The position numbers were made by a program, and so were the translations under genes. Below, piece after piece: positions 1-64,000 of a stretch of DNA of 64,000 nt. Position 1 is the stretch's first letter. Each line of letters starts with the position of its first letter. The stretch is taken from assembly GCA_963702845.1 (NCBI GenBank), contig OY969763.1, positions 4,672,001 to 4,736,000 of the forward strand, in the 5' to 3' direction. The notes under the pieces are model-generated. The model was not told where the DNA came from and ran no database searches. It worked only from the letters and a program-made list of their open reading frames with translations. The stretch comes from an uncultured Verrucomicrobiae bacterium. GTDB lineage: Bacteria > Verrucomicrobiota > Verrucomicrobiia > Limisphaerales > Palsa-1400.

Positions 1-1
1 A

Positions 2-2116
2 ATTCCGTTATCGGTGTTGAGCTCGGTCGTCGTCCTCAGCGCGCTTGGTGAGACAATCAATTTGATGACCATGGGCGGACTGGCGCTGGCCGTCGGTATT
101 CTAGTCGACGACGCCACTGTCGAAATCGAAAACGTCCATCGCCAAATGGCCAGCGGCAAACCGCTCAAACAAGCCATTCTCGATGGCGCACAGGAAATCG
201 CCCTGCCGGCATTCGTTTCGACGATCTGTATCTGCATCGTGTTCGTCCCGATGTTTTTCCTGACGGGCGTTGGCCGTTATCTGTTCGTTCCCCTGGCCGA
301 GGCCGTTGTTTTCGCGATGCTTGCCAGCTATGTCATTTCCAGAACCTTGGTCCCGACCATGGTGATGTGGTTCTACCAGAACCATTCTTACTACGAGGAA
401 CACGAAAACCGCCACGGCGCACACGTTCCACATTGGAAACGCCCACTCATCCGCTTCCAGGACAAGTTCGAAGCCGGTTTCGACAAGCTGCGCGAAGGTT
501 ACGCATCGCTTCTCGAGGCCGTGCTCGCGCACCGAATCGCCTTTGCGTCTCTTTTCCTTGCGTTTTGCATCGCCACAATTTTCCTCATCCCGATTCTCGG
601 GAGGGACTTCTTCCCGTCCGTTGACGCTGGTCAGATTCGACTGCACGTTCGCACTCGGAGCGGCATGCGCGTTGAGGAAACCGCGCGCACTGTGGACATC
701 ATCGAGAGTGACATCCGCACTCAAATCCCGACGAGCGAATTGGAAGGAATGCTCGACAACATCGGAATTCCGAATTCCGGCATCGCGACCAGCTACAGTA
801 ATAACGGGCTCATCGGCACGGGCGACGCCGACATTTTAATTTCGCTGAAGCGCGGCCATAAGCCAACCGATGAATACGTTCGCAAACTGCGGCGCACATT
901 AAACGAGCGCTTCCCGGGAAATATTTTCTATTTCCTGCCCGCCGATATCGTGAGCCAAACGCTCAACTTCGGCATCCCTGCGCCGATCAACATCCAAATT
1001 ACCGGCCGCAATCAATCGAAGAACCGCGAAGTCGCCGCGCATCTCATTGAGAAAATGCGCAAGGTTCCTGGCGCTGTAGACGTTCGTATTCAACAGCCAG
1101 CCGATTTGGCAAAACTGCAATTTACCGTGGATCGCACGAAAGCCGAAGCAATGGGCCTGACCGAATCGGACGTCGCCAATCAACTGCTGCTCAGTGTCAC
1201 CGGCAGTGGCCAAGTGGCGCCGGCGTATTGGTTGAACCCGGAAATCGGCGTGCAATATCTCATCAACGTTCGCGCTCCTGAACGCGAACTCGATTCGATC
1301 GGCGCATTGCAATCGCTGCCGATCACGAAAGGCCAGCAAGGCATGGCGCAAGTTGTCGCGAATGTAGCCACTGTCACCCGCACCAACGGAGTGCCTGCAA
1401 TCTCGCATTTCAACGTAATGCCGGTGATCGACGTTTTTGGTAACGTCAGTGGTCGTGATCTCGGTGGCGTCATGCACGATTTGGGCCCGTTGATCAAACA
1501 GGCGGAAAAAGAATTGCCGCGCGGCAGCTTCATTAGTGTTCGCGGCCAGGCTCAAACCATGGACTCGAGTTTCAGCGGCCTTCTCTTTGGGCTCGTCGGC
1601 GCCATCATCCTTATTTACCTGCTGCTCGTCGTGAATTTCCAGAGTTGGCTCGATCCGTTCATTATTATCACGGCTCTGCCGGGCGCGCTTGCCGGTGTGG
1701 TGTGGGCGTTGTTCTTCACTTTCACTTCACTCAATGTTCCGGCGCTCATGGGAACAATCATGAGCCTCGGTGTCGCCACGGCCAATTCCGTGCTCGTTAT
1801 CACTTTTGCCCGCCTCAATCTCGAACGCGGGATGAGCCCACTCGACGCTGCACTCACCGCAGGAACCGGCCGGTTACGTCCCGTGTTAATGACCGCGCTG
1901 GCGATGGTTATTGGAATGTTGCCGATGAGTCTTGGACTGGGCGAAGGCGGCGAACAAAACGCGCCGCTCGGACGCGCGGTCATCGGCGGACTCGTTTGCG
2001 CCACCGTTGCGACGCTCTTTTTCGTGCCGGTCGTATTCAGCTTTTTACATCGCAATAAAAAAGCAGTCGCACCTCAACACCACGCACCGATCGCCGCAAC
2101 ACCAGAATTGGTATGA
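2..2116 (+). CDS. RND efflux transporter permease subunit (AcrB/CzcA-like), 5'-truncated by window edge
   Basis: GILVDDATVEIENV TM4 motif, FFPSVDAGQI, GRLRPVLMTALAM and LGRAVIGGL motifs; the frame is open to the window start. Confidence 0.95.
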   Translation: MPLSVLSSVVVLSALGETINLMTMGGLALAVGILVDDATVEIENVHRQMASGKPLKQAILDGAQEIALPAFVSTICICIVFVPMFFLTGVGRYLFVPLAEAVVFAMLASYVISRTLVPTMVMWFYQNHSYYEEHENRHGAHVPHWKRPLIRFQDKFEAGFDKLREGYASLLEAVLAHRIAFASLFLAFCIATIFLIPILGRDFFPSVDAGQIRLHVRTRSGMRVEETARTVDIIESDIRTQIPTSELEGMLDNIGIPNSGIATSYSNNGLIGTGDADILISLKRGHKPTDEYVRKLRRTLNERFPGNIFYFLPADIVSQTLNFGIPAPINIQITGRNQSKNREVAAHLIEKMRKVPGAVDVRIQQPADLAKLQFTVDRTKAEAMGLTESDVANQLLLSVTGSGQVAPAYWLNPEIGVQYLINVRAPERELDSIGALQSLPITKGQQGMAQVVANVATVTRTNGVPAISHFNVMPVIDVFGNVSGRDLGGVMHDLGPLIKQAEKELPRGSFISVRGQAQTMDSSFSGLLFGLVGAIILIYLLLVVNFQSWLDPFIIITALPGALAGVVWALFFTFTSLNVPALMGTIMSLGVATANSVLVITFARLNLERGMSPLDAALTAGTGRLRPVLMTALAMVIGMLPMSLGLGEGGEQNAPLGRAVIGGLVCATVATLFFVPVVFSFLHRNKKAVAPQHHAPIAATPELV

Positions 2117-3261
2117 ACGAAGCCCCTATCAAAAAATCTTCAGGTCCCCTGCCCCGACTGAAACCTTGGGCGATCGGACTCGCTATTCTGTTCGCCATCG
2201 GATTTGTCCTCGGCATGTTGCCGCGCTGGAGACATACGAATGAACTCCGCGCTGAAACGCAGGACCTTGGTGTTCCCACCGTCATCGTCGCCAAGCCTGT
2301 CCCCGGCAAAGCTGAAGGCGGACTCAACTTGCCTGCCGAAGTGAAGGCGCGCATGGAATCGCCGATTTACGCCCGCGCCAGCGGTTATCTCACGCGGTGG
2401 AAAGTCGATCTCGGCGCCAGCGTTAAAAGCGGCGATTTGCTGGCCGAAATTGATGCGCCTGAATTGGACCAGGAAATCGAAGCGTCGCAGGCCGGTTTGG
2501 AACAAGCCAACGCCGCTCTCGCTCTCGCTAAAGTGACGGCCGAACGCTGGTCTGAATTGCTCAAGACCGCCAGCGTCAGCGAACAGGAAAACATCGAAAA
2601 AGCCGCCGACCTCAAGCTGAAAAAAGCTAACGTCGACGCGGCCAGCGCCAACCTTCATCGTTTGCAAGATTTGAAAAATTTCACGCACGTCATGGCTCCC
2701 TTCGACGGCATCATCACTGTGCGAGACATCGATGTCGGCGACCTTATCACGCCCGGCAAAGAACTGTTCCGCCTCGCCGACACCCGCACCTTGCGCATTT
2801 ACGTGCGCGTCCCCCAGTCTGCCACGCGGGGAATTTCAGTGGGAACAACCGCCGACATGATCGTGCCGGAAATGCCACAACGTAAATTCCCGGTCAAAGT
2901 CGTGCGCACCGCTGGCTCAATCGACGTCTCTTCGCGCACATTGCTGACCGAAATGGAAATCGACAACACGGCGGGGGAACTCGTCGCTGGCAGCTTCGCG
3001 CAAGTTACGTTCAACGACTCCGCCAAAGATCCCGCGCTAGTTGTGCCTTCAAATTGCCTACTCTTCCGCGCCGAAGGTCCTGAAGTGGGCATCGTCGCTG
3101 CAGACGGCCACGTGACGCTGCATCCGGTTATTATCGGACGCGACTTCGGTAAAACGTTGGAAATTCTTTCCGGCGTGCAGACGGGCGATCAGGTCATCAT
3201 CAATCCGGGCGATTCGCTCGTCACTGGCACGCTCGTGCGGGTTGCCACCGCAAAAGAATAG
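2113..3261 (+). CDS. RND efflux periplasmic adaptor (membrane fusion protein)
   Basis: N-terminal TM anchor, IYARASGYL...VKSGDLLAEID lipoyl half-motif, helical hairpin, APFDGII; ATGA overlap with the permease. Confidence 0.95.
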   Translation: MNEAPIKKSSGPLPRLKPWAIGLAILFAIGFVLGMLPRWRHTNELRAETQDLGVPTVIVAKPVPGKAEGGLNLPAEVKARMESPIYARASGYLTRWKVDLGASVKSGDLLAEIDAPELDQEIEASQAGLEQANAALALAKVTAERWSELLKTASVSEQENIEKAADLKLKKANVDAASANLHRLQDLKNFTHVMAPFDGIITVRDIDVGDLITPGKELFRLADTRTLRIYVRVPQSATRGISVGTTADMIVPEMPQRKFPVKVVRTAGSIDVSSRTLLTEMEIDNTAGELVAGSFAQVTFNDSAKDPALVVPSNCLLFRAEGPEVGIVAADGHVTLHPVIIGRDFGKTLEILSGVQTGDQVIINPGDSLVTGTLVRVATAKE

Positions 3262-3305
3262 TCACGAGCTGCCGGCGCGCTGCACCAGCATAAAAGCCCT
3301 GCTCA

Positions 3306-3343
3306 AAAGCAACAGCCCCGAGACGCTCACGCGCTCGGGGCTG
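3306..3343 (-). terminator. Rho-independent terminator after the giant surface-protein gene (may be bidirectional)
   Basis: CAGCCCCGAG (3313-3322) pairs with CTCGGGGCTG (3334-3343), followed on the minus strand by TTGCTTTT; lies between convergent genes. Confidence 0.7.
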
Positions 3344-3366
3344 CGATGTTTAAACTGTTTGCCTAA

Positions 3367-6300
3367 TTAAGGCAGTTCTTGCAACAGGAACTGACCGGCG
3401 TTCGTTCGGTAGAACAACCCAGCCGCCATCGACTGGTTCTGTAACACCACGCCTTTGATCTTGTCGGTCTTTTTATCGTTCGGATCCTGAAAGGAAGTTC
3501 CCATCAAACCGGTCGTTGCTGTGATCTTCAGGACAACCTTGTTGGTCGGGTTATAATTAGGATCCTGCACGACGCCCAATGCTTTAGTCACAATGTTGGT
3601 CACGCCTTTGCGATTCCCGTCGTAGAGGAATACCACACCATTTTTCGTCCAGTCATTGAAAGATATTGTGCTTGCCGAGTACGGCGAGCCGATGATCACA
3701 ATATTCGTGTTCGTGATTCCAGCCGGGAAGTTCGGTGTGGCTGGAGCAGTCGTAACGCTAGCCGGACGGAACCAATATAGATTTCCAGTCACGCCTTGCT
3801 GATCGCCCGTGAACTGCAGCCAACCCCACAGCACGCCGTTCGGGTTCTTCTTATACAATTCGCCGAACAATGGGAAGTGACCATCCGCTGAAGGTTTGCC
3901 AGCTTGCGCGACCCACGCGCTGCCGTCAGCCATCGTTCCGGCGATTGCGACATTTCCAGACTTCACGCGGTTGATAGCGCCGTATCCGTAACCATTCGGT
4001 GAATCGCCCTGCGGCGGCAACGCCATCGTGAAGCGTGCAGCGGCGGGAACTTCTGTCTTGTTGATATCGCGATACAAAGTCACGTTCGCAGTCCAACTGA
4101 CTGTCGTGACAGTTCCGGTGATGACACCGGTGAAGCCCGAACTCAGGTCGGCATACAGATCAACCGTCATCGCGGCCGCCGTGAAATGGCTGTGACCAGT
4201 CATATCGAAGCTGGCATTCTTGGCCGACACAGAGGTCTTCTGCCCACCGTTAATAACCTTTGCCGAGAACTTGTTAGCCGATGGATCAACGACCTCCGGC
4301 ATGCTGATGCTGATGTATCCAGCGCTGAGCGACCTAACAGTGGGTTCGGAGAACAAGCCACTGTAATTGCCTTTGATGTAGTAGAACGGATCTTCGAATC
4401 GCGCCACTAACGTTTTCGTCGGGTCAAAGACGTATGCGAATGTCAGGTCGGTTGAAAACAAAGTCGCATTCGCATTCGTGCTGTCGAACCAGCCAAGGAA
4501 ATGGCGGTTGGTCTTAGGCACCGCTGTGAGTGAGTAAGTCTTACCGATCATGACTTTCTTAACTTTATTGACAATGTCCGATGGCAAGATCGAAGCCGTG
4601 CTAGCGTTACCTTTATGCGGCCAATCCTGGATAACGACTACCAGCTTATTGGATGTTGCATAGAACACTACGGCGTTCGAGATCGTGGATTGATTGTTCT
4701 GATTATCGACCGCATAAACCGCGAATCTGTTCGTGCCCGCAAGCAGCGTCAATTGCGGGGTCGTCCAAGTCGCCGTGCCTGAGGCGACATGGTCCGCTCC
4801 GCCATTCAATGAGTAGTGAATTGAAGCGATCGGATTTTCGCCACTGGCCGTTCCATGGAACGTCCATGTCGGCTTGTTTGTGACGACATCTACGGATCCT
4901 GTGATTGTGACAGTTACTGTCGCCGCCGAGTTGATTGTGAACGTCTGCGTCTGGCTGGTGGCGTTTCCGCAAGCGTCGGTTGCAGTGTAGGTGCGTTGCA
5001 CCTGGAAGTGGTGCGCATCCACAACGTTGACGGTGGCGTCAGCCGAGTGGGTGACAGTTACGCCTGCGCCGCAATTGTCGGTGGCGGTAATGAGGCTGTC
5101 GTTAGCCGCTGGAATTTGGTTGATTGATGTGTAAGTCGCATCAGCCGGGAAGCCAGTGATTGTCGGAGCCGTCGAATCGTCCACAGTGATTGTCTGCGAT
5201 TGGCTAACTACCGTGCCGCAAGCGCTGGTCGCATGATATGTGCGCGTGATGGTGTAGTGGTTTGCGCAGGTTTGACCGCTGATCACGTCTGCATCGTGGG
5301 TGATTGCAACAGCAGCACCGCAAGCGTCGCCGGCGGTAACGAGAGTGTCGTTCGCCGCAGGGACTGAACTCGCACATGAGTAAGTCGCATTCGCCGGGAA
5401 TCCGGTGATGACTGGCGCAACCGGTGTGACCGTGATCGTTTGCACCCCGGTGCTGGTGTTGCCAGAGGAGTCCGTCGCAGTCCATGTGCGCGTGATCGTG
5501 TAACTATCATGGCTGCAACCTGAGCCGGTTTGCGTTGAACTTTCAACAAGCGCCACGTTCGCAGTCGCATCACAATTGTCTGTCGCGGTCAAAGTCGGTG
5601 CTGTCGGCACTAATGCGCAGGTGGCCGTTGTGCTCGCAGGAACACCGACCAACGCAGGAGCGGTGCTATCCATTACCGTGATGATCTGGTGCCCCGTGCT
5701 GGTGTTGCCGCAAGCATCGGTTGCGGTCCATGTGCGAGTGATGGTGTAATTATTAGCAGACGAACCAGCGGTGGTTGTTTGGTTCATACTGACGTTCGGG
5801 TTGCTATCGCAGTTGTCGGTTGCGGTCGGAGTGGCCGCCGGTGGAACCGCGCTGCATTGAGCCGTTGTATTCGCAGGAACACCAGCGAGGACCGGCGCGG
5901 TCGTATCGACAACCGTAACCGTCTGCGTGGCGCTGCTGCTGTTGCCGCATGCGTCAGTGGCCGTCCATGTGCGCGTCAGCACATAACTATTAGCGCACGA
6001 CCCAGCGGCACTGGATTCATTGAAGCTGATGTGCGGATTGCTGTCACAATTGTCACTCGCGGTCGGCGTCGCGGCCGTAGGAACAGAACTGCATTGAGCG
6101 GTCGTGCTCGGAGGAACTCCGGCGAGAACAGGAGCAATCGAATCACTAACCGTAATTGTTTGGCTCGCCGTGCTGCTGTTGCCACAAGCATCCGTCGCAG
6201 TCCACGTGCGCGTCAGCACGTAGTTGCCGGCGCAGGAACCCGTCACGGTGGATTCGCTCAGAGTAACATGCGGATTGTTGTCGCAAGTATCCGTTGCAGT

Positions 6301-9300
6301 TGGCGTAGCGGCCGTCGGCACTGAACCGCATTGAGCCGTCGTGTTCGCAGGAACGCCCGCGAGCACCGGCCCAGTCGTATCAATAACCGTAATTGTCTGG
6401 CTTGCGCTGCTGTGGTTTCCGCAAGCATCGGTCGCTGTCCAGGTGCGCGTCAGCACATAGCTGTTGGCGCATGAACCAGTGACGGTCGATTCGTTCAAGC
6501 TGACGTGCGGGTTGCTGTCGCAATTATCCGTCGCAGTCGGCGTCGCAGCCGTAGGAATGGCATTGCATTGAGCGGTCGTGCTCGTAGGAACTCCCGCGAG
6601 AACCGGTGCAATTGTATCGATCACAGTAATGTGTTGGGCAGCGGTGCTGCTATTCCCGCAAACGTCGGTTGCCGTCCAGGTGCGAGTCAGCACATAGCTT
6701 CCAGCGCATGGACCGGTCGCGGTCGTTTCAGCAAAGCTGACTGTTGGATTACTATCGCAATTGTCCGTCGCAGTCGCGGTCGCGGCAGTTGAAACTGCGT
6801 TGCACTGAACCGTCACGTCGGCAGGAACACCGGCGATAATCGGAGCAATCGTGTCATGCACCGTAATCGTCTGCGTCTTCACTGAACTATTGCCGCAAAT
6901 ATCGGTTGCGGTCCAGGTGCGGGTGATAACGTAATTACCCGCACAAGAACCGTTCACCGTCGATTCGTTAAAGGTCAGAGTCGGATTGCTGTCGCAACCA
7001 TCGGTCGCGGTCGGGGAAGCAGCCCCAGGAACACTGTCGCATTGCACTGTCGTATTCGACGGAACACCCGTGATCACAGGGGCAGTCGTATCGATGACGG
7101 TAATCGTCTGCGTCGCCGAGCTGCTGTTGCCGCACGCGTCCGTCGCCGTCCAGGTGCGGCTCAACGTGTAGCTGTTGGTGCAGGTGCCATTCACACGCGT
7201 TTCGGACATTGAAACAGTCGCGTTGGTGTCGCAATTATCCGTCGCGGTCAAAGTTGCCGCGGTCGGAACCACATCGCATTGCACGGTGGCGTCAGCAGGA
7301 ACACCTGTGATCGTTGGCGCAGTCGTATCGTGGACGGTGATCGTCTGGCTGGCGCTGCTCGAATTTCCGGAAGCATCGGTGGCCGTCCAGGTGCGAGTCA
7401 GGACAAAGCTGCCAGCGCAAGAACCGGCGGCAGTGCTTTCAGCAACGCTGACGACCGGGTGCGGGTCGCAGTTGTCTGATGCGGTTGGTGTCGCCGCCGG
7501 GGAGATAGCGCTGCATTCAACTGTCGTATCGGCAGGCACGCCAGCGAGCGCGGGCGCGATCGAATCAAACGCCGTGATGTGCTGCGCTGCCGTGCTCGTA
7601 TTGCCGCAAGCATCCGTCGCCGTCCAGGTGCGCGTTATTACAAATTGACCAACCGTTGCGCCGTTCGAGATTGTTTCGGCCAACGAAACCACAGGTGCCG
7701 AATCGCAAGTATCGGTCGCTGTCGGGGTGGCGGCAGTTGGAACTGCATCGCATTGCACGGTCACATCAGCGGGAACACCGGCGATCACAGGAGCGGTCGA
7801 GTCGATGACGGTAATTGTTTGCGCTGCGGTGCTGGTGTTACCGCAGGCATCGGTCGCGGTCCAGGTGCGGGTCAGCACGTAGCTGTTGGAACACGAACCA
7901 GCCGCGCTCGATTCATTGAAGCTGATGCTCGGATTGTTGTCGCAAGTGTCGGTCGCTGTCGGGCTGGCGGCAGTTGGAACGGCGTCGCATTGAACGGTTG
8001 CGGCGGCAGGAACTCCAGCGATGACCGGCGCAGTCGTATCGATGACGGTGATCGTTTGGCTGGCGCTGCTGCTATTGCCGCAGGCGTCGGTCGCGGTCCA
8101 GGTGCGAGTCAGCACATAACTGTTGGTGCACGAACCGGCTGCGCTTGTTTGATTGAAGCTGATGGCGGCGTTGGTGTCGCAGTTATCCGTAGCTGTCGGT
8201 GAAGCGACCAAAGGAACGGCGTCACATTGAACCGTCGCATCGGCAGGAACACCGGCGAGTAAAGGTGCGGTTGTATCAATGACAGTGATTGTTTGTGTTG
8301 CGGTGCTGCTATTGCCGCAGACATCGGTCGCAGTCCAAACGCGGGTCAGCACAGAGCTGCCGGCACAGGAACCAGGAGCGTTCGTTTCGCTGAAGCTGAT
8401 TGTAGGATTACTATCACAGTTATCCGTCGCCGTTGGCGAAGCAGCGGTCGTTACTGCATCACATTGGACTGTGGCATCGGCAGGAACACCAGCAAGCACC
8501 GGTGCAGTCGTGTCGATCACAGTAACATGCTGCGTGCTGCTGCTGCTGTTGCCGCAGGCATCGCTCGCGGTCCACGTGCGGGTCAGCACGTAGCTGCCAG
8601 CGCAGGAACCAGTCGCGCTGGATTCATTAAAGCTGATATGAGGATTGCTGTCGCAGGTGTCAGTCGCGGTCGGAGTCGCCGCTGTCGGAACAGCATTGCA
8701 TTGCGCCGTTGCGTCCGCAGGAACTCCGGCGAGCACAGGTGCCACGGTATCAATCACTGTAATGGTTTGTGTCGCGGTGCTGCTGTTGCCACAGACGTCG
8801 GTCGCGGTCCAGACGCGGGTTAACACGTAGCTGTTGGCACATGTACCAGCCGCGCTGCTTTCATTGAGGCTGATCGTCGGATTGCTATCGCATGTGTCCG
8901 TCGCGGTTGCGGTGGCGGCGGTTGGAACTGCGTCGCATTGCACTGTCGCGTCAGCGGGAACACCGGCGATCACAGGAGCAGTCGTGTCGATCACAGTGAT
9001 TGTTTGCGCGGCGGTGCTGGTGTTGCCGCAGGCATCGGTCGCGGTCCATGTGCGGGTCAGCACATAACTATTGGCACAAGAACCAGCTGCACTCGATTCA
9101 TCGAAGCTGATGCTTGGGTTGGCGTCACAGGTATCCGTTGCTGTCGGAGTTGCCGCGGCAGGTACTGAATCACATTGCACCGTCGCATCAGCCGGAACGC
9201 CGGCGATTACTGGCGCAGTCGTGTCGATCACGTTGATCGTTTGGCTGGCGCTGCTGCTGTTGCCGCAGGCATCTGTCGCAGTCCATGTGCGGGTCAGCAC

Positions 9301-12300
9301 ATAATTGTTGGCGCAAGAACCAGCAACGGTCGATTCACTGAGGCTGACGCTCGCGTTGGTGTCACAGGTATCGGTTCCTGTCGGCGAAGCTGCCGCAGGA
9401 ATGGAATCGCATTGGACGGTCGCATCGGCAGGAACTCCAGCCAGCACAGGTGCGGTAGTATCAATTACCGTGATTGTTTGCGTCGCGGTGCTGCTATTGC
9501 CGCAAACGTCGGTCGCGGTCCAAACGCGCGTCAGCACCGAGCTGCCGGCACACGAGCCAGGTGCGTTGGTTTCGCTGAAGCTGATTGTCGGATTGCTATC
9601 ACAGTTATCCGTCGCAGTCGGCGAAGCAGCGGTCGGCACCGCGTCACATTGAACAGTGGCGTCGGCAGGTACTCCGGCCAGAACAGGTGCGGTCGTGTCG
9701 ATCACAGTAACATGCTGCGTGCCACTGCTGCTGTTGCCGCAAGCATCGGTCGCGGTCCACGTTCGGGTCAGCACATAACTGTTGGCGCATGAGCCAGCGC
9801 CGCTGGTTTCATTAAAGCTGACGCTCGGATTGCTGTCGCAGTTGTCAGTCGCGGTTGGGGTCGCCGCTGTCGGCACAGCATTGCATTGCGCCGTTACATC
9901 CGCAGGAACACCCGCGAGCACTGGCGCAGTGCTGTCGTTAACGGTGATGTTTTGAGTTTGAGTCGTGGCGTTGCCGCAAGCATCGGTGGCGGTGTAAGTG
10001 CGCGCGATCGTGTAACGATTTGCGCAGCTACCGGCGGTGACGGCATCATCGGAATGAGTGACTGAAATTGATCCGCCGCAAGCATCCGTTGCGCTGACCG
10101 CGCCATCGTCGGCGGCAGGAACAGAAGCCGAGCATGAATAAGTCGCGTCTGCAGGGAACCCAGTAATCACCGGACCAGTAGCATCATGCACCGTGATCGT
10201 TTGAGTCTGGATGCTGCTGTTACCACAAGCATCCGTCGCCACATACGTGCGCGTGACGGTGAAATTATTCGGGCAATTGCTCGAAGTCACCGAGTCACTC
10301 AAATGCGTCACGGTTACACTTGAACAATCATCACTCGCCACGACCGCGCCATCGTTCGCAGCAGGAACGGCGTTCGCGCAACTCACTGTCGCATCCGCAG
10401 GAACGGACGTAATTGCCGGAGCCGTCGTATCGATGACATTAATGTTCGTCGAGCAAGCACTCGAGCAACCATTCGACGTAACGTTCAACGACAGGCTGAA
10501 ATTCGTATTGCAACCAGCTGCCGCCACCACGCTCACCGATTGAGCGTTCGCCGCACCATCGATTGTCGCTGCGCCGCTGACCGACCACGTATACGAACTC
10601 ATGCCCGCAGGTGCGCTGTAGGAATTCGTGCTGTTCGGACAAACCGTGTTCGCGCCGTTGATCGCGCAGGCCGGAAGCGCCTTCAAAGTCAACGCGCCGG
10701 AAGCCTGCACCGAGCAATGGCTCGTGCCGGTCGAATCGATCACCGTCACCGTGTAAAGACCGCCGTCGGTCACAGAAATCGTTTGTGTCGTCGCGCCGCC
10801 CGGGCTCCACGCATATGAATATGGTGCAGTGCCGCCGCTGGCGTTCGCAGTGATATTACCTGAGGCGCCCGTGCAAACAGTATCAGCTGAGACGCTCGCC
10901 GCGAGAGTCGGTGCAACGCTCACCACCGTCATCTCGATGCAATTCGTGGTGCCAGTTGTGCCAGTCGTCAGGGTAAACGTACCCGCATCGTTCGCCGTAA
11001 CGTTGGCAATTGTCGGATTCTGGTTCGTGCTGGTAAATCCGTTCGGACCAGCCCAGGAATAATAAACATCGCTGCCTGTGTCGGTTGTTATGCCGAATAA
11101 TTGCAACGTGCCGCCTTCGCAAACAGGACCGCTGTTGGAGGCAGTGCAAGTTGCCAGCGGCGCGGTCACAGTTTGCGTCAACGTATTCGTCACGCTGTTG
11201 AAATTGCTGTCGCCACTATAAATCGCAGCAACAGTATGATCGCCTTGAGTCAGCCCCGGAAGGTTGCCGCTGGTCGCGGCACCCGCTGACAGCGCCACCG
11301 GGCTCCCGACAAAATAAATACCGTCAACCACGAACTGAATTGTACCTGTAGGCGAACCCGTCGCAGGTGATCCGGCAGTAACGGTCGCCGTAACAGTTAC
11401 CGATTGATTCACGATCGACGGATTGACCGACGAAGTCACGGCTACCGATGCGTTTCCAGCACCAACGACCTGCGACAACGTCGAGCTTGTGCTCGTGTTA
11501 AAATCAGCAGAGGCACCGTAAACCGCAGTGATCGAATGTGAAGCAGTGTTCAACGAACTCGTCGCGAACGTGGCCGTTCCGCCGCTCAGCGGGCCAGTGC
11601 CCAAAGTCGTTGCGCCATCTTTGAACGTCACTGTTCCAGCGGGGGTACCGCCGCCAGGCGATGTTGCCGTCACCGTTGCTGTGAATGTGACTGACTGGCC
11701 CGAAACCGAAGGATTGGCTGAGGAACTTACTACGGTCGTCGTGTCGGCGGCATTGACCGTCTGAGTCAAAGCCGAGCTCGTGCTCGTATTGAAATCAGTC
11801 GAGGCACCATAAACCGCAGTGATGGAATGCGACGTTGTGCTCAACGCACTCGTCGCGAATGTCGCAGTTCCGCCGCTCAAAGAACCCGTGCCCAAAGTCG
11901 TTGCACCATCTTTGAACGTGACCGTTCCAGTCGGCGTGCCACTACCGGGCGATGACGCGCTCACTGTCGCGGTGAAGGTCACCGATTGACCAGAAACAGA
12001 TGGGTTAGTCCCAGAAGTCACCGCAGTCGTCGTGTTCGCAGCATTGACGTTTTGTGTCAGCGCCGAACTCGTGCTCGTATTGAAATTGCTGTCAGCACCA
12101 TAGACCGCCGTGATCGAGTGCGACGTTGTGCTCAACGAACTCGTCGCGAAAGTGGCCGTTCCGCCGCTCACCGTTCCAGTGCCCAAAGTGGTAGCGCCAT
12201 CTTTAAACGTCACCGTTCCAGTCGGCGTGCCGCTCGCAGGAGACACTGCGCTTACCGTCGCTGTGAAAGTCACTGATTGACCCGAAACCGAAGGATTCGC

Positions 12301-15300
12301 GGACGAACTCACCGCCGTCGTAGTGCTAGCCGCGTTGACCGTTTGCGTCAGAATCGAGCTCGTGCTCGTGTTGAAATTGCTGTCAGCACCGTAGACCGCG
12401 GTGATTGAATGAGAGGTCGTGCTCAAAGCGCTCGTTGAGAACGTCGCCGATCCGCCGCTCAAACTTCCAGTGCCCAAGGTCGTCGCACCATCTTTAAACG
12501 TGACCGTTCCAGTCGGCGCGCCGCTGCCAGGCGATGATGCTGTCACAGTCGCTGTGAATGTCACAGACTGGCCCGATACAGACGGGTTAGTCCCGGAAGT
12601 CACTGCCGTTGTCGTATTCGCCGCATTGACTGCCTGCGTCAAAGCCGAGCTCGTGCTCGTATTGAAATCAGTCGAACCACCGTAAACCGCAGTGATCGAA
12701 TGCGAACCGGCGTTCGCATAATTTGTAGCAAACGTGGCCGAACCGCCACTCAATGCACCCGTGCCAATGGTGGTCGCACCATCTTTAAAGGTGATTGTTC
12801 CCGTCGGGGTGCCGCTGCCAGGCGCGGTCGCTGTCACAGTCGCTGTAAAAGTCACCGGTTGGCCGGAAACAGAAGGATTCGCCGATGAACCCACCGCAGT
12901 CGTCGTGTTCGCCGCGTTCACGGTCTGGCTCAAGGCCGAACTCGTGCTCGTATTGAAATTCCCGTCGCCGCCGTAAACCGCAGTGATCGAGTGCGAGCCA
13001 GCGTTCGCATAGTTGGTTGCGAAGGTGGCCGAACCGCCGCTCAACACGCCCGTGCCAACCGTCGCTGCGCCATCTTTAAATGTCACCGTGCCGGTCACGG
13101 TGCCACTTCCCGGGGAAGTAACGGCCACTGTTGCAGTAAATGTCACGGCCTGACCGGAAACCGACGGATTCACATCCGCATTCACCGTCGTGGTTGTAGC
13201 AGCTTTATTCACTGTCTGAGTCAGCGTCGAACTCGTGCTCGTGTTGAAATTGCTGTCAGCGCCATAAACCGCAGTGATCGAATGCGAACCTGCGCTAGCA
13301 TAATTTGTAGCAAATGTGGCCAAACCGCCGCTCAATGCGCCCGTGCCGATCGTGGTCGCACCATCCTTGAACGTAACCGTTCCAGTAGGCGTCCCACTGC
13401 CAGGCGATGATGCAGTCACCGTTGCTGTGAACGTGACTGACTGACCTGAAACAGATGGATTCACTGAGGAACTCAAAGCAGTCGCCGTATTCGCCGCGTT
13501 AACGACTTGGCTTACAGATGAGCTCGTGCTCGTGGAAAAATTGCTATCGCCTCCATATACCGCCGTGATCGAGTGCGTGGTCGTGCTCAACCCACTCGTC
13601 GCAAAAGTCGCCAAACCGCCGCTCACAGCGCCAGTGCCTAAAGTCGTCGCACCATCCTTGAACGTCACAGTTCCAGTAGGCGTTCCGCTGCCAGGCGAGT
13701 TAACAGTAACAGTCGCCGTAAATGTGACAGACTGTCCCGAAACAGACGGATTCACTGAGGAACCCAAAGCAGTCGTCGTTGCTGCCGCATTAACCGTTTG
13801 CGCCAACGCAGGAGAATTCGTGCTCGCATTGAAACTGCTGTCGCCACCGTATTCAGCTACAATCGCATGTGCGCCGGCTGCGGCATAATTTGTCGAATAT
13901 GTCGTCGAGCCACTGCTTAACGCGTTTGTCTTCACAGCGGTGCCGTTGTCTTTGATCACCACGTTACCTGTAGGCGTTCCGCTGCCGGGCGACGTCGCGG
14001 TCACGTTCACTGTATAAGTTACAGATTGTCCTGAAACACTCGGATTCGCACTCGAACCAACCGCAGTTGTTGAACCCGACTTATTGACGATCTGCGTCAG
14101 CGCTGGCGAATTGGTGCTGCCTTTGACGTTCGTGTCACCCGGATACGCCGCCGTAATCGAGTGCGAAGCAATCGCAGTATAATTCGTGCTAAACGTTGCT
14201 TGATTGGCGCTCAAACTGCCGGTTCCGATCGTCGTCGCACCGTCCTTGAACGTCACCGTACCGGTCGCCGTTGCCGTGCCGGTCGCGGTGATGGTCGCGG
14301 TATAAATAACGTTTTGACCATAAACACTCGGATTCGCGCTCGACGTCACCGTATTGGTGCTGCTCGTCTGATTGACCGTCTGGGTCAAAGTCGTAGTGTT
14401 CGTGCTGGTTCTGAAATTCGAATCGCCATTGTAAACAGCCTTGATTGTATGGGCCGCCACATTGAGCGCACTGGTTACGAAGGTCACCGAACCGCTGCTC
14501 AATGTATTCGTTGCCAACGGCGTCGTCCCATCCAGGAACGTAACGGTTCCTGACGGTGTGCCAGTTGCCGGCGAAACAGCGGCGACCGTTGCCGTAAATG
14601 TCACTGATTGGCCGTACGTGCTCGGATTCGTTCCCGATGTGACGGTTGTGGTCGTGTTGCCGTTCGTAATATTGAAGGAAGATGAAGTGTCGCTCGTCAA
14701 TCCGGTCGAATTCGCCTGCAACGTATACCCGGTGCCCGCTTTATTAATAGTTAACGTGCTGAACGTTGCTGTGCCGGCGCTCGCCGTAACAGTTGTCGTA
14801 CCGCCCAAAGTGCCGCCCCCCGGATTCGTTCCAATCGCCATAGTGACAGACCCGTTGGTGGATACCGTGCTACCGAATTGGTCCTGGAATAGCACCGTCA
14901 CCGCTGGTGAAATCGTCGCACCCAACCCTACCGTGGACGGCTGCTGGATAAATGCAACCTGAGCAGGATTACCCACAACTTCCGCCAGCGCTCCCCAAGT
15001 GCCTGAGGAAAGCTGCAAGCCAGAAAGCGCAGCTGTTCCTGATTCAGTCAAATTTCCACTGGCCAGTGGCGTGCCCGCGGTTGGACGCACTTGAATGTTC
15101 TGGTATTGGATGGTGTTCGCAGCCCCCGAGGTCGCGGTGATCGTATTCGTGATTCTCGTTCCATCCGAGGATATTGTACAGTTGTAGGTGCTGTTCAGAG
15201 CGACATTGTTGATGTTGTTGCCAGCGGTCCCGCTACCAGTAGTTATCTTGACTGTTACAGTTACACCCGTATTGAAGACAAAGCCGGAGGGCGCGGTCAA

Positions 15301-15573
15301 AATAATCGTGCCGGTTCCAATAATGTTACCGGAGTTGTTTTCGGCCAGAATTGGTCCGGTCAACGTTGTCCACGCGACGCCGGTTTCGTCGGCAGAAATA
15401 GACGATCCGTTGGTGGCAGCGGTAACTGTGACATGGTCCGGCACCGCTAGCGCCGAGCCAGCAGAAAGGACAAGCGTCAAAAAAGTGAGACAAACGATTC
15501 GCAACAGCGGGGATGCATCATTTGATTTGTTAGAGAAGATACTAAACTTCTCCCAGCTAAGGGTCATGTTCAT
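3367..15573 (-). CDS. Giant secreted/surface repeat protein (~4068 aa): signal peptide, 12 bacterial Ig-like (group 3 type) repeats, SprB/PKD-like linker, 23 Cys-rich HYR-like repeats, unique ~500-aa C-terminal region
   Basis: Uninterrupted 12-kb ORF. Start moved from 15888 to ATG 15573 (MNMTLS...LLRIVCLTFLTLVLSAGSALA|VP), which gives a signal peptide. Repeats counted from the translation. Confidence 0.9.
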   Translation of the reverse strand: MNMTLSWEKFSIFSNKSNDASPLLRIVCLTFLTLVLSAGSALAVPDHVTVTAATNGSSISADETGVAWTTLTGPILAENNSGNIIGTGTIILTAPSGFVFNTGVTVTVKITTGSGTAGNNINNVALNSTYNCTISSDGTRITNTITATSGAANTIQYQNIQVRPTAGTPLASGNLTESGTAALSGLQLSSGTWGALAEVVGNPAQVAFIQQPSTVGLGATISPAVTVLFQDQFGSTVSTNGSVTMAIGTNPGGGTLGGTTTVTASAGTATFSTLTINKAGTGYTLQANSTGLTSDTSSSFNITNGNTTTTVTSGTNPSTYGQSVTFTATVAAVSPATGTPSGTVTFLDGTTPLATNTLSSGSVTFVTSALNVAAHTIKAVYNGDSNFRTSTNTTTLTQTVNQTSSTNTVTSSANPSVYGQNVIYTATITATGTATATGTVTFKDGATTIGTGSLSANQATFSTNYTAIASHSITAAYPGDTNVKGSTNSPALTQIVNKSGSTTAVGSSANPSVSGQSVTYTVNVTATSPGSGTPTGNVVIKDNGTAVKTNALSSGSTTYSTNYAAAGAHAIVAEYGGDSSFNASTNSPALAQTVNAAATTTALGSSVNPSVSGQSVTFTATVTVNSPGSGTPTGTVTFKDGATTLGTGAVSGGLATFATSGLSTTTHSITAVYGGDSNFSTSTSSSVSQVVNAANTATALSSSVNPSVSGQSVTFTATVTASSPGSGTPTGTVTFKDGATTIGTGALSGGLATFATNYASAGSHSITAVYGADSNFNTSTSSTLTQTVNKAATTTTVNADVNPSVSGQAVTFTATVAVTSPGSGTVTGTVTFKDGAATVGTGVLSGGSATFATNYANAGSHSITAVYGGDGNFNTSTSSALSQTVNAANTTTAVGSSANPSVSGQPVTFTATVTATAPGSGTPTGTITFKDGATTIGTGALSGGSATFATNYANAGSHSITAVYGGSTDFNTSTSSALTQAVNAANTTTAVTSGTNPSVSGQSVTFTATVTASSPGSGAPTGTVTFKDGATTLGTGSLSGGSATFSTSALSTTSHSITAVYGADSNFNTSTSSILTQTVNAASTTTAVSSSANPSVSGQSVTFTATVSAVSPASGTPTGTVTFKDGATTLGTGTVSGGTATFATSSLSTTSHSITAVYGADSNFNTSTSSALTQNVNAANTTTAVTSGTNPSVSGQSVTFTATVSASSPGSGTPTGTVTFKDGATTLGTGSLSGGTATFATSALSTTSHSITAVYGASTDFNTSTSSALTQTVNAADTTTVVSSSANPSVSGQSVTFTATVTATSPGGGTPAGTVTFKDGATTLGTGPLSGGTATFATSSLNTASHSITAVYGASADFNTSTSSTLSQVVGAGNASVAVTSSVNPSIVNQSVTVTATVTAGSPATGSPTGTIQFVVDGIYFVGSPVALSAGAATSGNLPGLTQGDHTVAAIYSGDSNFNSVTNTLTQTVTAPLATCTASNSGPVCEGGTLQLFGITTDTGSDVYYSWAGPNGFTSTNQNPTIANVTANDAGTFTLTTGTTGTTNCIEMTVVSVAPTLAASVSADTVCTGASGNITANASGGTAPYSYAWSPGGATTQTISVTDGGLYTVTVIDSTGTSHCSVQASGALTLKALPACAINGANTVCPNSTNSYSAPAGMSSYTWSVSGAATIDGAANAQSVSVVAAAGCNTNFSLSLNVTSNGCSSACSTNINVIDTTAPAITSVPADATVSCANAVPAANDGAVVASDDCSSVTVTHLSDSVTSSNCPNNFTVTRTYVATDACGNSSIQTQTITVHDATGPVITGFPADATYSCSASVPAADDGAVSATDACGGSISVTHSDDAVTAGSCANRYTIARTYTATDACGNATTQTQNITVNDSTAPVLAGVPADVTAQCNAVPTAATPTATDNCDSNPSVSFNETSGAGSCANSYVLTRTWTATDACGNSSSGTQHVTVIDTTAPVLAGVPADATVQCDAVPTAASPTATDNCDSNPTISFSETNAPGSCAGSSVLTRVWTATDVCGNSSTATQTITVIDTTAPVLAGVPADATVQCDSIPAAASPTGTDTCDTNASVSLSESTVAGSCANNYVLTRTWTATDACGNSSSASQTINVIDTTAPVIAGVPADATVQCDSVPAAATPTATDTCDANPSISFDESSAAGSCANSYVLTRTWTATDACGNTSTAAQTITVIDTTAPVIAGVPADATVQCDAVPTAATATATDTCDSNPTISLNESSAAGTCANSYVLTRVWTATDVCGNSSTATQTITVIDTVAPVLAGVPADATAQCNAVPTAATPTATDTCDSNPHISFNESSATGSCAGSYVLTRTWTASDACGNSSSSTQHVTVIDTTAPVLAGVPADATVQCDAVTTAASPTATDNCDSNPTISFSETNAPGSCAGSSVLTRVWTATDVCGNSSTATQTITVIDTTAPLLAGVPADATVQCDAVPLVASPTATDNCDTNAAISFNQTSAAGSCTNSYVLTRTWTATDACGNSSSASQTITVIDTTAPVIAGVPAAATVQCDAVPTAASPTATDTCDNNPSISFNESSAAGSCSNSYVLTRTWTATDACGNTSTAAQTITVIDSTAPVIAGVPADVTVQCDAVPTAATPTATDTCDSAPVVSLAETISNGATVGQFVITRTWTATDACGNTSTAAQHITAFDSIAPALAGVPADTTVECSAISPAATPTASDNCDPHPVVSVAESTAAGSCAGSFVLTRTWTATDASGNSSSASQTITVHDTTAPTITGVPADATVQCDVVPTAATLTATDNCDTNATVSMSETRVNGTCTNSYTLSRTWTATDACGNSSSATQTITVIDTTAPVITGVPSNTTVQCDSVPGAASPTATDGCDSNPTLTFNESTVNGSCAGNYVITRTWTATDICGNSSVKTQTITVHDTIAPIIAGVPADVTVQCNAVSTAATATATDNCDSNPTVSFAETTATGPCAGSYVLTRTWTATDVCGNSSTAAQHITVIDTIAPVLAGVPTSTTAQCNAIPTAATPTATDNCDSNPHVSLNESTVTGSCANSYVLTRTWTATDACGNHSSASQTITVIDTTGPVLAGVPANTTAQCGSVPTAATPTATDTCDNNPHVTLSESTVTGSCAGNYVLTRTWTATDACGNSSTASQTITVSDSIAPVLAGVPPSTTAQCSSVPTAATPTASDNCDSNPHISFNESSAAGSCANSYVLTRTWTATDACGNSSSATQTVTVVDTTAPVLAGVPANTTAQCSAVPPAATPTATDNCDSNPNVSMNQTTTAGSSANNYTITRTWTATDACGNTSTGHQIITVMDSTAPALVGVPASTTATCALVPTAPTLTATDNCDATANVALVESSTQTGSGCSHDSYTITRTWTATDSSGNTSTGVQTITVTPVAPVITGFPANATYSCASSVPAANDTLVTAGDACGAAVAITHDADVISGQTCANHYTITRTYHATSACGTVVSQSQTITVDDSTAPTITGFPADATYTSINQIPAANDSLITATDNCGAGVTVTHSADATVNVVDAHHFQVQRTYTATDACGNATSQTQTFTINSAATVTVTITGSVDVVTNKPTWTFHGTASGENPIASIHYSLNGGADHVASGTATWTTPQLTLLAGTNRFAVYAVDNQNNQSTISNAVVFYATSNKLVVVIQDWPHKGNASTASILPSDIVNKVKKVMIGKTYSLTAVPKTNRHFLGWFDSTNANATLFSTDLTFAYVFDPTKTLVARFEDPFYYIKGNYSGLFSEPTVRSLSAGYISISMPEVVDPSANKFSAKVINGGQKTSVSAKNASFDMTGHSHFTAAAMTVDLYADLSSGFTGVITGTVTTVSWTANVTLYRDINKTEVPAAARFTMALPPQGDSPNGYGYGAINRVKSGNVAIAGTMADGSAWVAQAGKPSADGHFPLFGELYKKNPNGVLWGWLQFTGDQQGVTGNLYWFRPASVTTAPATPNFPAGITNTNIVIIGSPYSASTISFNDWTKNGVVFLYDGNRKGVTNIVTKALGVVQDPNYNPTNKVVLKITATTGLMGTSFQDPNDKKTDKIKGVVLQNQSMAAGLFYRTNAGQFLLQELP
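4930..10431 (-). repeat. 23 tandem ~79-83-aa four-Cys HYR-like repeats (intragenic)
   Basis: Consensus DTTAPVLAGVPADATVQC.AVPTAATPTATDNCD...GSCA.SYVLTRTWTATDACGNSS.A.QTITVI; core units have a 237-bp period (starts at 9936, 9699 ... 8751 ... 7566). Confidence 0.9.
11165..14660 (-). repeat. 12 tandem ~98-aa Ig-like repeats (intragenic)
   Basis: Consensus TTTAVxSSxNPSVSGQSVTFTATV...PTGTVTFKDGATTLGTG.LSGG.ATF....HSITAVYGxDSNFNTSTSS.LTQTVN. Confidence 0.9.
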
Positions 15574-15956
15574 AGGGGATGCCTTTGGTTTTCCGTGATT
15601 TTTCTGAAATTGACGAGCGGCTCTTACAAATGTACGCGTTGATTCGACGGCGTGGCTCGAATCATGAGCCGACACCCTATCACCATGTAGGATACAAAGC
15701 GACATATTTCTCAGCTTTTCTCTCATGTTTATTTTGTGTGACACCGCACGGGTTGTCACAAATTGGTGAATTAAACCCAATCCCTCCTTGCAAGGAATAT
15801 TGCGGCGGACGCTAGCAGCCCAACCTATAGTGTCAATTAAATGATGGACACCATTAGGGCTGCACACAATGCGGCACCGCACTTGCAAATCGAGTAATGC
15901 CCCTACTGAGCAAGTGGCATACCATTTGACAGGCGTGTCAACTATAAGCTACAGGA

Positions 15957-15995
15957 TTGTCGGAAATCTGACTTTTTTGTCGGAAAACCTGACAA
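15957..15995. promoter_or_regulatory. Tandem pair of quasi-palindromic sites, candidate activator (bEBP) binding sites
   Basis: TTGTCGGAAATCTGAC and TTGTCGGAAAACCTGACAA, 20 bp apart, ~110-150 bp upstream of a sigma54-like promoter. Confidence 0.55.
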
Positions 15996-16104
15996 TTAGC
16001 ACTGCCTTACGGCAGCAGCGAACGCTCTATAAACCATAGTTTTTGCCACTTAAGCCGTTTGTCGTAAGAATCTTGTCACTCTGTCAACAAATGTTGTGGG
16101 TAAA

Positions 16105-16120
16105 TGGCAGCGTGTGTGCT
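16105..16120 (+). promoter_or_regulatory. Putative sigma54 (-24/-12) promoter
   Basis: TGGCAGCGTGTGTGCT, exact GG-N10-GC spacing, ~90 bp before ATG 16211. Confidence 0.55.
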
Positions 16121-16210
16121 TAATGTGACAGTTCGCCTTCGAACAAGGCGTTGAAAAACGGGTCGGCAATTGAAAACCAGACTGAGTCCGCTGCACAAAA
16201 TCCTATCGAT

Positions 16211-18391
16211 ATGAGAAGAGTTATTAGCGTCGCGATGGTCGCGCTGCTCGCAAATTCATTGGCGCTGCACGCAACGCCTAAACTTCGCCTCTCCGATGGC
16301 ACAACCACGGTCACGGTCGCAGACGGCGATCCGAATGATCAATACCCCGACGCAGGTGTTGTCATCTACAATGGCCCCGTCGGCTCTATGTGGCAGATTA
16401 ACGTGACCGTCGGCATAACCAAGCCAGCCCAAGGCACTCCGGCTCAGCCGTTTATGGATTTGGATACCTTTAACTTATCCACAGGTGCCGCCAACCTGAC
16501 CATTCTATACTCAGACACCGACTTTACTGCGGGTATTGGCACGTTCGACGCGGAAGTCGGGGGAACCAGCGACGGCTCTGTCGATTTCAACTTCTACCTC
16601 GACAGCAACAACACGCTGTTCGGTTCCAACACCCTGCTGGCCAGTTTCGTAAATCAAACAAGCGTCTACAATGGTAGTTCCAACGGCCCTGTAAACCTTA
16701 GTGCGCCCTATGCGATGACCTTGGAAGCGAATATCCGCCATGCAGGCGCAGGCAGCACTGGCTTTGACCAACAGCTCTTTATCACGCCGACTCAATTCCA
16801 ACCGCCCACCGTTCAATGCGTCGGCGACATCAACCTCGGTTGCAATCCGACGAATATCCCAAGCTGCGACACCAATTCTCTGACCGTCGCCGCCTCCTGT
16901 GGCGTTTCCAATATCACCTGCAGCGCCGCTGGTCCTGACATTGTCACCGGTTGCGTTCATGAACGTGATTTGGTTTACACCGTCACTGACAATTGCGGCC
17001 AAAGCACCAGTTGCACACAACACATTTACTGGTCGGTTGACAAGAACGCTCCGAGCTTCACCCAGTGCCCGACAGACATGGATCTTGGTTGCAACCCCAG
17101 CACCATTCCCGATTGCGATTTGAGCCAGGTTTCAGCCACTGACGACTGCGGCCGCGCCGTAATCGTTTGTGCAAAATCCGACTCCGCCACCGGCTGCGCC
17201 CACACCCGCACCCTGACCTACACTGCGACCGATGCTTGCGGCAATAGTGCGACTTGCATCCAACACCTCACATGGACCGCCGACACTACGCCGCCAATCT
17301 TCACCAAGTGTGCTGCCGACGTTGATCTCGGTTGCAACCCGATATTTGTTCCAAGTTGCAGCACTCCAAACCTCGTCGCAGCGACAGACAATTGCGGGGT
17401 GGTAACAGTCTCCTGCCTCTCCTCAGAATCCGTCAGTGGTTGCACTCACTCGCGCACCCTCACTTTCATCGCCGTCGATGCCTGCTTGAACACCGCCTCG
17501 TGCGTGCAGCACATCACTTGGACAGTCGACACAACCCCGCCGTCCATCACTTGCCCAAACAGCCTGAACCTTGCAGCAACCGATACCGTTCCGTCCCCGA
17601 ACGTAAACTCCGTTACAGCGTCTGACGACTGCAGTTCAGTCACGGTGTCCTATCTCGGCGCCGTCACCAATGGCAACTGCCCGAAAGTAATCACGCGCAT
17701 CTACCAGGCATCGGACACCTGCGGCAACACAGCCACATGCAGCCAAACGATCAGCATTGATTGCCCACCACAATGCACCGGCGTGAGCAACGCCATTACT
17801 TCGAACTTCAATGGCACGTCAATCAATCCGACCAACTACATCTGGTTTTGCGCGAATCTCTCCGCCACGGGCATCCCCTCGACCGGCACAACGATTTACG
17901 TCAAGAGCCAGACGGTGACGATCGTCTCCGCCAACGGAACGTTCACTTACAATATCCCCAACGGTAAAATCGTCTTCAGCCCAGTCGCAACCTGTTCAAC
18001 GACGACCTTCGACGGAACACAATGGGTTACGACCGTTCCGCTTGCCGGCAGCGACGAAATCTTCTTCGCAGGTCTCGGCGTCAAAGTGGGTGTCGATGTC
18101 AAAGCAGCAAACCCCGTGACATGGTCCGGCATCTTTACTGCCAATAACACAGGCGTCGCCGTCAAATGGAAATGGAGCGCGGCCGTTTACAAGACGGACA
18201 TGAGCCAGGCGCAATACAACAACCTGGGCGTCAAACCGACGCACACCTCCGCTTGCGCCTACGCGAATTCCGACCACGCGGGCACACCCGAAAACAAGAA
18301 GACCTATGTCATCGGTGGCGCTCGTGGCGGTGGCGGCTCCGACTGGACCGGTTCGTGGTCCGGCACTGGCAGCGTAACTCTTTGCCCGTAA
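16211..18391 (+). CDS. Secreted Cys-rich protein with 4 HYR-like repeats and a conserved-looking C-terminal beta domain
   Basis: Signal peptide MRRVISVAMVALLANSLALHA (start moved from 16151); repeats DTTPP..C..D..LGCNP...ATD(D/N)CG...TDACGN; C-terminus SNFNGTSI...HAGTPEN...GGARGGGGSDWTGSWSGT. Confidence 0.85.
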   Translation: MRRVISVAMVALLANSLALHATPKLRLSDGTTTVTVADGDPNDQYPDAGVVIYNGPVGSMWQINVTVGITKPAQGTPAQPFMDLDTFNLSTGAANLTILYSDTDFTAGIGTFDAEVGGTSDGSVDFNFYLDSNNTLFGSNTLLASFVNQTSVYNGSSNGPVNLSAPYAMTLEANIRHAGAGSTGFDQQLFITPTQFQPPTVQCVGDINLGCNPTNIPSCDTNSLTVAASCGVSNITCSAAGPDIVTGCVHERDLVYTVTDNCGQSTSCTQHIYWSVDKNAPSFTQCPTDMDLGCNPSTIPDCDLSQVSATDDCGRAVIVCAKSDSATGCAHTRTLTYTATDACGNSATCIQHLTWTADTTPPIFTKCAADVDLGCNPIFVPSCSTPNLVAATDNCGVVTVSCLSSESVSGCTHSRTLTFIAVDACLNTASCVQHITWTVDTTPPSITCPNSLNLAATDTVPSPNVNSVTASDDCSSVTVSYLGAVTNGNCPKVITRIYQASDTCGNTATCSQTISIDCPPQCTGVSNAITSNFNGTSINPTNYIWFCANLSATGIPSTGTTIYVKSQTVTIVSANGTFTYNIPNGKIVFSPVATCSTTTFDGTQWVTTVPLAGSDEIFFAGLGVKVGVDVKAANPVTWSGIFTANNTGVAVKWKWSAAVYKTDMSQAQYNNLGVKPTHTSACAYANSDHAGTPENKKTYVIGGARGGGGSDWTGSWSGTGSVTLCP

Positions 18392-18407
18392 GACGGGTGA
18401 TTCGCTG

Positions 18408-18446
18408 AAAGAACGCGCGGATGATTTCATCCGCGCGTTCTTTTTT
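18408..18446 (+). terminator. Rho-independent terminator
   Basis: AAAGAACGCGCGGATGA-TT-TCATCCGCGCGTTCTTTTTT, perfect stem plus T-tract. Confidence 0.9.
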
Positions 18447-18452
18447 GTACGC

Positions 18453-18488
18453 AAAAAAACGCCCAAGCCGGAGTGGCCTGGGCGTTTT
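18453..18488 (-). terminator. Rho-independent terminator of the clpC operon
   Basis: AAAACGCCCAAGCC...GGCCTGGGCGTTTT stem with an A7 tract on its left (U-tract on the minus strand). Confidence 0.85.
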
Positions 18489-18503
18489 GCAATTATCGTG
18501 TCT

Positions 18504-21017
18504 TTAGCTCGCCTGCGTCGGCTCGGTCGATGTCGGCGCTTGTTGGCGGAAGACCAGCTTGTCTTTGTCGTCGCCAACCGTGATCTGAACCGGTTCGTTC
18601 GGGATCAGTTGGCCTTTGAGGATTTCCTCCGCCAACGAATCTTCCAGATACCGTTCCACCGCACGACGCATCGGGCGCGCACCGTAGTTGGGATCGTGAC
18701 CCTTCTCGACCAAAAAGTCTTTGGCCTTCGCGTCCAGCTGGATGACCATTTGCTTGCCTTTGAGGCGGTCGACAACTTTTTCGATTTCCAAATCGAGAAT
18801 CTCGATCAGGTCCGGTTTCGTCAGTGAGCGGAAGACGATGATGTCGTCCAAACGATTCAGGAATTCCGGACGGAATGCTTTCTTCGCTTCGTCCAAAATC
18901 TTCTCCTTCATCTTATCGTAACTCGCTTCATCGCTGATCGGCGAGAAGCCCATCGTTGTCGATTTGCGAATTGTTTCTGCGCCGACGTTTGAGGTCAGCA
19001 GGATGATCGTGTTACGGAAGTTGACCACGCGGCCGACATTGTCGGTCAGTTTGCCTTCTTCCAAAATCTGCAAGAGCATGTTCATCACGTCCGGATGCGC
19101 CTTTTCGATTTCGTCGAAAAGCACGACCGAATAGGGACGACGACGCACGGCTTCAGTAAGCTGGCCGCCTTCTTCGTAACCGATATAGCCAGGAGGCGAA
19201 CCGACCATGCGGGACGCATTGTGCCGTTCCATGTATTCGCTCATGTCCAATTGGATAAGCGCCTTGGGATCGCCAAACAATGTTTCCGCGAGCGTTTTCG
19301 CCAGCAAAGTCTTACCGACACCGGTCGGTCCGAGCAGCGCAAACGTGCCAATCGGGCGACGCGGATCTTTCAAGTCTGCGCGCGAACGGCGCAACGCCTT
19401 GGCGAGCGCGACCACGCCCTCTTTCTGGCCGATGATCATGCGCGACATCTCTTTTTCGAGCGCAAGCAACTTGGCGGCTTCGCCTTCTTCCATGCGCTTG
19501 AGCGGAATGCCGGTCCACTTGGAGATGACATTCAAAATGTCATCTTCATCGACGATCACGCGTGTTTCCTCGCGACTAGCGCGCCACGCGGCCAGAACAG
19601 CATCCAATTTTTCTTTGGCCTGCTTTTCTTTGTCGCGCATGGAGGCGGCGCCTTCGAAATCCTGATCTTTGATGGCGCGCTCTTTCTGGGTCTTGATGGT
19701 CTCGATGTCGGCTTCGAGGTCTTTGACTTCAGGCGGGCGGGTCATCGTGCCAATGCGGGCGCGAGAACCGGCTTCGTCCATGACATCAATCGCCTTGTCC
19801 GGCAGAAAACGATCGGTGATATAGCGATCGGACATGCGCACGGCAGCTTCGACAGCTTTGTCGGTGATCTCGGCTTTGTGATGTTCTTCGTATTTGATGC
19901 GAAGACCTTTCAAAATCTGGATCGCTTCTTCCTGCGAAGGCGCTTCGACTTTCACCGTTTGGAACCGGCGTTCGAGTGCTGCGTCCTTCTCGATGTATTT
20001 GCGATATTCGTTGAGCGTGGTGGCGCCGATGCATTGCATCTCACCGCGGCTGAGCGCCGGCTTGATGATATTCGAGGCATCCATGGTTCCTTCAGCGGAA
20101 CCGGCGCCGACAATGGTATGCAATTCGTCGATGAACAGGATGATGTTCTTGGCGCGACGAATTTCGTCCATGACGGCTTTGATGCGCTCTTCGAATTGGC
20201 CGCGATACTTCGTGCCGGCAACCATCAACGCGAGGTCGAGCGTAATCACGCGTTTGTCGCGCAAAATCTCTGGGACATTACCTTTAGAAATTTCCTGCGC
20301 GAGACCTTCCACGATGGCGGTTTTACCAACACCCGCTTCACCGAGCAGCACCGGATTGTTCTTCGTGCGCCGGCAGAGAATCTGGATGACGCGTTCGATT
20401 TCGTTCTGACGGCCGATCACCGGATCCATCTCGCCTTTACGCGCGATTTCGGTCAGGTCACGTCCGAAGGCTTTAAGTGCTGGGGTCTTAACTTCGCCTT
20501 TCTTTTCCGGAGCTTTTTCCGGAGCGGGCTCCGCCGTGCCGCCTTGTTGCTCTTCTGATGCGGCGAAGTTCGGATCGAGCTCCTTCAAAATCTCCTGGCG
20601 TGTTTGCTCAATGTCCACGTCCAGGTTTTTCAACACCCGGGCAGCAACACCGTCGCCTTCGCGAAGCAACCCCAGCAAGATGTGTTCAGTCCCCACGTAA
20701 GTGTGGTTCAAGTTCTTGGCTTCTTTGGCAGCCAGTGCGAGCACCTTCTTCACACGCGGCGTGTAAGGAATATTGCCGATCATCTTTTGATCGGGGCCGG
20801 TGCCGACCTGCTTCTCGACTTCCATGCGGACGGTTTCCAGGTCGAGACCGAGCTTTTGCAGGACGTTCACGGCGACACCCTGGCCTAATTTAATAAGGCC
20901 GAGCAACAGATGTTCGGTGCCAACAAAATTGTGGTTGAAGCGGTCTGCTTCTTTTCGAGCCAACGCCAGCACTTGTTGAGCGCGTGGCGTAAAATTGTTC
21001 ATGGCTTCTTCACTCAT
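18504..21017 (-). CDS. clpC: ATP-dependent Clp protease ATP-binding subunit ClpC
   Basis: Two Clp-N repeats (GTEHLLLGL), Walker A GEAGVGKT and GPTGVGKT, short UVR-type M-domain ([11 protein letters not shown]), MGF ClpP-docking loop, GARPMRR. Confidence 0.97.
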
Positions 21018-21120
21018 AATACAAACTTAATCTGCTAGTTTCTCTTGTCCAGCCAGTCAGTCAAAACCGTAAGCCGATTGGGTTTCCAACCTACGATACA
21101 GCAGAGTTCCACTCTGCGTA

Positions 21121-22227
21121 TTAATTCTGTTTATGCGCCGCACCGGTCCCGCCCGACTGTTTCGGGTTCGGCCGGCTCACCACCCGCAAGCGCTCGCGCA
21201 ACATATCCGCGCGCAGCAAATCCCGTTCTTCTGCGGCCAGCTTTTCCGTAAATTGCTTCTGCAAATGCGCGGGCTGCGTAATTATAAACAGCTCGTCAAT
21301 CAGGGCGCGACTTGCGCTCGGAAATTCATCCAGGTCAACCCCGAGCTTCATCAACGATAGCAAATTCATCGTTTCTTTCGATGAGATGCTGTGAGCGTTC
21401 GCCAAAATTCCGTAAGCACGACCGATATGATTGAAAACCATCTTCGGCTTTTTCTCGAGTAGCGTGGCGCGCGCGTTTTCCTCGTGCTCGATGATTTGGA
21501 GAAGAACCTTGTTCAATCGTTCGACAATGTCCGTCTCCTGCTCGCCTAAAGTCATCTGGTTCGAAACCTGAAAGACGTTCCCGAGCGCTTCAGTACCCTC
21601 ACCGTAAAGTCCTCGGACCGCAAGGCCCAGCTTGTTAACGGACTGGATGATCTGATTGATTTGCTCCGCCAGAACGAGACCCGGCAGGTGCAACATCGCG
21701 CTGACGCGAATACCAGTACCTATATTAGTAGGGCACGCCGTCAGGTAACCGAGATCATTGCTGAAAGCGTAATCCAGTTTCTTCTCCAATTCCGAGTCCA
21801 TCTGGTCGATGGCCATCCAGGCTTGCTTCAGTTGCAACCCCGGCCGCAACGCCTGCATGCGCAAATGATCTTCTTCGTTGATCATCACACACAGCGATTC
21901 TTCTTTGTTCAGCACCAAACCACTGCCGGCGTTCTTGGCCGCATGCTCGCGGCTGATGAGATGGCGCTCCACCAAAATCTGCTTATCGAGCGGCCCCAGA
22001 TTTTCCATCGTCTCGGAAAACGCACCACTAAGCTGCGGCAACGTTTCCACGGCAGGACGAATAACTTCCAATGATTTTACGCGCTCGTTCTTTTTCGCCC
22101 AACCGGGGAAGGCCAGCCCATTAACATTGCGCGCCAGGCGAACGCGCGACGACATGACGATGCGGTCGTGCGGACCGGACCGTCTGGCACTCTCGGCTGG
22201 TGGACTGAGAAATTCGTGAATAGTCAT
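21121..22227 (-). CDS. mcsB: Protein arginine kinase McsB
   Basis: SSRVRLARN, LVERHLIS, INEEDHLRMQ, GYLTACPTNIGTG, VRGLYGEG, QVSNQMTLG; lies between mcsA and clpC. Confidence 0.95.
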   Translation of the reverse strand: MTIHEFLSPPAESARRSGPHDRIVMSSRVRLARNVNGLAFPGWAKKNERVKSLEVIRPAVETLPQLSGAFSETMENLGPLDKQILVERHLISREHAAKNAGSGLVLNKEESLCVMINEEDHLRMQALRPGLQLKQAWMAIDQMDSELEKKLDYAFSNDLGYLTACPTNIGTGIRVSAMLHLPGLVLAEQINQIIQSVNKLGLAVRGLYGEGTEALGNVFQVSNQMTLGEQETDIVERLNKVLLQIIEHEENARATLLEKKPKMVFNHIGRAYGILANAHSISSKETMNLLSLMKLGVDLDEFPSASRALIDELFIITQPAHLQKQFTEKLAAEERDLLRADMLRERLRVVSRPNPKQSGGTGAAHKQN

Positions 22228-22302
22228 GATTCGATTGCGAATTTCGGATTGCGAATTGCGAATTCAAAACAATTCGAAATCCGCAATTTGCGATCCGCAA
22301 TA
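22228..22302. repeat. Heptamer-based (GATTGCG / ATCCGCA) inverted repeat element
   Basis: GATTGCGAATTTCGGATTGCGAATTGCGAATT...AATTCGAAATCCGCAATTTGCGATCCGCAAT fills the mcsA-mcsB spacer and can fold into a hairpin. Confidence 0.75.
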
Positions 22303-22303
22303 G

Positions 22304-22813
22304 TTACGTCGTTGCCATTTGCCCCAACTGCTCTTTCGTCGATTTAATCTCGTCGCGCAGATTGGCGGCTTGCTCGAAATCTTCAGACACAACAGCCTTT
22401 TCGAGCTTCTTTTGCAAAAATTTGAGGCGCTCGGTCAAATCGCGCGTCTGCTTTAAAGCATGCGGGACCTTGCCAAGATGCTTGGTCCCCTTGTGCATCG
22501 ATTTGAGCAAACCTTCCAGCCCTTCTGCAAATGTATCGTAGCACTTGGCGCAGCCCAAGCGGCCGGCTTTTTTGAAATCTGCCTGGGTAAAGCCGCAGGC
22601 GGTGCACTTTATCTCTTCGCCGCCGCTGGATTTCTCCATTTCCGACGAAGCGCCTAATCCTAGGAGCAAATCAGCGAGGGAAAATCCGGCCGGATCGTTA
22701 ACACCCTTGCTCTTCGCGCATTCTTCGCACAGATCGACCTTCTGCATCTTGTCCCCAACAATCTGGGTCAGATGCACTTTGGCGTCGTTCTGTTTGCAAA
22801 TCATGCACAGCAT
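22304..22813 (-). CDS. mcsA: McsA, activator of protein arginine kinase (4 CxxC plus UVR domain)
   Basis: CMIC, CEEC, CTAC, GRLGCAKCY, HLGKVP, EDFEQAANLRD. Confidence 0.93.
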   Translation of the reverse strand: MLCMICKQNDAKVHLTQIVGDKMQKVDLCEECAKSKGVNDPAGFSLADLLLGLGASSEMEKSSGGEEIKCTACGFTQADFKKAGRLGCAKCYDTFAEGLEGLLKSMHKGTKHLGKVPHALKQTRDLTERLKFLQKKLEKAVVSEDFEQAANLRDEIKSTKEQLGQMATT

Positions 22814-22817
22814 AAGC

Positions 22818-23690
22818 TTATGGGTATATCGGTTCTCCGGTCTCGTTCGTCAAGGAGCGGTACTGCTCGATCAGGTTGATGGTCACTGGGCCCGGCTTAC
22901 CGGATTTGATGACGCGCCCATCAATCTTTACCACGGGAACGATTTCAGCGCCAGTGCCGGTGATGAAACACTCGTCGGAATTAAACAAATCGTAGCGTGT
23001 CAGATTGGGTTCGCTCACTTCCATTTCATTATCGCGCGCCAAATCCATGACGGTGCCACGGGTGATACCGTAAAGGGCACCGGCCGATAGCGGCGGAGTC
23101 ATGAGTTGGTTACCTTTCACGATAAAAATGTTATCGGCAGTGCACTCAGCAACGTATCCCTCTGAATTTAACATGATCGCTTCTTCGACTCCACCGTTGA
23201 TGGCTTCGATTTTGGCCAGGACGTTGTTGAGGTAATTCAGGGATTTGATGGCCGGATTCAACGCGCTGTGCAGGTTGCGGACGGTCGGGACGGTGATGAT
23301 GTCCAGGCCCTTTTTATATAGCGCTGGTGGGTAAAGCTGGATTTTGTCAGCGATGATGATGACCGATGGCTTGGCGCATCGGAACGGGCTCAGGCCCAGT
23401 GAGCCGACGCCGCGGGAGACGACGAGGCGGATGTAGCCGTCGCGAATCTTGTTTTTGCGGCACGCATCGACGGTCGCATCCATGAACTGCTTATGCGTCA
23501 TTGGCAGTTTTAGCATGATCGCCTGGGCAGAATAGAAGAGGCGATCGATGTGCTCAGAGAGTTTAAAAACTCGTCCGTTGTAGGCCCGAATTCCTTCGAA
23601 CACACCATCACCGTACAGAAATCCATGGTCGAACACTGACACCTTCGCGTCGCGTTCCGCAAAATACTTGCCGTCGATAAAAATTTTCAT
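22818..23690 (-). CDS. ilvE: Branched-chain amino acid aminotransferase (PLP fold IV)
   Basis: Start at MKIFIDGKY (23690); SVFDHGFLYGDGVFEGIRAY, IKSLNYLNN, EGYVAECTADNIF, GITRG, TGTGAEIVPV. Confidence 0.93.
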   Translation of the reverse strand: MKIFIDGKYFAERDAKVSVFDHGFLYGDGVFEGIRAYNGRVFKLSEHIDRLFYSAQAIMLKLPMTHKQFMDATVDACRKNKIRDGYIRLVVSRGVGSLGLSPFRCAKPSVIIIADKIQLYPPALYKKGLDIITVPTVRNLHSALNPAIKSLNYLNNVLAKIEAINGGVEEAIMLNSEGYVAECTADNIFIVKGNQLMTPPLSAGALYGITRGTVMDLARDNEMEVSEPNLTRYDLFNSDECFITGTGAEIVPVVKIDGRVIKSGKPGPVTINLIEQYRSLTNETGEPIYP

Positions 23691-24176
23691 GTGACTAGCC
23701 GAATGGAGTTTAACGCAGCCATTCGTGCGTGCAATGAGAATTGGGATTTGCGCGCGAAATTTACTTAGGCAGCCAGGTTCGTCAATCGCCTCGATCCCAT
23801 GGTCGCAATCGTCACGTCCGTGTTCGTGTGGTTTCTTATTGGTAGGGATGCGTTCCACCGCGTCCCAACTTGTCGTTAGGAAACGACAAACAAAAAGCGC
23901 GCGACGTCTCACTGCTGAGCACGTGGCACGATGACACCTCAAGCACGTGGCCAGCAACAACAACGCAAGGGCGCCAAGCCGAAGATCGCCATCGCCTGCC
24001 AACTCATTCGCAAATCCATGCGCATCGCGCGTGTCGAGGCGATTAAGGATTACAAATCGTTCAATCGCGCAAACATTCCCCAACGCAACGCCTAGCACTT
24101 GAAAGTTGGATTACGCGCGCGGCGCCTACTCAGCGCCGCGCGCAAAAGCAAATTCCTATCAGTAATCTCTGTCGCA

Positions 24177-25571
24177 TCAATTGACATTCTTTTGCTTGAG
24201 GCGGAGTTCCATTATCTTCTGCCGATTGCCCTCGGTCACGGGCGCGTGTTCGATGAGTTTCTTCTCGCCGGACTTGGGGTCGGCCAATTCGAGGCTGACA
24301 GCGCGATCGGCGGTCACGGGGTGCTTCATGTCGTTGAGCACGATGACGATGTCCTCGGCGATGCGTTTCTGCCAACGGTCTTTGTATTCATTTTTGCAGA
24401 AGCTGACTAAATCGTCCGTGCTGGCGGTGTTAATGGCCAAGAGTTGGTATTCGGCATTTTCATACGTGACGAAAACGTTGTCGCCGTCAAACCGTACGGC
24501 GGTGAACGGGGAGATTTGGAGGGAAGGTCGGCCTAATGGATTTGGGTTCGATTCGCGGAGTTGGTTTTGTTTGGCGCGAATTACGTTTTGTGTGGCGCGA
24601 AGGTCGTCTTGTGCAGCGCGGAGTTTGTCGTGCTGACTGCGCAGGGTATTGAGGCGATCCTCTAACTTTTGGCGTTGCTCGGGCGAAAGGCCCGGTTGCT
24701 GTTCCTGGACGCGGATTTGTTCTTCTTCAGACCGGATTTGTCGTTCTTCAGCCCGGACTTGTTGTTCCTGGGTGCGGATTTGTTGTTGCTGTTCGGCCAG
24801 CGTCAGCATTGTAGCGCCGACCAATAGTGAGCCTGCGCCGAAAGCGAGCATCGTTTTCGTTTTGATCCATGTCATAAGTTTTAACGTTCCTTTCACAAGG
24901 GTGGGTAGAGAAGCCGCAGTCGCCGCCCCTTTCACGACGGGGGCGGTAATGGAGCCGGCCAAGCCGATGGGAGCGGCATGTACCGAATGGGCAGAAATGG
25001 CGCCGGCAATCAACGCCGCGCTCGAAACTACGCCGCGGCGTGAGAAGTATTTCCGCAGTTTGTCGAGGGCGCGATTGACGCGCATTCTGGCGGAGTCCTC
25101 GCTACCGCCCAGGACTTTGCTGACATCGGCGAGATTTCGATCTTCAAAGTAGCGCAACAAAATGGCCTGGCGATCCTTCTCGCCAAGGTGTGCCAGCGCC
25201 TCATCGAGTCGCGGAGCAATTTGTTCCCAAAGTGGACTTGAGGCATTGGATTGAATCTCATTTTGCATCGAAGCCTCCTGCTCGTGATGACGTCGGCGCG
25301 CGGCGTCCCGCACCTGCGCCATCGCGGCGTATCGGGTGGTTTGAAAAAGCCAGCCGGCGAGAACGGGCCGGCCACTTAACTCCGCGGCCTTTTTGGCCAA
25401 AATGATGAAGACAGCCTGCGTCACCTCCTCGGCCAGATGAGGATTGCCCACTTGACGCAACGCTGCCGAGTAAACAAACCGCACGTGACGCGAAACGAGC
25501 GTTGCAAACGCGTCTTCGGACTTTTGCACCGCGTATTCGCGCAAGAGCGCGCTGTCGTCGGATGTTGACAT
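24177..25571 (-). CDS. ECF-type sigma-70 factor with fused C-terminal TM helix, coiled coil and extracytoplasmic domain
   Basis: AFATLVSRH...AEEVTQAVF...GWLF (region 2), LGEKDRQAILLRYF...ARMRVNRALDKLR (region 4), Ala-rich linker, hydrophobic segment, QEQQ(I/V)R heptads. Confidence 0.9.
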   Translation of the reverse strand: MSTSDDSALLREYAVQKSEDAFATLVSRHVRFVYSAALRQVGNPHLAEEVTQAVFIILAKKAAELSGRPVLAGWLFQTTRYAAMAQVRDAARRRHHEQEASMQNEIQSNASSPLWEQIAPRLDEALAHLGEKDRQAILLRYFEDRNLADVSKVLGGSEDSARMRVNRALDKLRKYFSRRGVVSSAALIAGAISAHSVHAAPIGLAGSITAPVVKGAATAASLPTLVKGTLKLMTWIKTKTMLAFGAGSLLVGATMLTLAEQQQQIRTQEQQVRAEERQIRSEEEQIRVQEQQPGLSPEQRQKLEDRLNTLRSQHDKLRAAQDDLRATQNVIRAKQNQLRESNPNPLGRPSLQISPFTAVRFDGDNVFVTYENAEYQLLAINTASTDDLVSFCKNEYKDRWQKRIAEDIVIVLNDMKHPVTADRAVSLELADPKSGEKKLIEHAPVTEGNRQKIMELRLKQKNVN

Positions 25572-25952
25572 TTCATCTATTAGTTACCTGCCAGAGAGCA
25601 AAGCGAACAATTTTTTGCGGTTAGTTTTTGTATGGCTCGCATGGGAATAAATGCTTTGCAAGGCCTCTCGGAGGAGAACGATCCGACCTCATTGACCGCG
25701 GCGAATTCGGCCGAATCTGGTCATCTACCTTTTGCGTGAAATCGGGAATTGCGGCTTAATGGCAGCGTAGCGAGTGGCAATAGTTGGGACTTGACCCCGT
25801 CCTCGCGCGGTCGGGACAGGCTCCAGCCGAGCCATCGCGGTTTGTTTCTATCGCCTATGCCATCGGCAGCGTCTTGTGGGAATCGTCTAAGTTTCGATAA
25901 AGACTAGTTACACCGACTCGGGATGTTTGTTTCCGGTGCGCCGCGACAACCC

Positions 25953-25975
25953 GCAGGCGAGGACGCCTGCGCTAC
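25953..25975 (-). repeat. REP-like element (GTAG plus hairpin)
   Basis: Minus strand GTAG-CGCAGGCG-TCCT-CGCCTGC; the GTAG contains the TAG stop of the upstream gene. Confidence 0.7.
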
Positions 25976-26919
25976 TTCGGGAGCCATTTGTTCCAGTTTT
26001 TGGCGAATTCGTCCAAGTTCGTTTTGGTGACTGGCACCAGCGGGCTGACGTCCTTCACAGTGGCCGGATCTTTGTGGAGGTGGATTTTGTTGATGAGGTG
26101 TTCGACGCTGCGGTAGCCCCATTCATAGCACTGTTGCGCCAGTAACAATTGCACGTGACCGCTCCGTAAATAGGCCAGTTCAGCCGGAAGGGCATCCACG
26201 GATACACATTTGATCGTGCCCGGTTCCCATTTCAACGCGTGATCGGTAAACAGCGGCCAACCGCCAATCATCGCCCAACCGGCGATTTCAGGATTCGATT
26301 GCATGACCTGCTCAACCTTGGCAGCGGCGTCCTGCGGAGTTTCTTTGTGGTAGTAAGTCGCTTTGATGGTGATGCCGGGATAGTTCTTGGCCGCTTTACG
26401 GACGCCGGCAACACGCTTTTGCAGGTTGGGCGCGGTCTGGTTTCCAGCGAGGATCGCCACAACACCTTTGCCGTCCATCAGCTTCGCCAATTCCTCCATC
26501 ACCTGCTCGCCGCATTTTTCGTCGTCGACCCCGAACGTCACAAAACGTTTGCTGGCCGGCGCATCTGAATCAAACGTCGCGACCGGCACTCCGTTGTTCA
26601 CGGCGTTATTGATGGCGTCGGTCAGCTTGTTGGCATCCGAGCAACTGACCGCGATGCCGTTGGCACCCGCGAGAACGAGTTGCTCAATCGCATCCGCCTG
26701 TTTCTGCGCGTCTTCTTCGTTCGGCGTGCGCCAATCGACTCTGATGTTGATGTTGTATTTCTTGCTGAGGTCTCGCGCCGCCTGTTCCGCGCCAACGCGG
26801 GCGGCCTGGAACACCGGGTTGCCCTGGGATTTTGCGACGAGTCCAATCGTATAGGATTTGTCGGCAGCAACAGCGCTCAAAGCCACGCCGAGCAGCGCGG
26901 AGACGAATAAAGCTTTCAT
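25972..26919 (-). CDS. Periplasmic sugar-binding protein (RbsB/LacI-type fold), orphan
   Basis: Signal peptide ...ALSAVAA|DK, NPVFQAARVGA, ATFDSD, LQKRVAG, SVDA, AQQCYEWGY; no permease or ATPase adjacent. Confidence 0.9.
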   Translation of the reverse strand: MKALFVSALLGVALSAVAADKSYTIGLVAKSQGNPVFQAARVGAEQAARDLSKKYNINIRVDWRTPNEEDAQKQADAIEQLVLAGANGIAVSCSDANKLTDAINNAVNNGVPVATFDSDAPASKRFVTFGVDDEKCGEQVMEELAKLMDGKGVVAILAGNQTAPNLQKRVAGVRKAAKNYPGITIKATYYHKETPQDAAAKVEQVMQSNPEIAGWAMIGGWPLFTDHALKWEPGTIKCVSVDALPAELAYLRSGHVQLLLAQQCYEWGYRSVEHLINKIHLHKDPATVKDVSPLVPVTKTNLDEFAKNWNKWLPK

Positions 26920-26992
26920 CACGTATGACTAACAACGGAATTGGTGTTGTGGAAGCGTGAAATGTTTGGACCGTGACCGCTGCTCAAGTTGC

Positions 26993-27016
26993 TGCGGACG
27001 TGGACGTCCGCACTCC
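26993..27016 (-). repeat. REP-like element (GGAG plus hairpin)
   Basis: Minus strand GGAG-TGCGGACG-TCCA-CGTCCGCA, perfect 8-bp stem. Confidence 0.65.
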
Positions 27017-27160
27017 GGAAGTGTGCCGACAAACGCACACGACGGATTTTGAACTGATTTCAATGAGGAACTGTCCCATCCGACGACCAATAAACAGGCA
27101 TTAGCCGTTGCTTTTGAAGTTCGGATTCGTAACCTGATAGTCGCCAAGAGCGGTTTCTGA

Positions 27161-28123
27161 ATGCGCCAATTTATCACCATAGCCATCAATGCGTTTATGG
27201 AGCTGGTTCGACAACCAGTTTTCCTGCTTTTGATGACTGTCTCCTCGACGTTCGAGGTGTTTCTGGCGTGCGTGAATTACTTCGGCTTCGGCGATGAACC
27301 GAAACTGATCAAAATCACCGCTCTCGCAGTCATGCTTTTGGCCGGGTTGTTCGGTGCAGTTCTAAGCGCCTCCGCTTCCGTCGCACGGGAAATTCGAAGC
27401 GGCACCGCCCTGGCCGTCTTGTCCAAACCAGTCGGTCGCGCCCGATTTCTCCTCGCCAAATACGTCGGACTCGCCGCCGCCCTGACCGTTCTGGTTTACG
27501 TGAACTGCATCGCCTGCCTACTGGCAACACGTATGTCGTTTGATGCTTACGGCGACATTGATTGGCCGGGGCTGTTCGTTTTCCTTGGGGCGGTCGTCGT
27601 CGCCTATGGCATTGGCGGGTTCAGCAATTATTTTTTGCGCCGGCCATTCGTGGCAGATGCCGTTTTTGCGGTGGCCATCATGGTCACGCTGGGCTTTGCG
27701 ATTCTTCACTTCATCCCGCGCGACGCCGCGCGCATGGGCGACAATTACACTGGCATCGATTGGCGCGTAATCCCCGCCTCCGGATTAATTCTGCTCGCGC
27801 TATTAATATTAGCGGCATTGGCGCTGGCTTGCTCGACGCGTTTTGAAGTTATTCCGACGTTGGCCATCTGTTCGGCCCTGTTCCTGCTAGGACTGGTATC
27901 GGATTATTTTTGGGGCACACGGGCCAGCGCAGGCTCGTGGTGGGCATCGGCGCTCTACAGCATCACGCCCAACTGGCAGTTGTTCTGGATGGCGGATGCC
28001 CTAGAACAAGGCAAAGCCATCCCATTAGAATACATCGGCAAAGCTCTTGGCTACGCCGCGGCTTACATCGGCGCGGTTTTATGTGTGGCGCTGGTGATGT
28101 TTGAAGATCGTGAACTGAACTAA
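27161..28123 (+). CDS. ABC-2-type permease-like integral membrane protein
   Basis: IAINAFMELVRQP, SVAREIRSGTALAVLSKPVGRARFLLAKY signature, ~8 TM segments, C-terminal FEDREL. Confidence 0.8.
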   Translation: MRQFITIAINAFMELVRQPVFLLLMTVSSTFEVFLACVNYFGFGDEPKLIKITALAVMLLAGLFGAVLSASASVAREIRSGTALAVLSKPVGRARFLLAKYVGLAAALTVLVYVNCIACLLATRMSFDAYGDIDWPGLFVFLGAVVVAYGIGGFSNYFLRRPFVADAVFAVAIMVTLGFAILHFIPRDAARMGDNYTGIDWRVIPASGLILLALLILAALALACSTRFEVIPTLAICSALFLLGLVSDYFWGTRASAGSWWASALYSITPNWQLFWMADALEQGKAIPLEYIGKALGYAAAYIGAVLCVALVMFEDRELN

Positions 28124-28124
28124 A

Positions 28125-30009
28125 ATGGACCAAAGCGAAAAGAAAATTGGGCTGCTGAACTGGATTGTCCTGCTCGTCACGAGCGCAGCCATGTTGTTCG
28201 TGAGCCGCTCGGTCAATTCCGCCGCAGGCGTGGTCGCAACGATCATCGCAGGCGTCGGGCTGCTCGTCGCGCTTGCTCAGCTATTTCCAAATGGGCCTCG
28301 CCGAACGCGAGCAATTGGAAAGACTGGAAATGGAAGAACTCGCCAAATCGCGCGGCGACTCTTCTCTATTCGCTTCCTCTGCCGATGAAACGTTCCCTGC
28401 AAAACGTTCTCGCGAAATCTTCGATAAATATTTCGTCCCCGGTTTTGCGCTGGTCGTTTTTCTATTCCTCAGTGCAGGCGCGTATTTTTCCTGGACGCTG
28501 GTCGGCACGATGCCCCCGCTGAATCGTGACGGTGCAATGTTGGCCATGGCGCTCGTTGGCCTGTTCGCGCTCGTGCTGTTTTTGCTCGGAAAATATTCCG
28601 TCGGCCTCGCGCGCTTACAAAAACAAAAGCTGTTACGTGCCGGCGCGGGTTATTTGTTGCTGACGGCCTATGTTTGCTTCGTAGTCGTCGCGACCATCGG
28701 GGCCGTTCTGGCCGGCTTTCCCAAAGCCGACTTCATCGTCGCACGCGCGCTGGCGGTTGTTCTCGGGTTGATCGCCTTGGAAACGTTGACCAGCCTTATC
28801 TCCGAAATTTACCGCGTCCGCGTCAGAGGCCGTGAAACGCATCTCCTTTATGACAGCCGTTTGGTCGGACTCCTCGGCCAACCCGAAGGAATCATCAATA
28901 CCATCGGCCACGCGTTGGATTATCAATTCGGCTTCAAAGTTTCCGACACCTGGTTCTATCACTTGATTCGCGAACGCTTTGCCTTGTTGGTCATCGCACA
29001 ATTTGCAGTGTTGGTTCTGTCCACCTGCGTCTCCTTTATCGAACCCGGTGAGCAAGCATTGCTGGAACGCTTCGGCGCGCCTGTTGCTGGCCGTGGCGTC
29101 ATCGGGCCGGGAGTCCACCTGAAATTACCATGGCCGATTGATCAGGTGCGTCGCTACCAGACAGATCGCATCCAAAGCTTTGTCGTCGGTGAACAGGAAG
29201 GTTCCGAACAAGAGAAGTATCAACGCGAATCGAAGACCATCGTCTGGAGTGTCGCGCACGGTAAAGAAGACGATCTGTTGGTCGCAACGCGCGATCGCTC
29301 CACTCAAACCGGCCAAAGCAGCGACAAGAAGAGCCCGCCCGTTAACCTGATTTCTGTGGGAATTCCGGTTCAATTCCAAATCACGAACCTCACGCAATGG
29401 GCTTACATTAACGAAGATCCAGACTCGTTGCTCCAAGGCATCGCCAATCGCGAAGTGGTTCATTACCTCGCCAGCGCTGACCTCGATGACTTAATGGCAA
29501 CAGGTCGCGCCGACGCCGCAAAGGTCTTGCAAAAACGCATTCAAGCCGCTGCCGATACCCGCGAACTCGGTGCCCTCATCACGTTTGTCGGCCTTGAAGA
29601 TATTCATCCGTCCGTGAAAGCCGCCGCCGATTACGAAAAAGTCATCGGCGCCGAGCAAAAGCGCAAAGCGAGAATTTTGGAAGCCCGCGCCTACGAAGTG
29701 AGAGCGCATGCGCTCGCCCGTGCGGATGCGTTCAAGCGTGTCGGCTCCGCTGATGCGGAAAAGGAACGCCTCACCAGGAACGGCACGGCTCGCGTCGCTT
29801 TGTTCAACGGCCAGTTGGCTGCGTTGACTGCCGCCCCTGACGTTTACACCAATCGCATGTATCTGGATGCGGTGACGCGCAGCGCAGGCGACGCGCGCAA
29901 ATACGTTTTGGCCACCACCAACACTACACAAGTTTTGCAGTTGGATTTGACGGATAAAATCCGTCGTGACCTGGAGAACGCTTTGGACGTTCCTCCCCCG
30001 AAAAAATAA
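28125..30009 (+). CDS. Multi-TM SPFH/band-7 (HflK-like) protein; frameshift near 28271 joins ORFs 28125.. and 28273..
   Basis: Several N-terminal TM helices, then IEPGEQALLERFG...GPGVHLKLPWPIDQV, GLEDIHP and a coiled-coil tail. Confidence 0.8.
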
Positions 30010-30011
30010 GT

Positions 30012-30932
30012 ATGAAACGGAACCTAAACTTCATCATTGGCGCGTTGCTGATCATCGTGTTCGGCTCGCTGCTCTTTGTATTTCAAGTGCGCAAGTCCGA
30101 GGTGGCTGTCGTCACGCACTTCGGCAAATATGATCGCGAACTCGGGCCGGGCGCGCATTTTCGCTGGCCGTGGCCGATCGAGAACGTCTACAAGCTCGAC
30201 CAGCGCATTCAAAACTTCGAAGGCAAGTTCGAGGAAACCAAATTGCCCGACCAAAACATTCTGCTCATCTCAACTTATGTCGGCTGGCGCATTGAAAAGC
30301 CGGAGCTGTTCTTCCCGAAATTCGGCAGCGGCTCAATTGTCGAAGCGGAGAGGACCCTCAGCGCCCTTGTCGAGAGCGCTAAGAAAGAAGTCGCTGGCGA
30401 ACACGTGTTCGCAGACTTTATTTCTGCCGACGACAAGCAGATGAAGTTTACGCAAATCGAAACAGAAATTCTGGATCGTGTTCAGAAACGCGTGAAAGAG
30501 CACGACTACGGCATGGACGTTAAATTTGTTCAGATCAAGAAAATCGGCCTGCCGGAAAGCGTCACCACCGACGTGTTCGAACGCATGAAGTCCGAACGCA
30601 ATGTGCTCATCTCCAAGATTCAGTTCGAAGGTGAAGAAGCAGCCACCAAGATCAAGTCTGGCGCCGACACCTGGTCCGCGAAGACACTCGCCGAAGCTGA
30701 CGCAGCTGCGTTGCAGATCCGCGGCGAAGGCGAAGCTGAATCCGCCAAGTCGCTCTCGGTTCTCCAACAAAATCCCGCGCTGGCCAACTTCAACATGAAG
30801 CTCGCCGCGTTGCAGGACCTGTTGAAAGACCGCACCACCTTGATTCTCGACCAGAGCACGTCTCCGCTGGACCTGCTTCAGCCGTATACCATGCCGGCCA
30901 ATCAACCGGTCATGAAACAAAGCAAACGGTAA
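30012..30932 (+). CDS. SPFH protein, HflC-like
   Basis: Single TM, EVAVVTHFGK...GPGAHFRWPWPIENVYKLDQRI, IKKIGLPE..VFERMKSER, EGEEAATKI. Confidence 0.88.
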   Translation: MKRNLNFIIGALLIIVFGSLLFVFQVRKSEVAVVTHFGKYDRELGPGAHFRWPWPIENVYKLDQRIQNFEGKFEETKLPDQNILLISTYVGWRIEKPELFFPKFGSGSIVEAERTLSALVESAKKEVAGEHVFADFISADDKQMKFTQIETEILDRVQKRVKEHDYGMDVKFVQIKKIGLPESVTTDVFERMKSERNVLISKIQFEGEEAATKIKSGADTWSAKTLAEADAAALQIRGEGEAESAKSLSVLQQNPALANFNMKLAALQDLLKDRTTLILDQSTSPLDLLQPYTMPANQPVMKQSKR

Positions 30933-32024
30933 TGAGCGACGAACATTCCATTTTGACAAAGCCCACGCCGTCCGACGCCCCTGTTTCTGAGGACGCCGGC
31001 TCACAAGCGCTGTCAGAAGCGCTGAAGAGCAGCTTCTTCATCGTCAAGTTCATCATGGTCGGTTTGGTGGTGATATTCCTTGGCTCCGGCTTTTTCACCG
31101 TAAAAGAAGGTAATCGCGCTATCATTTTGCGTTTCGGCAATCCCGTCGGTCAGGGTGAACAGGCATTGCTCGGCCCCGGTTATCACTGGGCCTGGCCCGC
31201 GCCGATCGACACGGTCGAACAAATTCCGATCAAATCGATTCAAACGGCGGAATCAACTGTCGGTTGGTATTCCGGCGGCAGTGCATTTAGCGTTGCTGGC
31301 CCTGATAACAATTCCGGCTCCAGCGCCTTGAACCCCGCAAGGGAGAGCTACGCCATCACCGCAGACGCAAACATAATTCATGTAGCCGCGCAATTGCGCT
31401 ATCGCATTACTAACCCAATTCGCTTCCATTTTGATTTTAGCGATGCGACATTTTTCGTCACCAACGCTCTGAATAACGCGCTGATTTTCACCGCCAGCCA
31501 GTTCACCGTCGATGACGCGCTGATCGGAAAATCCGCTGCATTCCGCGAGCACGTTGCTTCGCGATTGAAAGACCTGGTAGAAACTCAACAGCTTGGAATC
31601 ACCGTCGAGCAGGTCGACGTCGTCACAGTGCCTCCGCAATATTTGCAGCCGAAGTTCCAGGAATTTCTGCAGGCGACCATCAAGCGCGACGACGCTCTTG
31701 ATTAAAGCCGAGAGCTACACGAACCAGGTTTACAGCCTCGCTCGCGCGGAATTTGAATCGCGCACCAACAGGGCCAACGCCGCCCGCACGCTTACCGTTC
31801 AACTGGCTAATGCCGAAGCGAAAAAGTTTCAGGATTTGTTGCCGAAATACGAAGCCAACCCGGAACTCTTCACCAGCATCCGCCAGTTGGAAACGTTGCA
31901 AAAAGTTTACGCGAACGCCTACGACAAATACCCTCTGCCGCACGGCCAACCTTTGGAGATTCGGACGCAACTTAATCGGGAACCGCGCAAAGAAGGCGCA
32001 CAGACAAATAGCGTTCCACAATAA
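30932..32024 (+). CDS. SPFH protein, HflK-like; frameshift near 31698
   Basis: Single TM, AIILRFG...GPGYHWAWPAPID, ITADANII, VPPQ; continues as LIKAESY...AEAKKFQDLLPKYEANPEL in the 31593.. frame. Confidence 0.82.
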
Positions 32025-32029
32025 TTTGT

Positions 32030-34065
32030 ATGCAAGTCACATCACTTCTCAGCCGACAGGAAGAGCACGATCACGATCCCTCGTGTGATTGTGGCCACCA
32101 GCATTCCCACGTCGTCCTGCCTCTTAAACAGACGCTGCTCGGACTGATTCTCGTTCTTAATTCCTATTTTGTTGGCTGGTGCTTTGGTGACAATGCCAGG
32201 CCTGTTGTCGCGGCTAGCGCGATGATCGGCGCAATCATCCTTGGTTTTCCCATCATGGTTGCTGCGATCAAGGATTTCCGTCGCGGCTTGCTCACGACCA
32301 ATGAACTCGTCGCCCTCGCTGTCCTCGCGTCCTTTGCCTTCGGTGCAACCGGCAATGGCAATTATCAGGAAGCCGGCGTCATCGCCTTCTTCATGTTACT
32401 CGGCCAAATCATCGAAACGCACACCGCCGAAGGCGCGCGGGCTTCCATCGAATCGCTCATCAAACTCACACCGACGAAAGCCCGTCGCATCACCAAACAA
32501 GGTGAAGAAGAAGTTGCCACCAAGGACCTCACCGTCGGTGACATGATTCGCGTCCGCCCCGGCGACAACGTTGCGGCTGACGGCATTATCGTGAACGGCC
32601 ACGGCTCGTTCAACCAGGCGAACATCACCGGTGAATCGTTGCCCGTTGACAAAAAACCCGGTGACGAAGTGTTTGCCGGAACTCAAAACCTCACCGGGGC
32701 CATCGAAATCCGCGTCACGCGCGCTGGCGAAGACACCACCTTGGGCAAGGTCCGCGAACTCATCCTTGCTGCCGAAAAAACGAAGCTACCCCTGATGCGC
32801 ATCATCGACCAATACATGGGCTTCTACACTCCGCTCGTGTTGGTCATCGGCGCATTGGTCTGGGCTTTCACTGGCGAACTGAGCCGCGTCATCGCGGTGT
32901 TCATCGTGGCCTGCCCTTGCGCATTCATTTTGGCCACGCCCAGTGCCATGGTCGCTGCACTCTCCGCTGCGGCACGTTTGGGTATTTTGATCAAAAACGT
33001 CGGCGACATCGAACTGGCCGCCAAAATCAACGCCTTCGTCTTCGACAAAACCGGCACGCTCACCACAGGCAAACTCGCGGTCAGCCGTTTGGCTCCAGCC
33101 GATGGCATAGCGCCTGCCGAACTGCTCCGCATCGCCGCTTCCGCTGAAAAATACAGCAACCATCCCACTGCGAAAGCCTTGGCGTCGCTCGCTACCGAAG
33201 CCGGTGTGCCCTTGGCCGAACCGAAAGACTTTTCCGAAACTGCCGGTCGCGGCATCGTCGCCCACATTGACGGCTCGAAAGTTGTCATCGGTCGCGCACA
33301 ATGGCTGAAGGACAACGGCGTCGCTGAAGACGTTCTTAAATCCGTCGACTTAAACGAAACCGAAGGCTTCAGCTTATTTTCGTCGCGCGCAACGGCAAAG
33401 GCCTCGGCTGGATCGGTCTTCAGGACCAAACCCGCGACGAAGCCCGCGCTGCCTTGGCTGATTTGAAGACCTGCGGCGTCCGTCGCATTGCGATGGTTTC
33501 CGGTGACCGTCAACCTGTGGCCACGCGCGTTGCCCGTGAAATCGGTTGTGAAGAAGCCATCGGCGAATGCTTGCCGCAAAACAAAGTCGAATTTGTTCGC
33601 GCGATGAAAGCCAAGGGTTATCGCGTCGCGGTCGTCGGCGATGGCGTCAACGACGCACCCGCGCTCGCCGCTGGTGATATGGGTATCGCGATGGGAGCTG
33701 CCGGCAGCGAAGTCGCCATCCATAGCGCCACCCTCGCCCTCATGAACAATGACCTGCGACGGTTGCCGTTCCTGATTCGCCTGTCGCGCCAGACCCGCTC
33801 GGTCATCAACCAGAACTTCCTGTTCGGCATCTGTTTCGTCATTGGCGGCCTCGTGCTCGCAGCGATGAAGTATATCAACCCGATCGTGGCGGCGATGCTG
33901 CACGTCATAGGATCATTGTTGGTTGTCTTCAACAGCGCGCGTCTCGTGCGCCAGGGTGAGGAATTCGATCCGCACCAAACCGTCGTCGTCGAAGCCCGTC
34001 CCCCGGCACCGGCAACACCGGATCCCTCTACGGCACCAAAAATTGCTCCGCGGCTCGCAGCATAA
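32030..34065 (+). CDS. Heavy-metal-translocating P1B-type ATPase; frameshift near 33375
   Basis: N-terminal HDHDPSCDCGHQHSH, ITGES, VACPCAFILATP, FDKTGTLT, SNHP, then SGD, GDGVNDAPAL and last-helix LHVIGS in the 33454.. frame. Confidence 0.92.
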
Positions 34066-34111
34066 GACTACCGTATTTGACAATCTGAACGGGTTTCGTA
34101 TCTATAAACGT

Positions 34112-34633
34112 ATGATACGACCCGTTTCTCTCCTTAGCGCACTCGTCTTGTCATTGGCCTTGGGTGCCATTGCCGCTCCTAAAGTCGGCGACAAAGCACC
34201 GGAATTCTCCGCCAAAGACCAGACCGGAAAAACCTGGGACCTTAAAAACCTCGAACGCACCAAGGCGGTCCTGCTGTATTTTTATCCCAAAGATGATACG
34301 CCGGGCTGCACCAAGGAGGCCTGCGGCCTACGCGATCGCATGGGCGACCTCGAAAAGGACAACGTCCAGGTTCTCGGCGTCAGCTTCGACAACGCCGAAA
34401 GCCATCAAAAATTCATTTCCAAATTCAACCTGAACTTCCCGCTTCTTGTCGATACCGACGGCAAAATTGCCGACGAATACGGCGCCCGCATGAAAGCCCG
34501 ACCCACCATGGCCCGCCGCGTCAGCTTCCTGATCGGCAAAGACGGCACCATCAAACACATCACCGACAATCCCAGTGCAGATGTGCATTTGAAGGAAATG
34601 AAACAAGCCGTCACGGAATTGGCAGCCAAGTAA
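34112..34633 (+). CDS. bcp: Peroxiredoxin of the BCP/PrxQ family with N-terminal signal peptide
   Basis: FYPKDDTPGCTKEAC (PxxxTxxC plus resolving Cys 5 residues later); start at ATG 34112 gives MIRPVSLLSALVLSLALGAIA. Confidence 0.88.
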   Translation: MIRPVSLLSALVLSLALGAIAAPKVGDKAPEFSAKDQTGKTWDLKNLERTKAVLLYFYPKDDTPGCTKEACGLRDRMGDLEKDNVQVLGVSFDNAESHQKFISKFNLNFPLLVDTDGKIADEYGARMKARPTMARRVSFLIGKDGTIKHITDNPSADVHLKEMKQAVTELAAK

Positions 34634-34659
34634 TTATTGATTCGCAACGTCAAAGCGGA

Positions 34660-34675
34660 CGGCACGCCGTTTGCT
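34660..34675 (+). promoter_or_regulatory. Putative sigma54 promoter
   Basis: CGGCACGCCGTTTGCT, near-consensus TGGCACG-N4-TTGC(A/T). Confidence 0.6.
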
Positions 34676-34695
34676 TGATACACAATTGCGAATGC

Positions 34696-34756
34696 GGAAA
34701 CGGCCCCTCACCCGGCACCCCACTATATGCCCTTGGTGAGGGGCTTCCTCTTTTTT
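34696..34756 (+). terminator. Long hairpin with U-tract (intrinsic terminator)
   Basis: GCCCCTCACC (34703-12) pairs with GGTGAGGGGC (34735-44), extended by GGAA/TTCC, then TCTTTTTT. Confidence 0.7.
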
Positions 34757-34839
34757 AAACCACAATTTAGAATTCAAAGTTCAGAAGCAGCTTGCTCGCG
34801 CCCGCGTCTTTGCTACGCTGCCGGGTGACATCGTCGCCA

Positions 34840-36276
34840 ATGTCAACTAAAGAGACCTTGGCGCACGCTTGCGCGCTATCGTGGGCGATGACGGCGTCGT
34901 CGACAATCCCAAGGAACTGCTCGTTTACGAGTGCGACGCTTACACGATCGAAAAGAATCTCCCGACCGCCGTCGTCCTTCCAGAACCACTGAAGAGGTCG
35001 CCGCATCACCAAAGTTTGCGCCGAATATAAACGTGCCAATCATTCCACGCGGCGCTGGCACAAGCCTAAGCGGCTCCGTTTTGCCGTAACTGGCGGCGTC
35101 ATGATCGCCGTGTCACGCGCATGAACAAAATCTCGACATCGATTTCCGCAATCGACGCGCGCTCGTTGAAGCCGGTTGCGTCAACGCCTGGGTCACCAAC
35201 GCGGTGAAAAGCACAAGGCATGCTCTATGCCCCGGACCCCTCCAGCCAATCCGCCTGCACCATTGGTGGCAATGTCGCCATGAATTCCGGCGGACCGCAC
35301 ACTTTGAAATACGGCGTCACCACCAATCACGTCCTCGGCTTCGAAATGGTCTTGCCCGATGGCGAAGTGGTTTGGTTCGGTACGCGGCCCGACGGCGGCG
35401 AAGATGTCGAAGGCTACGATTTACGCGGAGCCGTCATCGGCTGTGAAGGCATGTTCGGCATCATCACACGTGCGCTCGTGCGCCTGATCCGCGCGCCACA
35501 AGGTTTCAAAACGCTCCTCGGCATTTTCGAAAATGTCGATGCCGCCAGCCAGACCGTCAGTGATATTATCAGCGCCGGAATTGTCCCCGGCGCGATGGAG
35601 ATGATGGACCAACTCATCACCCAGGCTATTGAAGCCGCTTATAAATTTGGTTTCCCGCTTGATGCTGGCGCATGCTTGATCATCGAACTGGACGGTCTGC
35701 AAGCCGGTCTCGAATCTCAGGCAGAACAGTGTCATCGCGCTCTGCAAACAAAACGGCGCGCGCGAAGTGCGCATCGCCAAATCAGAGCAGGAACGCATGG
35801 ATCTCTGGAAATGCCGCAAGCGCGCTTTCGGCGCCATCGGCCGCCTCAGTCCAAACTTTCTCACGCAAGACGGCGTCGTCCCGCGCTCCAAGCTGCCCGA
35901 GATCATGCGCTTCATTCGCAAGTGCAGCGAAAAATACGGCCTGCGCATCCCGAACGTCTTCCATGCCGGCGATGGTAACATCCATCCCTTGATCCTCTAC
36001 GATGAACGCTATCCCGAGCAGGTGCGCGATGCGATCGCCGTCGGCAACGAAATCCTCGAAAAATGCGTCGAACTCGGCGGCAGCGTGACCGGTGAGCACG
36101 GCATCGGCGTCGAAAAAATCGATTTCATGGCCAAGCAATTCACCAAGGACGACCTCGATGCGATGCGAGCTTTGCGAACCGTTTTCGATCCACATGGTCG
36201 CTGCAATCCGCACAAAATGTTTCCCGGTTCAAAACGCTGCGGGGATTTTGCGCCGAAGAAACAAATTGCCGCATAA
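34840..36276 (+). CDS. glcD: FAD-linked oxidase, glycolate oxidase subunit GlcD-like; several frameshifts (34860-35160, ~35730)
   Basis: LLVYECDAY, PRGAGTSLSG, YAPDPSSQSACTIGGNVAMNSGGPHTLKYGVT, QDGVVPRSKL, NVFHAGDGNIHP, GEHGIG across frames. Confidence 0.8.
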
Positions 36277-36805
36277 TTTACACGCAGATTGTCGCCCCTT
36301 CGTTCGCCGCAATGGGTGAACATCAGGAAAAATCCGACAAACCGGTTCAGGCGAAAACCGGCGAGATCCCATAACCACGTCACAAGTCCGGTTCCTTAGC
36401 TCGTGACCAACGAATGTTCCAGATGACACGTATACTCAGGCTAGCAACTTCCCCGATGACAAATAGCGCACGCACCCGATTGATAGAATCGCAACCGCTT
36501 CGATATGCTCAAGAGGCGTTAAACGATAGAAGTTAGAGAGAACCCTGAGTGTGTTATGAAAGACCTCGAGACCCTACAGCGAGAGGAAACTCGCGAATCA
36601 GTTGATCCGCAATTTAGCATCACCGCGCCGGAAACCACGCGGGCCGTTCAGCAGTCAGAACCCAACAGCCACCTTCCGTATGTCGATTCATTGATCGGCA
36701 GCGAAAGCTATCGGCTCAGTCCGCTGTCTGAATGGTAATACGTTGAAGTGCCCAACCCAGGTTCGTCTTCGGACTGAGCCTGAGTTCGGCCCTCCAGCGG
36801 TCAGA

Positions 36806-37036
36806 CTAATCGGGCCACCACCAATCGTGCTTCGGTGGGACCGTCGGTACTGGTGATTGCGTCCAAATGTATTTATCGGTATCCGTGCTCGAACTCACTG
36901 GCGCCCCGGAATACCTCCAGTCGATTTTCGCCGGTTCCCACGACCGCTCAGCACCGCTCGGTTCTGTGATTGTCTTGCCGGTCTGACAACCGATGAGAAG
37001 CAACGCCAGTCCAGCAACTGAAAGGTAAAGTTTCAT
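36806..37036 (-). CDS. Small lipoprotein (76 aa)
   Basis: MKLYLSVAGLALLLIG|C lipobox, GGAGG upstream, Trp-rich tail HDWWWPD. Confidence 0.65.
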   Translation of the reverse strand: MKLYLSVAGLALLLIGCQTGKTITEPSGAERSWEPAKIDWRYSGAPVSSSTDTDKYIWTQSPVPTVPPKHDWWWPD

Positions 37037-37081
37037 AGCCCTCCTACCCCAACTTCGCCTAAGCAGACTTTCAGACAAGGC

Positions 37082-38837
37082 TCATTTACCGCGCTTCTTC
37101 TTAAGCTCAGTCATCAAAGCGGCATACGGCAAAGTGTTAATCACGTCCGACTTCTCCAACCACCCTTTCCGCGCGACGCCCGCGCCGAGCCGCAAAAAAC
37201 CAACGTTACTATTATGGTGCGCGTCGCAATTGATGACGCATTTCACGCCTTTATCCTTGGCGTAATGCCAAAGCCGCCAATCCATATCGAACCGATGCGG
37301 GTTCGCATTCAATTCGATCCACGTCCCCGTTTCCGCGCACGCATCGATAATCGCGTGCTGGTTGACCTTGTAAGCTTCGCGCTCGAGCAACAGACGGCCG
37401 GTCAAATGGCCGATGATGTGCACATAAGGATTCTGCACTGCGCGCAAAATCCGCTTTGTCATCTCTGCCTCGCCCTGCTGAAAACTTGGCATGCACACTC
37501 GCGACGACCACATCCAACTCCGCCAGCAAGTCATCTTCAAAATCCAATGTCCCATCCGTCAGAATGTCCACCTCTGACCCGCTCAACAATCGAAACGAAA
37601 CCTTTTCCTGCGCGAGCTTTTTGTTGTAGTTCGCGAACTTCCGCAATCTGCTGCCGCACTTTCGCCGCATCCAAACCATTCGCTTGGAATGATGCCTTCG
37701 AGTGATCGGTTATCGCCCAGTAAGCAAGACCAAGATCCTGCATGTGCTCGGCCGTTTCCTCAATCGTGCAACGTCCATCGCTCCACGTCGTGTGATTGTG
37801 CAGCGAACCTTTCAACTCCGTCCATTCAAGCAGCCTCGGTAAATCACCCTTTTCCCGCGACCGACGAATTCGCCCTGGTCCTCGCGCAATTCCGGCGGCA
37901 CATACGACAATCCAAGTTTCGCAAAAACTTCTTCTTCAGTTTTACATTCAATCAGTAGCTTCGGGTCACGCGTTTCGACTTCCGATTTAAACAACCCATA
38001 CTCATTCAACCGCCACCCACGTTGAATCGCGCGCTGTCGCATGACAATATTGTGTTCCTTGCTTCCGGTAAAATACATCAGCGCATACGGAAACTCCGAA
38101 TCACTCACGACCCGCAAATCAGCCTGAATCCCACCCTCCAACACCACACTCGCTTTCGTATCGCCTTTCGCAGTGACGCTCAGCATGCCGGGTTGTTGCG
38201 TAAAAAATTCAATGATCCCCTGCGGCTTCTTGCTCGAGACCAGAAAATCAATATCGCCAATAATTTCTTTGAATCGGCGCAAACTTCCTGCCGTGCTGCA
38301 CCGAATCACATCCGGATGCGCCCGCAAATTATCCAGAATCGGTTCGGCTACCGCAAAGCATCGCCCAGCAAATGCCGGTCTGCGTATTGGCGTCGGAAAT
38401 TAATCCCCGCGCAAATATTCGTCTGCGTTTTCTCCCCAAACCCATCCAACACCGCGACTTTGCCTTCGTGACACGCCTTCTCGAGTTGCTCGATCGTTTC
38501 GATGCCGAGCTTGTCGTGCAGCGCTTTGATTTTTTTCGGGCCAAGGCCCGGAATGCCCGAGCATCGCGACCAACCCCGGCGGAATCGATGCCTTCAATTC
38601 ATCGTAATACGCCAGCTTACCCGTCTAAATCATCTCCACGATTTTTTCGCGAAGACTATCGCCCACGCCTTTGACCGGCTCAGCATCTTCCGCAAACGCT
38701 TTCTCCAGAGGAATATTGAGCCCTTGCACGGAGCGCGCCGCGTTCGAGTAGGCGCGCGATTTGAAAGGGTTTTCGCCCTTCAATTCCAGCAGCATCGCGA
38801 TTTCACTGAGGATCTCGGCAACCTGATCTTTGTTCAC
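37082..38837 (-). CDS. polX: DNA polymerase X fused to PHP domain (PolX); broken by ~6 frameshifts
   Basis: GTG start NKDQVAEIL..ENPFKSRAY; AGSLRRFKEIIGDIDFL, QADLRVV, YFTGSKEHN, LNEYGL, PPELRE; PHP motifs HNHTTWSDG, ITDHS, HLTGR, NCDAH. Confidence 0.9.
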
Positions 38838-38869
38838 TGGCAAAACATACGGCAGGGCTGGATTTTTAA

Positions 38870-38980
38870 AAAGCTCCAAGCTCCAAACCCCACGCACCAG
38901 AGAAACATCAAACACCAAGATCCAAACAGCGATGCGCCTTGGGTTTTGGATGTTGAAGCTTCTCTGGATCTTGGATCTTC
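38870..38980. repeat. Heptamer-based (CTCCAAG / CTTGGAT) inverted-repeat element, MITE/REP-like
   Basis: AAGCTCCAAGCTCCAAA...CCAGAGAAACATCAAACACCAAGATCCAAA ... TTTGGATGTTGAAGCTTCTCTGGATCTTGGATCTT; arms are complementary. Confidence 0.75.
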
Positions 38981-39032
38981 CGCAGAAAACGATTTGAAAA
39001 CCGCGTCGCACTGTTATCCTCCTCGAACGAAT

Positions 39033-39948
39033 ATGACAAGAAGTGTTTGCTTCCCCTCCTGCTCGCCCTCGCTCCACTTACCGCCTGTAAACACGTTGCT
39101 GTCCAACAACGCCAAAGCGCCGCAAACCCTCACCATCGGCGCGTGGAACATGGAATGGCTGGGCAACACCAACCGCCGCTCCGACCAACCCGATCCGCAC
39201 GTCGTCGCAAATTACATTCGCAACAGCCATGCCCAAGTGCTCGGCCTTGAAGAAATCTGCGAAACCCAACCCGGCACACTGAAAAACATAATTCTCGACC
39301 AAACGGTCGCGCTTCTTTCGACCAACGGCGCGCATTGGCAATATCGCATGTTCGATTCTCACACCGAACGTGGCCAGAATACTGGCGTGATGTGGAATGC
39401 AGATGTTGTTACAGCTAGCGAATCGTTTGAAATTCCGGTCGACCACGCCGAAAGTTCGACGAATCTGAAAAAATGGGACCGCGCGCCTTACGCGACACAG
39501 TTTTCCACCGGCAAAGACAAAACTGATTTCGTCCTCATCCCCGTCCACATGAAATCCAACATCGGCGGCGGCACAACCATTCCGCACCGAAATGAAGAAG
39601 CGCAAACGCTGATCACGGCCCTGCCCAAGATCGAAGAACATTTTCACGGGAACAAAGACCTCGAGCGCGACATTATAATAATTGGTGACTTCAACACCAT
39701 GAAACACAGCGAAGCTTGCATCGTCAGCTACGAAGCGGCCGGTTTCATCGATCTGAACCCGCAAGATGTCGTCACAGAAAAATCACGCCGCTATCCGCCT
39801 GCGCCTTTCGATCGCGCCCTCGTTCGCGGCGTCGCAACCGGAATTTCAATCGCACAAATTCGCCATGATTGAAGATGGCTTTGTCGAAGGCCTCTCCGAC
39901 CATCACCTCGTCACAAGTGAAATCACGATCTGTCGCGATGACGATTAG
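39033..39948 (+). CDS. Endonuclease/exonuclease/phosphatase (EEP) family protein, probable lipoprotein; frameshifted at both ends
   Basis: IGAWNMEWLG, LGLEEI, PVHMKS, IIIGDFN, FDR and GLSDHHLV (in the 39766.. frame); lipobox-like LLLALAPLTA|C in the 39047.. frame. Confidence 0.8.
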
Positions 39949-40000
39949 CCGCAAGAGATTGCGCGCGCCTCAAAGCGTGCCTATGCTTTTGGTCCTTGAA

Positions 40001-40585
40001 ATGAGTCCGGCTGCCCCAAACAACAAATCAGGAACGCACCATCAATGTGGCTGCGGCGATCATGATCCTGTCGGCCGCCGCAGTTTTTTCAAGGAGGCTG
40101 CCACGATCGTGCTTGGAGCCGTCGCCGTAATCGCTCCAATCGGCGCTGCCGTTTCCGTCATGCTCGACCCGCTCCATCGAAAAGGCGGCGCAGGCAAATT
40201 TCATTCGCGTCGCGTCGCTCAATTCCGTCCCAGCCGATGGCATCCCTCGAAAATTTGCAATCATCGCTGATCGTACTGATGCCTGGAATCAATATCCCAA
40301 CACCCCTATTGGCGCAGTTTACTTCGCCGCCCGGACGAAAAACAATAGAAGCGTTCAACGTTGTCTGTCCCGCACGCAGGCGGCTTTATCGATTACAACA
40401 CGCAGCAAAATTGTTTTCTCTGCCCACTGCACGACAGCATGTTTTCTCTCGATGGTTCCATTAAAGATCCGAAAAGCCCTTCCCCGCGTCCGATGGATTC
40501 GTTGAAAGTCGAAGTTCGCAATAACGAAATCTGGGTTGCCTTCCAAAACTTCCACGCTGGCACGCGCGAGAAGATCCCGGCATGA
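40001..40585 (+). CDS. Rieske 2Fe-2S subunit of a Rieske/cytochrome b complex; frameshifted
   Basis: Tat motif RRSFFK plus TM; VVCP-HAGG box I across the frameshift, FLCPLHDSMF box II, SPSPRPMDSL; ATGA overlap with cytochrome b. Confidence 0.85.
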
Positions 40586-42366
40586 GCAAGTTACTCGACT
40601 GGCTCGACCACCGCACCGGTTGCCGCAAGCTCACGCACGAGGCGCTCTACGAAAACGTTCCCGGCGGCGCGCGCTGGCGCTACGTATGGGGCAGCACGCT
40701 CACGTTTACTTTTGCGATTCAAATCATCACTGGCCTCGCCTTGTGGGCCGCTTATTCGCCAAGTTCGCAAACCGCCTGGGAAAGCGTTTTCTACATCCAG
40801 AATCACATGAGCGGAGGATGGATTTTGCGCGGCATCCATCACTACACCGCGCAAGCGATGAACATCCTGCTCGTGCTCCATTTGATGCAGGTCATCATTG
40901 ACGGCGCTTACAAAGCTCCGCGCGAAGTGAATTATTGGTTCGGCCTCGCGCTCCTCGTTCTTGTCCTCGGACTGTCACTCACCGGCTATCTGCTGCCGTG
41001 GGATCAAAAAGGCTATTGGGCAACAAAAGTCGCCACTAACATCGCCGCCATCACCCCGTTCGTCGGAACTGCCGTTCAAAAAATTATCGTCGGCGGCGTT
41101 GACTACGGCCATCACACGTTGACCCGTTTTTTTGCACTGCACGCTGGCGTCCTTCCCGGTGCCGTCATCGTTTTGATTGTCGGCCACGTCGCGCTCTTCC
41201 GTCGTCACGGCATCACCGCAAAGAAGCCTTACCGCAAACCCGACGCAGCCTTCTGGCCTGACCAAATGCTGATCGATTCAGTCGCCTGCCTCGCCGTAAC
41301 TGCCGCCGTCATGGTGCTTGTCCTTAAAAACCACGGAGCCGAGTTAGGTCCGCCGGCAGATGCTTCAGAAAATTTCTCCGCTGCGCGTCCCGAATGGTAT
41401 TTCCTGTTCCTGTTCCAGTTCCTCAAATACTTCCCCGGCGGCACGGAAGTTCTGGGTGCGATTGCCATTCCCACCGTCATCATGCTGCTCTTGTTCCTCA
41501 TGCCCGTAATTGGTCGCAAGACCGGCGGGCACAAGTTCAACGTCGCATTATTGTTTGCGCTCATCGTCGGCGCAGCCGCGCTCACGTATGCAGCCGTTCG
41601 GGAAGATCAACATCGTCCCGAAATCATAGCTGCGAAAAATCAGGCCCAACAATCGGCCGAGCGCGTCAAAGACCTCGCTAATTCTCCGCAGGGCATCCCG
41701 CCAACCGGCGCAATTAGTCTCTTGCGCAACGATCCATTGACCCAAGGCCCAAAGCTGTTCGCTAAATACTGCGCCAGTTGCCATCGCTACGACGGCCACG
41801 ATGGCACCGGGCTGAAACTCAAGGAAGCTCCCACCGCCAGCGACTTAAAAGGTTTCGGCTCGCGCGAATGGCTCTCCGGTTTGCTCGATCCCAACCAAGT
41901 GAGCGGCGTGCAATACTTTGGCGGCACCAAATTCAAGAACGGCAAAATGGTGAAATTCGTCACCCGCAAAGTGCGCGGCTTCTCGCCAGAACAAAAAGCT
42001 GAACTCACCAACGTCATCGCCGCCATTTCCGCGGAAGCCTCACTGAAATCGCAAAAGCAACTCGATGCATCCAGCACCGCCCAAATCCAACAAGGCGTGC
42101 ACTCATTCAAAAACGGCGTCGGTTGCGCCGAATGCCACCAGTTCCATTCCAAAGACGCCGACGCCTCTGGCCCTGATCTCACCGGCTGGGGTTCGCGTGA
42201 ATGGATCGTCGGCATGATCAGCAACCCCAAATCCATTCACTACTACGCCGAAGACAACGATCGCATGCCCGCCTTCGCCGACGAAAAGATTTTGGACGCA
42301 CAATCAATCGGCTTGCTGGCCGACTGGCTTCGCGGCGAATGGTACGATCCAGCCGAAGCTCGATAA
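40582..42366 (+). CDS. Cytochrome b (b6 plus subunit IV type) fused to a di-heme cytochrome c
   Basis: RGIHHY..LHL, TGYLLPWDQKGYWA, TLTRFFALH..GH, RPEWYFLF, CASCH and CAECH, RMPAF. Confidence 0.93.
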   Translation: MSKLLDWLDHRTGCRKLTHEALYENVPGGARWRYVWGSTLTFTFAIQIITGLALWAAYSPSSQTAWESVFYIQNHMSGGWILRGIHHYTAQAMNILLVLHLMQVIIDGAYKAPREVNYWFGLALLVLVLGLSLTGYLLPWDQKGYWATKVATNIAAITPFVGTAVQKIIVGGVDYGHHTLTRFFALHAGVLPGAVIVLIVGHVALFRRHGITAKKPYRKPDAAFWPDQMLIDSVACLAVTAAVMVLVLKNHGAELGPPADASENFSAARPEWYFLFLFQFLKYFPGGTEVLGAIAIPTVIMLLLFLMPVIGRKTGGHKFNVALLFALIVGAAALTYAAVREDQHRPEIIAAKNQAQQSAERVKDLANSPQGIPPTGAISLLRNDPLTQGPKLFAKYCASCHRYDGHDGTGLKLKEAPTASDLKGFGSREWLSGLLDPNQVSGVQYFGGTKFKNGKMVKFVTRKVRGFSPEQKAELTNVIAAISAEASLKSQKQLDASSTAQIQQGVHSFKNGVGCAECHQFHSKDADASGPDLTGWGSREWIVGMISNPKSIHYYAEDNDRMPAFADEKILDAQSIGLLADWLRGEWYDPAEAR

Positions 42367-42428
42367 CTTTGGAGTTTAGAGCTTTTGCGAAACCAACTAC
42401 GTCCACCAAACGTCTGTTTCAAAAACTC

Positions 42429-43742
42429 ATGCACCGCCTAATAGCTGCCCTCCTCCTGGCAATCGCCTTCGCGCCCAATGTCAGCGCCGCCGCCAAAAAA
42501 CCAAACATCCTCTTCATCTTGTGCGACGACATGGGCTACGAATGTCTGAACTGTTACGGCGGCACTTCCTACAAAACGCCGAACATCGACACCTTGGCCG
42601 CTTCGGGAATTCGCTTTCGCAACGCCTACGCCACTCCGCTCTGCTCGCCGTCGCGTGTTGAGTTGATGACGGGGCGATACGGTTTTCGCACCGGCTGGAT
42701 TAACCTGATCGGGCGCGGCGACGATGCGATGGAATATTTCGAACCGAATAAAGAACGCACCTTCGGCCACGTCTTGAAATCGGCGGGGTACGCCACCGCT
42801 CTCGCCGGTAAATGGCAGCTCTGCAACTTCACCGATCATCCCGATCACGTGAACAAATGCGGCTTCGACGAATACTGCTGTTGGACCTGGCAACTAAACG
42901 GGAAGCGAACCTCCCGTTATTGGGAGCCGTCCATTTGGCAGAATGGCAAAGAAAAGAAAGATCTTCAGGAGCCGTATGGCGAAGATATTTTTTGTAATTT
43001 CCTGATCGATTTCATGAAGCGTCATCGTGACGAACCGTTCTTTGCTTATTATCCGATGGTGCTCGTTCACGAGCCGCACACGGCCACGCCCGACAGCAAA
43101 GGTGCGACCAAAGCCCAAAAAAGCGGCAAAGCCGAGAAGGGCGGCGGCGTGGAAGGTAAGCGCCGACGTGCCACGAAGTTATTTCCCGGCATGGTGCAAT
43201 ACATGGACAAAACCGTCGGACGCCTCATGGCCGCATTGGATGAACTCGGCCTCCGCGACAATACAATTATCGTCTTCACCGGCGACAATGGCACAGATCG
43301 CAGTGTCTTTTCGAAAATTGGCGACGTCACCGTGCAAGGCGGTAAAGGAACGGTCGCTGAATTCGGCACCCACGTTCCTTTCATTGTGAGTTGGAGAGGC
43401 ACGATCAAACCGGCGCAGACCAAAGATGATTTGATCGACTTCAGCGACGTGCTCCCGACCATCGCCGAACTCGGCGGCGCGAAGCTACCCAACGCGACCA
43501 TCGACGGCAAAAGTTTCGCCCGCCAACTAACGACCGAAACCGCACCGGCCCGCCAATGGATTTTCAGTCAACTTGGTCATAAGAAACTCGCGCGCGACCA
43601 ACGTTTCATGCTGCACGACGACGGAAGCATCTACGACGTGATTCACGATCCGTTTGAAAAGAAAAACTTGGCGGACAGCAAAGACGCGGAGGTCACGACA
43701 TCAAAAGCGCGCCTGCAAAAAGTGCTGACGGACCTGCGCTGA
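42429..43742 (+). CDS. Sulfatase (formylglycine-dependent S1 family), secreted
   Basis: Signal peptide, KPNILFILCDDMG, CSPSR motif, LMTGRY, GKW, FTGDNG, GGKG. Confidence 0.93.
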   Translation: MHRLIAALLLAIAFAPNVSAAAKKPNILFILCDDMGYECLNCYGGTSYKTPNIDTLAASGIRFRNAYATPLCSPSRVELMTGRYGFRTGWINLIGRGDDAMEYFEPNKERTFGHVLKSAGYATALAGKWQLCNFTDHPDHVNKCGFDEYCCWTWQLNGKRTSRYWEPSIWQNGKEKKDLQEPYGEDIFCNFLIDFMKRHRDEPFFAYYPMVLVHEPHTATPDSKGATKAQKSGKAEKGGGVEGKRRRATKLFPGMVQYMDKTVGRLMAALDELGLRDNTIIVFTGDNGTDRSVFSKIGDVTVQGGKGTVAEFGTHVPFIVSWRGTIKPAQTKDDLIDFSDVLPTIAELGGAKLPNATIDGKSFARQLTTETAPARQWIFSQLGHKKLARDQRFMLHDDGSIYDVIHDPFEKKNLADSKDAEVTTSKARLQKVLTDLR

Positions 43743-43749
43743 TTCGCGT

Positions 43750-43769
43750 GTGGTTCCGGCTTCAGCCGG
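43750..43769 (+). repeat. REP-like hairpin
   Basis: GTGG-TT-CCGGCT-TC-AGCCGG between convergent genes. Confidence 0.5.
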
Positions 43770-43803
43770 CATCGTGCGTAACAGGAGATGATTGGAAAAG
43801 GAA

Positions 43804-44196
43804 TTACGGCTTAGCGGCGAGCGGTGCACGCAACGCCATCTTGATCGTCTGAATCAACGTCGACGGCGCGTAAGGTTTCTGCAGAAATTGAAATCCCTCT
43901 GGCAGCGGCAATCCTTTGCACGCTTCATCGTAGCTGTAGCCGGTTGTGAAAACCACTTTCAACTCTGGGTTTTCACCAATGAACTTGTCCGCCAGTTCGC
44001 GCCCGTTCATGCCATCCGGCAGCATCAAGTCGGTCAACAGCAAATCAATCTGTCCCTTCTTCTGAGCCCATTTCTCCAAAGCCATCGCACCCGACGACGC
44101 CTCCACCACCCGGCAGCCGAAACGTTCGAGAACCTTTCGGACCAGTAAGCGCAAAGACTGCTCGTCTTCGACAAGAAACACTGTCGGTGTGTGCAT
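43804..44196 (-). CDS. Stand-alone response regulator receiver protein
   Basis: LVEDE, LLTDLMLP, FTTGY, LQKPY. Confidence 0.92.
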   Translation of the reverse strand: MHTPTVFLVEDEQSLRLLVRKVLERFGCRVVEASSGAMALEKWAQKKGQIDLLLTDLMLPDGMNGRELADKFIGENPELKVVFTTGYSYDEACKGLPLPEGFQFLQKPYAPSTLIQTIKMALRAPLAAKP

Positions 44197-44213
44197 AAAA
44201 ACGGGTTTAAGAT

Positions 44214-44229
44214 AGCAGCGAACGTGCCA
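44214..44229 (-). promoter_or_regulatory. Putative sigma54 promoter of the receiver gene
   Basis: Minus strand TGGCACGTTCGCTGCT, GG-N10-GC, about 18 bp before the ATG. Confidence 0.65.
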
Positions 44230-44266
44230 TTCGCTTGACGGAGAACCGAAAACAAGACCTTGTCAA

Positions 44267-45472
44267 TCAACCACATCGCTCAATCACTGCCACGATTCCC
44301 TGCCCCACCCCAATGCACATCGCGCAAAGTGCGTAACGTGCGTTGGTCCGCTGCAGTTGCCAGGTCGCCGTCGTGATCAACCGCGCCCCGCTCATGCCGA
44401 GAGGATGTCCCAACGCAATCGCCCCGCCTTGCGGATTGATGCGAGGATCATTGTCAGCCAACCCAAGCTCCCGCATAGACGCCAACGCTTGCGAAGCAAA
44501 CGCTTCGTTGAACTCGAGAATATCCATTTGTTCCAGGGACATCTTCAAACGCGCCAAAAGTTTTCGCGTCGCCGGCACCGGCCCAATGCCCATGATGCGC
44601 GGGGAAACACCTGCAGCGGCAACACCCAACACGCGCGCTTTGGGCACGAGATTGAATTGCTTCACCGCCGACTCACTTCCAATCAGCAACCCCGCCGCAC
44701 CGTCATTAATTCCAGATGCGTTCCCAGCCGTGACCGTCCCATCCCGTCGCACGATAGGTTTCAGTTCTGCCAATTTTTCAAGCGTAGTCGCGCGCGGATG
44801 TTCATCACGTTTTACAACGATTGGTTCACCTTTGCGTTGCGGCAAACAAACCGAAATCAGTTCGGCATCGAACAATCCGTTCGCCTGCGCGGTGGCGGCT
44901 TTGGTCTGACTCCAAAAAGCAAACTTGTCCTGGTCTTCGCGACTGATCCCAAATTTCGCCACTAAATTCTCAGCCGTCTCCGCCATCGAATCCGTCCCGT
45001 AAAGCTCCTGCATTCGTTTGTTCACGAAATGCCAACCGAGCGTCGTGTCATAAATCTCAGCCTGTCGCGAAAACGCCTCCGTTGGTTTCGGCATCACATA
45101 AGGCGCGCGCGACATGCTTTCCACTCCGCCCGCAATCATCAAATCAGCTTCACCCGCTGCGATCGCCCGCGCCGCATAACCCACCGCATCCATCCCCGAA
45201 CCACACAACCGATTCACCGTGCAACCAGAAATTGATTCAGGAAGTCCGGACAACAACGCCGCCATTCGAGCCACGTTTCGGTTGTCCTCACCAGCTTGAT
45301 TCGCACATCCTAAAACCACGTCGTCCACCGCCGTCCAATCAACGCTCGGATTGCGCTCCATCAATGCCTTGATTGGCAATGCCGCCAGGTCATCGGCACG
45401 AATGCTCGACAACGCGCCGCCATAACGCCCAATCGGCGTCCGCACCGCATCGCAAATATAGGCTGCGTTCAT
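44267..45472 (-). CDS. pcaF: 3-oxoadipyl-CoA thiolase-like (PcaF/PaaJ subfamily)
   Basis: RTPIGRYGGALSSIRADDL, GCANQAGEDNRNVARM, NRLCGSG, IYDTTLGW, NEAFA, GAIALGHPLGMSGAR, MCIGVGQG. Confidence 0.88.
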   Translation of the reverse strand: MNAAYICDAVRTPIGRYGGALSSIRADDLAALPIKALMERNPSVDWTAVDDVVLGCANQAGEDNRNVARMAALLSGLPESISGCTVNRLCGSGMDAVGYAARAIAAGEADLMIAGGVESMSRAPYVMPKPTEAFSRQAEIYDTTLGWHFVNKRMQELYGTDSMAETAENLVAKFGISREDQDKFAFWSQTKAATAQANGLFDAELISVCLPQRKGEPIVVKRDEHPRATTLEKLAELKPIVRRDGTVTAGNASGINDGAAGLLIGSESAVKQFNLVPKARVLGVAAAGVSPRIMGIGPVPATRKLLARLKMSLEQMDILEFNEAFASQALASMRELGLADNDPRINPQGGAIALGHPLGMSGARLITTATWQLQRTNARYALCAMCIGVGQGIVAVIERCG

Positions 45473-46815
45473 TTTGTCGTTGCCGTCGTCTTTACGTCGG
45501 GAAGTTTAGAATCCTTTACTTGTTTGAGCCCCGTCTTTAGCGCAACGCAAAGCTCATCGATTTCGGTCTCTGTCATCGGCGTCGACAGCGTCCCAGTGCC
45601 GGTCCACATGAGCATCACATTCTTGACGAAGAGATGATCCACTAGCGTATGCAAGCACTTCGCCTGTTCCGGCGTTGCATACGCTTCGCGATAATTGTTC
45701 GGCGGTTCAGTTTTGAAATGGATTCGGAACATCGAACCCGCTCCAGTGACGCACGCCGGAACGCCAGCTTCACAGATCGTTGCCGCAATTTGCGATCGCG
45801 CTTGGGCGCCAAGTTTGTTTAATCGTGCAACAGCCGGACGATCGAACGCATTCATAGCGGCGAGGCCTGCTACCATCGTGATGGGATTCGCCGAGAACGT
45901 GCCCGAGTGCGGGAACAAAACGCGTTCCAACAATGGATTGAATACATCCATCACATCCGCGCGGCCGGCGATGGCACCAACGGGAAAACCGCCGCCGATG
46001 ATCTTGCCCAGTGCGGTCAAATCCGGCTCCAAGCCATACCATTGCAGCGCGCCGCCGTATTCGCTACGAAACGTGATCACTTCGTCAAACACCAGCAACG
46101 CATCGTGCGTCGTCGTCCATTTGCGCAACGCATTCACAAAATCCTGCGTCGCCGGGATAACACCGACCCGGTGCGGCATAGGATCGATCAGCACGCACGC
46201 AAGGTCATCGGCGTGCTCATCGAGGAGCGCAAGTGCGGTTTCCGGATCGTTGAACGGAAGAACGACAACTTCATCCAATGCCGATTGCGGCGTCCCGTGT
46301 ACCACCGGCACGCTCCGTGGATGATTGGCATCACCCCAATTCGCGGGGTGCGCCGATTGGCTCGTCTCCGCATAGTCGTAGATGCCGTGATACGCGCCTT
46401 CGACCTTCGCGATCTTCGGACGGCCGGTAAATGCACGCGCCGCTTTCAAGCAACACATCACCGCCTCTGTCCCGGAATTAACAAATCGAATTTTCTCAAA
46501 CGCCGTCGAGCGTGAACACATGTATTCCGCCAACAAAATTTCCTCTTCCGTCGCATACGAATACGCGGTGCCGCGTTGCAATTGCTTTGTCACCGCCTCG
46601 ACGATCGCCGGATGCGAATGGCCATGGATCAGCGACGTCATGTTGTTCGCAAAATCGATGCGTGTGACGCCTTCAATATCGGTGAACCGACAGCCTTTGC
46701 CGTGACTGGTATAAATCGGATGCGGCTTGCTCAGCACGGCGTTCCGACTCACGCCGCCGGGCAAAACGCGAACGGCACGCTGATACAGTTGACTGCTCTT
46801 CGATGAGTGGCTCAC
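45469..46815 (-). CDS. Class III PLP aminotransferase, HemL-related beta-amino-acid transaminase type
   Basis: PGGVSR (Arg where HemL has NSPVR), RFVNSGTEA, AYHG, FDEVITFR, ALGKIIGGGFPVGA, HSGTFSANP. Confidence 0.88.
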   Translation of the reverse strand: MSHSSKSSQLYQRAVRVLPGGVSRNAVLSKPHPIYTSHGKGCRFTDIEGVTRIDFANNMTSLIHGHSHPAIVEAVTKQLQRGTAYSYATEEEILLAEYMCSRSTAFEKIRFVNSGTEAVMCCLKAARAFTGRPKIAKVEGAYHGIYDYAETSQSAHPANWGDANHPRSVPVVHGTPQSALDEVVVLPFNDPETALALLDEHADDLACVLIDPMPHRVGVIPATQDFVNALRKWTTTHDALLVFDEVITFRSEYGGALQWYGLEPDLTALGKIIGGGFPVGAIAGRADVMDVFNPLLERVLFPHSGTFSANPITMVAGLAAMNAFDRPAVARLNKLGAQARSQIAATICEAGVPACVTGAGSMFRIHFKTEPPNNYREAYATPEQAKCLHTLVDHLFVKNVMLMWTGTGTLSTPMTETEIDELCVALKTGLKQVKDSKLPDVKTTATTK

Positions 46816-47480
46816 GACTTCATCCTCGAAAGTAAATTGGTTCCAGTCCGCTTCTGCACCTGGTCGAAGTTCACACCAGGAGCAAGGTCGGCCACGATGA
46901 GACCTTCGGGTGTAACATCGATGACCGCAAGGTTCGTGTATATACGATCAACGACTGCTTTGCCAGTCAGCGGATACGTGCAGTGCTCAACGATTTTTGG
47001 CTCCCCGTTTTTGGTGGTGTGCTCGGTGATGACAAAAATTTTCTTAACGCCCCCGACCAGATCCATTGCGCCACCCACCGCTGGAATCGCAACCGGCTCA
47101 CCTGTTGACCAATTAGCCAAATCACCCGTTGCTGAAACCTGCATCGCGCCCAGCACGCAAATATCGATGTGCCCGCCACGAATCATCACGAAACTATCCG
47201 CATGATGAAAATAGGACGCCCCCGCAATCGCCGTCACCGCTTTTTTGCCGGCGTTGATCAACTCCGGGTCTTCGTTGCCCGGAATCGGAGCGGGTCCCAT
47301 CCCGAGCAATCCATTTTCTGTTTGAAAAATTACTTCGCGCCCGGCCGGGACGTATTGCGCAACCAATTCCGGAATTCCAATTCCAAGATTCACATACGCG
47401 CCGTCCTGAATGTCCGCAGCGACACGTTGCGCCATCTGCTCACGCGTCCACCCGTAAGTTGATTTTGCCACAGCGCTCAT
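46812..47480 (-). CDS. pcaJ: 3-oxoacid CoA-transferase subunit B (PcaJ-like)
   Basis: YVNLGIGIP, QTENG (catalytic Glu), LINAGK, MIRGGHID, GDLANW, AVGGAMDL. Confidence 0.88.
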   Translation of the reverse strand: MSAVAKSTYGWTREQMAQRVAADIQDGAYVNLGIGIPELVAQYVPAGREVIFQTENGLLGMGPAPIPGNEDPELINAGKKAVTAIAGASYFHHADSFVMIRGGHIDICVLGAMQVSATGDLANWSTGEPVAIPAVGGAMDLVGGVKKIFVITEHTTKNGEPKIVEHCTYPLTGKAVVDRIYTNLAVIDVTPEGLIVADLAPGVNFDQVQKRTGTNLLSRMKS

Positions 47481-48187
47481 GGATAACTCCTGTCTTCTCT
47501 TACCAATTGCGATTCCTGCGCCGGATTCGCAACCACAATGAGCCGGTTCACAAAAATACCGGGCGTCACAATGTCTTCCGGATCAAGTTCGCCCGCTTCC
47601 ACAATTTCTTTCACTTGCACGATTGCGATCTTCGCCGCCGTGCACATGATCGGCCCAAAATTCCGCGCCGTCTTGCTGTAGACAAGATTACCATGTCGGT
47701 CCGCCTTCTCCGCCTTGATCAGAGCAAAGTCGGCAATCAACCCGCGTTCCATCACGTATTCGCGCTCGCCGAACGTGCGCGATTCTTTTCCATTGGCGAG
47801 CACCGTCCCGACCGATGTCGCCGTGTAAAATGCCGGAATCCCAGCGCCTCCCGCACGAATGCGCTCAGCCAACGTCCCTTGTGGCACAAGCTCCAGCTGA
47901 ATCTCGCCTTTGCGATACAGCTCGGGAAACACCATCGAATTCGCGCTCCGCGGATACGAACAAATCATCTTCGCGACCTGTCGATTTGCAATCAACGCCG
48001 CCAAGCCAACGCGTCCGCTGCCGGTGTTGTTGCTTACGATCGTCAGATTCTTCGCCCCTCGATCCACTAGTGCATGGATCAACTCAATCGGACTGCCGGC
48101 CTCACCAAACCCGCTGATCATAATCGTCGCGCCATCGTGGATGTCCGCGACGGACGAAGCCAACGACGTTGCGCGTTTGTTAATCAT
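47477..48187 (-). CDS. pcaI: 3-oxoacid CoA-transferase subunit A (PcaI-like)
   Basis: Start MINKRATS (48187); GFGEAGSP, SNNTG, ICSYPR, PQGTLAERIRAGGAGIPAFYT, TARNFGP, VTPGIFV. Confidence 0.88.
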   Translation of the reverse strand: MINKRATSLASSVADIHDGATIMISGFGEAGSPIELIHALVDRGAKNLTIVSNNTGSGRVGLAALIANRQVAKMICSYPRSANSMVFPELYRKGEIQLELVPQGTLAERIRAGGAGIPAFYTATSVGTVLANGKESRTFGEREYVMERGLIADFALIKAEKADRHGNLVYSKTARNFGPIMCTAAKIAIVQVKEIVEAGELDPEDIVTPGIFVNRLIVVANPAQESQLVREDRSYP

Positions 48188-49847
48188 CGCAAGCGCTCCT
48201 GGCAGGTCGCACGTCCTTCGCCGCGGTTGCAGATGCACGGCCTGCCTTTTGTTGTGCGACGTACTTTTCCTGCACGCGGCTCAACTTCTCTTCGATCTGA
48301 TGCAACTCGCCCTCAAAGAAAAACTCCTTCGTATCCAAAGGCACCAACTTATCGACGCGCGTCTCTGTCTCGTCGAACTTCGCGAGGAACACCTTGTCCA
48401 TCCAGGCCATGTTGCGGCTCTCATTGAACTTCAGCGCAAACGCTTTTTGCCCGTTCACCTCCGCCGTGCCCAGGATGGAAAGTTTCCCAGCCGACGTCGT
48501 CATGGTTATGTAACGTGACGGACGATGGAATGACGACAGCGACCGATAAATCAGGTTCGCGACCTTCTCGATGGACGCCAACGGCGCGGTAAAATAGTGA
48601 TATTCGCCCGTGTTGCGTGCGCAATACATCGAATGAAACCGGATGTTCAGCACCGCCAAAATATGCGCGAGATCAACCCAGTTTTGCGCCGAACGCTGCA
48701 CGTCTACCTTGCCGGCCTTGTCCGTATAAAGGCTGACGTGATTCATGATCGGGCTTTGGCTCCGAATGACCACGCCATAGTTCTGCAACCGGCGCATCGC
48801 AGCGAGCGTTGTTGGATTCAATAACTCACGCGGTGTCGAAATGTGAGCCACCCACGAAAGCTGCACGCCATTCTCATGCACCTTCTGGAACAACTTGAGA
48901 ACCTTTTCGTATTTGTTGCTCAAAATCAGTTCCGGTTGAAACGTCAAGGCGCGCGACGCGATACGGATCGTGCGAATGTGCAACAACCGCGGGTCCTCCA
49001 AAATCGGCAAAACATATTGCTCCAGCCGCTCGTATGGAATGTAAGCCGCATCACCGCCGGTGATCAGCAAGTCACTAACTTCCTTGTGCTCGCGCAGATA
49101 CTCGTGGATTTGCGCGATGTCCTCTTGGATGAACATGTCGTGATCACCGCGCACCTGTGCGTGACGGAAACAATACGTGCAAAACGCAAAACAAGTCTGC
49201 GTGCTTTGGTCGAAAACCAATTGCGTCTGCGGATATTTATGCTGACTACCTTCCAGCAACTCGATTCCGCCATTATCCCGTTCAATCCACGGCTTGTTGA
49301 GCAACTGATGCCCGTCGTGTGGATTGGTTTCCTCCATGTATTCGTCAATCACCCGCTTTCGATCCGCCTCGGTCTTCGCAAGCAGATACGCCTCCGTCAC
49401 CTTCTTACGCATCATCGTCGGTTGCGGGAAAACGAGCTGATACATCGGATCATGCTCGTAATCATTCCAATTAATTGTGTTCAGAATGTGCCGCGTCGCC
49501 TTGAACCGGTAAACTTCCACGAACAATTCGCGCTCCGTAATCCGGTCGAGCTTGACCCCATTCTTCGCCAGGATCGCCACCACTTCCCGGAACCCTTGCA
49601 ACTCCGAATACTGCGCGCGGTCATTGAACAAAAACGGGCGCGCTTCCAACAACCCAGAGTGCTGCGGATAAGCTACTTGCAACCGGCTCAGCACACCGTG
49701 CGGCAGAAGATTTTCCGTATCGATGATCGTGCGGACTTCATTCGAATACTCATAACGTTTGAGCATGCCAGCGCGTTGCTCCGCGCTCACCGTCGAACCA
49801 ATGGTCGCCCGGCCGCCCTTTTCGGGCTCAACAGTAGAATTTTTCAT
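48180..49847 (-). CDS. KamA-family radical SAM / PLP 2,3-aminomutase-like protein
   Basis: DPMYQLVFPQ, QHKYP, CFAFCTYCFR (CxxxCxxC), LITGGD, IRTIRIASR, RSQSPIM, SAGK (position of the PLP lysine). Confidence 0.85.
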   Translation of the reverse strand: MKNSTVEPEKGGRATIGSTVSAEQRAGMLKRYEYSNEVRTIIDTENLLPHGVLSRLQVAYPQHSGLLEARPFLFNDRAQYSELQGFREVVAILAKNGVKLDRITERELFVEVYRFKATRHILNTINWNDYEHDPMYQLVFPQPTMMRKKVTEAYLLAKTEADRKRVIDEYMEETNPHDGHQLLNKPWIERDNGGIELLEGSQHKYPQTQLVFDQSTQTCFAFCTYCFRHAQVRGDHDMFIQEDIAQIHEYLREHKEVSDLLITGGDAAYIPYERLEQYVLPILEDPRLLHIRTIRIASRALTFQPELILSNKYEKVLKLFQKVHENGVQLSWVAHISTPRELLNPTTLAAMRRLQNYGVVIRSQSPIMNHVSLYTDKAGKVDVQRSAQNWVDLAHILAVLNIRFHSMYCARNTGEYHYFTAPLASIEKVANLIYRSLSSFHRPSRYITMTTSAGKLSILGTAEVNGQKAFALKFNESRNMAWMDKVFLAKFDETETRVDKLVPLDTKEFFFEGELHQIEEKLSRVQEKYVAQQKAGRASATAAKDVRPARSACDD

Positions 49848-49861
49848 TTGGATCGGTTATC

Positions 49862-49887
49862 TGATTGTTTAGCTACCTAATCAATCA
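49862..49887. promoter_or_regulatory. Candidate operator (11-bp inverted repeat) upstream of the aminomutase operon
   Basis: TGATTGTTTAG-CTAC-CTAATCAATCA, one mismatch, 15-40 bp from ATG 49847. Confidence 0.5.
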
Positions 49888-50030
49888 TCTGCACCGACCG
49901 CAGCTCGGGCTAACCCTTTATTGCCATTGCTTTGACATAAATTGTCCGCACCAAAAACCCAGGGCCAGTAGGCCAAGTAGCACCCAACCTTGACCACACA
50001 CTGCGCGCTGGATAGCGTCCACGAATTCCT

Positions 50031-52046
50031 ATGCTTTTACTCCGTGCTGCGGTCTCGCTGTTGATTCTTGGTTCGGCATTAGCGTCAGAGAGCGGCGCGT
50101 CGGCGGAAGTTGTGTTGGCGCGATCAAAGCACTCGACGTGGGTTATCGAACCGATTTCTACAAATGTCGCCGGCGTCACGTTTGCGACGGAGGAGTTGCA
50201 AAAATATTTACGGCAAATGGGTGGAGCAAAATTGGCGATCGTTTCAAAGGCCGCTCAACGCAAAGCGATTGTTATCGGGTTGCGTGCCGATTTTCCGACA
50301 GACGTTGAACACGTTTTGCCACCGCAAAAGCCCGGATACGATGGCTATGCAATTTCCATTCGAGACGACGGCATCGTGATCGCGGGCGACAACGGCCCGG
50401 GCTGCATTTACGGCGTCTACGACCTTCTTGAGCATCTCGGCTGCCGCTGGTTTTACCCCACCATCGATCCGAAGGACCCCGAAGTTGTTCCAAAATTTTC
50501 CACCGTCTCACTAAAAACAAATGCATGGGCAATCGCCTCGCCCATTCGCAACCGGATTTGCAACGGGGACGCGTGGTTTTTCGAAATGGATTATTCCGCA
50601 GCGCTCAAGGAAATGGATTGGGCGATGAAGAATCGGTACAACGCAATGGGCTGGCAGGCCGCCGTGAACACCAGCAAACGATCGTTGTTGCAACAATACA
50701 ACGATCTTGGCCGGGCCGGAATCACCAGCGGAATCGAAAAGCGCGGCATGTTCATTCATGGCCCGGCACATTCGTTCGATCATTTTTTGAAATCGGACAT
50801 TTACTTCGCGAAGCACCCCGAATGGTTCGGCATGCGTAACGGAAAACGCGTTCCGCAGGCAGCGCTCGGAGCCCAGTTTTGCTGGTCCAATCCCGAAGCG
50901 CGCGCCCAGTTTATTGCCAACGCGGAGGCGTTCATCACCAATGCGCCCGACATCAAAATTTTTTGCACGGTCCCGTTTGATGGCGGTGTGGCGTGCGATT
51001 GCCCGGAGTGCCGCAAGCAAGGACCGAGCAATTTGTTGATGGTGTTGATGAAGGAATTGATCGAGCGGTTGCAGCGGTCGCGACCAGATGTGCAGGTCGA
51101 AACCGTCGGCGGCTACGGAGCAGTGCCGAACCCGCCGTCAAACCTCGCGATCATTCATCCGAAACAGCGGATCGTCTGGGCTCAGTGGGGCCGCCACCAC
51201 GGTATCGGCTACGACGATGCGAAATACGAGCGGCACAACCTGGACCTTTGGCGCGTTGCAGCAAAAGGCGGGCTGACGATTTGCCAATATTACACCGACA
51301 ACTTCGCCGAACCGTGGGTGATGGGTCCTTTCACCACGGCAATGCAAAGTGACCGGCGCTATTTTCTGAAGCACAAGGTCGACGCGGTTTATATGTTGAT
51401 GTATTCGCCCGGATACTGGTGGAACCACAGTTTGAACGGTTACATCGCAGGGCACTGCTTTTACGATGCCAGTCTTTCTCCGCGGGACGCGATTTCCGAT
51501 TACGCCCTGCATTATTTTGGAACGAACGCGGGACCGGCTTTGGCCAAATATTACGGAGAATGGGCGGACAACATTGAGTTGAGTTATCGCCTACGTGGTG
51601 AAGCGCGGAAACAGGACAGAATAACACTGGCACGAGAGCGCCAGGATCTGATTGCGCCAGCCGTTGCTGCGGCGAGAACTTCAGTCGAACGCTATCGCGT
51701 GGCAAAAGTAGAAATGTTGCATGGTCTGGCCGAGCAGTTGTACGAGTTGCATCGGCAGCACGATTTGGTGAGGTGGTTACGGATGCAGGGAAAATTTGAT
51801 GACGCTACACGGATGCTGACGAAATCCCGCACGACTGCGGATGAGACGTTGAAGCTATTCCTCAAAATCGCCAACACGAAGGAGGGCTTGATCGACGCCA
51901 ATGAGGTGCGCGGATTCATCACGCTGGCGATGAAAAATTGGATTGAGGAAGAGGCAAAAGCGATTGCCGCAAAAGACCGCACGCGCCCGGCATGGTTGGA
52001 CCGCGATCTTGCGGAAACCGAAGTTAAGCCCGGTGAACCGTTTTAA
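50031..52046 (+). CDS. Secreted DUF4838-like putative glycoside hydrolase
   Basis: Signal peptide; FATEELQKYL...DGYAI...GCIYGVYDLLEHLGCRWFYP N-domain; HSF...YFAKHPEWF...QFCWSNP; DG..CDCPEC. Confidence 0.72.
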   Translation: MLLLRAAVSLLILGSALASESGASAEVVLARSKHSTWVIEPISTNVAGVTFATEELQKYLRQMGGAKLAIVSKAAQRKAIVIGLRADFPTDVEHVLPPQKPGYDGYAISIRDDGIVIAGDNGPGCIYGVYDLLEHLGCRWFYPTIDPKDPEVVPKFSTVSLKTNAWAIASPIRNRICNGDAWFFEMDYSAALKEMDWAMKNRYNAMGWQAAVNTSKRSLLQQYNDLGRAGITSGIEKRGMFIHGPAHSFDHFLKSDIYFAKHPEWFGMRNGKRVPQAALGAQFCWSNPEARAQFIANAEAFITNAPDIKIFCTVPFDGGVACDCPECRKQGPSNLLMVLMKELIERLQRSRPDVQVETVGGYGAVPNPPSNLAIIHPKQRIVWAQWGRHHGIGYDDAKYERHNLDLWRVAAKGGLTICQYYTDNFAEPWVMGPFTTAMQSDRRYFLKHKVDAVYMLMYSPGYWWNHSLNGYIAGHCFYDASLSPRDAISDYALHYFGTNAGPALAKYYGEWADNIELSYRLRGEARKQDRITLARERQDLIAPAVAAARTSVERYRVAKVEMLHGLAEQLYELHRQHDLVRWLRMQGKFDDATRMLTKSRTTADETLKLFLKIANTKEGLIDANEVRGFITLAMKNWIEEEAKAIAAKDRTRPAWLDRDLAETEVKPGEPF

Positions 52047-52070
52047 CAAAAATTTACCTCTAATGGCGCG

Positions 52071-54722
52071 TCAAGGCGTCCATTTCAGGCGATAAAATGC
52101 CGGCGAGACCGGGCTGCCGATGTCGTGGAAGTCATCGACAAAATCGAAGATGCCGCTGGAAACCGGCGCGTTCGTGAAGATAGTCGTCCAAACAGGCAAG
52201 TTGGTTGAGCGATCGATGAAATAAGTAGAGCCTGCATTTGCAGAATATCGCAAGACAATCGAAGTGCCATTCGTGACCACCACTTCCGCAAACTGAGCTG
52301 ATGCCGGTGCGGCAATACTCTTAATCGTCACGACTCCACTCACTGTTGCTCCGTGACCATCACTCAACGTATAGCTGAATTGATCCGTCGCGCTCGCGTT
52401 ATTGGAATACGAGATAGACGTCGAGTTTGTTGCGAGAACAATTCCATTCACGCTGCTCGCACTGATGCTCGCGACGGTTAACGCGTCTCCGTCCGCATCA
52501 GCGCCGTTGCCGGTCAACGCGCTAAACGGAATCTGCAGAACAGCAGGCGCATTGTTCGTAAAACTCAGCGTACTGGATATCGAGGGCTTGCGATTGACTT
52601 TGATTGAGCCGTTAACTGTCAGACCACCGGTATACCAATTCAATCCGGCACTGAGCGCCGGAAGATTCGAGCTGACGAACCCACCGCTGTAGCTCGGCGC
52701 CGAGAATAAAGTGAAGACTTCGCCGCCGATGAGTGTTCCGCCGGTATTATTCACAAAGAGAGTCCCGCCGTAATTAAGCGTGCCCGACAACAGAACAATT
52801 TTGCCGGCAAGCGACGACCCGCCGTTGCGATTGACCGGTGTATAAACCATTCCGTTTAGCGTAGGCGCGGTGCTCAACGTCAGCGTGCCTAACGACAAAC
52901 TTGGCACGATCGTGCCGCTCGCGGTTACGTTGACCGCACCAGATATTGCCCCCTGCCCCATGAGGGTGCCGCTGTTCACCGTCACCGGCCCGCTTCCAGT
53001 CGCGGAACCTGTGGTGTTGCTCACGACGAGAATGCCGGCATTCACAGTCGTGCCGCCAGCGTACGTATTAGCCGCCATGAGTTGGAGCGTGCCGCTTCCG
53101 CTTTTGACAAGGCCACCATTTGTAACCGGAACGTTTATGGATACATCGGCAAAACTCGTCCCATTACCGATCGTCAACGTTCGAGTGCCACCACTCAAAT
53201 CGACCAATCCCGAATTACCAGAACCACTGCCTTTCGCGATCGTTGCCGTGGCGTTGTTGAGCGGATTGATTGTCGTGTCGCCACTGATGAGAATTTTTGC
53301 AGGCGCCGACGCATGCGGCATCAAATTGATCGTATTGAACGTCAGCGCGCCGCCCGAAAGTGTGAACACAGCGTTCGTATCGACTTGCAACGTGTGCACG
53401 TTGAGCGCGCCGCTACCAAGCGTCGTTGGCCCGGAGAACTGCGCTGAAATGGGGCCGCCATGCAAAACGAGCGCCGAATTATCCGCACGATAGGTCGGAT
53501 TATAGTTAATTGTCAGCGACCCGCCGTTGATGTTCAGCGTCTCGCGATTGTAAAGTTTGCGAACGTTGTAGCTGCCGGTCGAAACGCTCACGGTGATATT
53601 CGCGCTAGCGCGCTCCAGGATGACCGTGTCGTATTGACCAGAAGTCGGACCTGTCCCCGCCGCACCGGGAACGCGCGGTGTCGGCAAACCACCGGTGTCA
53701 TATGGCGGCGGCTGATCTGCGGGCGTGACCGGATCGGCCGGGGTTTGCCCGCTGTTCCAATTAGCGAGCGCGCTCCAATCGCCGCTGGTGTCGTTCCACC
53801 AGACAGCGGGAACCAAATAATTGCGAACGTATTCAAGATCGCCGTGTGAGATGTCGGCGTCACAAGTAGTATCAACATTGTTAAAGCCGGGAATGGAAAC
53901 GGCAGTGTCGTATTGCCAGAACGACCAAGGGTTGGCGTTGCCATAGTCATCCCAAGGCCCATAAAAACCGGCGTACGTATCTTTCGGGTTGTCCGTCTGC
54001 TCGTTGTAAGTAGTTGGATATCGAGCATCCCAAAGCATCGGATACGCCGGACCGATTGCGCTGGGCATGTAATAACGCGGTTTTGCGATTGAATCGCGAT
54101 GCGCCTGCGTTGCGCTTTGCAGTGTGCTGGAATAATTGCCGTTGATATAGATGCACGGTCGGATCTGCATCACCGCGTAAAGGCGATCGGAAAAATCGAC
54201 AATAAATTGCGCGAGCGTGTCGCTGCCGGAACCCGCTTCCATGTCATACATCGGCATCAAATATCCCGGCCGCATCCACGGTCCTGCCATTTGAAGAAAG
54301 TGATTCGCTTCGTCGGTGCCGGTATTACCCGCAACATCCGGACGTCCGAAATGATAAGAGCCAATCACCATTCCCGCCGCAACAGCACGAATCAAATTTT
54401 GGACGAAACGCGGATCGTCGTAGCGTTGCGAGAGCGTCTGTTGACCTGTGCCGCCCGGAAAACCCGCCGTTTGATCCACACCGGTCGTGCCACCTCGCGT
54501 GGCGCGATGGAATACGAACACGCAATTGCCATTGGTATAGGCAGTGTTCCAGTTCGATTGCACAATGCTGCCGTTCCAATACGAAATATCTGCTCCGAAC
54601 GAGCGCACTTGTGCGGTTGACGAAATGCTGCTGGTGAACAGTAATGTGCTTACAAAAAGGGGCGCAATTCGGGCGGCAAAACCGTCCAGCCACCGCTTGC
54701 CCTGCGGTCGTTTTCTTTTCAT
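52071..54722 (-). CDS. GH25 (lysozyme/muramidase-like) domain plus autotransporter-associated beta-strand repeat, cadherin/Ig-like domain and FYR C-terminal domain
   Basis: FGADISYWNG, RATRG, GSYHFGRP, PMYDME (DxE), WSFWQY; GGLVKSGSGTLQLMAANTYAGGTTVNAG; DADGDALTV..DQFSYTLSDG; ends PAFYRLKWTP. Confidence 0.85.
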   Translation of the reverse strand: MKRKRPQGKRWLDGFAARIAPLFVSTLLFTSSISSTAQVRSFGADISYWNGSIVQSNWNTAYTNGNCVFVFHRATRGGTTGVDQTAGFPGGTGQQTLSQRYDDPRFVQNLIRAVAAGMVIGSYHFGRPDVAGNTGTDEANHFLQMAGPWMRPGYLMPMYDMEAGSGSDTLAQFIVDFSDRLYAVMQIRPCIYINGNYSSTLQSATQAHRDSIAKPRYYMPSAIGPAYPMLWDARYPTTYNEQTDNPKDTYAGFYGPWDDYGNANPWSFWQYDTAVSIPGFNNVDTTCDADISHGDLEYVRNYLVPAVWWNDTSGDWSALANWNSGQTPADPVTPADQPPPYDTGGLPTPRVPGAAGTGPTSGQYDTVILERASANITVSVSTGSYNVRKLYNRETLNINGGSLTINYNPTYRADNSALVLHGGPISAQFSGPTTLGSGALNVHTLQVDTNAVFTLSGGALTFNTINLMPHASAPAKILISGDTTINPLNNATATIAKGSGSGNSGLVDLSGGTRTLTIGNGTSFADVSINVPVTNGGLVKSGSGTLQLMAANTYAGGTTVNAGILVVSNTTGSATGSGPVTVNSGTLMGQGAISGAVNVTASGTIVPSLSLGTLTLSTAPTLNGMVYTPVNRNGGSSLAGKIVLLSGTLNYGGTLFVNNTGGTLIGGEVFTLFSAPSYSGGFVSSNLPALSAGLNWYTGGLTVNGSIKVNRKPSISSTLSFTNNAPAVLQIPFSALTGNGADADGDALTVASISASSVNGIVLATNSTSISYSNNASATDQFSYTLSDGHGATVSGVVTIKSIAAPASAQFAEVVVTNGTSIVLRYSANAGSTYFIDRSTNLPVWTTIFTNAPVSSGIFDFVDDFHDIGSPVSPAFYRLKWTP

Positions 54723-54838
54723 TCGTTGGGTTCGCTCAATTTACCCAATCCAACGTGTCAACACAAGTGAACAAGCCGCTTTAATTGCTGATTTGCTGCC
54801 AAATTCTCCGAATCCAACGACGCCTACACAAATCGGTT

Positions 54839-55078
54839 TTAGAGAAGTCCTGACGTTTTGAGTTGTCCGCGAAAATCGCTCACATCGCGCAAGGCCTTAT
54901 CGATCGTCACGTCGTAATCCAGCGCAAGTTGCTCGACAATGAATGCGTCACTTTGATCTTGCATCAGCCCGCGCAAAATCGTCAACCCCATCGGGCTGAC
55001 CTGGAAGCTGTTGCCCGTGGTTGGATCGAAAACCAACCCATCTTCGTTCACCGCGAGTTTAGAAAGTGTTTTCATCAT
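54839..55078 (-). CDS. Stand-alone PqqD-family (RiPP recognition element) protein
   Basis: 79 aa; LAVNEDGLVFDPTTGNSFQVSPMGLTILRGL...IVEQLALDYDV..DKALRDVSDFRGQLKTSGLL fits the three-strand, three-helix PqqD pattern. Confidence 0.8.
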   Translation of the reverse strand: MMKTLSKLAVNEDGLVFDPTTGNSFQVSPMGLTILRGLMQDQSDAFIVEQLALDYDVTIDKALRDVSDFRGQLKTSGLL

Positions 55079-55224
55079 TTCTGGCGCTACATTGAATTCA
55101 CACCGTTAATGATTTATTTTGCCACAAGAGGAAAATTGTTAAGACCGTGTAAAAAATTTCGTGGGAGGAGGTTCCTACCCCACAAACAAAACGGAATAAA
55201 CCATCACCCCACCGAGTCCAACCA

Positions 55225-56457
55225 ATGTTAATGAAATTCCTTTCGACTCTGGTAATCTGCGCAATCACCTGCCTGACCGCCCTCGCTGCAGACGCCCCAA
55301 AATACCTCTTCTTCAACATCGCTCCCGGCGCAGAACATTTTTACACCGAACAATCCATCCGCAATGCGTTCGACGAACTGCCCAAAACTCTCCACGTCAT
55401 CGACAATCCAAACCTCCGCGTCGGCCTCTCATTCATCTTCAGCACACTGCAAACGCCAACTGAACAAATCGCCCAGCGCATCCGCACCGCACTCGATTGC
55501 AGCGAAAAATCAAGTGTCCCCGTCCTGATCGCGCTCGACGGCCAAAACTGGTGGGAAAGCCGTCCTGATTTATGGAACTGGTGGGACCCGACCAAACCCG
55601 GCTACAACCCGAGCAACATTTTCAACGTCGAATGGACCGGCTGGAGCCCGACCAACGCCATCAAAATAAGCTGGCGCAATTGGGGCACCATCCATCGCGT
55701 CGCACCCGCCCAAAACATTGCGAGCCCCAACATCCTTGCCCTTCACCTGCAGGCCTTGCGCGATCTCATTCCCATCATGGTCGAGTGGCATCGCAAACTT
55801 CCCGACGACCGCAAGTGGCTGTTCGGCGGAGTCAAACTCGGTTGGGAAACCAGCATCGGCTACAACGCATATTATTATCCCGACGGCAATCGCTACCTCG
55901 ATCAGTGGCCAACCGATTCCTCACACGACCCTGCAACCGTGCTCAACTGGAACAAAGGCTTGAGCGGCGGCGCGGTTCAAATCGGATACGCAGCCTTGAC
56001 CAGTGCTCGATTGAAAGACCACGGCGCAATCACGCGCGACGACATCGGCCTCGTCACCGCGTGGTATTTTGAAAAACTCTGCCGCACCGCACACGAAGCC
56101 GGCCTCACGCGCGAAGTTACTTTCACCCATCAAGGCGGAACCTACGAACCGTGGCAGAAGCAGCTCCCCTTTTGGCCCGCCATCAACCAATGGTCCACCC
56201 CAGGCTGGAGCTTCTACGGACTCGCCCCCAAAGACGCGGGCCCGCTCGACAAAGAATTGGACAATCAAAACCAACAACAATGGGCCGCTTGCGAATGGTG
56301 GTGGGGCGCCGGCAACGCCACCGACTGGGAAGACCATTTCGCGCGCACCCTCCATTTCCACGACTGCCGCTTCATCGACGTCTACAACTGGACCCACATG
56401 TTCAGCAACGATGTCGCCGGCCAGCGCGCCGTGCGAAGTCTAGTCGCAAGGTGGTAA
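55225..56457 (+). CDS. Secreted Trp-rich hypothetical protein, possibly a TIM-barrel glycoside hydrolase
   Basis: Signal peptide ...LTALA|AD; typical codon usage; GVKLGWETS and WAACEW could carry catalytic Glu residues. Confidence 0.7.
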   Translation: MLMKFLSTLVICAITCLTALAADAPKYLFFNIAPGAEHFYTEQSIRNAFDELPKTLHVIDNPNLRVGLSFIFSTLQTPTEQIAQRIRTALDCSEKSSVPVLIALDGQNWWESRPDLWNWWDPTKPGYNPSNIFNVEWTGWSPTNAIKISWRNWGTIHRVAPAQNIASPNILALHLQALRDLIPIMVEWHRKLPDDRKWLFGGVKLGWETSIGYNAYYYPDGNRYLDQWPTDSSHDPATVLNWNKGLSGGAVQIGYAALTSARLKDHGAITRDDIGLVTAWYFEKLCRTAHEAGLTREVTFTHQGGTYEPWQKQLPFWPAINQWSTPGWSFYGLAPKDAGPLDKELDNQNQQQWAACEWWWGAGNATDWEDHFARTLHFHDCRFIDVYNWTHMFSNDVAGQRAVRSLVARW

Positions 56458-56496
56458 ATTCCTCGCGCGTTCGCAACCGATTCGATACTCTCCCGC

Positions 56497-57216
56497 ATGG
56501 CCAAATTGGTTTTCGACATCGAAACCTCTGCTCTCCCGGTGGAAAACTTCGACGAAGCGCAACAGGAATACCTCTTTCGCGAAGCCCAGAAAATCGAGGA
56601 CGCAACCGAACGCGATACCAAGCGCGACGAAATTCAGCGCTTCTTCAGTCTCTGGCCTTTTACCGCCCAAGTCGTCTGCGTCGCCATGCTCAACGCCGAC
56701 AGTTGCCGCGGACAGGTTCTCTTCACCTCCGAAGATGCCGAGGACGGCGGTGAAGTCCCCGGCTCCGTTGAATTCGTCGCGTGCGCTGACGAAACCGAAC
56801 TGCTCACCGCATTTTGGGACGTCGCCAAACATTACGATTCTATTGTCACCTTCAACGGTCGCGGCTTCGACGTGCCCTTCATGTATCTCCGCTCCGCCAT
56901 TCTCAACGTTCCCGTCAGCCAAAAAAATTGGCTCGGCTACCGCTACCAGGTTGAACCGCACTGCGACCTGTTGGAGCAACTCACATTCTATAACGTCAGT
57001 GGTCGTGACGGCGCCGCCCGCCGTTTCAATTTGGATTTCTATTGCAAAGCTTTTGGCATCGAATCGCCAAAAGCCCACGGCGTCTCCGGCAATGACGTGA
57101 ACCAAATGATGGCCGAAGGGCGCTTCCGCGAAATCGCCGAATACTGTGCCCGCGACGTCCACGCCACCGTCCTGCTCTATAAAATTTGGAAAGAGCGTCT
57201 TTCAGGAATAAAATAA
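56497..57216 (+). CDS. 3'-5' exonuclease, PolB-like/RNase H-like DEDDy family
   Basis: VFDIET, TFNGRGFDVP, HCDL, EYCARDV. Confidence 0.88.
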   Translation: MAKLVFDIETSALPVENFDEAQQEYLFREAQKIEDATERDTKRDEIQRFFSLWPFTAQVVCVAMLNADSCRGQVLFTSEDAEDGGEVPGSVEFVACADETELLTAFWDVAKHYDSIVTFNGRGFDVPFMYLRSAILNVPVSQKNWLGYRYQVEPHCDLLEQLTFYNVSGRDGAARRFNLDFYCKAFGIESPKAHGVSGNDVNQMMAEGRFREIAEYCARDVHATVLLYKIWKERLSGIK

Positions 57217-57221
57217 ATCAA

Positions 57222-57948
57222 ATGGCCAGCACCAGTCATGGGCCCTTGGGCAAGCTTCCGACCCAACCAGTCGACATGCTGGTCTGCTTCGCCGTCAAAG
57301 AAGAAGCCAAGTTTTTCTCGCCATTGCGCGAAGTCCGTGTCGCCAAAGGCGCCCGCGAAGAAGTCCGCATGCGCGCCTTCTGCCAGGTCTGGATCACCGG
57401 CATGGGCCGCACCAACGCCGCCCGCAGCATCCGCGAAGCAATCGCCAAAGTGAAACCCGAGCGCGTCATCACCGCAGGTTTCGCCGGCGGGCTCAATCCG
57501 AAAGCTCAAAGCCGGCGACATCCTCTACGACGAAGATTTCGACGCCGGCCTCGCCAACCAATTGGAAGACCTCGGCGCAATTTCAGCGAAATTTTGCTGT
57601 CACCGCCGCGTCGCTATCACCACCGAAGAAAAATTCAACTTGTGGCAGGAAACCAGTGCCGACGCCGTCGAAATGGAATCCTCCGTTATCCGCACCATCT
57701 GCAAAGAATTTAGAATTCCCAGCGCCACTGTTCGTGTTATCTCTGATGACGCCCACCAGGATCTCCCGCTCGATTTCAACGCGCTCATGACCTCCGAAGA
57801 CAGGATCGATTATCCGAAATTGATTTGGACCGTGTTGAGTCGCCCCAGCCGAATTCCAAAACTCATGGAATTCCAACGCCAAACCATCGCCGCCTCACAA
57901 AAATTGGGATCAGTCCTACAAGACCTGTTGCGCGGCGAACGTTCCTAG
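57222..57948 (+). CDS. Nucleoside phosphorylase family protein (HpnG-like); frameshift near 57510
   Basis: CFAVKEE, TGMG, AGFAGGLNP then AVEMES, VRVISD..QDLP; hopanoid genes nearby. Confidence 0.78.
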
Positions 57949-57950
57949 GG

Positions 57951-59111
57951 TCAAGGAACCAACAACGTCACGCGATAATATCTCGCGCTCGTGTCCGGAG
58001 TATCATCCACCGTAATAACCCCACTAATCGAAGCATAATCCCCAATCACCGTCCATCCCGTCGAAAAATCATTCCGCGACTCCAGCCGGTACGTCCTCTG
58101 GTTCGCCGCCGTCCACGTCAGCTCAACCTGCGCCGGTGGCCCGACTAATTTCACACTCAAAAACTTCGGCAAATTCGGCAACACAAAACCCGCATTATCA
58201 ATCACCCCGGGTGCGTTCGCATAATCCGCAAACGCAATCTGCGACAACTGACTCGCCGACAATCCATTGCTGTCCACGCCAAACCGCAGCTTGTCATGTC
58301 CCAAGGTAAAATTGGTAATCGTCAGCGTATCCGTGCTCCAGTCTTCAGCATGACTATCCGTAAACTGCAACGTGCTGTTCCCATTCCCAAAATCAATCGT
58401 GCGCGCCAACGACGGAGTCGGCCCTGTCATCGCGAGCGTCCCCAGGTTCTGACTAAATCCACCCGTCCCAAATGTCGGCGGCGTATCCGTAAAATTATCC
58501 GTCCCGCCATTGCCCAAAACGAGCCTAGTCGTCGAAGGCAGCCGATTATTTCCGCCGAGTTGCAACACACCACCTTCAATCGTCGTATCCCCGCTGTAAG
58601 TATTCGTTCCGCCAAGAATCACCGTCCCTAACTTATATTTGTGTAAAGCATCCGTCGTCCCCGGCGGATTTTGAAGTGACACATTCACTCTCGCCACATG
58701 TCCAGGCAGCACTGAAATGTGATTCGTCCCATGCGTGATCAACAACGGCGCGCCAGCAATCGTCACCGTCCCATCATCGAAATGCATATCACGAACCGTA
58801 ATCGACCCATTGTTTGTCGAAACCGTAATCGTGTAAGCGCCCGTCGCGTCACCCCCATTGGAAAACGCAACGTTACTGTCCTGTGGATACGCCGCAGGGT
58901 TGCCGCTGCCATCATCAGTGGTGCCGTTATCAGACCAATTCGCCGACGTTGCATCCCACGTGCCCGACGGCGCATTGCCAGCACCCGTGGCGCTGCCATT
59001 GCCATCCCAATAATAAATCGCGCGCGCACTTGGCCCGATCAGGCAAATGGACACAAAGAGGATGCAAGCTGTAGACAATCCGAGACCGCGTTGGAAAGGT
59101 CGTTGGGACAT
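57951..59111 (-). CDS. Secreted protein with autotransporter-associated beta-strand repeat and YYR C-terminal domain
   Basis: Signal ...PSARA|IYYWDGNG..GTWD...NW; LHKYKLGTVILGGTNTYSGDTTIEGGVL; ends SARYYRVTLLVP. Confidence 0.85.
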   Translation of the reverse strand: MSQRPFQRGLGLSTACILFVSICLIGPSARAIYYWDGNGSATGAGNAPSGTWDATSANWSDNGTTDDGSGNPAAYPQDSNVAFSNGGDATGAYTITVSTNNGSITVRDMHFDDGTVTIAGAPLLITHGTNHISVLPGHVARVNVSLQNPPGTTDALHKYKLGTVILGGTNTYSGDTTIEGGVLQLGGNNRLPSTTRLVLGNGGTDNFTDTPPTFGTGGFSQNLGTLAMTGPTPSLARTIDFGNGNSTLQFTDSHAEDWSTDTLTITNFTLGHDKLRFGVDSNGLSASQLSQIAFADYANAPGVIDNAGFVLPNLPKFLSVKLVGPPAQVELTWTAANQRTYRLESRNDFSTGWTVIGDYASISGVITVDDTPDTSARYYRVTLLVP

Positions 59112-59177
59112 GCAAGAACTCTGCCATTCGTAATAAATCAGTCAAGCGCATTGAGCGCCCCGTACGCATATTTCCGC

Positions 59178-59224
59178 GTATCGCAGGTTTCCAAACCTGC
59201 CGTATCGCCGACTTCCAAGTCGGC
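59178..59224 (+). repeat. Tandem REP-like hairpin doublet
   Basis: GTATC-GCAGGTT-TCCA-AACCTGC and GTATC-GCCGACT-TCCA-AGTCGGC: same head and loop, different but perfectly paired stems. Confidence 0.75.
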
Positions 59225-59293
59225 AGGGCATCAAAACGCAAACAGTCCCGTAATTTTCGTCCACCCTCACCTTCAAAACCGCACTGCCCAAGC

Positions 59294-60979
59294 TTGAGTT
59301 TCCCAAAACTTTCGACAGCTTTAAGGCCATTGAAACCGCGTGCTCAACTCAACTGGCCACGCCTGCTCGCCGCCTTCACCACCGGCCTGCTTCTCGCCGC
59401 CGCATTTCCTAGCCTGAATCTGACCATCGCCGCCTGGATCGCCCCCGGCCTCATGCTCTGGGCGTGCTGCAACGATTCTTCACAATTCCGCCTCGGTTAC
59501 ATCGCCGGCCTGGGCCGCTGGCTCGGTTCAATTTACTGGCTCCTCTTCATCCCGTTTCATTGGCATGCCGTCACAGGCTTCCTCGCCCTCGCCTCCGTCC
59601 TCGCCCTGTTCACCGCCGCATGGTGCCGGATCTGTTTAAAAACTCTCGGCCCAAACGAAGGCTCCTTCTCCGATCGTCTCAGCAAATTAACATTAAAAAA
59701 ACAAATCCTCTGGCCCGCCCTCTGCGCAGCAACCTGGGTCGCAATCGAAATGGGAACCGCCCGCGTCTTCACCGGCTTTCCCTGGAACATCCTCGGAGCA
59801 TCGCAATTTCACTGCGTATCCCTGATCCAAATCGCGTCCTTCACCGGCGTCTACGGCATTTCATTCCTCGTCGTCTGGACCTCCGTCGCGCTCGCAACCG
59901 CCGTCGCACTCAAAACTCCTCGCCGCGCCAGCCTAGCTTTGATCCCACCGCTCGTCGCCACACTCGCCGCCATGATTTACGGGCAAATCTCCCTAACTGC
60001 TCCCGAACCCATCTCCAAAAAAATCAAAATTGCACTCGTCCAACCCTCCATTCCTCAACCCACCATCTGGGACGCCAACGAAAAAACAAACCGCTTTCTG
60101 AAGCTAGTGGCCCTTTCAAAACAAGCCCTCGAAACATCTCCCGATCTGCTCGTCTGGCCCGAAACCGCCATGCCCGACATCTTCACGCGCAACAAATTCA
60201 CCCAGGACATCGTCTCCGGCCTGGTAAAATCAAAAAAGGTTTGGATGGTCATGGGTGCCAGCGATTCGCGCCCGAAATTAAACGGCGCACCCGCTGATCT
60301 CGATTGGGCCAACAGTGCGTTCCTCATTTCGCCCGCCGGCGACCTCGCCTCACGCTACAACAAAAAACACCTCGTCATCTTCGGCGAGTACATGCCGCTC
60401 GCGGACATCTTCCCGTTCCTCGCAAAACTCCGTTCCTCAGGCGCAGGACTCGCCGCCGGAACCAAAAACATCACCTTCACCACCTCCGCACCCTCCGCCC
60501 ATTTCCCGGTGGTCATCTGTTACGAAGACATGTTTCCTCACGAAGTCCGCGACCGCGTAAATAACGAAACCGATTTCATTCTCAACCTCACCAACGACGG
60601 CTGGTTCGGCGAGAGCAACGTCCAATGGCAACACGCCATCAACGCTTTATTTCGCGCCGTCGAAAACGGAATTCCCCTCGTGCGTTGCACGAACAACGGC
60701 CTAACCTGTTGGATCGATGCCCACGGCCGTCTACACGAAATCTATTTCAACGGCTCGACGAACATTCATCAACCCGGCTGGAAAATCGCTGAAGTCCCGC
60801 TTCGTCCACCAAACCTACCCGCCACTTTCTACACCAAACATGGGGACGTTTTCGGCTGGGCCTGTGTCGCCTTTGCAATTATCGGTTGCGCCATGTTAAG
60901 TCGCGCTACTGCGACTGACTCGTCGCAACCGAAGCCACCTTCGCCGTCTGTTCCTTCTCGTGCTCGCTGTAGCTCGTAA
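59294..60979 (+). CDS. lnt: Apolipoprotein N-acyltransferase (exact start uncertain, TTG 59294 or 59330)
   Basis: TGFPWNILG, GVYGISFL, VQPSI, VWPET, YNKKHLVIFGEY, ICYED, TNDGWFG, RAVENG, NNG. Confidence 0.95.
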   Translation: MSFPKLSTALRPLKPRAQLNWPRLLAAFTTGLLLAAAFPSLNLTIAAWIAPGLMLWACCNDSSQFRLGYIAGLGRWLGSIYWLLFIPFHWHAVTGFLALASVLALFTAAWCRICLKTLGPNEGSFSDRLSKLTLKKQILWPALCAATWVAIEMGTARVFTGFPWNILGASQFHCVSLIQIASFTGVYGISFLVVWTSVALATAVALKTPRRASLALIPPLVATLAAMIYGQISLTAPEPISKKIKIALVQPSIPQPTIWDANEKTNRFLKLVALSKQALETSPDLLVWPETAMPDIFTRNKFTQDIVSGLVKSKKVWMVMGASDSRPKLNGAPADLDWANSAFLISPAGDLASRYNKKHLVIFGEYMPLADIFPFLAKLRSSGAGLAAGTKNITFTTSAPSAHFPVVICYEDMFPHEVRDRVNNETDFILNLTNDGWFGESNVQWQHAINALFRAVENGIPLVRCTNNGLTCWIDAHGRLHEIYFNGSTNIHQPGWKIAEVPLRPPNLPATFYTKHGDVFGWACVAFAIIGCAMLSRATATDSSQPKPPSPSVPSRARCSS

Positions 60980-61334
60980 GCAATGCCCCAATTGCGATCA
61001 GCATCACGCCACCCCAACGAATCGCCGAAACATTTTCATGCAGAATAAATTTCGCCGCCAGCGTCGTAATAATAAAACCCAACGATGTCAGCGGCCAAAT
61101 TAAGCTCACATCCTTTTGCGAAAGCATATAGCACAGCGCCCCAAAAAAAATCGCCTCCAGAAACACGCCGAACACAATTTTCCCATTCGTCGCGCCTTCG
61201 ACAATAACGCGTCCAATCTCGCCGGCGCTAACCGTTTTGATGCCGTGCAACTCCTTCAATCCACCCGCTAGAAAGGCAACGCCAATCGATTCGATGATCG
61301 CGGCCACAATAAGAATAACGAAAATTTTCAGCAT
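60906..61334 (-). CDS. Small DMT/EamA-like membrane protein (4 TM), copy 2
   Basis: DVSLIWPLTSLGFII...FILHENVSAIRWGGVMLIAIG. Confidence 0.85.
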   Translation of the reverse strand: MLKIFVILIVAAIIESIGVAFLAGGLKELHGIKTVSAGEIGRVIVEGATNGKIVFGVFLEAIFFGALCYMLSQKDVSLIWPLTSLGFIITTLAAKFILHENVSAIRWGGVMLIAIGALLTSYSEHEKEQTAKVASVATSQSQ

Positions 61335-61338
61335 ACTA

Positions 61339-61767
61339 TTATAAATGTCGCACGGACGCTGTGGGTGCAGTTTTCGCCGCCTGCTCCTTTTGATGCTCGC
61401 TGTAGCTGGTCAGCGCCGCGCCGATCGCTATCAGCAAGACTCCACCCCATCGCATGGCAGACACCCGCTCGCGCAGGATAAACTTCGCACTTACCGTCGT
61501 TACAATAAAACCCAACGAAGTCAGTGGCCAGACAAGACTCACGTCCTTTTGCGAAAGCATGTAGCACAGCGCGCCAAAGAAAACCGCCTCAAGAAAAACC
61601 CCGCAGAGGATTCTTCCGTTCCTCAGAATTTCTAGAAAAATCCGCCAAATCTCGGAGATGCTGATGGTTTTAATGCCATCAAGCTCTTTTAAGCCACTTC
61701 CTAGACAAGCAACGGCAATCGATTCGATGATCGCGCCCACGAATAGTATAATAATTATTTTCGCCAC
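61339..61767 (-). CDS. Small DMT/EamA-like membrane protein (4 TM), copy 1
   Basis: GTG start; DVSLVWPLTSLGFIV...FILRERVSAMRWGGVLLIAIG. Confidence 0.85.
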   Translation of the reverse strand: MAKIIIILFVGAIIESIAVACLGSGLKELDGIKTISISEIWRIFLEILRNGRILCGVFLEAVFFGALCYMLSQKDVSLVWPLTSLGFIVTTVSAKFILRERVSAMRWGGVLLIAIGAALTSYSEHQKEQAAKTAPTASVRHL

Positions 61768-61768
61768 A

Positions 61769-62587
61769 CTATAAATCCCCGTAACGAATCAATTCGATGT
61801 TGAGTTCTCGCACGAGCGCTTTTGTCTTCGGGCTGACCAGGGCGTCGAACTCATTCTTAAACTGGTCAAGAGAGGGATGCGAGTAAAGTTCTGAAACCCC
61901 TGAAGGTAAATCCGGCAATAGCTTAGTCACATAATCCTCATCGACCCGCGCATTTTGCAACAATCCAAAAACCGCATCCGTATGGGCGAAGTTTTTCCGC
62001 TCAAATGTCGAGCGTTCCCACGCCGACAAAAACTTAAAAATGATCGTGTGGCCAATCCGATAAATCCATTCACCTGATGCTATTCGCGCATTCAGAAAAA
62101 ACCGATCATTCGTCAACCGCATCCGCCGGATACGAAACCGCTCCGCATTTTCGACGAGAATCGAAAAAATCGCAGGGTGCATGTGCAAATGTAGATGCCC
62201 ATTCACATGATCCAGTGGCAGCCCGGTTGCATGAAACTTCTCAAACTGCGCCGTGATCTCATCGCGCAGTTGCCGCCGACAAGCCGGTGAAAAAAAGTAA
62301 CGCATCCCCGCCGATGCCGGATTATTCGTAAATTCCCCCTTCGCATCGACCAAATTGGGGATCCTCTCCGGCGGCAACACAGATTTCCCGCACACAGTCG
62401 TCAGATGCAAACCAACCCCGAGCTTCGGATTCTCACGCGCAAGCTCCACCGCCTCATCAAAACCGACCTCATTCACCATCAAACTCGTCGTCGTGAGAAT
62501 TCCTTCCCGATGCGCCCGAATCACCGCCTGATTAATAGAATGCGACCGCCCAAAATCATCCGCATTAACAATAAGCCGTCGTCGCAT
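61769..62587 (-). CDS. hpnK: Hopanoid biosynthesis-associated deacetylase HpnK (YdjC/ChbG family)
   Basis: LIVNADDFG, GLHL, DHVNGHLHLHMHP, ELYSHP; directly downstream of hpnD. Confidence 0.85.
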   Translation of the reverse strand: MRRRLIVNADDFGRSHSINQAVIRAHREGILTTTSLMVNEVGFDEAVELARENPKLGVGLHLTTVCGKSVLPPERIPNLVDAKGEFTNNPASAGMRYFFSPACRRQLRDEITAQFEKFHATGLPLDHVNGHLHLHMHPAIFSILVENAERFRIRRMRLTNDRFFLNARIASGEWIYRIGHTIIFKFLSAWERSTFERKNFAHTDAVFGLLQNARVDEDYVTKLLPDLPSGVSELYSHPSLDQFKNEFDALVSPKTKALVRELNIELIRYGDL

Positions 62588-62590
62588 TTA

Positions 62591-62621
62591 CTTTAGCGTT
62601 TAGCCTTTAGCCTTCAGCCTT
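62591..62621. repeat. Short heptamer tandem repeat (TTTAGCC-like x4)
   Basis: CTTTAGC GTTTAGC CTTTAGC CTTCAGC in the hpnD-hpnK spacer. Confidence 0.65.
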
Positions 62622-62625
62622 GTCT

Positions 62626-63495
62626 TCACGGCGTCCCATAATTCGGCACCACCGCGCCTCGAAGTATTCTCAGCCACGTCCGGAAAATCAGCGCCAGCTT
62701 CTGCGCCTTCGTCAACCGCGTCGGTTCCGGTCCAAAAACATCAAACCGCGTCCGCTCCAACTTCTGCAACAACCGCCAATAAACCGACCCCATCAACTCC
62801 GCCGCACCCATCGCGCGCCGATCCTCCAGCGGCAACGTCTGTCGCGCCAACTGGTAATACTTGCGCGCCTGCTGCGACACACTCCGTGCCAGCGCTTCGA
62901 ATCGATCCGAATACTCGCCGCGCAAAATCTCCTGCTCCGTCACCTTGAACCGCGCCAGCTCGCTCAACGGCAAATAAATTCGTCCCCGCTCCGCGTCCGT
63001 CTTCACATCGCGCAAAATATTCGTCAACTGCAGCGCCTTCCCGAGGTAAATCGCGTAATCCCGGCACGCCGCATTCGAATAGCCAAAAATCTCAATACTC
63101 AATAAACCCACCACCGACGCCACCCGATAACAATACTGCTCCAGGTCCGCAAAATTCTCGTAACGCTTGATATCCAGATCCATCTCCACGCCCCGAATTA
63201 GCTCGTCGAAATATTCAAACGGCAAATGATAGTGCGCGATGACCGGCTTGAACTCCTTGTTCGTCGAAAACGCAGGAATGCCTCCATCGCACGCGCGCCG
63301 AATATCCTCGCGCCACTTCGCCAGCGCCACCCGCCGTTGCTCCACCGGCACGCTTTCCTCATCCGCCACATCATCCACCTCGCGACAAAACGCATACAGC
63401 GCCGACATCGCGTCGCGCTTCGCCCGCGGCAAAAGCACAAACGCCAGCGCCAGGTTCGACGCACTCTTCCGCGTTATGTTTTTGCTCTCCTGCAT
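62626..63495 (-). CDS. hpnD: Presqualene diphosphate synthase HpnD (squalene/phytoene synthase family)
   Basis: ALYAFCREVDDVAD, GVEMDL, YCYRVASVVGLLSIEIFG, ALQLTNILRDVKTDAERGRIYLP. Confidence 0.87.
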   Translation of the reverse strand: MQESKNITRKSASNLALAFVLLPRAKRDAMSALYAFCREVDDVADEESVPVEQRRVALAKWREDIRRACDGGIPAFSTNKEFKPVIAHYHLPFEYFDELIRGVEMDLDIKRYENFADLEQYCYRVASVVGLLSIEIFGYSNAACRDYAIYLGKALQLTNILRDVKTDAERGRIYLPLSELARFKVTEQEILRGEYSDRFEALARSVSQQARKYYQLARQTLPLEDRRAMGAAELMGSVYWRLLQKLERTRFDVFGPEPTRLTKAQKLALIFRTWLRILRGAVVPNYGTP

Positions 63496-63692
63496 TTGCT
63501 CGCGTGAACTTTAATCACAAACCGACACAAATAAACGAGCACAAAAAAAGGCCGCTTTCTCACAATTCCACCATTGTGCCAAAAAGTGATTGGCAGCGCC
63601 TCCCGGCTTGGTATCGTCCTGCAATACATCCAACACAGCTCGCGCTCGAATCTCTTCCAGCCCGAGTTCAACGTTTAGTGGGATTAAACTCT

Positions 63693-64000
63693 ATGAAAAC
63701 AGGTCTGAAATTTTACTGCGCCGCGATTGTCCTCGCCGCCGCAACCGCTCTCAATACCTTCGCCGCCGTCATTCCCAACGTGAATGTCATAGGGGCCTCC
63801 TCCGAATATGCCGCCGGTCGCGACCAGCGCCGCGGAACCAATGTCCTCGGCGGCATCGGATTGTTCGGTGACATCCATACCGCCGATCCCGCAGGCAACA
63901 TGTGGATGACCTCCGCCACCGCCACCAACGTCGGCGCATTTACAAACGCCTTCCTGACCTTTGATCTCGGTGCAAACTACACGGTCAGCCGCCTCAAAGT
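63693..64000 (+). CDS. Secreted protein, 3'-truncated by window edge (discoidin-like start)
   Basis: MKTGLKFYCAAIVLAAATALNTFA|AVIP...ASSEY...NMWMT...FLTFDLGANYTVSRLK; open to the window end. Confidence 0.7.
   Translation, partial: MKTGLKFYCAAIVLAAATALNTFAAVIPNVNVIGASSEYAAGRDQRRGTNVLGGIGLFGDIHTADPAGNMWMTSATATNVGAFTNAFLTFDLGANYTVSRLK

Follow-up and report, generated by a model that had tools for sequence, protein, structure and literature searches.

A conserved five-gene bacterial cassette proposed to break down L-2-aminoadipate through 3-aminoadipate and 3-oxoadipate

Introduction

L-2-Aminoadipate is a common product when lysine is degraded via 2-aminoadipate semialdehyde, and its known catabolism proceeds by transamination to 2-oxoadipate and then either through glutaryl-CoA or through HglS to 2-hydroxyglutarate. 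The enzyme families considered here are otherwise represented by KamA, by the lower beta-ketoadipate pathway (PcaIJ and PcaF), and by GSAM-like beta-amino-acid omega-transaminases. One of the latter, 6K8H from Sphaerobacter thermophilus, acts on both beta- and gamma-amino acids and takes aliphatic, branched and aromatic beta-amino acids (PMC10589169).

Here we describe five genes that bring these families together in a 64,000-nucleotide window (the whole stretch of DNA that was analyzed) from an uncultured Verrucomicrobiae bacterium. The original prediction, a catabolic route that begins with an aminomutase, is supported as a whole, with all the computational tests named beforehand giving favorable outcomes. 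We propose that the cassette is probably one operon for L-2-aminoadipate catabolism via 3-aminoadipate, 3-oxoadipate and 3-oxoadipyl-CoA to succinyl-CoA and acetyl-CoA. Our literature search found no published description of an aminomutase-based 2-aminoadipate route, nor 3-aminoadipate as a known metabolic intermediate, and a five-gene operon for 2-aminoadipate breakdown is likely to be new.

Results

The cassette occupies positions 44267-49847 of the window on the minus strand. The five ORFs read from the sequence overlap by 8, 4, 4 and 4 nt, and the view that they form one unit holds, as do its coordinates. The features are as follows.

48180..49847, minus strand: KamA-type radical-SAM/PLP enzyme, proposed 2-aminoadipate 2,3-aminomutase (555 aa; family profiles, fold match, residue mapping)
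47477..48187, minus strand: 3-oxoacid CoA-transferase subunit A, PcaI/ScoA type (236 aa from ATG at 48187; TIGR02429, 8-nt overlap)
46812..47480, minus strand: 3-oxoacid CoA-transferase subunit B, PcaJ/ScoB type (222 aa; TIGR02428, ATGA overlap)
45469..46815, minus strand: class-III (GSAM-like) aminotransferase, proposed 3-aminoadipate transaminase (448 aa, GTG start; family profiles, closest PDB 6K8H)
44267..45472, minus strand: 3-oxoadipyl-CoA thiolase, PcaF type (401 aa; TIGR02430, NF006551)
49848..50030, no strand: divergent intergenic region, presumed promoter region from the gene layout (183 bp, upstream of the first gene)

The longest ORF for pcaI (47477-48238, 253 aa) runs from a first GTG at 48238. 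The ATG at 48187 gives a protein of 236 aa, which is the median length of PcaI relatives in other loci, and an 8-nt overlap with the stop of the kamA-like gene (ATGATTAA); the TIGR02429 alignment, which opens at residue 18 of the 253-aa ORF, agrees with this start. All three 4-nt overlaps had been described as ATGA. This is correct for PcaI/PcaJ (47477-47480) and aminotransferase/thiolase (45469-45472), but the PcaJ/aminotransferase junction (46812-46815) reads GTGA, and the aminotransferase start is GTG, not ATG. Neither a sigma-70-like site nor an Rfam match was found in 49848..50030.

Ring-cleavage, kamDE/kdd/kce, epmA/efp and ablB genes had been reported missing from the window, and at the Pfam level we likewise found none among 41 of its 44 non-overlapping ORFs of at least 110 aa (all except 31680-32021, 36009-36383 and 54863-55231). 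Two of the scanned minus-strand ORFs (42438-42893 and 43067-43510) sit within a plus-strand sulfatase ORF (42201-43742). No regulator or transporter indicating the substrate was found in the window, which counts against the 2-aminoadipate reading.

Of 80 related loci in other genomes, 67 have the five genes in identical order and strand, and a further eight are interrupted by contig ends. At least kamA-pcaI-pcaJ-aminotransferase is retained in 71 of the 72 loci free of such cuts. The linkage of the 555-aa KamA homologue to pcaIJ, the aminotransferase and pcaF, on whose conservation the original prediction had staked itself, is thus conserved, and because the five genes are colinear in so many loci, which carry about ten phylum-level labels in their record titles, the arrangement is far beyond chance.

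In the proposed pathway, the 555-aa KamA-like enzyme would shift the amino group of L-2-aminoadipate from C2 to C3, giving 3-aminoadipate, which the GSAM-like class-III aminotransferase would convert to 3-oxoadipate. The PcaIJ-type CoA-transferase, assigned at the family level, would then move CoA from succinyl-CoA onto 3-oxoadipate, and the PcaF-type thiolase, assigned at the equivalog level, would cleave the resulting 3-oxoadipyl-CoA to acetyl-CoA and succinyl-CoA, the latter regenerating the CoA donor. The net reaction would be 2-aminoadipate + amino acceptor + CoA to succinate + acetyl-CoA + amino acid. Such a route, if true, would work without oxygen and would involve neither a net redox step nor a decarboxylation.

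The earlier family assignments of the five genes were borne out by family profile scores. PcaI scored 342.9 against TIGR02429 (cut-off 128.5) and PcaJ 308.1 against TIGR02428 (cut-off 243.55), models that cannot tell PcaIJ from ScoAB. The closest solved structures of the CoA-transferase are acetoacetate-type SCOT enzymes; for subunit A, this is succinyl-CoA:3-ketoacid CoA-transferase subunit A (3cdk, 245.7 bits). The thiolase exceeded the cut-offs of both PcaF equivalogs (TIGR02430, 681.9 against 597; NF006551, 704.6 against 605) and is the only PcaF-level match in the source genome. It matched beta-ketoadipyl-CoA thiolases at 535-545 bits (6pca, 545), and acetyl-CoA acetyltransferase or acetoacetyl-CoA thiolase chains at no more than 326 bits, except for 1ulq (471.7), which is named 'putative acetyl-CoA acetyltransferase'. 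A thiolase above the PcaF cut-off and nearest to beta-ketoadipyl-CoA thiolases supports a C6 dicarboxylate.

The aminotransferase scored 341.4 against the hemL model, below the cut-off of 527.3, and a true hemL (628.7) is present elsewhere in the source genome. We therefore rejected its identification as a true glutamate-1-semialdehyde aminomutase, which would have told against the pathway. Among solved chains, its best matches were 6k8h (408.4 bits; 408 bits over 427 residues in the alignment) and ForI (378.6), while GSAMs reached at most 238; the beta-transaminases 2yku and 4ao9 gave 232.7 and 223 bits. The catalytic lysine is K271, and R24, N58 and T306 are conserved with 6K8H. The protein thus resembles known beta-amino-acid transaminases, and its role with 3-aminoadipate is putative.

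Residue mapping of the 555-aa protein placed CxxxCxxC at C219/C223/C226 and GGD at 264-266, and equated R228 with R134 of KamA, R411 with D293, T448 with D330 and K455 with the PLP lysine K337. The three cluster cysteines, GGD, R228 and K455 are invariant among relatives. The two lysine-binding aspartates of KamA are replaced: Asp293 by Arg411, invariant in 20 of 20, and Asp330 by Thr/Ser448. Lysine was disfavored as the substrate on account of these replacements and of a separate canonical KamA in the source genome that keeps both aspartates. A wider, uncharacterized KamA-like clade also shows Arg at the Asp293 position (24 of 38 members), so by itself this arginine is no proof of an acidic substrate.

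Further indications of the substrate came from the neighbors of the cassette. Homologues of AmaB, which makes 2-aminoadipate, lie within 10 kb of it in 10 of the 80 loci, with 55-66% identity to the L014 query and 56-71% to the AmaB of the source genome. AmaB is directly upstream and co-directional in four loci (L026, L046, L054 and L070) and immediately follows the aminotransferase in L074. At the same-phylum locus L003, both LAT (68% identical to that of the source genome) and AmaB (71%) adjoin the cassette divergently. Saccharopine-dehydrogenase-like genes are near the cassette in 4/80 loci and divergent LysR regulators in 35/80 (family 5 in 22, family 6 in 13); other neighbors include amino-acid ABC transporters, LysE and a pipecolate-oxidase-like gene. 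The source genome has its own LAT (573.7; cut-off 520.8) and AmaB (815.6; cut-off 730), and the cassette would consume the product of this LAT and P6C-dehydrogenase pair. The pair is 2.7 Mb from the cassette, which counts against the 2-aminoadipate reading. Of the 80 carrier genomes, 27 had an AmaB above its cut-off; the corresponding figures were 6 of 200 for genomes sampled from the phylum of the source genome and 1 of 14 for controls. The AmaB neighbors, locus L003, the LAT and AmaB of the source genome and the Asp293-to-Arg replacement support the earlier choice of 2-aminoadipate as the preferred substrate.

The same data bear on a non-acidic substrate that would give a monocarboxylic 3-oxoacid, such as leucine, 2-aminobutyrate, norvaline, phenylalanine, or lysine via beta-lysine to 3-oxo-6-aminohexanoate. 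AmaB is below the cut-off in 53 of the 80 carrier genomes (six of these with near-cut-off or truncated matches), including all the Shewanella, Photobacterium and Pseudoalteromonas carriers; such genomes would have to import 2-aminoadipate or make it with a different enzyme, unless the cassette acts on something else there. Also in keeping with a non-acidic substrate are the described substrate range of 6K8H (the solved structure nearest to the aminotransferase), the use of simple 3-oxoacids by ScoAB-type transferases and the wider-clade occurrence of the arginine. We nevertheless consider this alternative unlikely, given the PcaF-level thiolase, the AmaB, LAT and saccharopine-dehydrogenase-like neighbors and, for lysine, the loss of both epsilon-amine-binding aspartates beside a separate canonical KamA.

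Slightly less likely is that the radical-SAM protein is no aminomutase and catalyzes a different radical reaction on some compound that leads to a 3-oxoadipate-like acid, with a different role for the aminotransferase. The 555-aa protein scored below all curated KamA-family cut-offs (TIGR00238, 69.5 bits against 199.2; named-enzyme equivalogs for lysine, arginine and glutamate 2,3-aminomutase and EpmB, 52.7-69.6 against 369-650), as did 12 of 12 sampled members of the surrounding clade, which is uncharacterized as a whole; it also has about 100 family-specific N-terminal residues and a 12-residue insertion. On the other side, the PLP lysine, alpha-carboxylate arginine, SAM GGD motif and cluster cysteines of KamA are all invariant, and the protein is obligatorily paired with a beta-amino-acid-type transaminase. 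In fold, KamA stands well ahead of every other match: 2A5H came first in Foldseek (E 7.8e-11; about 18% identity), with an E-value seven orders of magnitude better than the next, from a structural model of low confidence at the cluster loop (residues 198-242). It was also the sole sequence-level PDB match (profile, E 2.3e-12). We regard the protein as a putative aminomutase.

In a reading with L-glutamate as the substrate, it would be converted through beta-glutamate and 3-oxoglutarate to 3-oxoglutaryl-CoA and then to malonyl-CoA and acetyl-CoA; alternatively, 3-oxoglutarate would decarboxylate to acetoacetate, yielding two acetyl-CoA, or beta-glutamate itself might be used. Loss of the two lysine-binding aspartates suits acidic amino acids in general, the CoA-transferase is no farther from acetoacetate-type SCOT enzymes than from others, and the KamA family is known to include glutamate 2,3-aminomutase (TIGR04368). 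However, the 555-aa enzyme reached 52.7 against the cut-off of 650 for that equivalog, the thiolase belongs to the PcaF equivalog (C6) and not to the acetoacetyl-CoA thiolases, the recurrent neighbors produce 2-aminoadipate and not glutamate, and simpler universal routes of glutamate catabolism exist, making this reading quite improbable. The reverse, biosynthetic direction (succinyl-CoA and acetyl-CoA to 3-oxoadipyl-CoA, 3-oxoadipate, 3-aminoadipate and 2-aminoadipate, with lysine or a secondary metabolite as the end product) is very improbable: thiolases, CoA-transferases, transaminases and KamA-type mutases are all reversible in principle, but the neighbors are of catabolic or uptake type (LysR, amino-acid ABC transporters, LysE, AmaB, LAT, the pipecolate-oxidase-like gene), and lysine biosynthesis genes of the alpha-aminoadipate pathway were not seen beside the cassette in the loci examined.

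Discussion

The proposed 2-aminoadipate pathway shares parts with several known systems. With KamA of Clostridium subterminale (2A5H), the 555-aa protein has in common CxxxCxxC, GGD and the equivalents of R134 and K337. It differs from KamA in the residues at Asp293 and Asp330, the N-terminal extension, the insertion and the linkage of its gene to pcaIJ, the transaminase gene and pcaF (67/80 loci), and from the lysine, glutamate and arginine 2,3-aminomutases and EpmB in falling below every curated cut-off. Among GSAM-like beta-amino-acid omega-transaminases (6K8H; Mesorhizobium 2YKU; Variovorax 4AO9), the aminotransferase keeps the catalytic lysine, the PLP-contacting threonine and asparagine and the proposed carboxylate-binding arginine of 6K8H, whereas the beta-amino acid proposed as the substrate here is aliphatic and dicarboxylic.

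Clostridial lysine fermentation (KamA, KamDE, Kdd, Kce, Kal) likewise begins with a KamA-type 2,3-aminomutase, cleaves a beta-keto acid and ends in acetyl-CoA-level products. In contrast, KamDE, Kdd and Kce were not found among the scanned ORFs of the window, nor Kce (PF05853) in the source genome; the beta-amino group would be removed by transamination instead of a second mutase followed by dehydrogenation, and cleavage would be by CoA-transferase and thiolase. The lower beta-ketoadipate pathway uses identical enzyme families, with PcaF at the equivalog level and PcaI and PcaJ passing subfamily models. Here the aromatic upstream branch is missing from the cassette and PcaD is below its cut-off genome-wide (best 52 against 255.85); the feed would instead be an amino acid, entering by aminomutase and transaminase. 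Finally, known 2-aminoadipate catabolism has the identical starting compound and upstream enzymes (LAT and AmaB in the source genome, where HglS, PF07063, was not found), but the proposed route would avoid oxidative decarboxylation and carry all six carbons into succinate and acetyl-CoA.

Organization of the cassette

The window ORF map placed five overlapping ORFs, all on the minus strand, in a single stretch, and a receiver gene lies downstream on the same strand:

44267–49847, minus strand: KamA-like gene (555 aa; 48180–49847), pcaI, pcaJ, aminotransferase gene and pcaF-type thiolase gene, in this order
43804–44196, minus strand: single-domain response-regulator receiver gene, 70 nt downstream of the thiolase gene

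Read directly from the sequence, the stop of the first gene and the ATG at 48187 share 8 nt, and the remaining three junctions read ATGA, GTGA and ATGA in gene order. The GTGA stands at the PcaJ/aminotransferase junction, so the aminotransferase starts with GTG. The ORF positions and the junction sequence bear out the five-gene minus-strand unit of the original prediction. The 8-nt overlap followed by 4-nt overlaps also held at all four junctions, except that one of them is GTGA and not ATGA. The receiver gene was ruled out as a member of the cassette, as it had no tblastn match in 80 related loci from other genomes.

Of the 44 non-overlapping window ORFs of at least 110 aa, 41 were swept with Pfam (all save 31680–32021, 36009–36383 and 54863–55231), and none of the 41 was a ring-cleavage, lysine-fermentation, epmA/efp or ablB gene, as had been claimed from the sequence. 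No riboswitch or other RNA match was obtained in an Rfam search of 43500–50300 at E values up to 1. A promoter and terminator scan gave counts no higher than the shuffled expectation, and the upstream intergenic region was empty of candidates. The window itself holds no pointer to the substrate.

Conservation and distribution

The family of the 555-aa protein is tight: of 7999 candidates that were scored, 1296 matched with an E value no worse than 0.001. The top 120 of these 1296 relatives are 62–85% identical to it and 465–577 aa long, and the source names of the best relatives are “hypothetical” or “lysine 2,3-aminomutase”. A collection with a single genome for each species contains 319 stretches with a gene for a relative; we searched 80 of these loci by tblastn with the five proteins of the window. 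In 67/80 loci, all four partners were colinear and kept both strand and order, and thus the linkage of the KamA homologue to the transaminase and pcaIJF, which had been set as a test, is conserved. Another eight loci are interrupted by a contig end, and whatever fits on the contig stands in order. The thiolase is displaced in one locus (L060) and is missing within 7 kb in three (L064, L074 and L077); in L074 (Rhodocyclaceae; 5582–11511), the kamA-like gene, pcaI, pcaJ and the aminotransferase gene are followed immediately by a homologue of AmaB, the L-piperideine-6-carboxylate dehydrogenase, at the usual pcaF position. In Litorilituus lipolyticus (L071:9926–11593), the KamA-like gene stands alone, with none of the four partners within 10 kb, and is adjoined by a divergent LysR regulator.

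The 80 loci carry the labels Verrucomicrobiota, Planctomycetota, Sumerlaeota, Eisenbacteria, Krumholzibacteriia, Edwardsbacteria, SAR324, Gamma- and Betaproteobacteria, Desulfuromonadales, other Deltaproteobacteria, Bacteroidales and one actinomycete. Going by their record titles, the carriers in culture comprise several species of Shewanella (among them S. schlegeliana JCM 11561 and S. atlantica HAW-EB5), as well as Photobacterium, Pseudoalteromonas denitrificans (DSM 6059) and Motiliproteus (sp. MSK22-1). Because the labels span many phyla while the gene is missing from all 200 other genomes sampled in the source genome's own phylum (0/200), the distribution is patchy, and the five-gene module has probably moved between lineages and phyla as a unit.

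The KamA-like radical-SAM enzyme

The 555-aa protein gave a weak match to Radical_SAM in Pfam and weak matches to every KamA-family model in NCBIfam. It scored below the curated threshold of the KamA family (TIGR00238, 69.5 bits against a cut-off of 199.2) and reached 51.8–69.6 bits with the four equivalog models for lysine, arginine and glutamate 2,3-aminomutase and EpmB, whose cut-offs are 369–650; the glutamate 2,3-aminomutase equivalog TIGR04368 gave 52.7 against 650. The sole match of the family profile in the PDB was the lysine 2,3-aminomutase KamA of Clostridium subterminale (2A5H, E 2.3e-12). An AlphaFold model (pLDDT 76, pTM 0.79), in which the cluster loop 198–242 is poorly modelled, retrieved the same structure by Foldseek (2a5h_B at E 7.8e-11 and 2a5h_A at 3.5e-10, with the next entry at 6.3e-4). 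The predicted structure thus has a KamA-like fold.

The CxxxCxxC motif for the [4Fe-4S] cluster (C219, C223 and C226) is invariant in 20/20 sequences and aligns with C125, C129 and C132 of 2A5H. R228 aligns with KamA R134, and the GGD at 264–266 is retained. The C-terminal site was mapped through a bridge, the canonical KamA of the source genome (L090), which was itself aligned to 2A5H. The hhalign profile alignment of the shallow family alignment to this bridge ended at residue 371, and the deeper wider-clade alignment of 44 sequences (probability 99.8) reached the C-terminal active-site residues. K455 is invariant and aligns with K362 of the bridge, itself aligned with K337 of 2A5H, the PLP-binding lysine in the KamA structure. 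A phmmer search of the PDB with residues 300–480 returned spurious pentatricopeptide-repeat matches alone.

The substrate pocket differs from that of KamA. R411, invariant in the family, occupies the position of Asp293, and T448, which is Thr or Ser across the family, occupies that of Asp330. In KamA these two residues bind the epsilon-ammonium of lysine; in glutamate 2,3-aminomutase the positions probably hold Lys and Asn. Both Asp residues being replaced, the enzyme falls outside lysine 2,3-aminomutase proper (TIGR03820; EC 5.4.3.2). Because the catalytic residues are kept while Asp293 and Asp330 are replaced, the protein is equipped as a PLP/radical-SAM aminomutase but lacks the lysine-binding site of KamA. 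R411 is consistent with a distal carboxylate on the substrate and is not proof of one, because Arg occupies the Asp293 position also in 24/38 members of the wider clade.

This wider KamA-like clade (P0124 and P0131–P0252) is large, and its members, of about 410–530 aa, are 22–36% identical to the window enzyme, as measured against the first row of the 44-sequence alignment. All 12 sampled members fell below every curated KamA-family cut-off, and by their sequences the proteins look like uncharacterised aminomutases. Because the 555-aa enzyme is one branch of a large clade without a characterised member, further new aminomutase specificities are likely to be found there.

The canonical KamA used as the bridge is the second KamA of the source genome (C1:5373002–5373979; L090:1339–2574, minus strand). 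It scored 459.9 bits to 2A5H, retains D293, D330 and K337, and lies just below the cut-off of the AblA equivalog (491.8 against 525.4). An adjoining 412-aa ORF had no Pfam or NCBIfam match. A role in making beta-lysine as an osmolyte is possible for this KamA, as is another role.

Aminotransferase, CoA-transferase and thiolase

The best NCBIfam model for the class-III aminotransferase was hemL (TIGR00713), at 341.4 bits against a cut-off of 527.3, and a true hemL that scored 628.7 lies elsewhere in the source genome (C1:2179785–2181050). By these values the cassette enzyme is not a true glutamate-1-semialdehyde aminomutase (GSAM), an outcome that would have counted against the original prediction. 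Its closest solved relatives by bit score are 6K8H (408) and ForI (379), followed by GSAMs (238 or less) and the beta-transaminases 2YKU (233) and 4AO9 (223). 6K8H is an omega-transaminase of Sphaerobacter thermophilus whose reported substrates comprise beta-amino acids (aromatic, branched and aliphatic) and one gamma-amino acid (PMC10589169). In the sequence comparison, K271, T306, N58 and R24 of the cassette enzyme match K282, T317, N70 and R36 of 6K8H, its catalytic Lys and its contacts to PLP and carboxylate. Roughly 0.36 Mb away from the cassette, the source genome also has a third GSAM-like class-III paralogue (C1:4359550–4360851; 336 bits to hemL, below the cut-off).

The PcaI/J/F-type signatures of the original prediction were recovered, each over its model cut-off. 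The thiolase exceeded both PcaF equivalogs (TIGR02430, 681.9 against 597; NF006551, 704.6 against 605) and is the sole PcaF-level gene in the source genome. It scored 535–545 bits against beta-ketoadipyl-CoA thiolases (545 for 6pca) and 326 or less against chains named acetyl-CoA acetyltransferase or acetoacetyl-CoA thiolase, except for 1ulq, a “putative acetyl-CoA acetyltransferase” (471.7). The adjacent CoA-transferase subunits, which overlap by ATGA, scored 342.9 against 128.5 with PcaI/ScoA (TIGR02429) and 308.1 against 243.55 with PcaJ/ScoB (TIGR02428); these are subfamily-level models under which enzymes specific for 3-oxoadipate and for acetoacetate fall together, so that by this measure the transferase is indistinguishable from the acetoacetate type.

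Gene neighbors and the candidate substrate

The ORFs of the 80 loci, with fetched flanks of 10 kb, were clustered, and AmaB was counted by tblastn. Divergent LysR regulators of two families recur beside the cassette, one family in 22 loci and the other in 13. Among the further recurrent neighbors are ABC transporters for polar amino acids, with a binding protein of the Lys/Arg/Orn type, as well as BCCT transporters, LysE exporters and hotdog thioesterases. Another recurrent neighbor is an aldehyde dehydrogenase that exceeds the AmaB equivalog cut-off (817.8 and 794.9 against 730). The product of AmaB is L-2-aminoadipate. AmaB homologues lie within 10 kb in 10/80 loci, and in four of these (L026, L046, L054 and L070) the AmaB gene directly precedes the aminomutase gene and runs in the same direction. 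In L003, from a Verrucomicrobiae genome, LAT and AmaB genes are divergent from the cassette and adjoin it, and their products are 68% and 71% identical to those of the source genome. The latter are encoded together in a single cluster on the minus strand, some 2.7 Mb away from the cassette, and exceed their cut-offs (LAT, 573.7 against 520.8; AmaB, 815.6 against 730). Saccharopine-dehydrogenase-like genes stand near the cassette in four loci; the L054 protein found no counterpart in the source genome when used as a query. A pipecolate-oxidase-like neighbor in L029 scored 458.6 against a cut-off of 600. HglS, Kce and a PcaD over its cut-off were not found in the source genome (89.76% complete).

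Among the 80 carrier genomes, 27 have an AmaB over the cut-off (13/40 and 14/40), and six more have one that is near the cut-off or truncated. The background was 6/200 in the sample of the own phylum and 1/14 in control genomes, an excess that is to be read as an enrichment and not as a statistical test, because related genomes are not independent. An AmaB over the cut-off is missing in 53/80 carriers, including every carrier from Shewanella, Photobacterium and Pseudoalteromonas. These organisms would have to take up 2-aminoadipate or make it otherwise, or else the substrate differs in them.

Five loci of Motiliproteus and Halopseudomonas (L018, L020, L022, L047 and L038) share a set of genes 3–10 kb upstream of the cassette, which encode a BCCT transporter, a PreA-like DHO_dh/4Fe-4S protein, an EthD protein, a cupin and a hotdog thioesterase, and they have a class-I/II aminotransferase gene after pcaF. 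This set might serve to feed the pathway from a precursor that is betaine-like or cyclic.

Other features of the window

The following features were also recorded:

3367–15888, minus strand: 4173-aa ORF with Big_3_5 Ig-like repeats and HYR-like 4-cysteine domains
18504–22813, minus strand: ClpC-type AAA+ ATPase, ATP:guanido phosphotransferase (McsB-like) and UVR-motif protein (McsA-like), in a row
32030–33466: P-type ATPase without most of its hydrolase domain
35220–35978: FAD-linked oxidase fragment
37812–38327: PolX thumb alone
40582–42366, plus strand: 594-aa ORF in which the N- and C-terminal parts of cytochrome b are fused to two c-type cytochrome domains
42201–43742: sulfatase, after the cytochrome fusion

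The 4173-aa ORF is probably a giant surface protein. The row at 18504–22813 is a Gram-positive-style protein-arginine-kinase quality-control set. The three partial-family ORFs at 32030–33466, 35220–35978 and 37812–38327 may be pseudogenes or frameshifts.

Proposed pathway and comparison with known systems

The four-step interpretation is supported by every available computational test, with the substrate and the aminomutase activity being what we infer. The KamA-like enzyme would convert L-2-aminoadipate to 3-aminoadipate, and the transaminase would convert the latter to 3-oxoadipate. The PcaIJ-type transferase would then form 3-oxoadipyl-CoA with succinyl-CoA as the donor, and the PcaF-type thiolase would cleave it to acetyl-CoA and succinyl-CoA, which regenerates the CoA donor. 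The net products would be succinate and acetyl-CoA, without oxygen, a net redox step or loss of carbon. We lean towards the view that the cassette encodes an undescribed oxygen-independent, redox-neutral branch of lysine catabolism, in which a new 2-aminoadipate 2,3-aminomutase, the new intermediate 3-aminoadipate and a beta-transaminase that yields 3-oxoadipate provide a non-aromatic entry into the beta-ketoadipate pathway. The assignment of 2-aminoadipate is directly testable, because cultured carriers exist.

If this assignment is correct, the new activity joins the small set of radical-SAM/PLP aminomutases, and lysine carbon can reach central metabolism through the new intermediate 3-aminoadipate by a path that needs neither oxygen nor decarboxylation nor a flavin dehydrogenase. 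The assignment would account for the fate of 2-aminoadipate in organisms that have LAT and AmaB and no known outlet. The annotations “lysine 2,3-aminomutase”, “glutamate-1-semialdehyde aminomutase” and “aromatic beta-ketoadipate” of the cassette genes would be corrected, a change that would reach no fewer than 319 species genomes and over a thousand protein clusters. The cassette enzymes could also serve the synthesis of beta-amino dicarboxylic acids.

The literature searched, with most subscription journals outside it, held no metabolism of 3-aminoadipate, no aminomutase route from 2-aminoadipate to 3-oxoadipate, and no work that joins the four enzymes or a radical SAM aminomutase with aminoadipate in lysine degradation. 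3-Aminoadipic (beta-aminoadipic) acid is mentioned in a metabolite list in PMC12664060 and in a reference title in PMC9854754, where alpha-aminoadipic acid was apparently meant.

Clostridial lysine fermentation differs from the cassette in its Kce (BKACE, PF05853), which the source genome did not yield at 89.76% completeness; Kce, KamDE and Kdd were likewise absent from the 41/44 window ORFs swept with Pfam. The aromatic beta-ketoadipate pathway (pca/cat) differs upstream, in PcaD, for which the best match in the source genome scored 52 bits against 255.85, with none among the window ORFs swept. Known routes from 2-aminoadipate go through 2-oxoadipate, in contrast to the proposed route. On this reading, the cassette would combine systems of known kinds, a KamA-type aminomutase and the lower beta-ketoadipate pathway.
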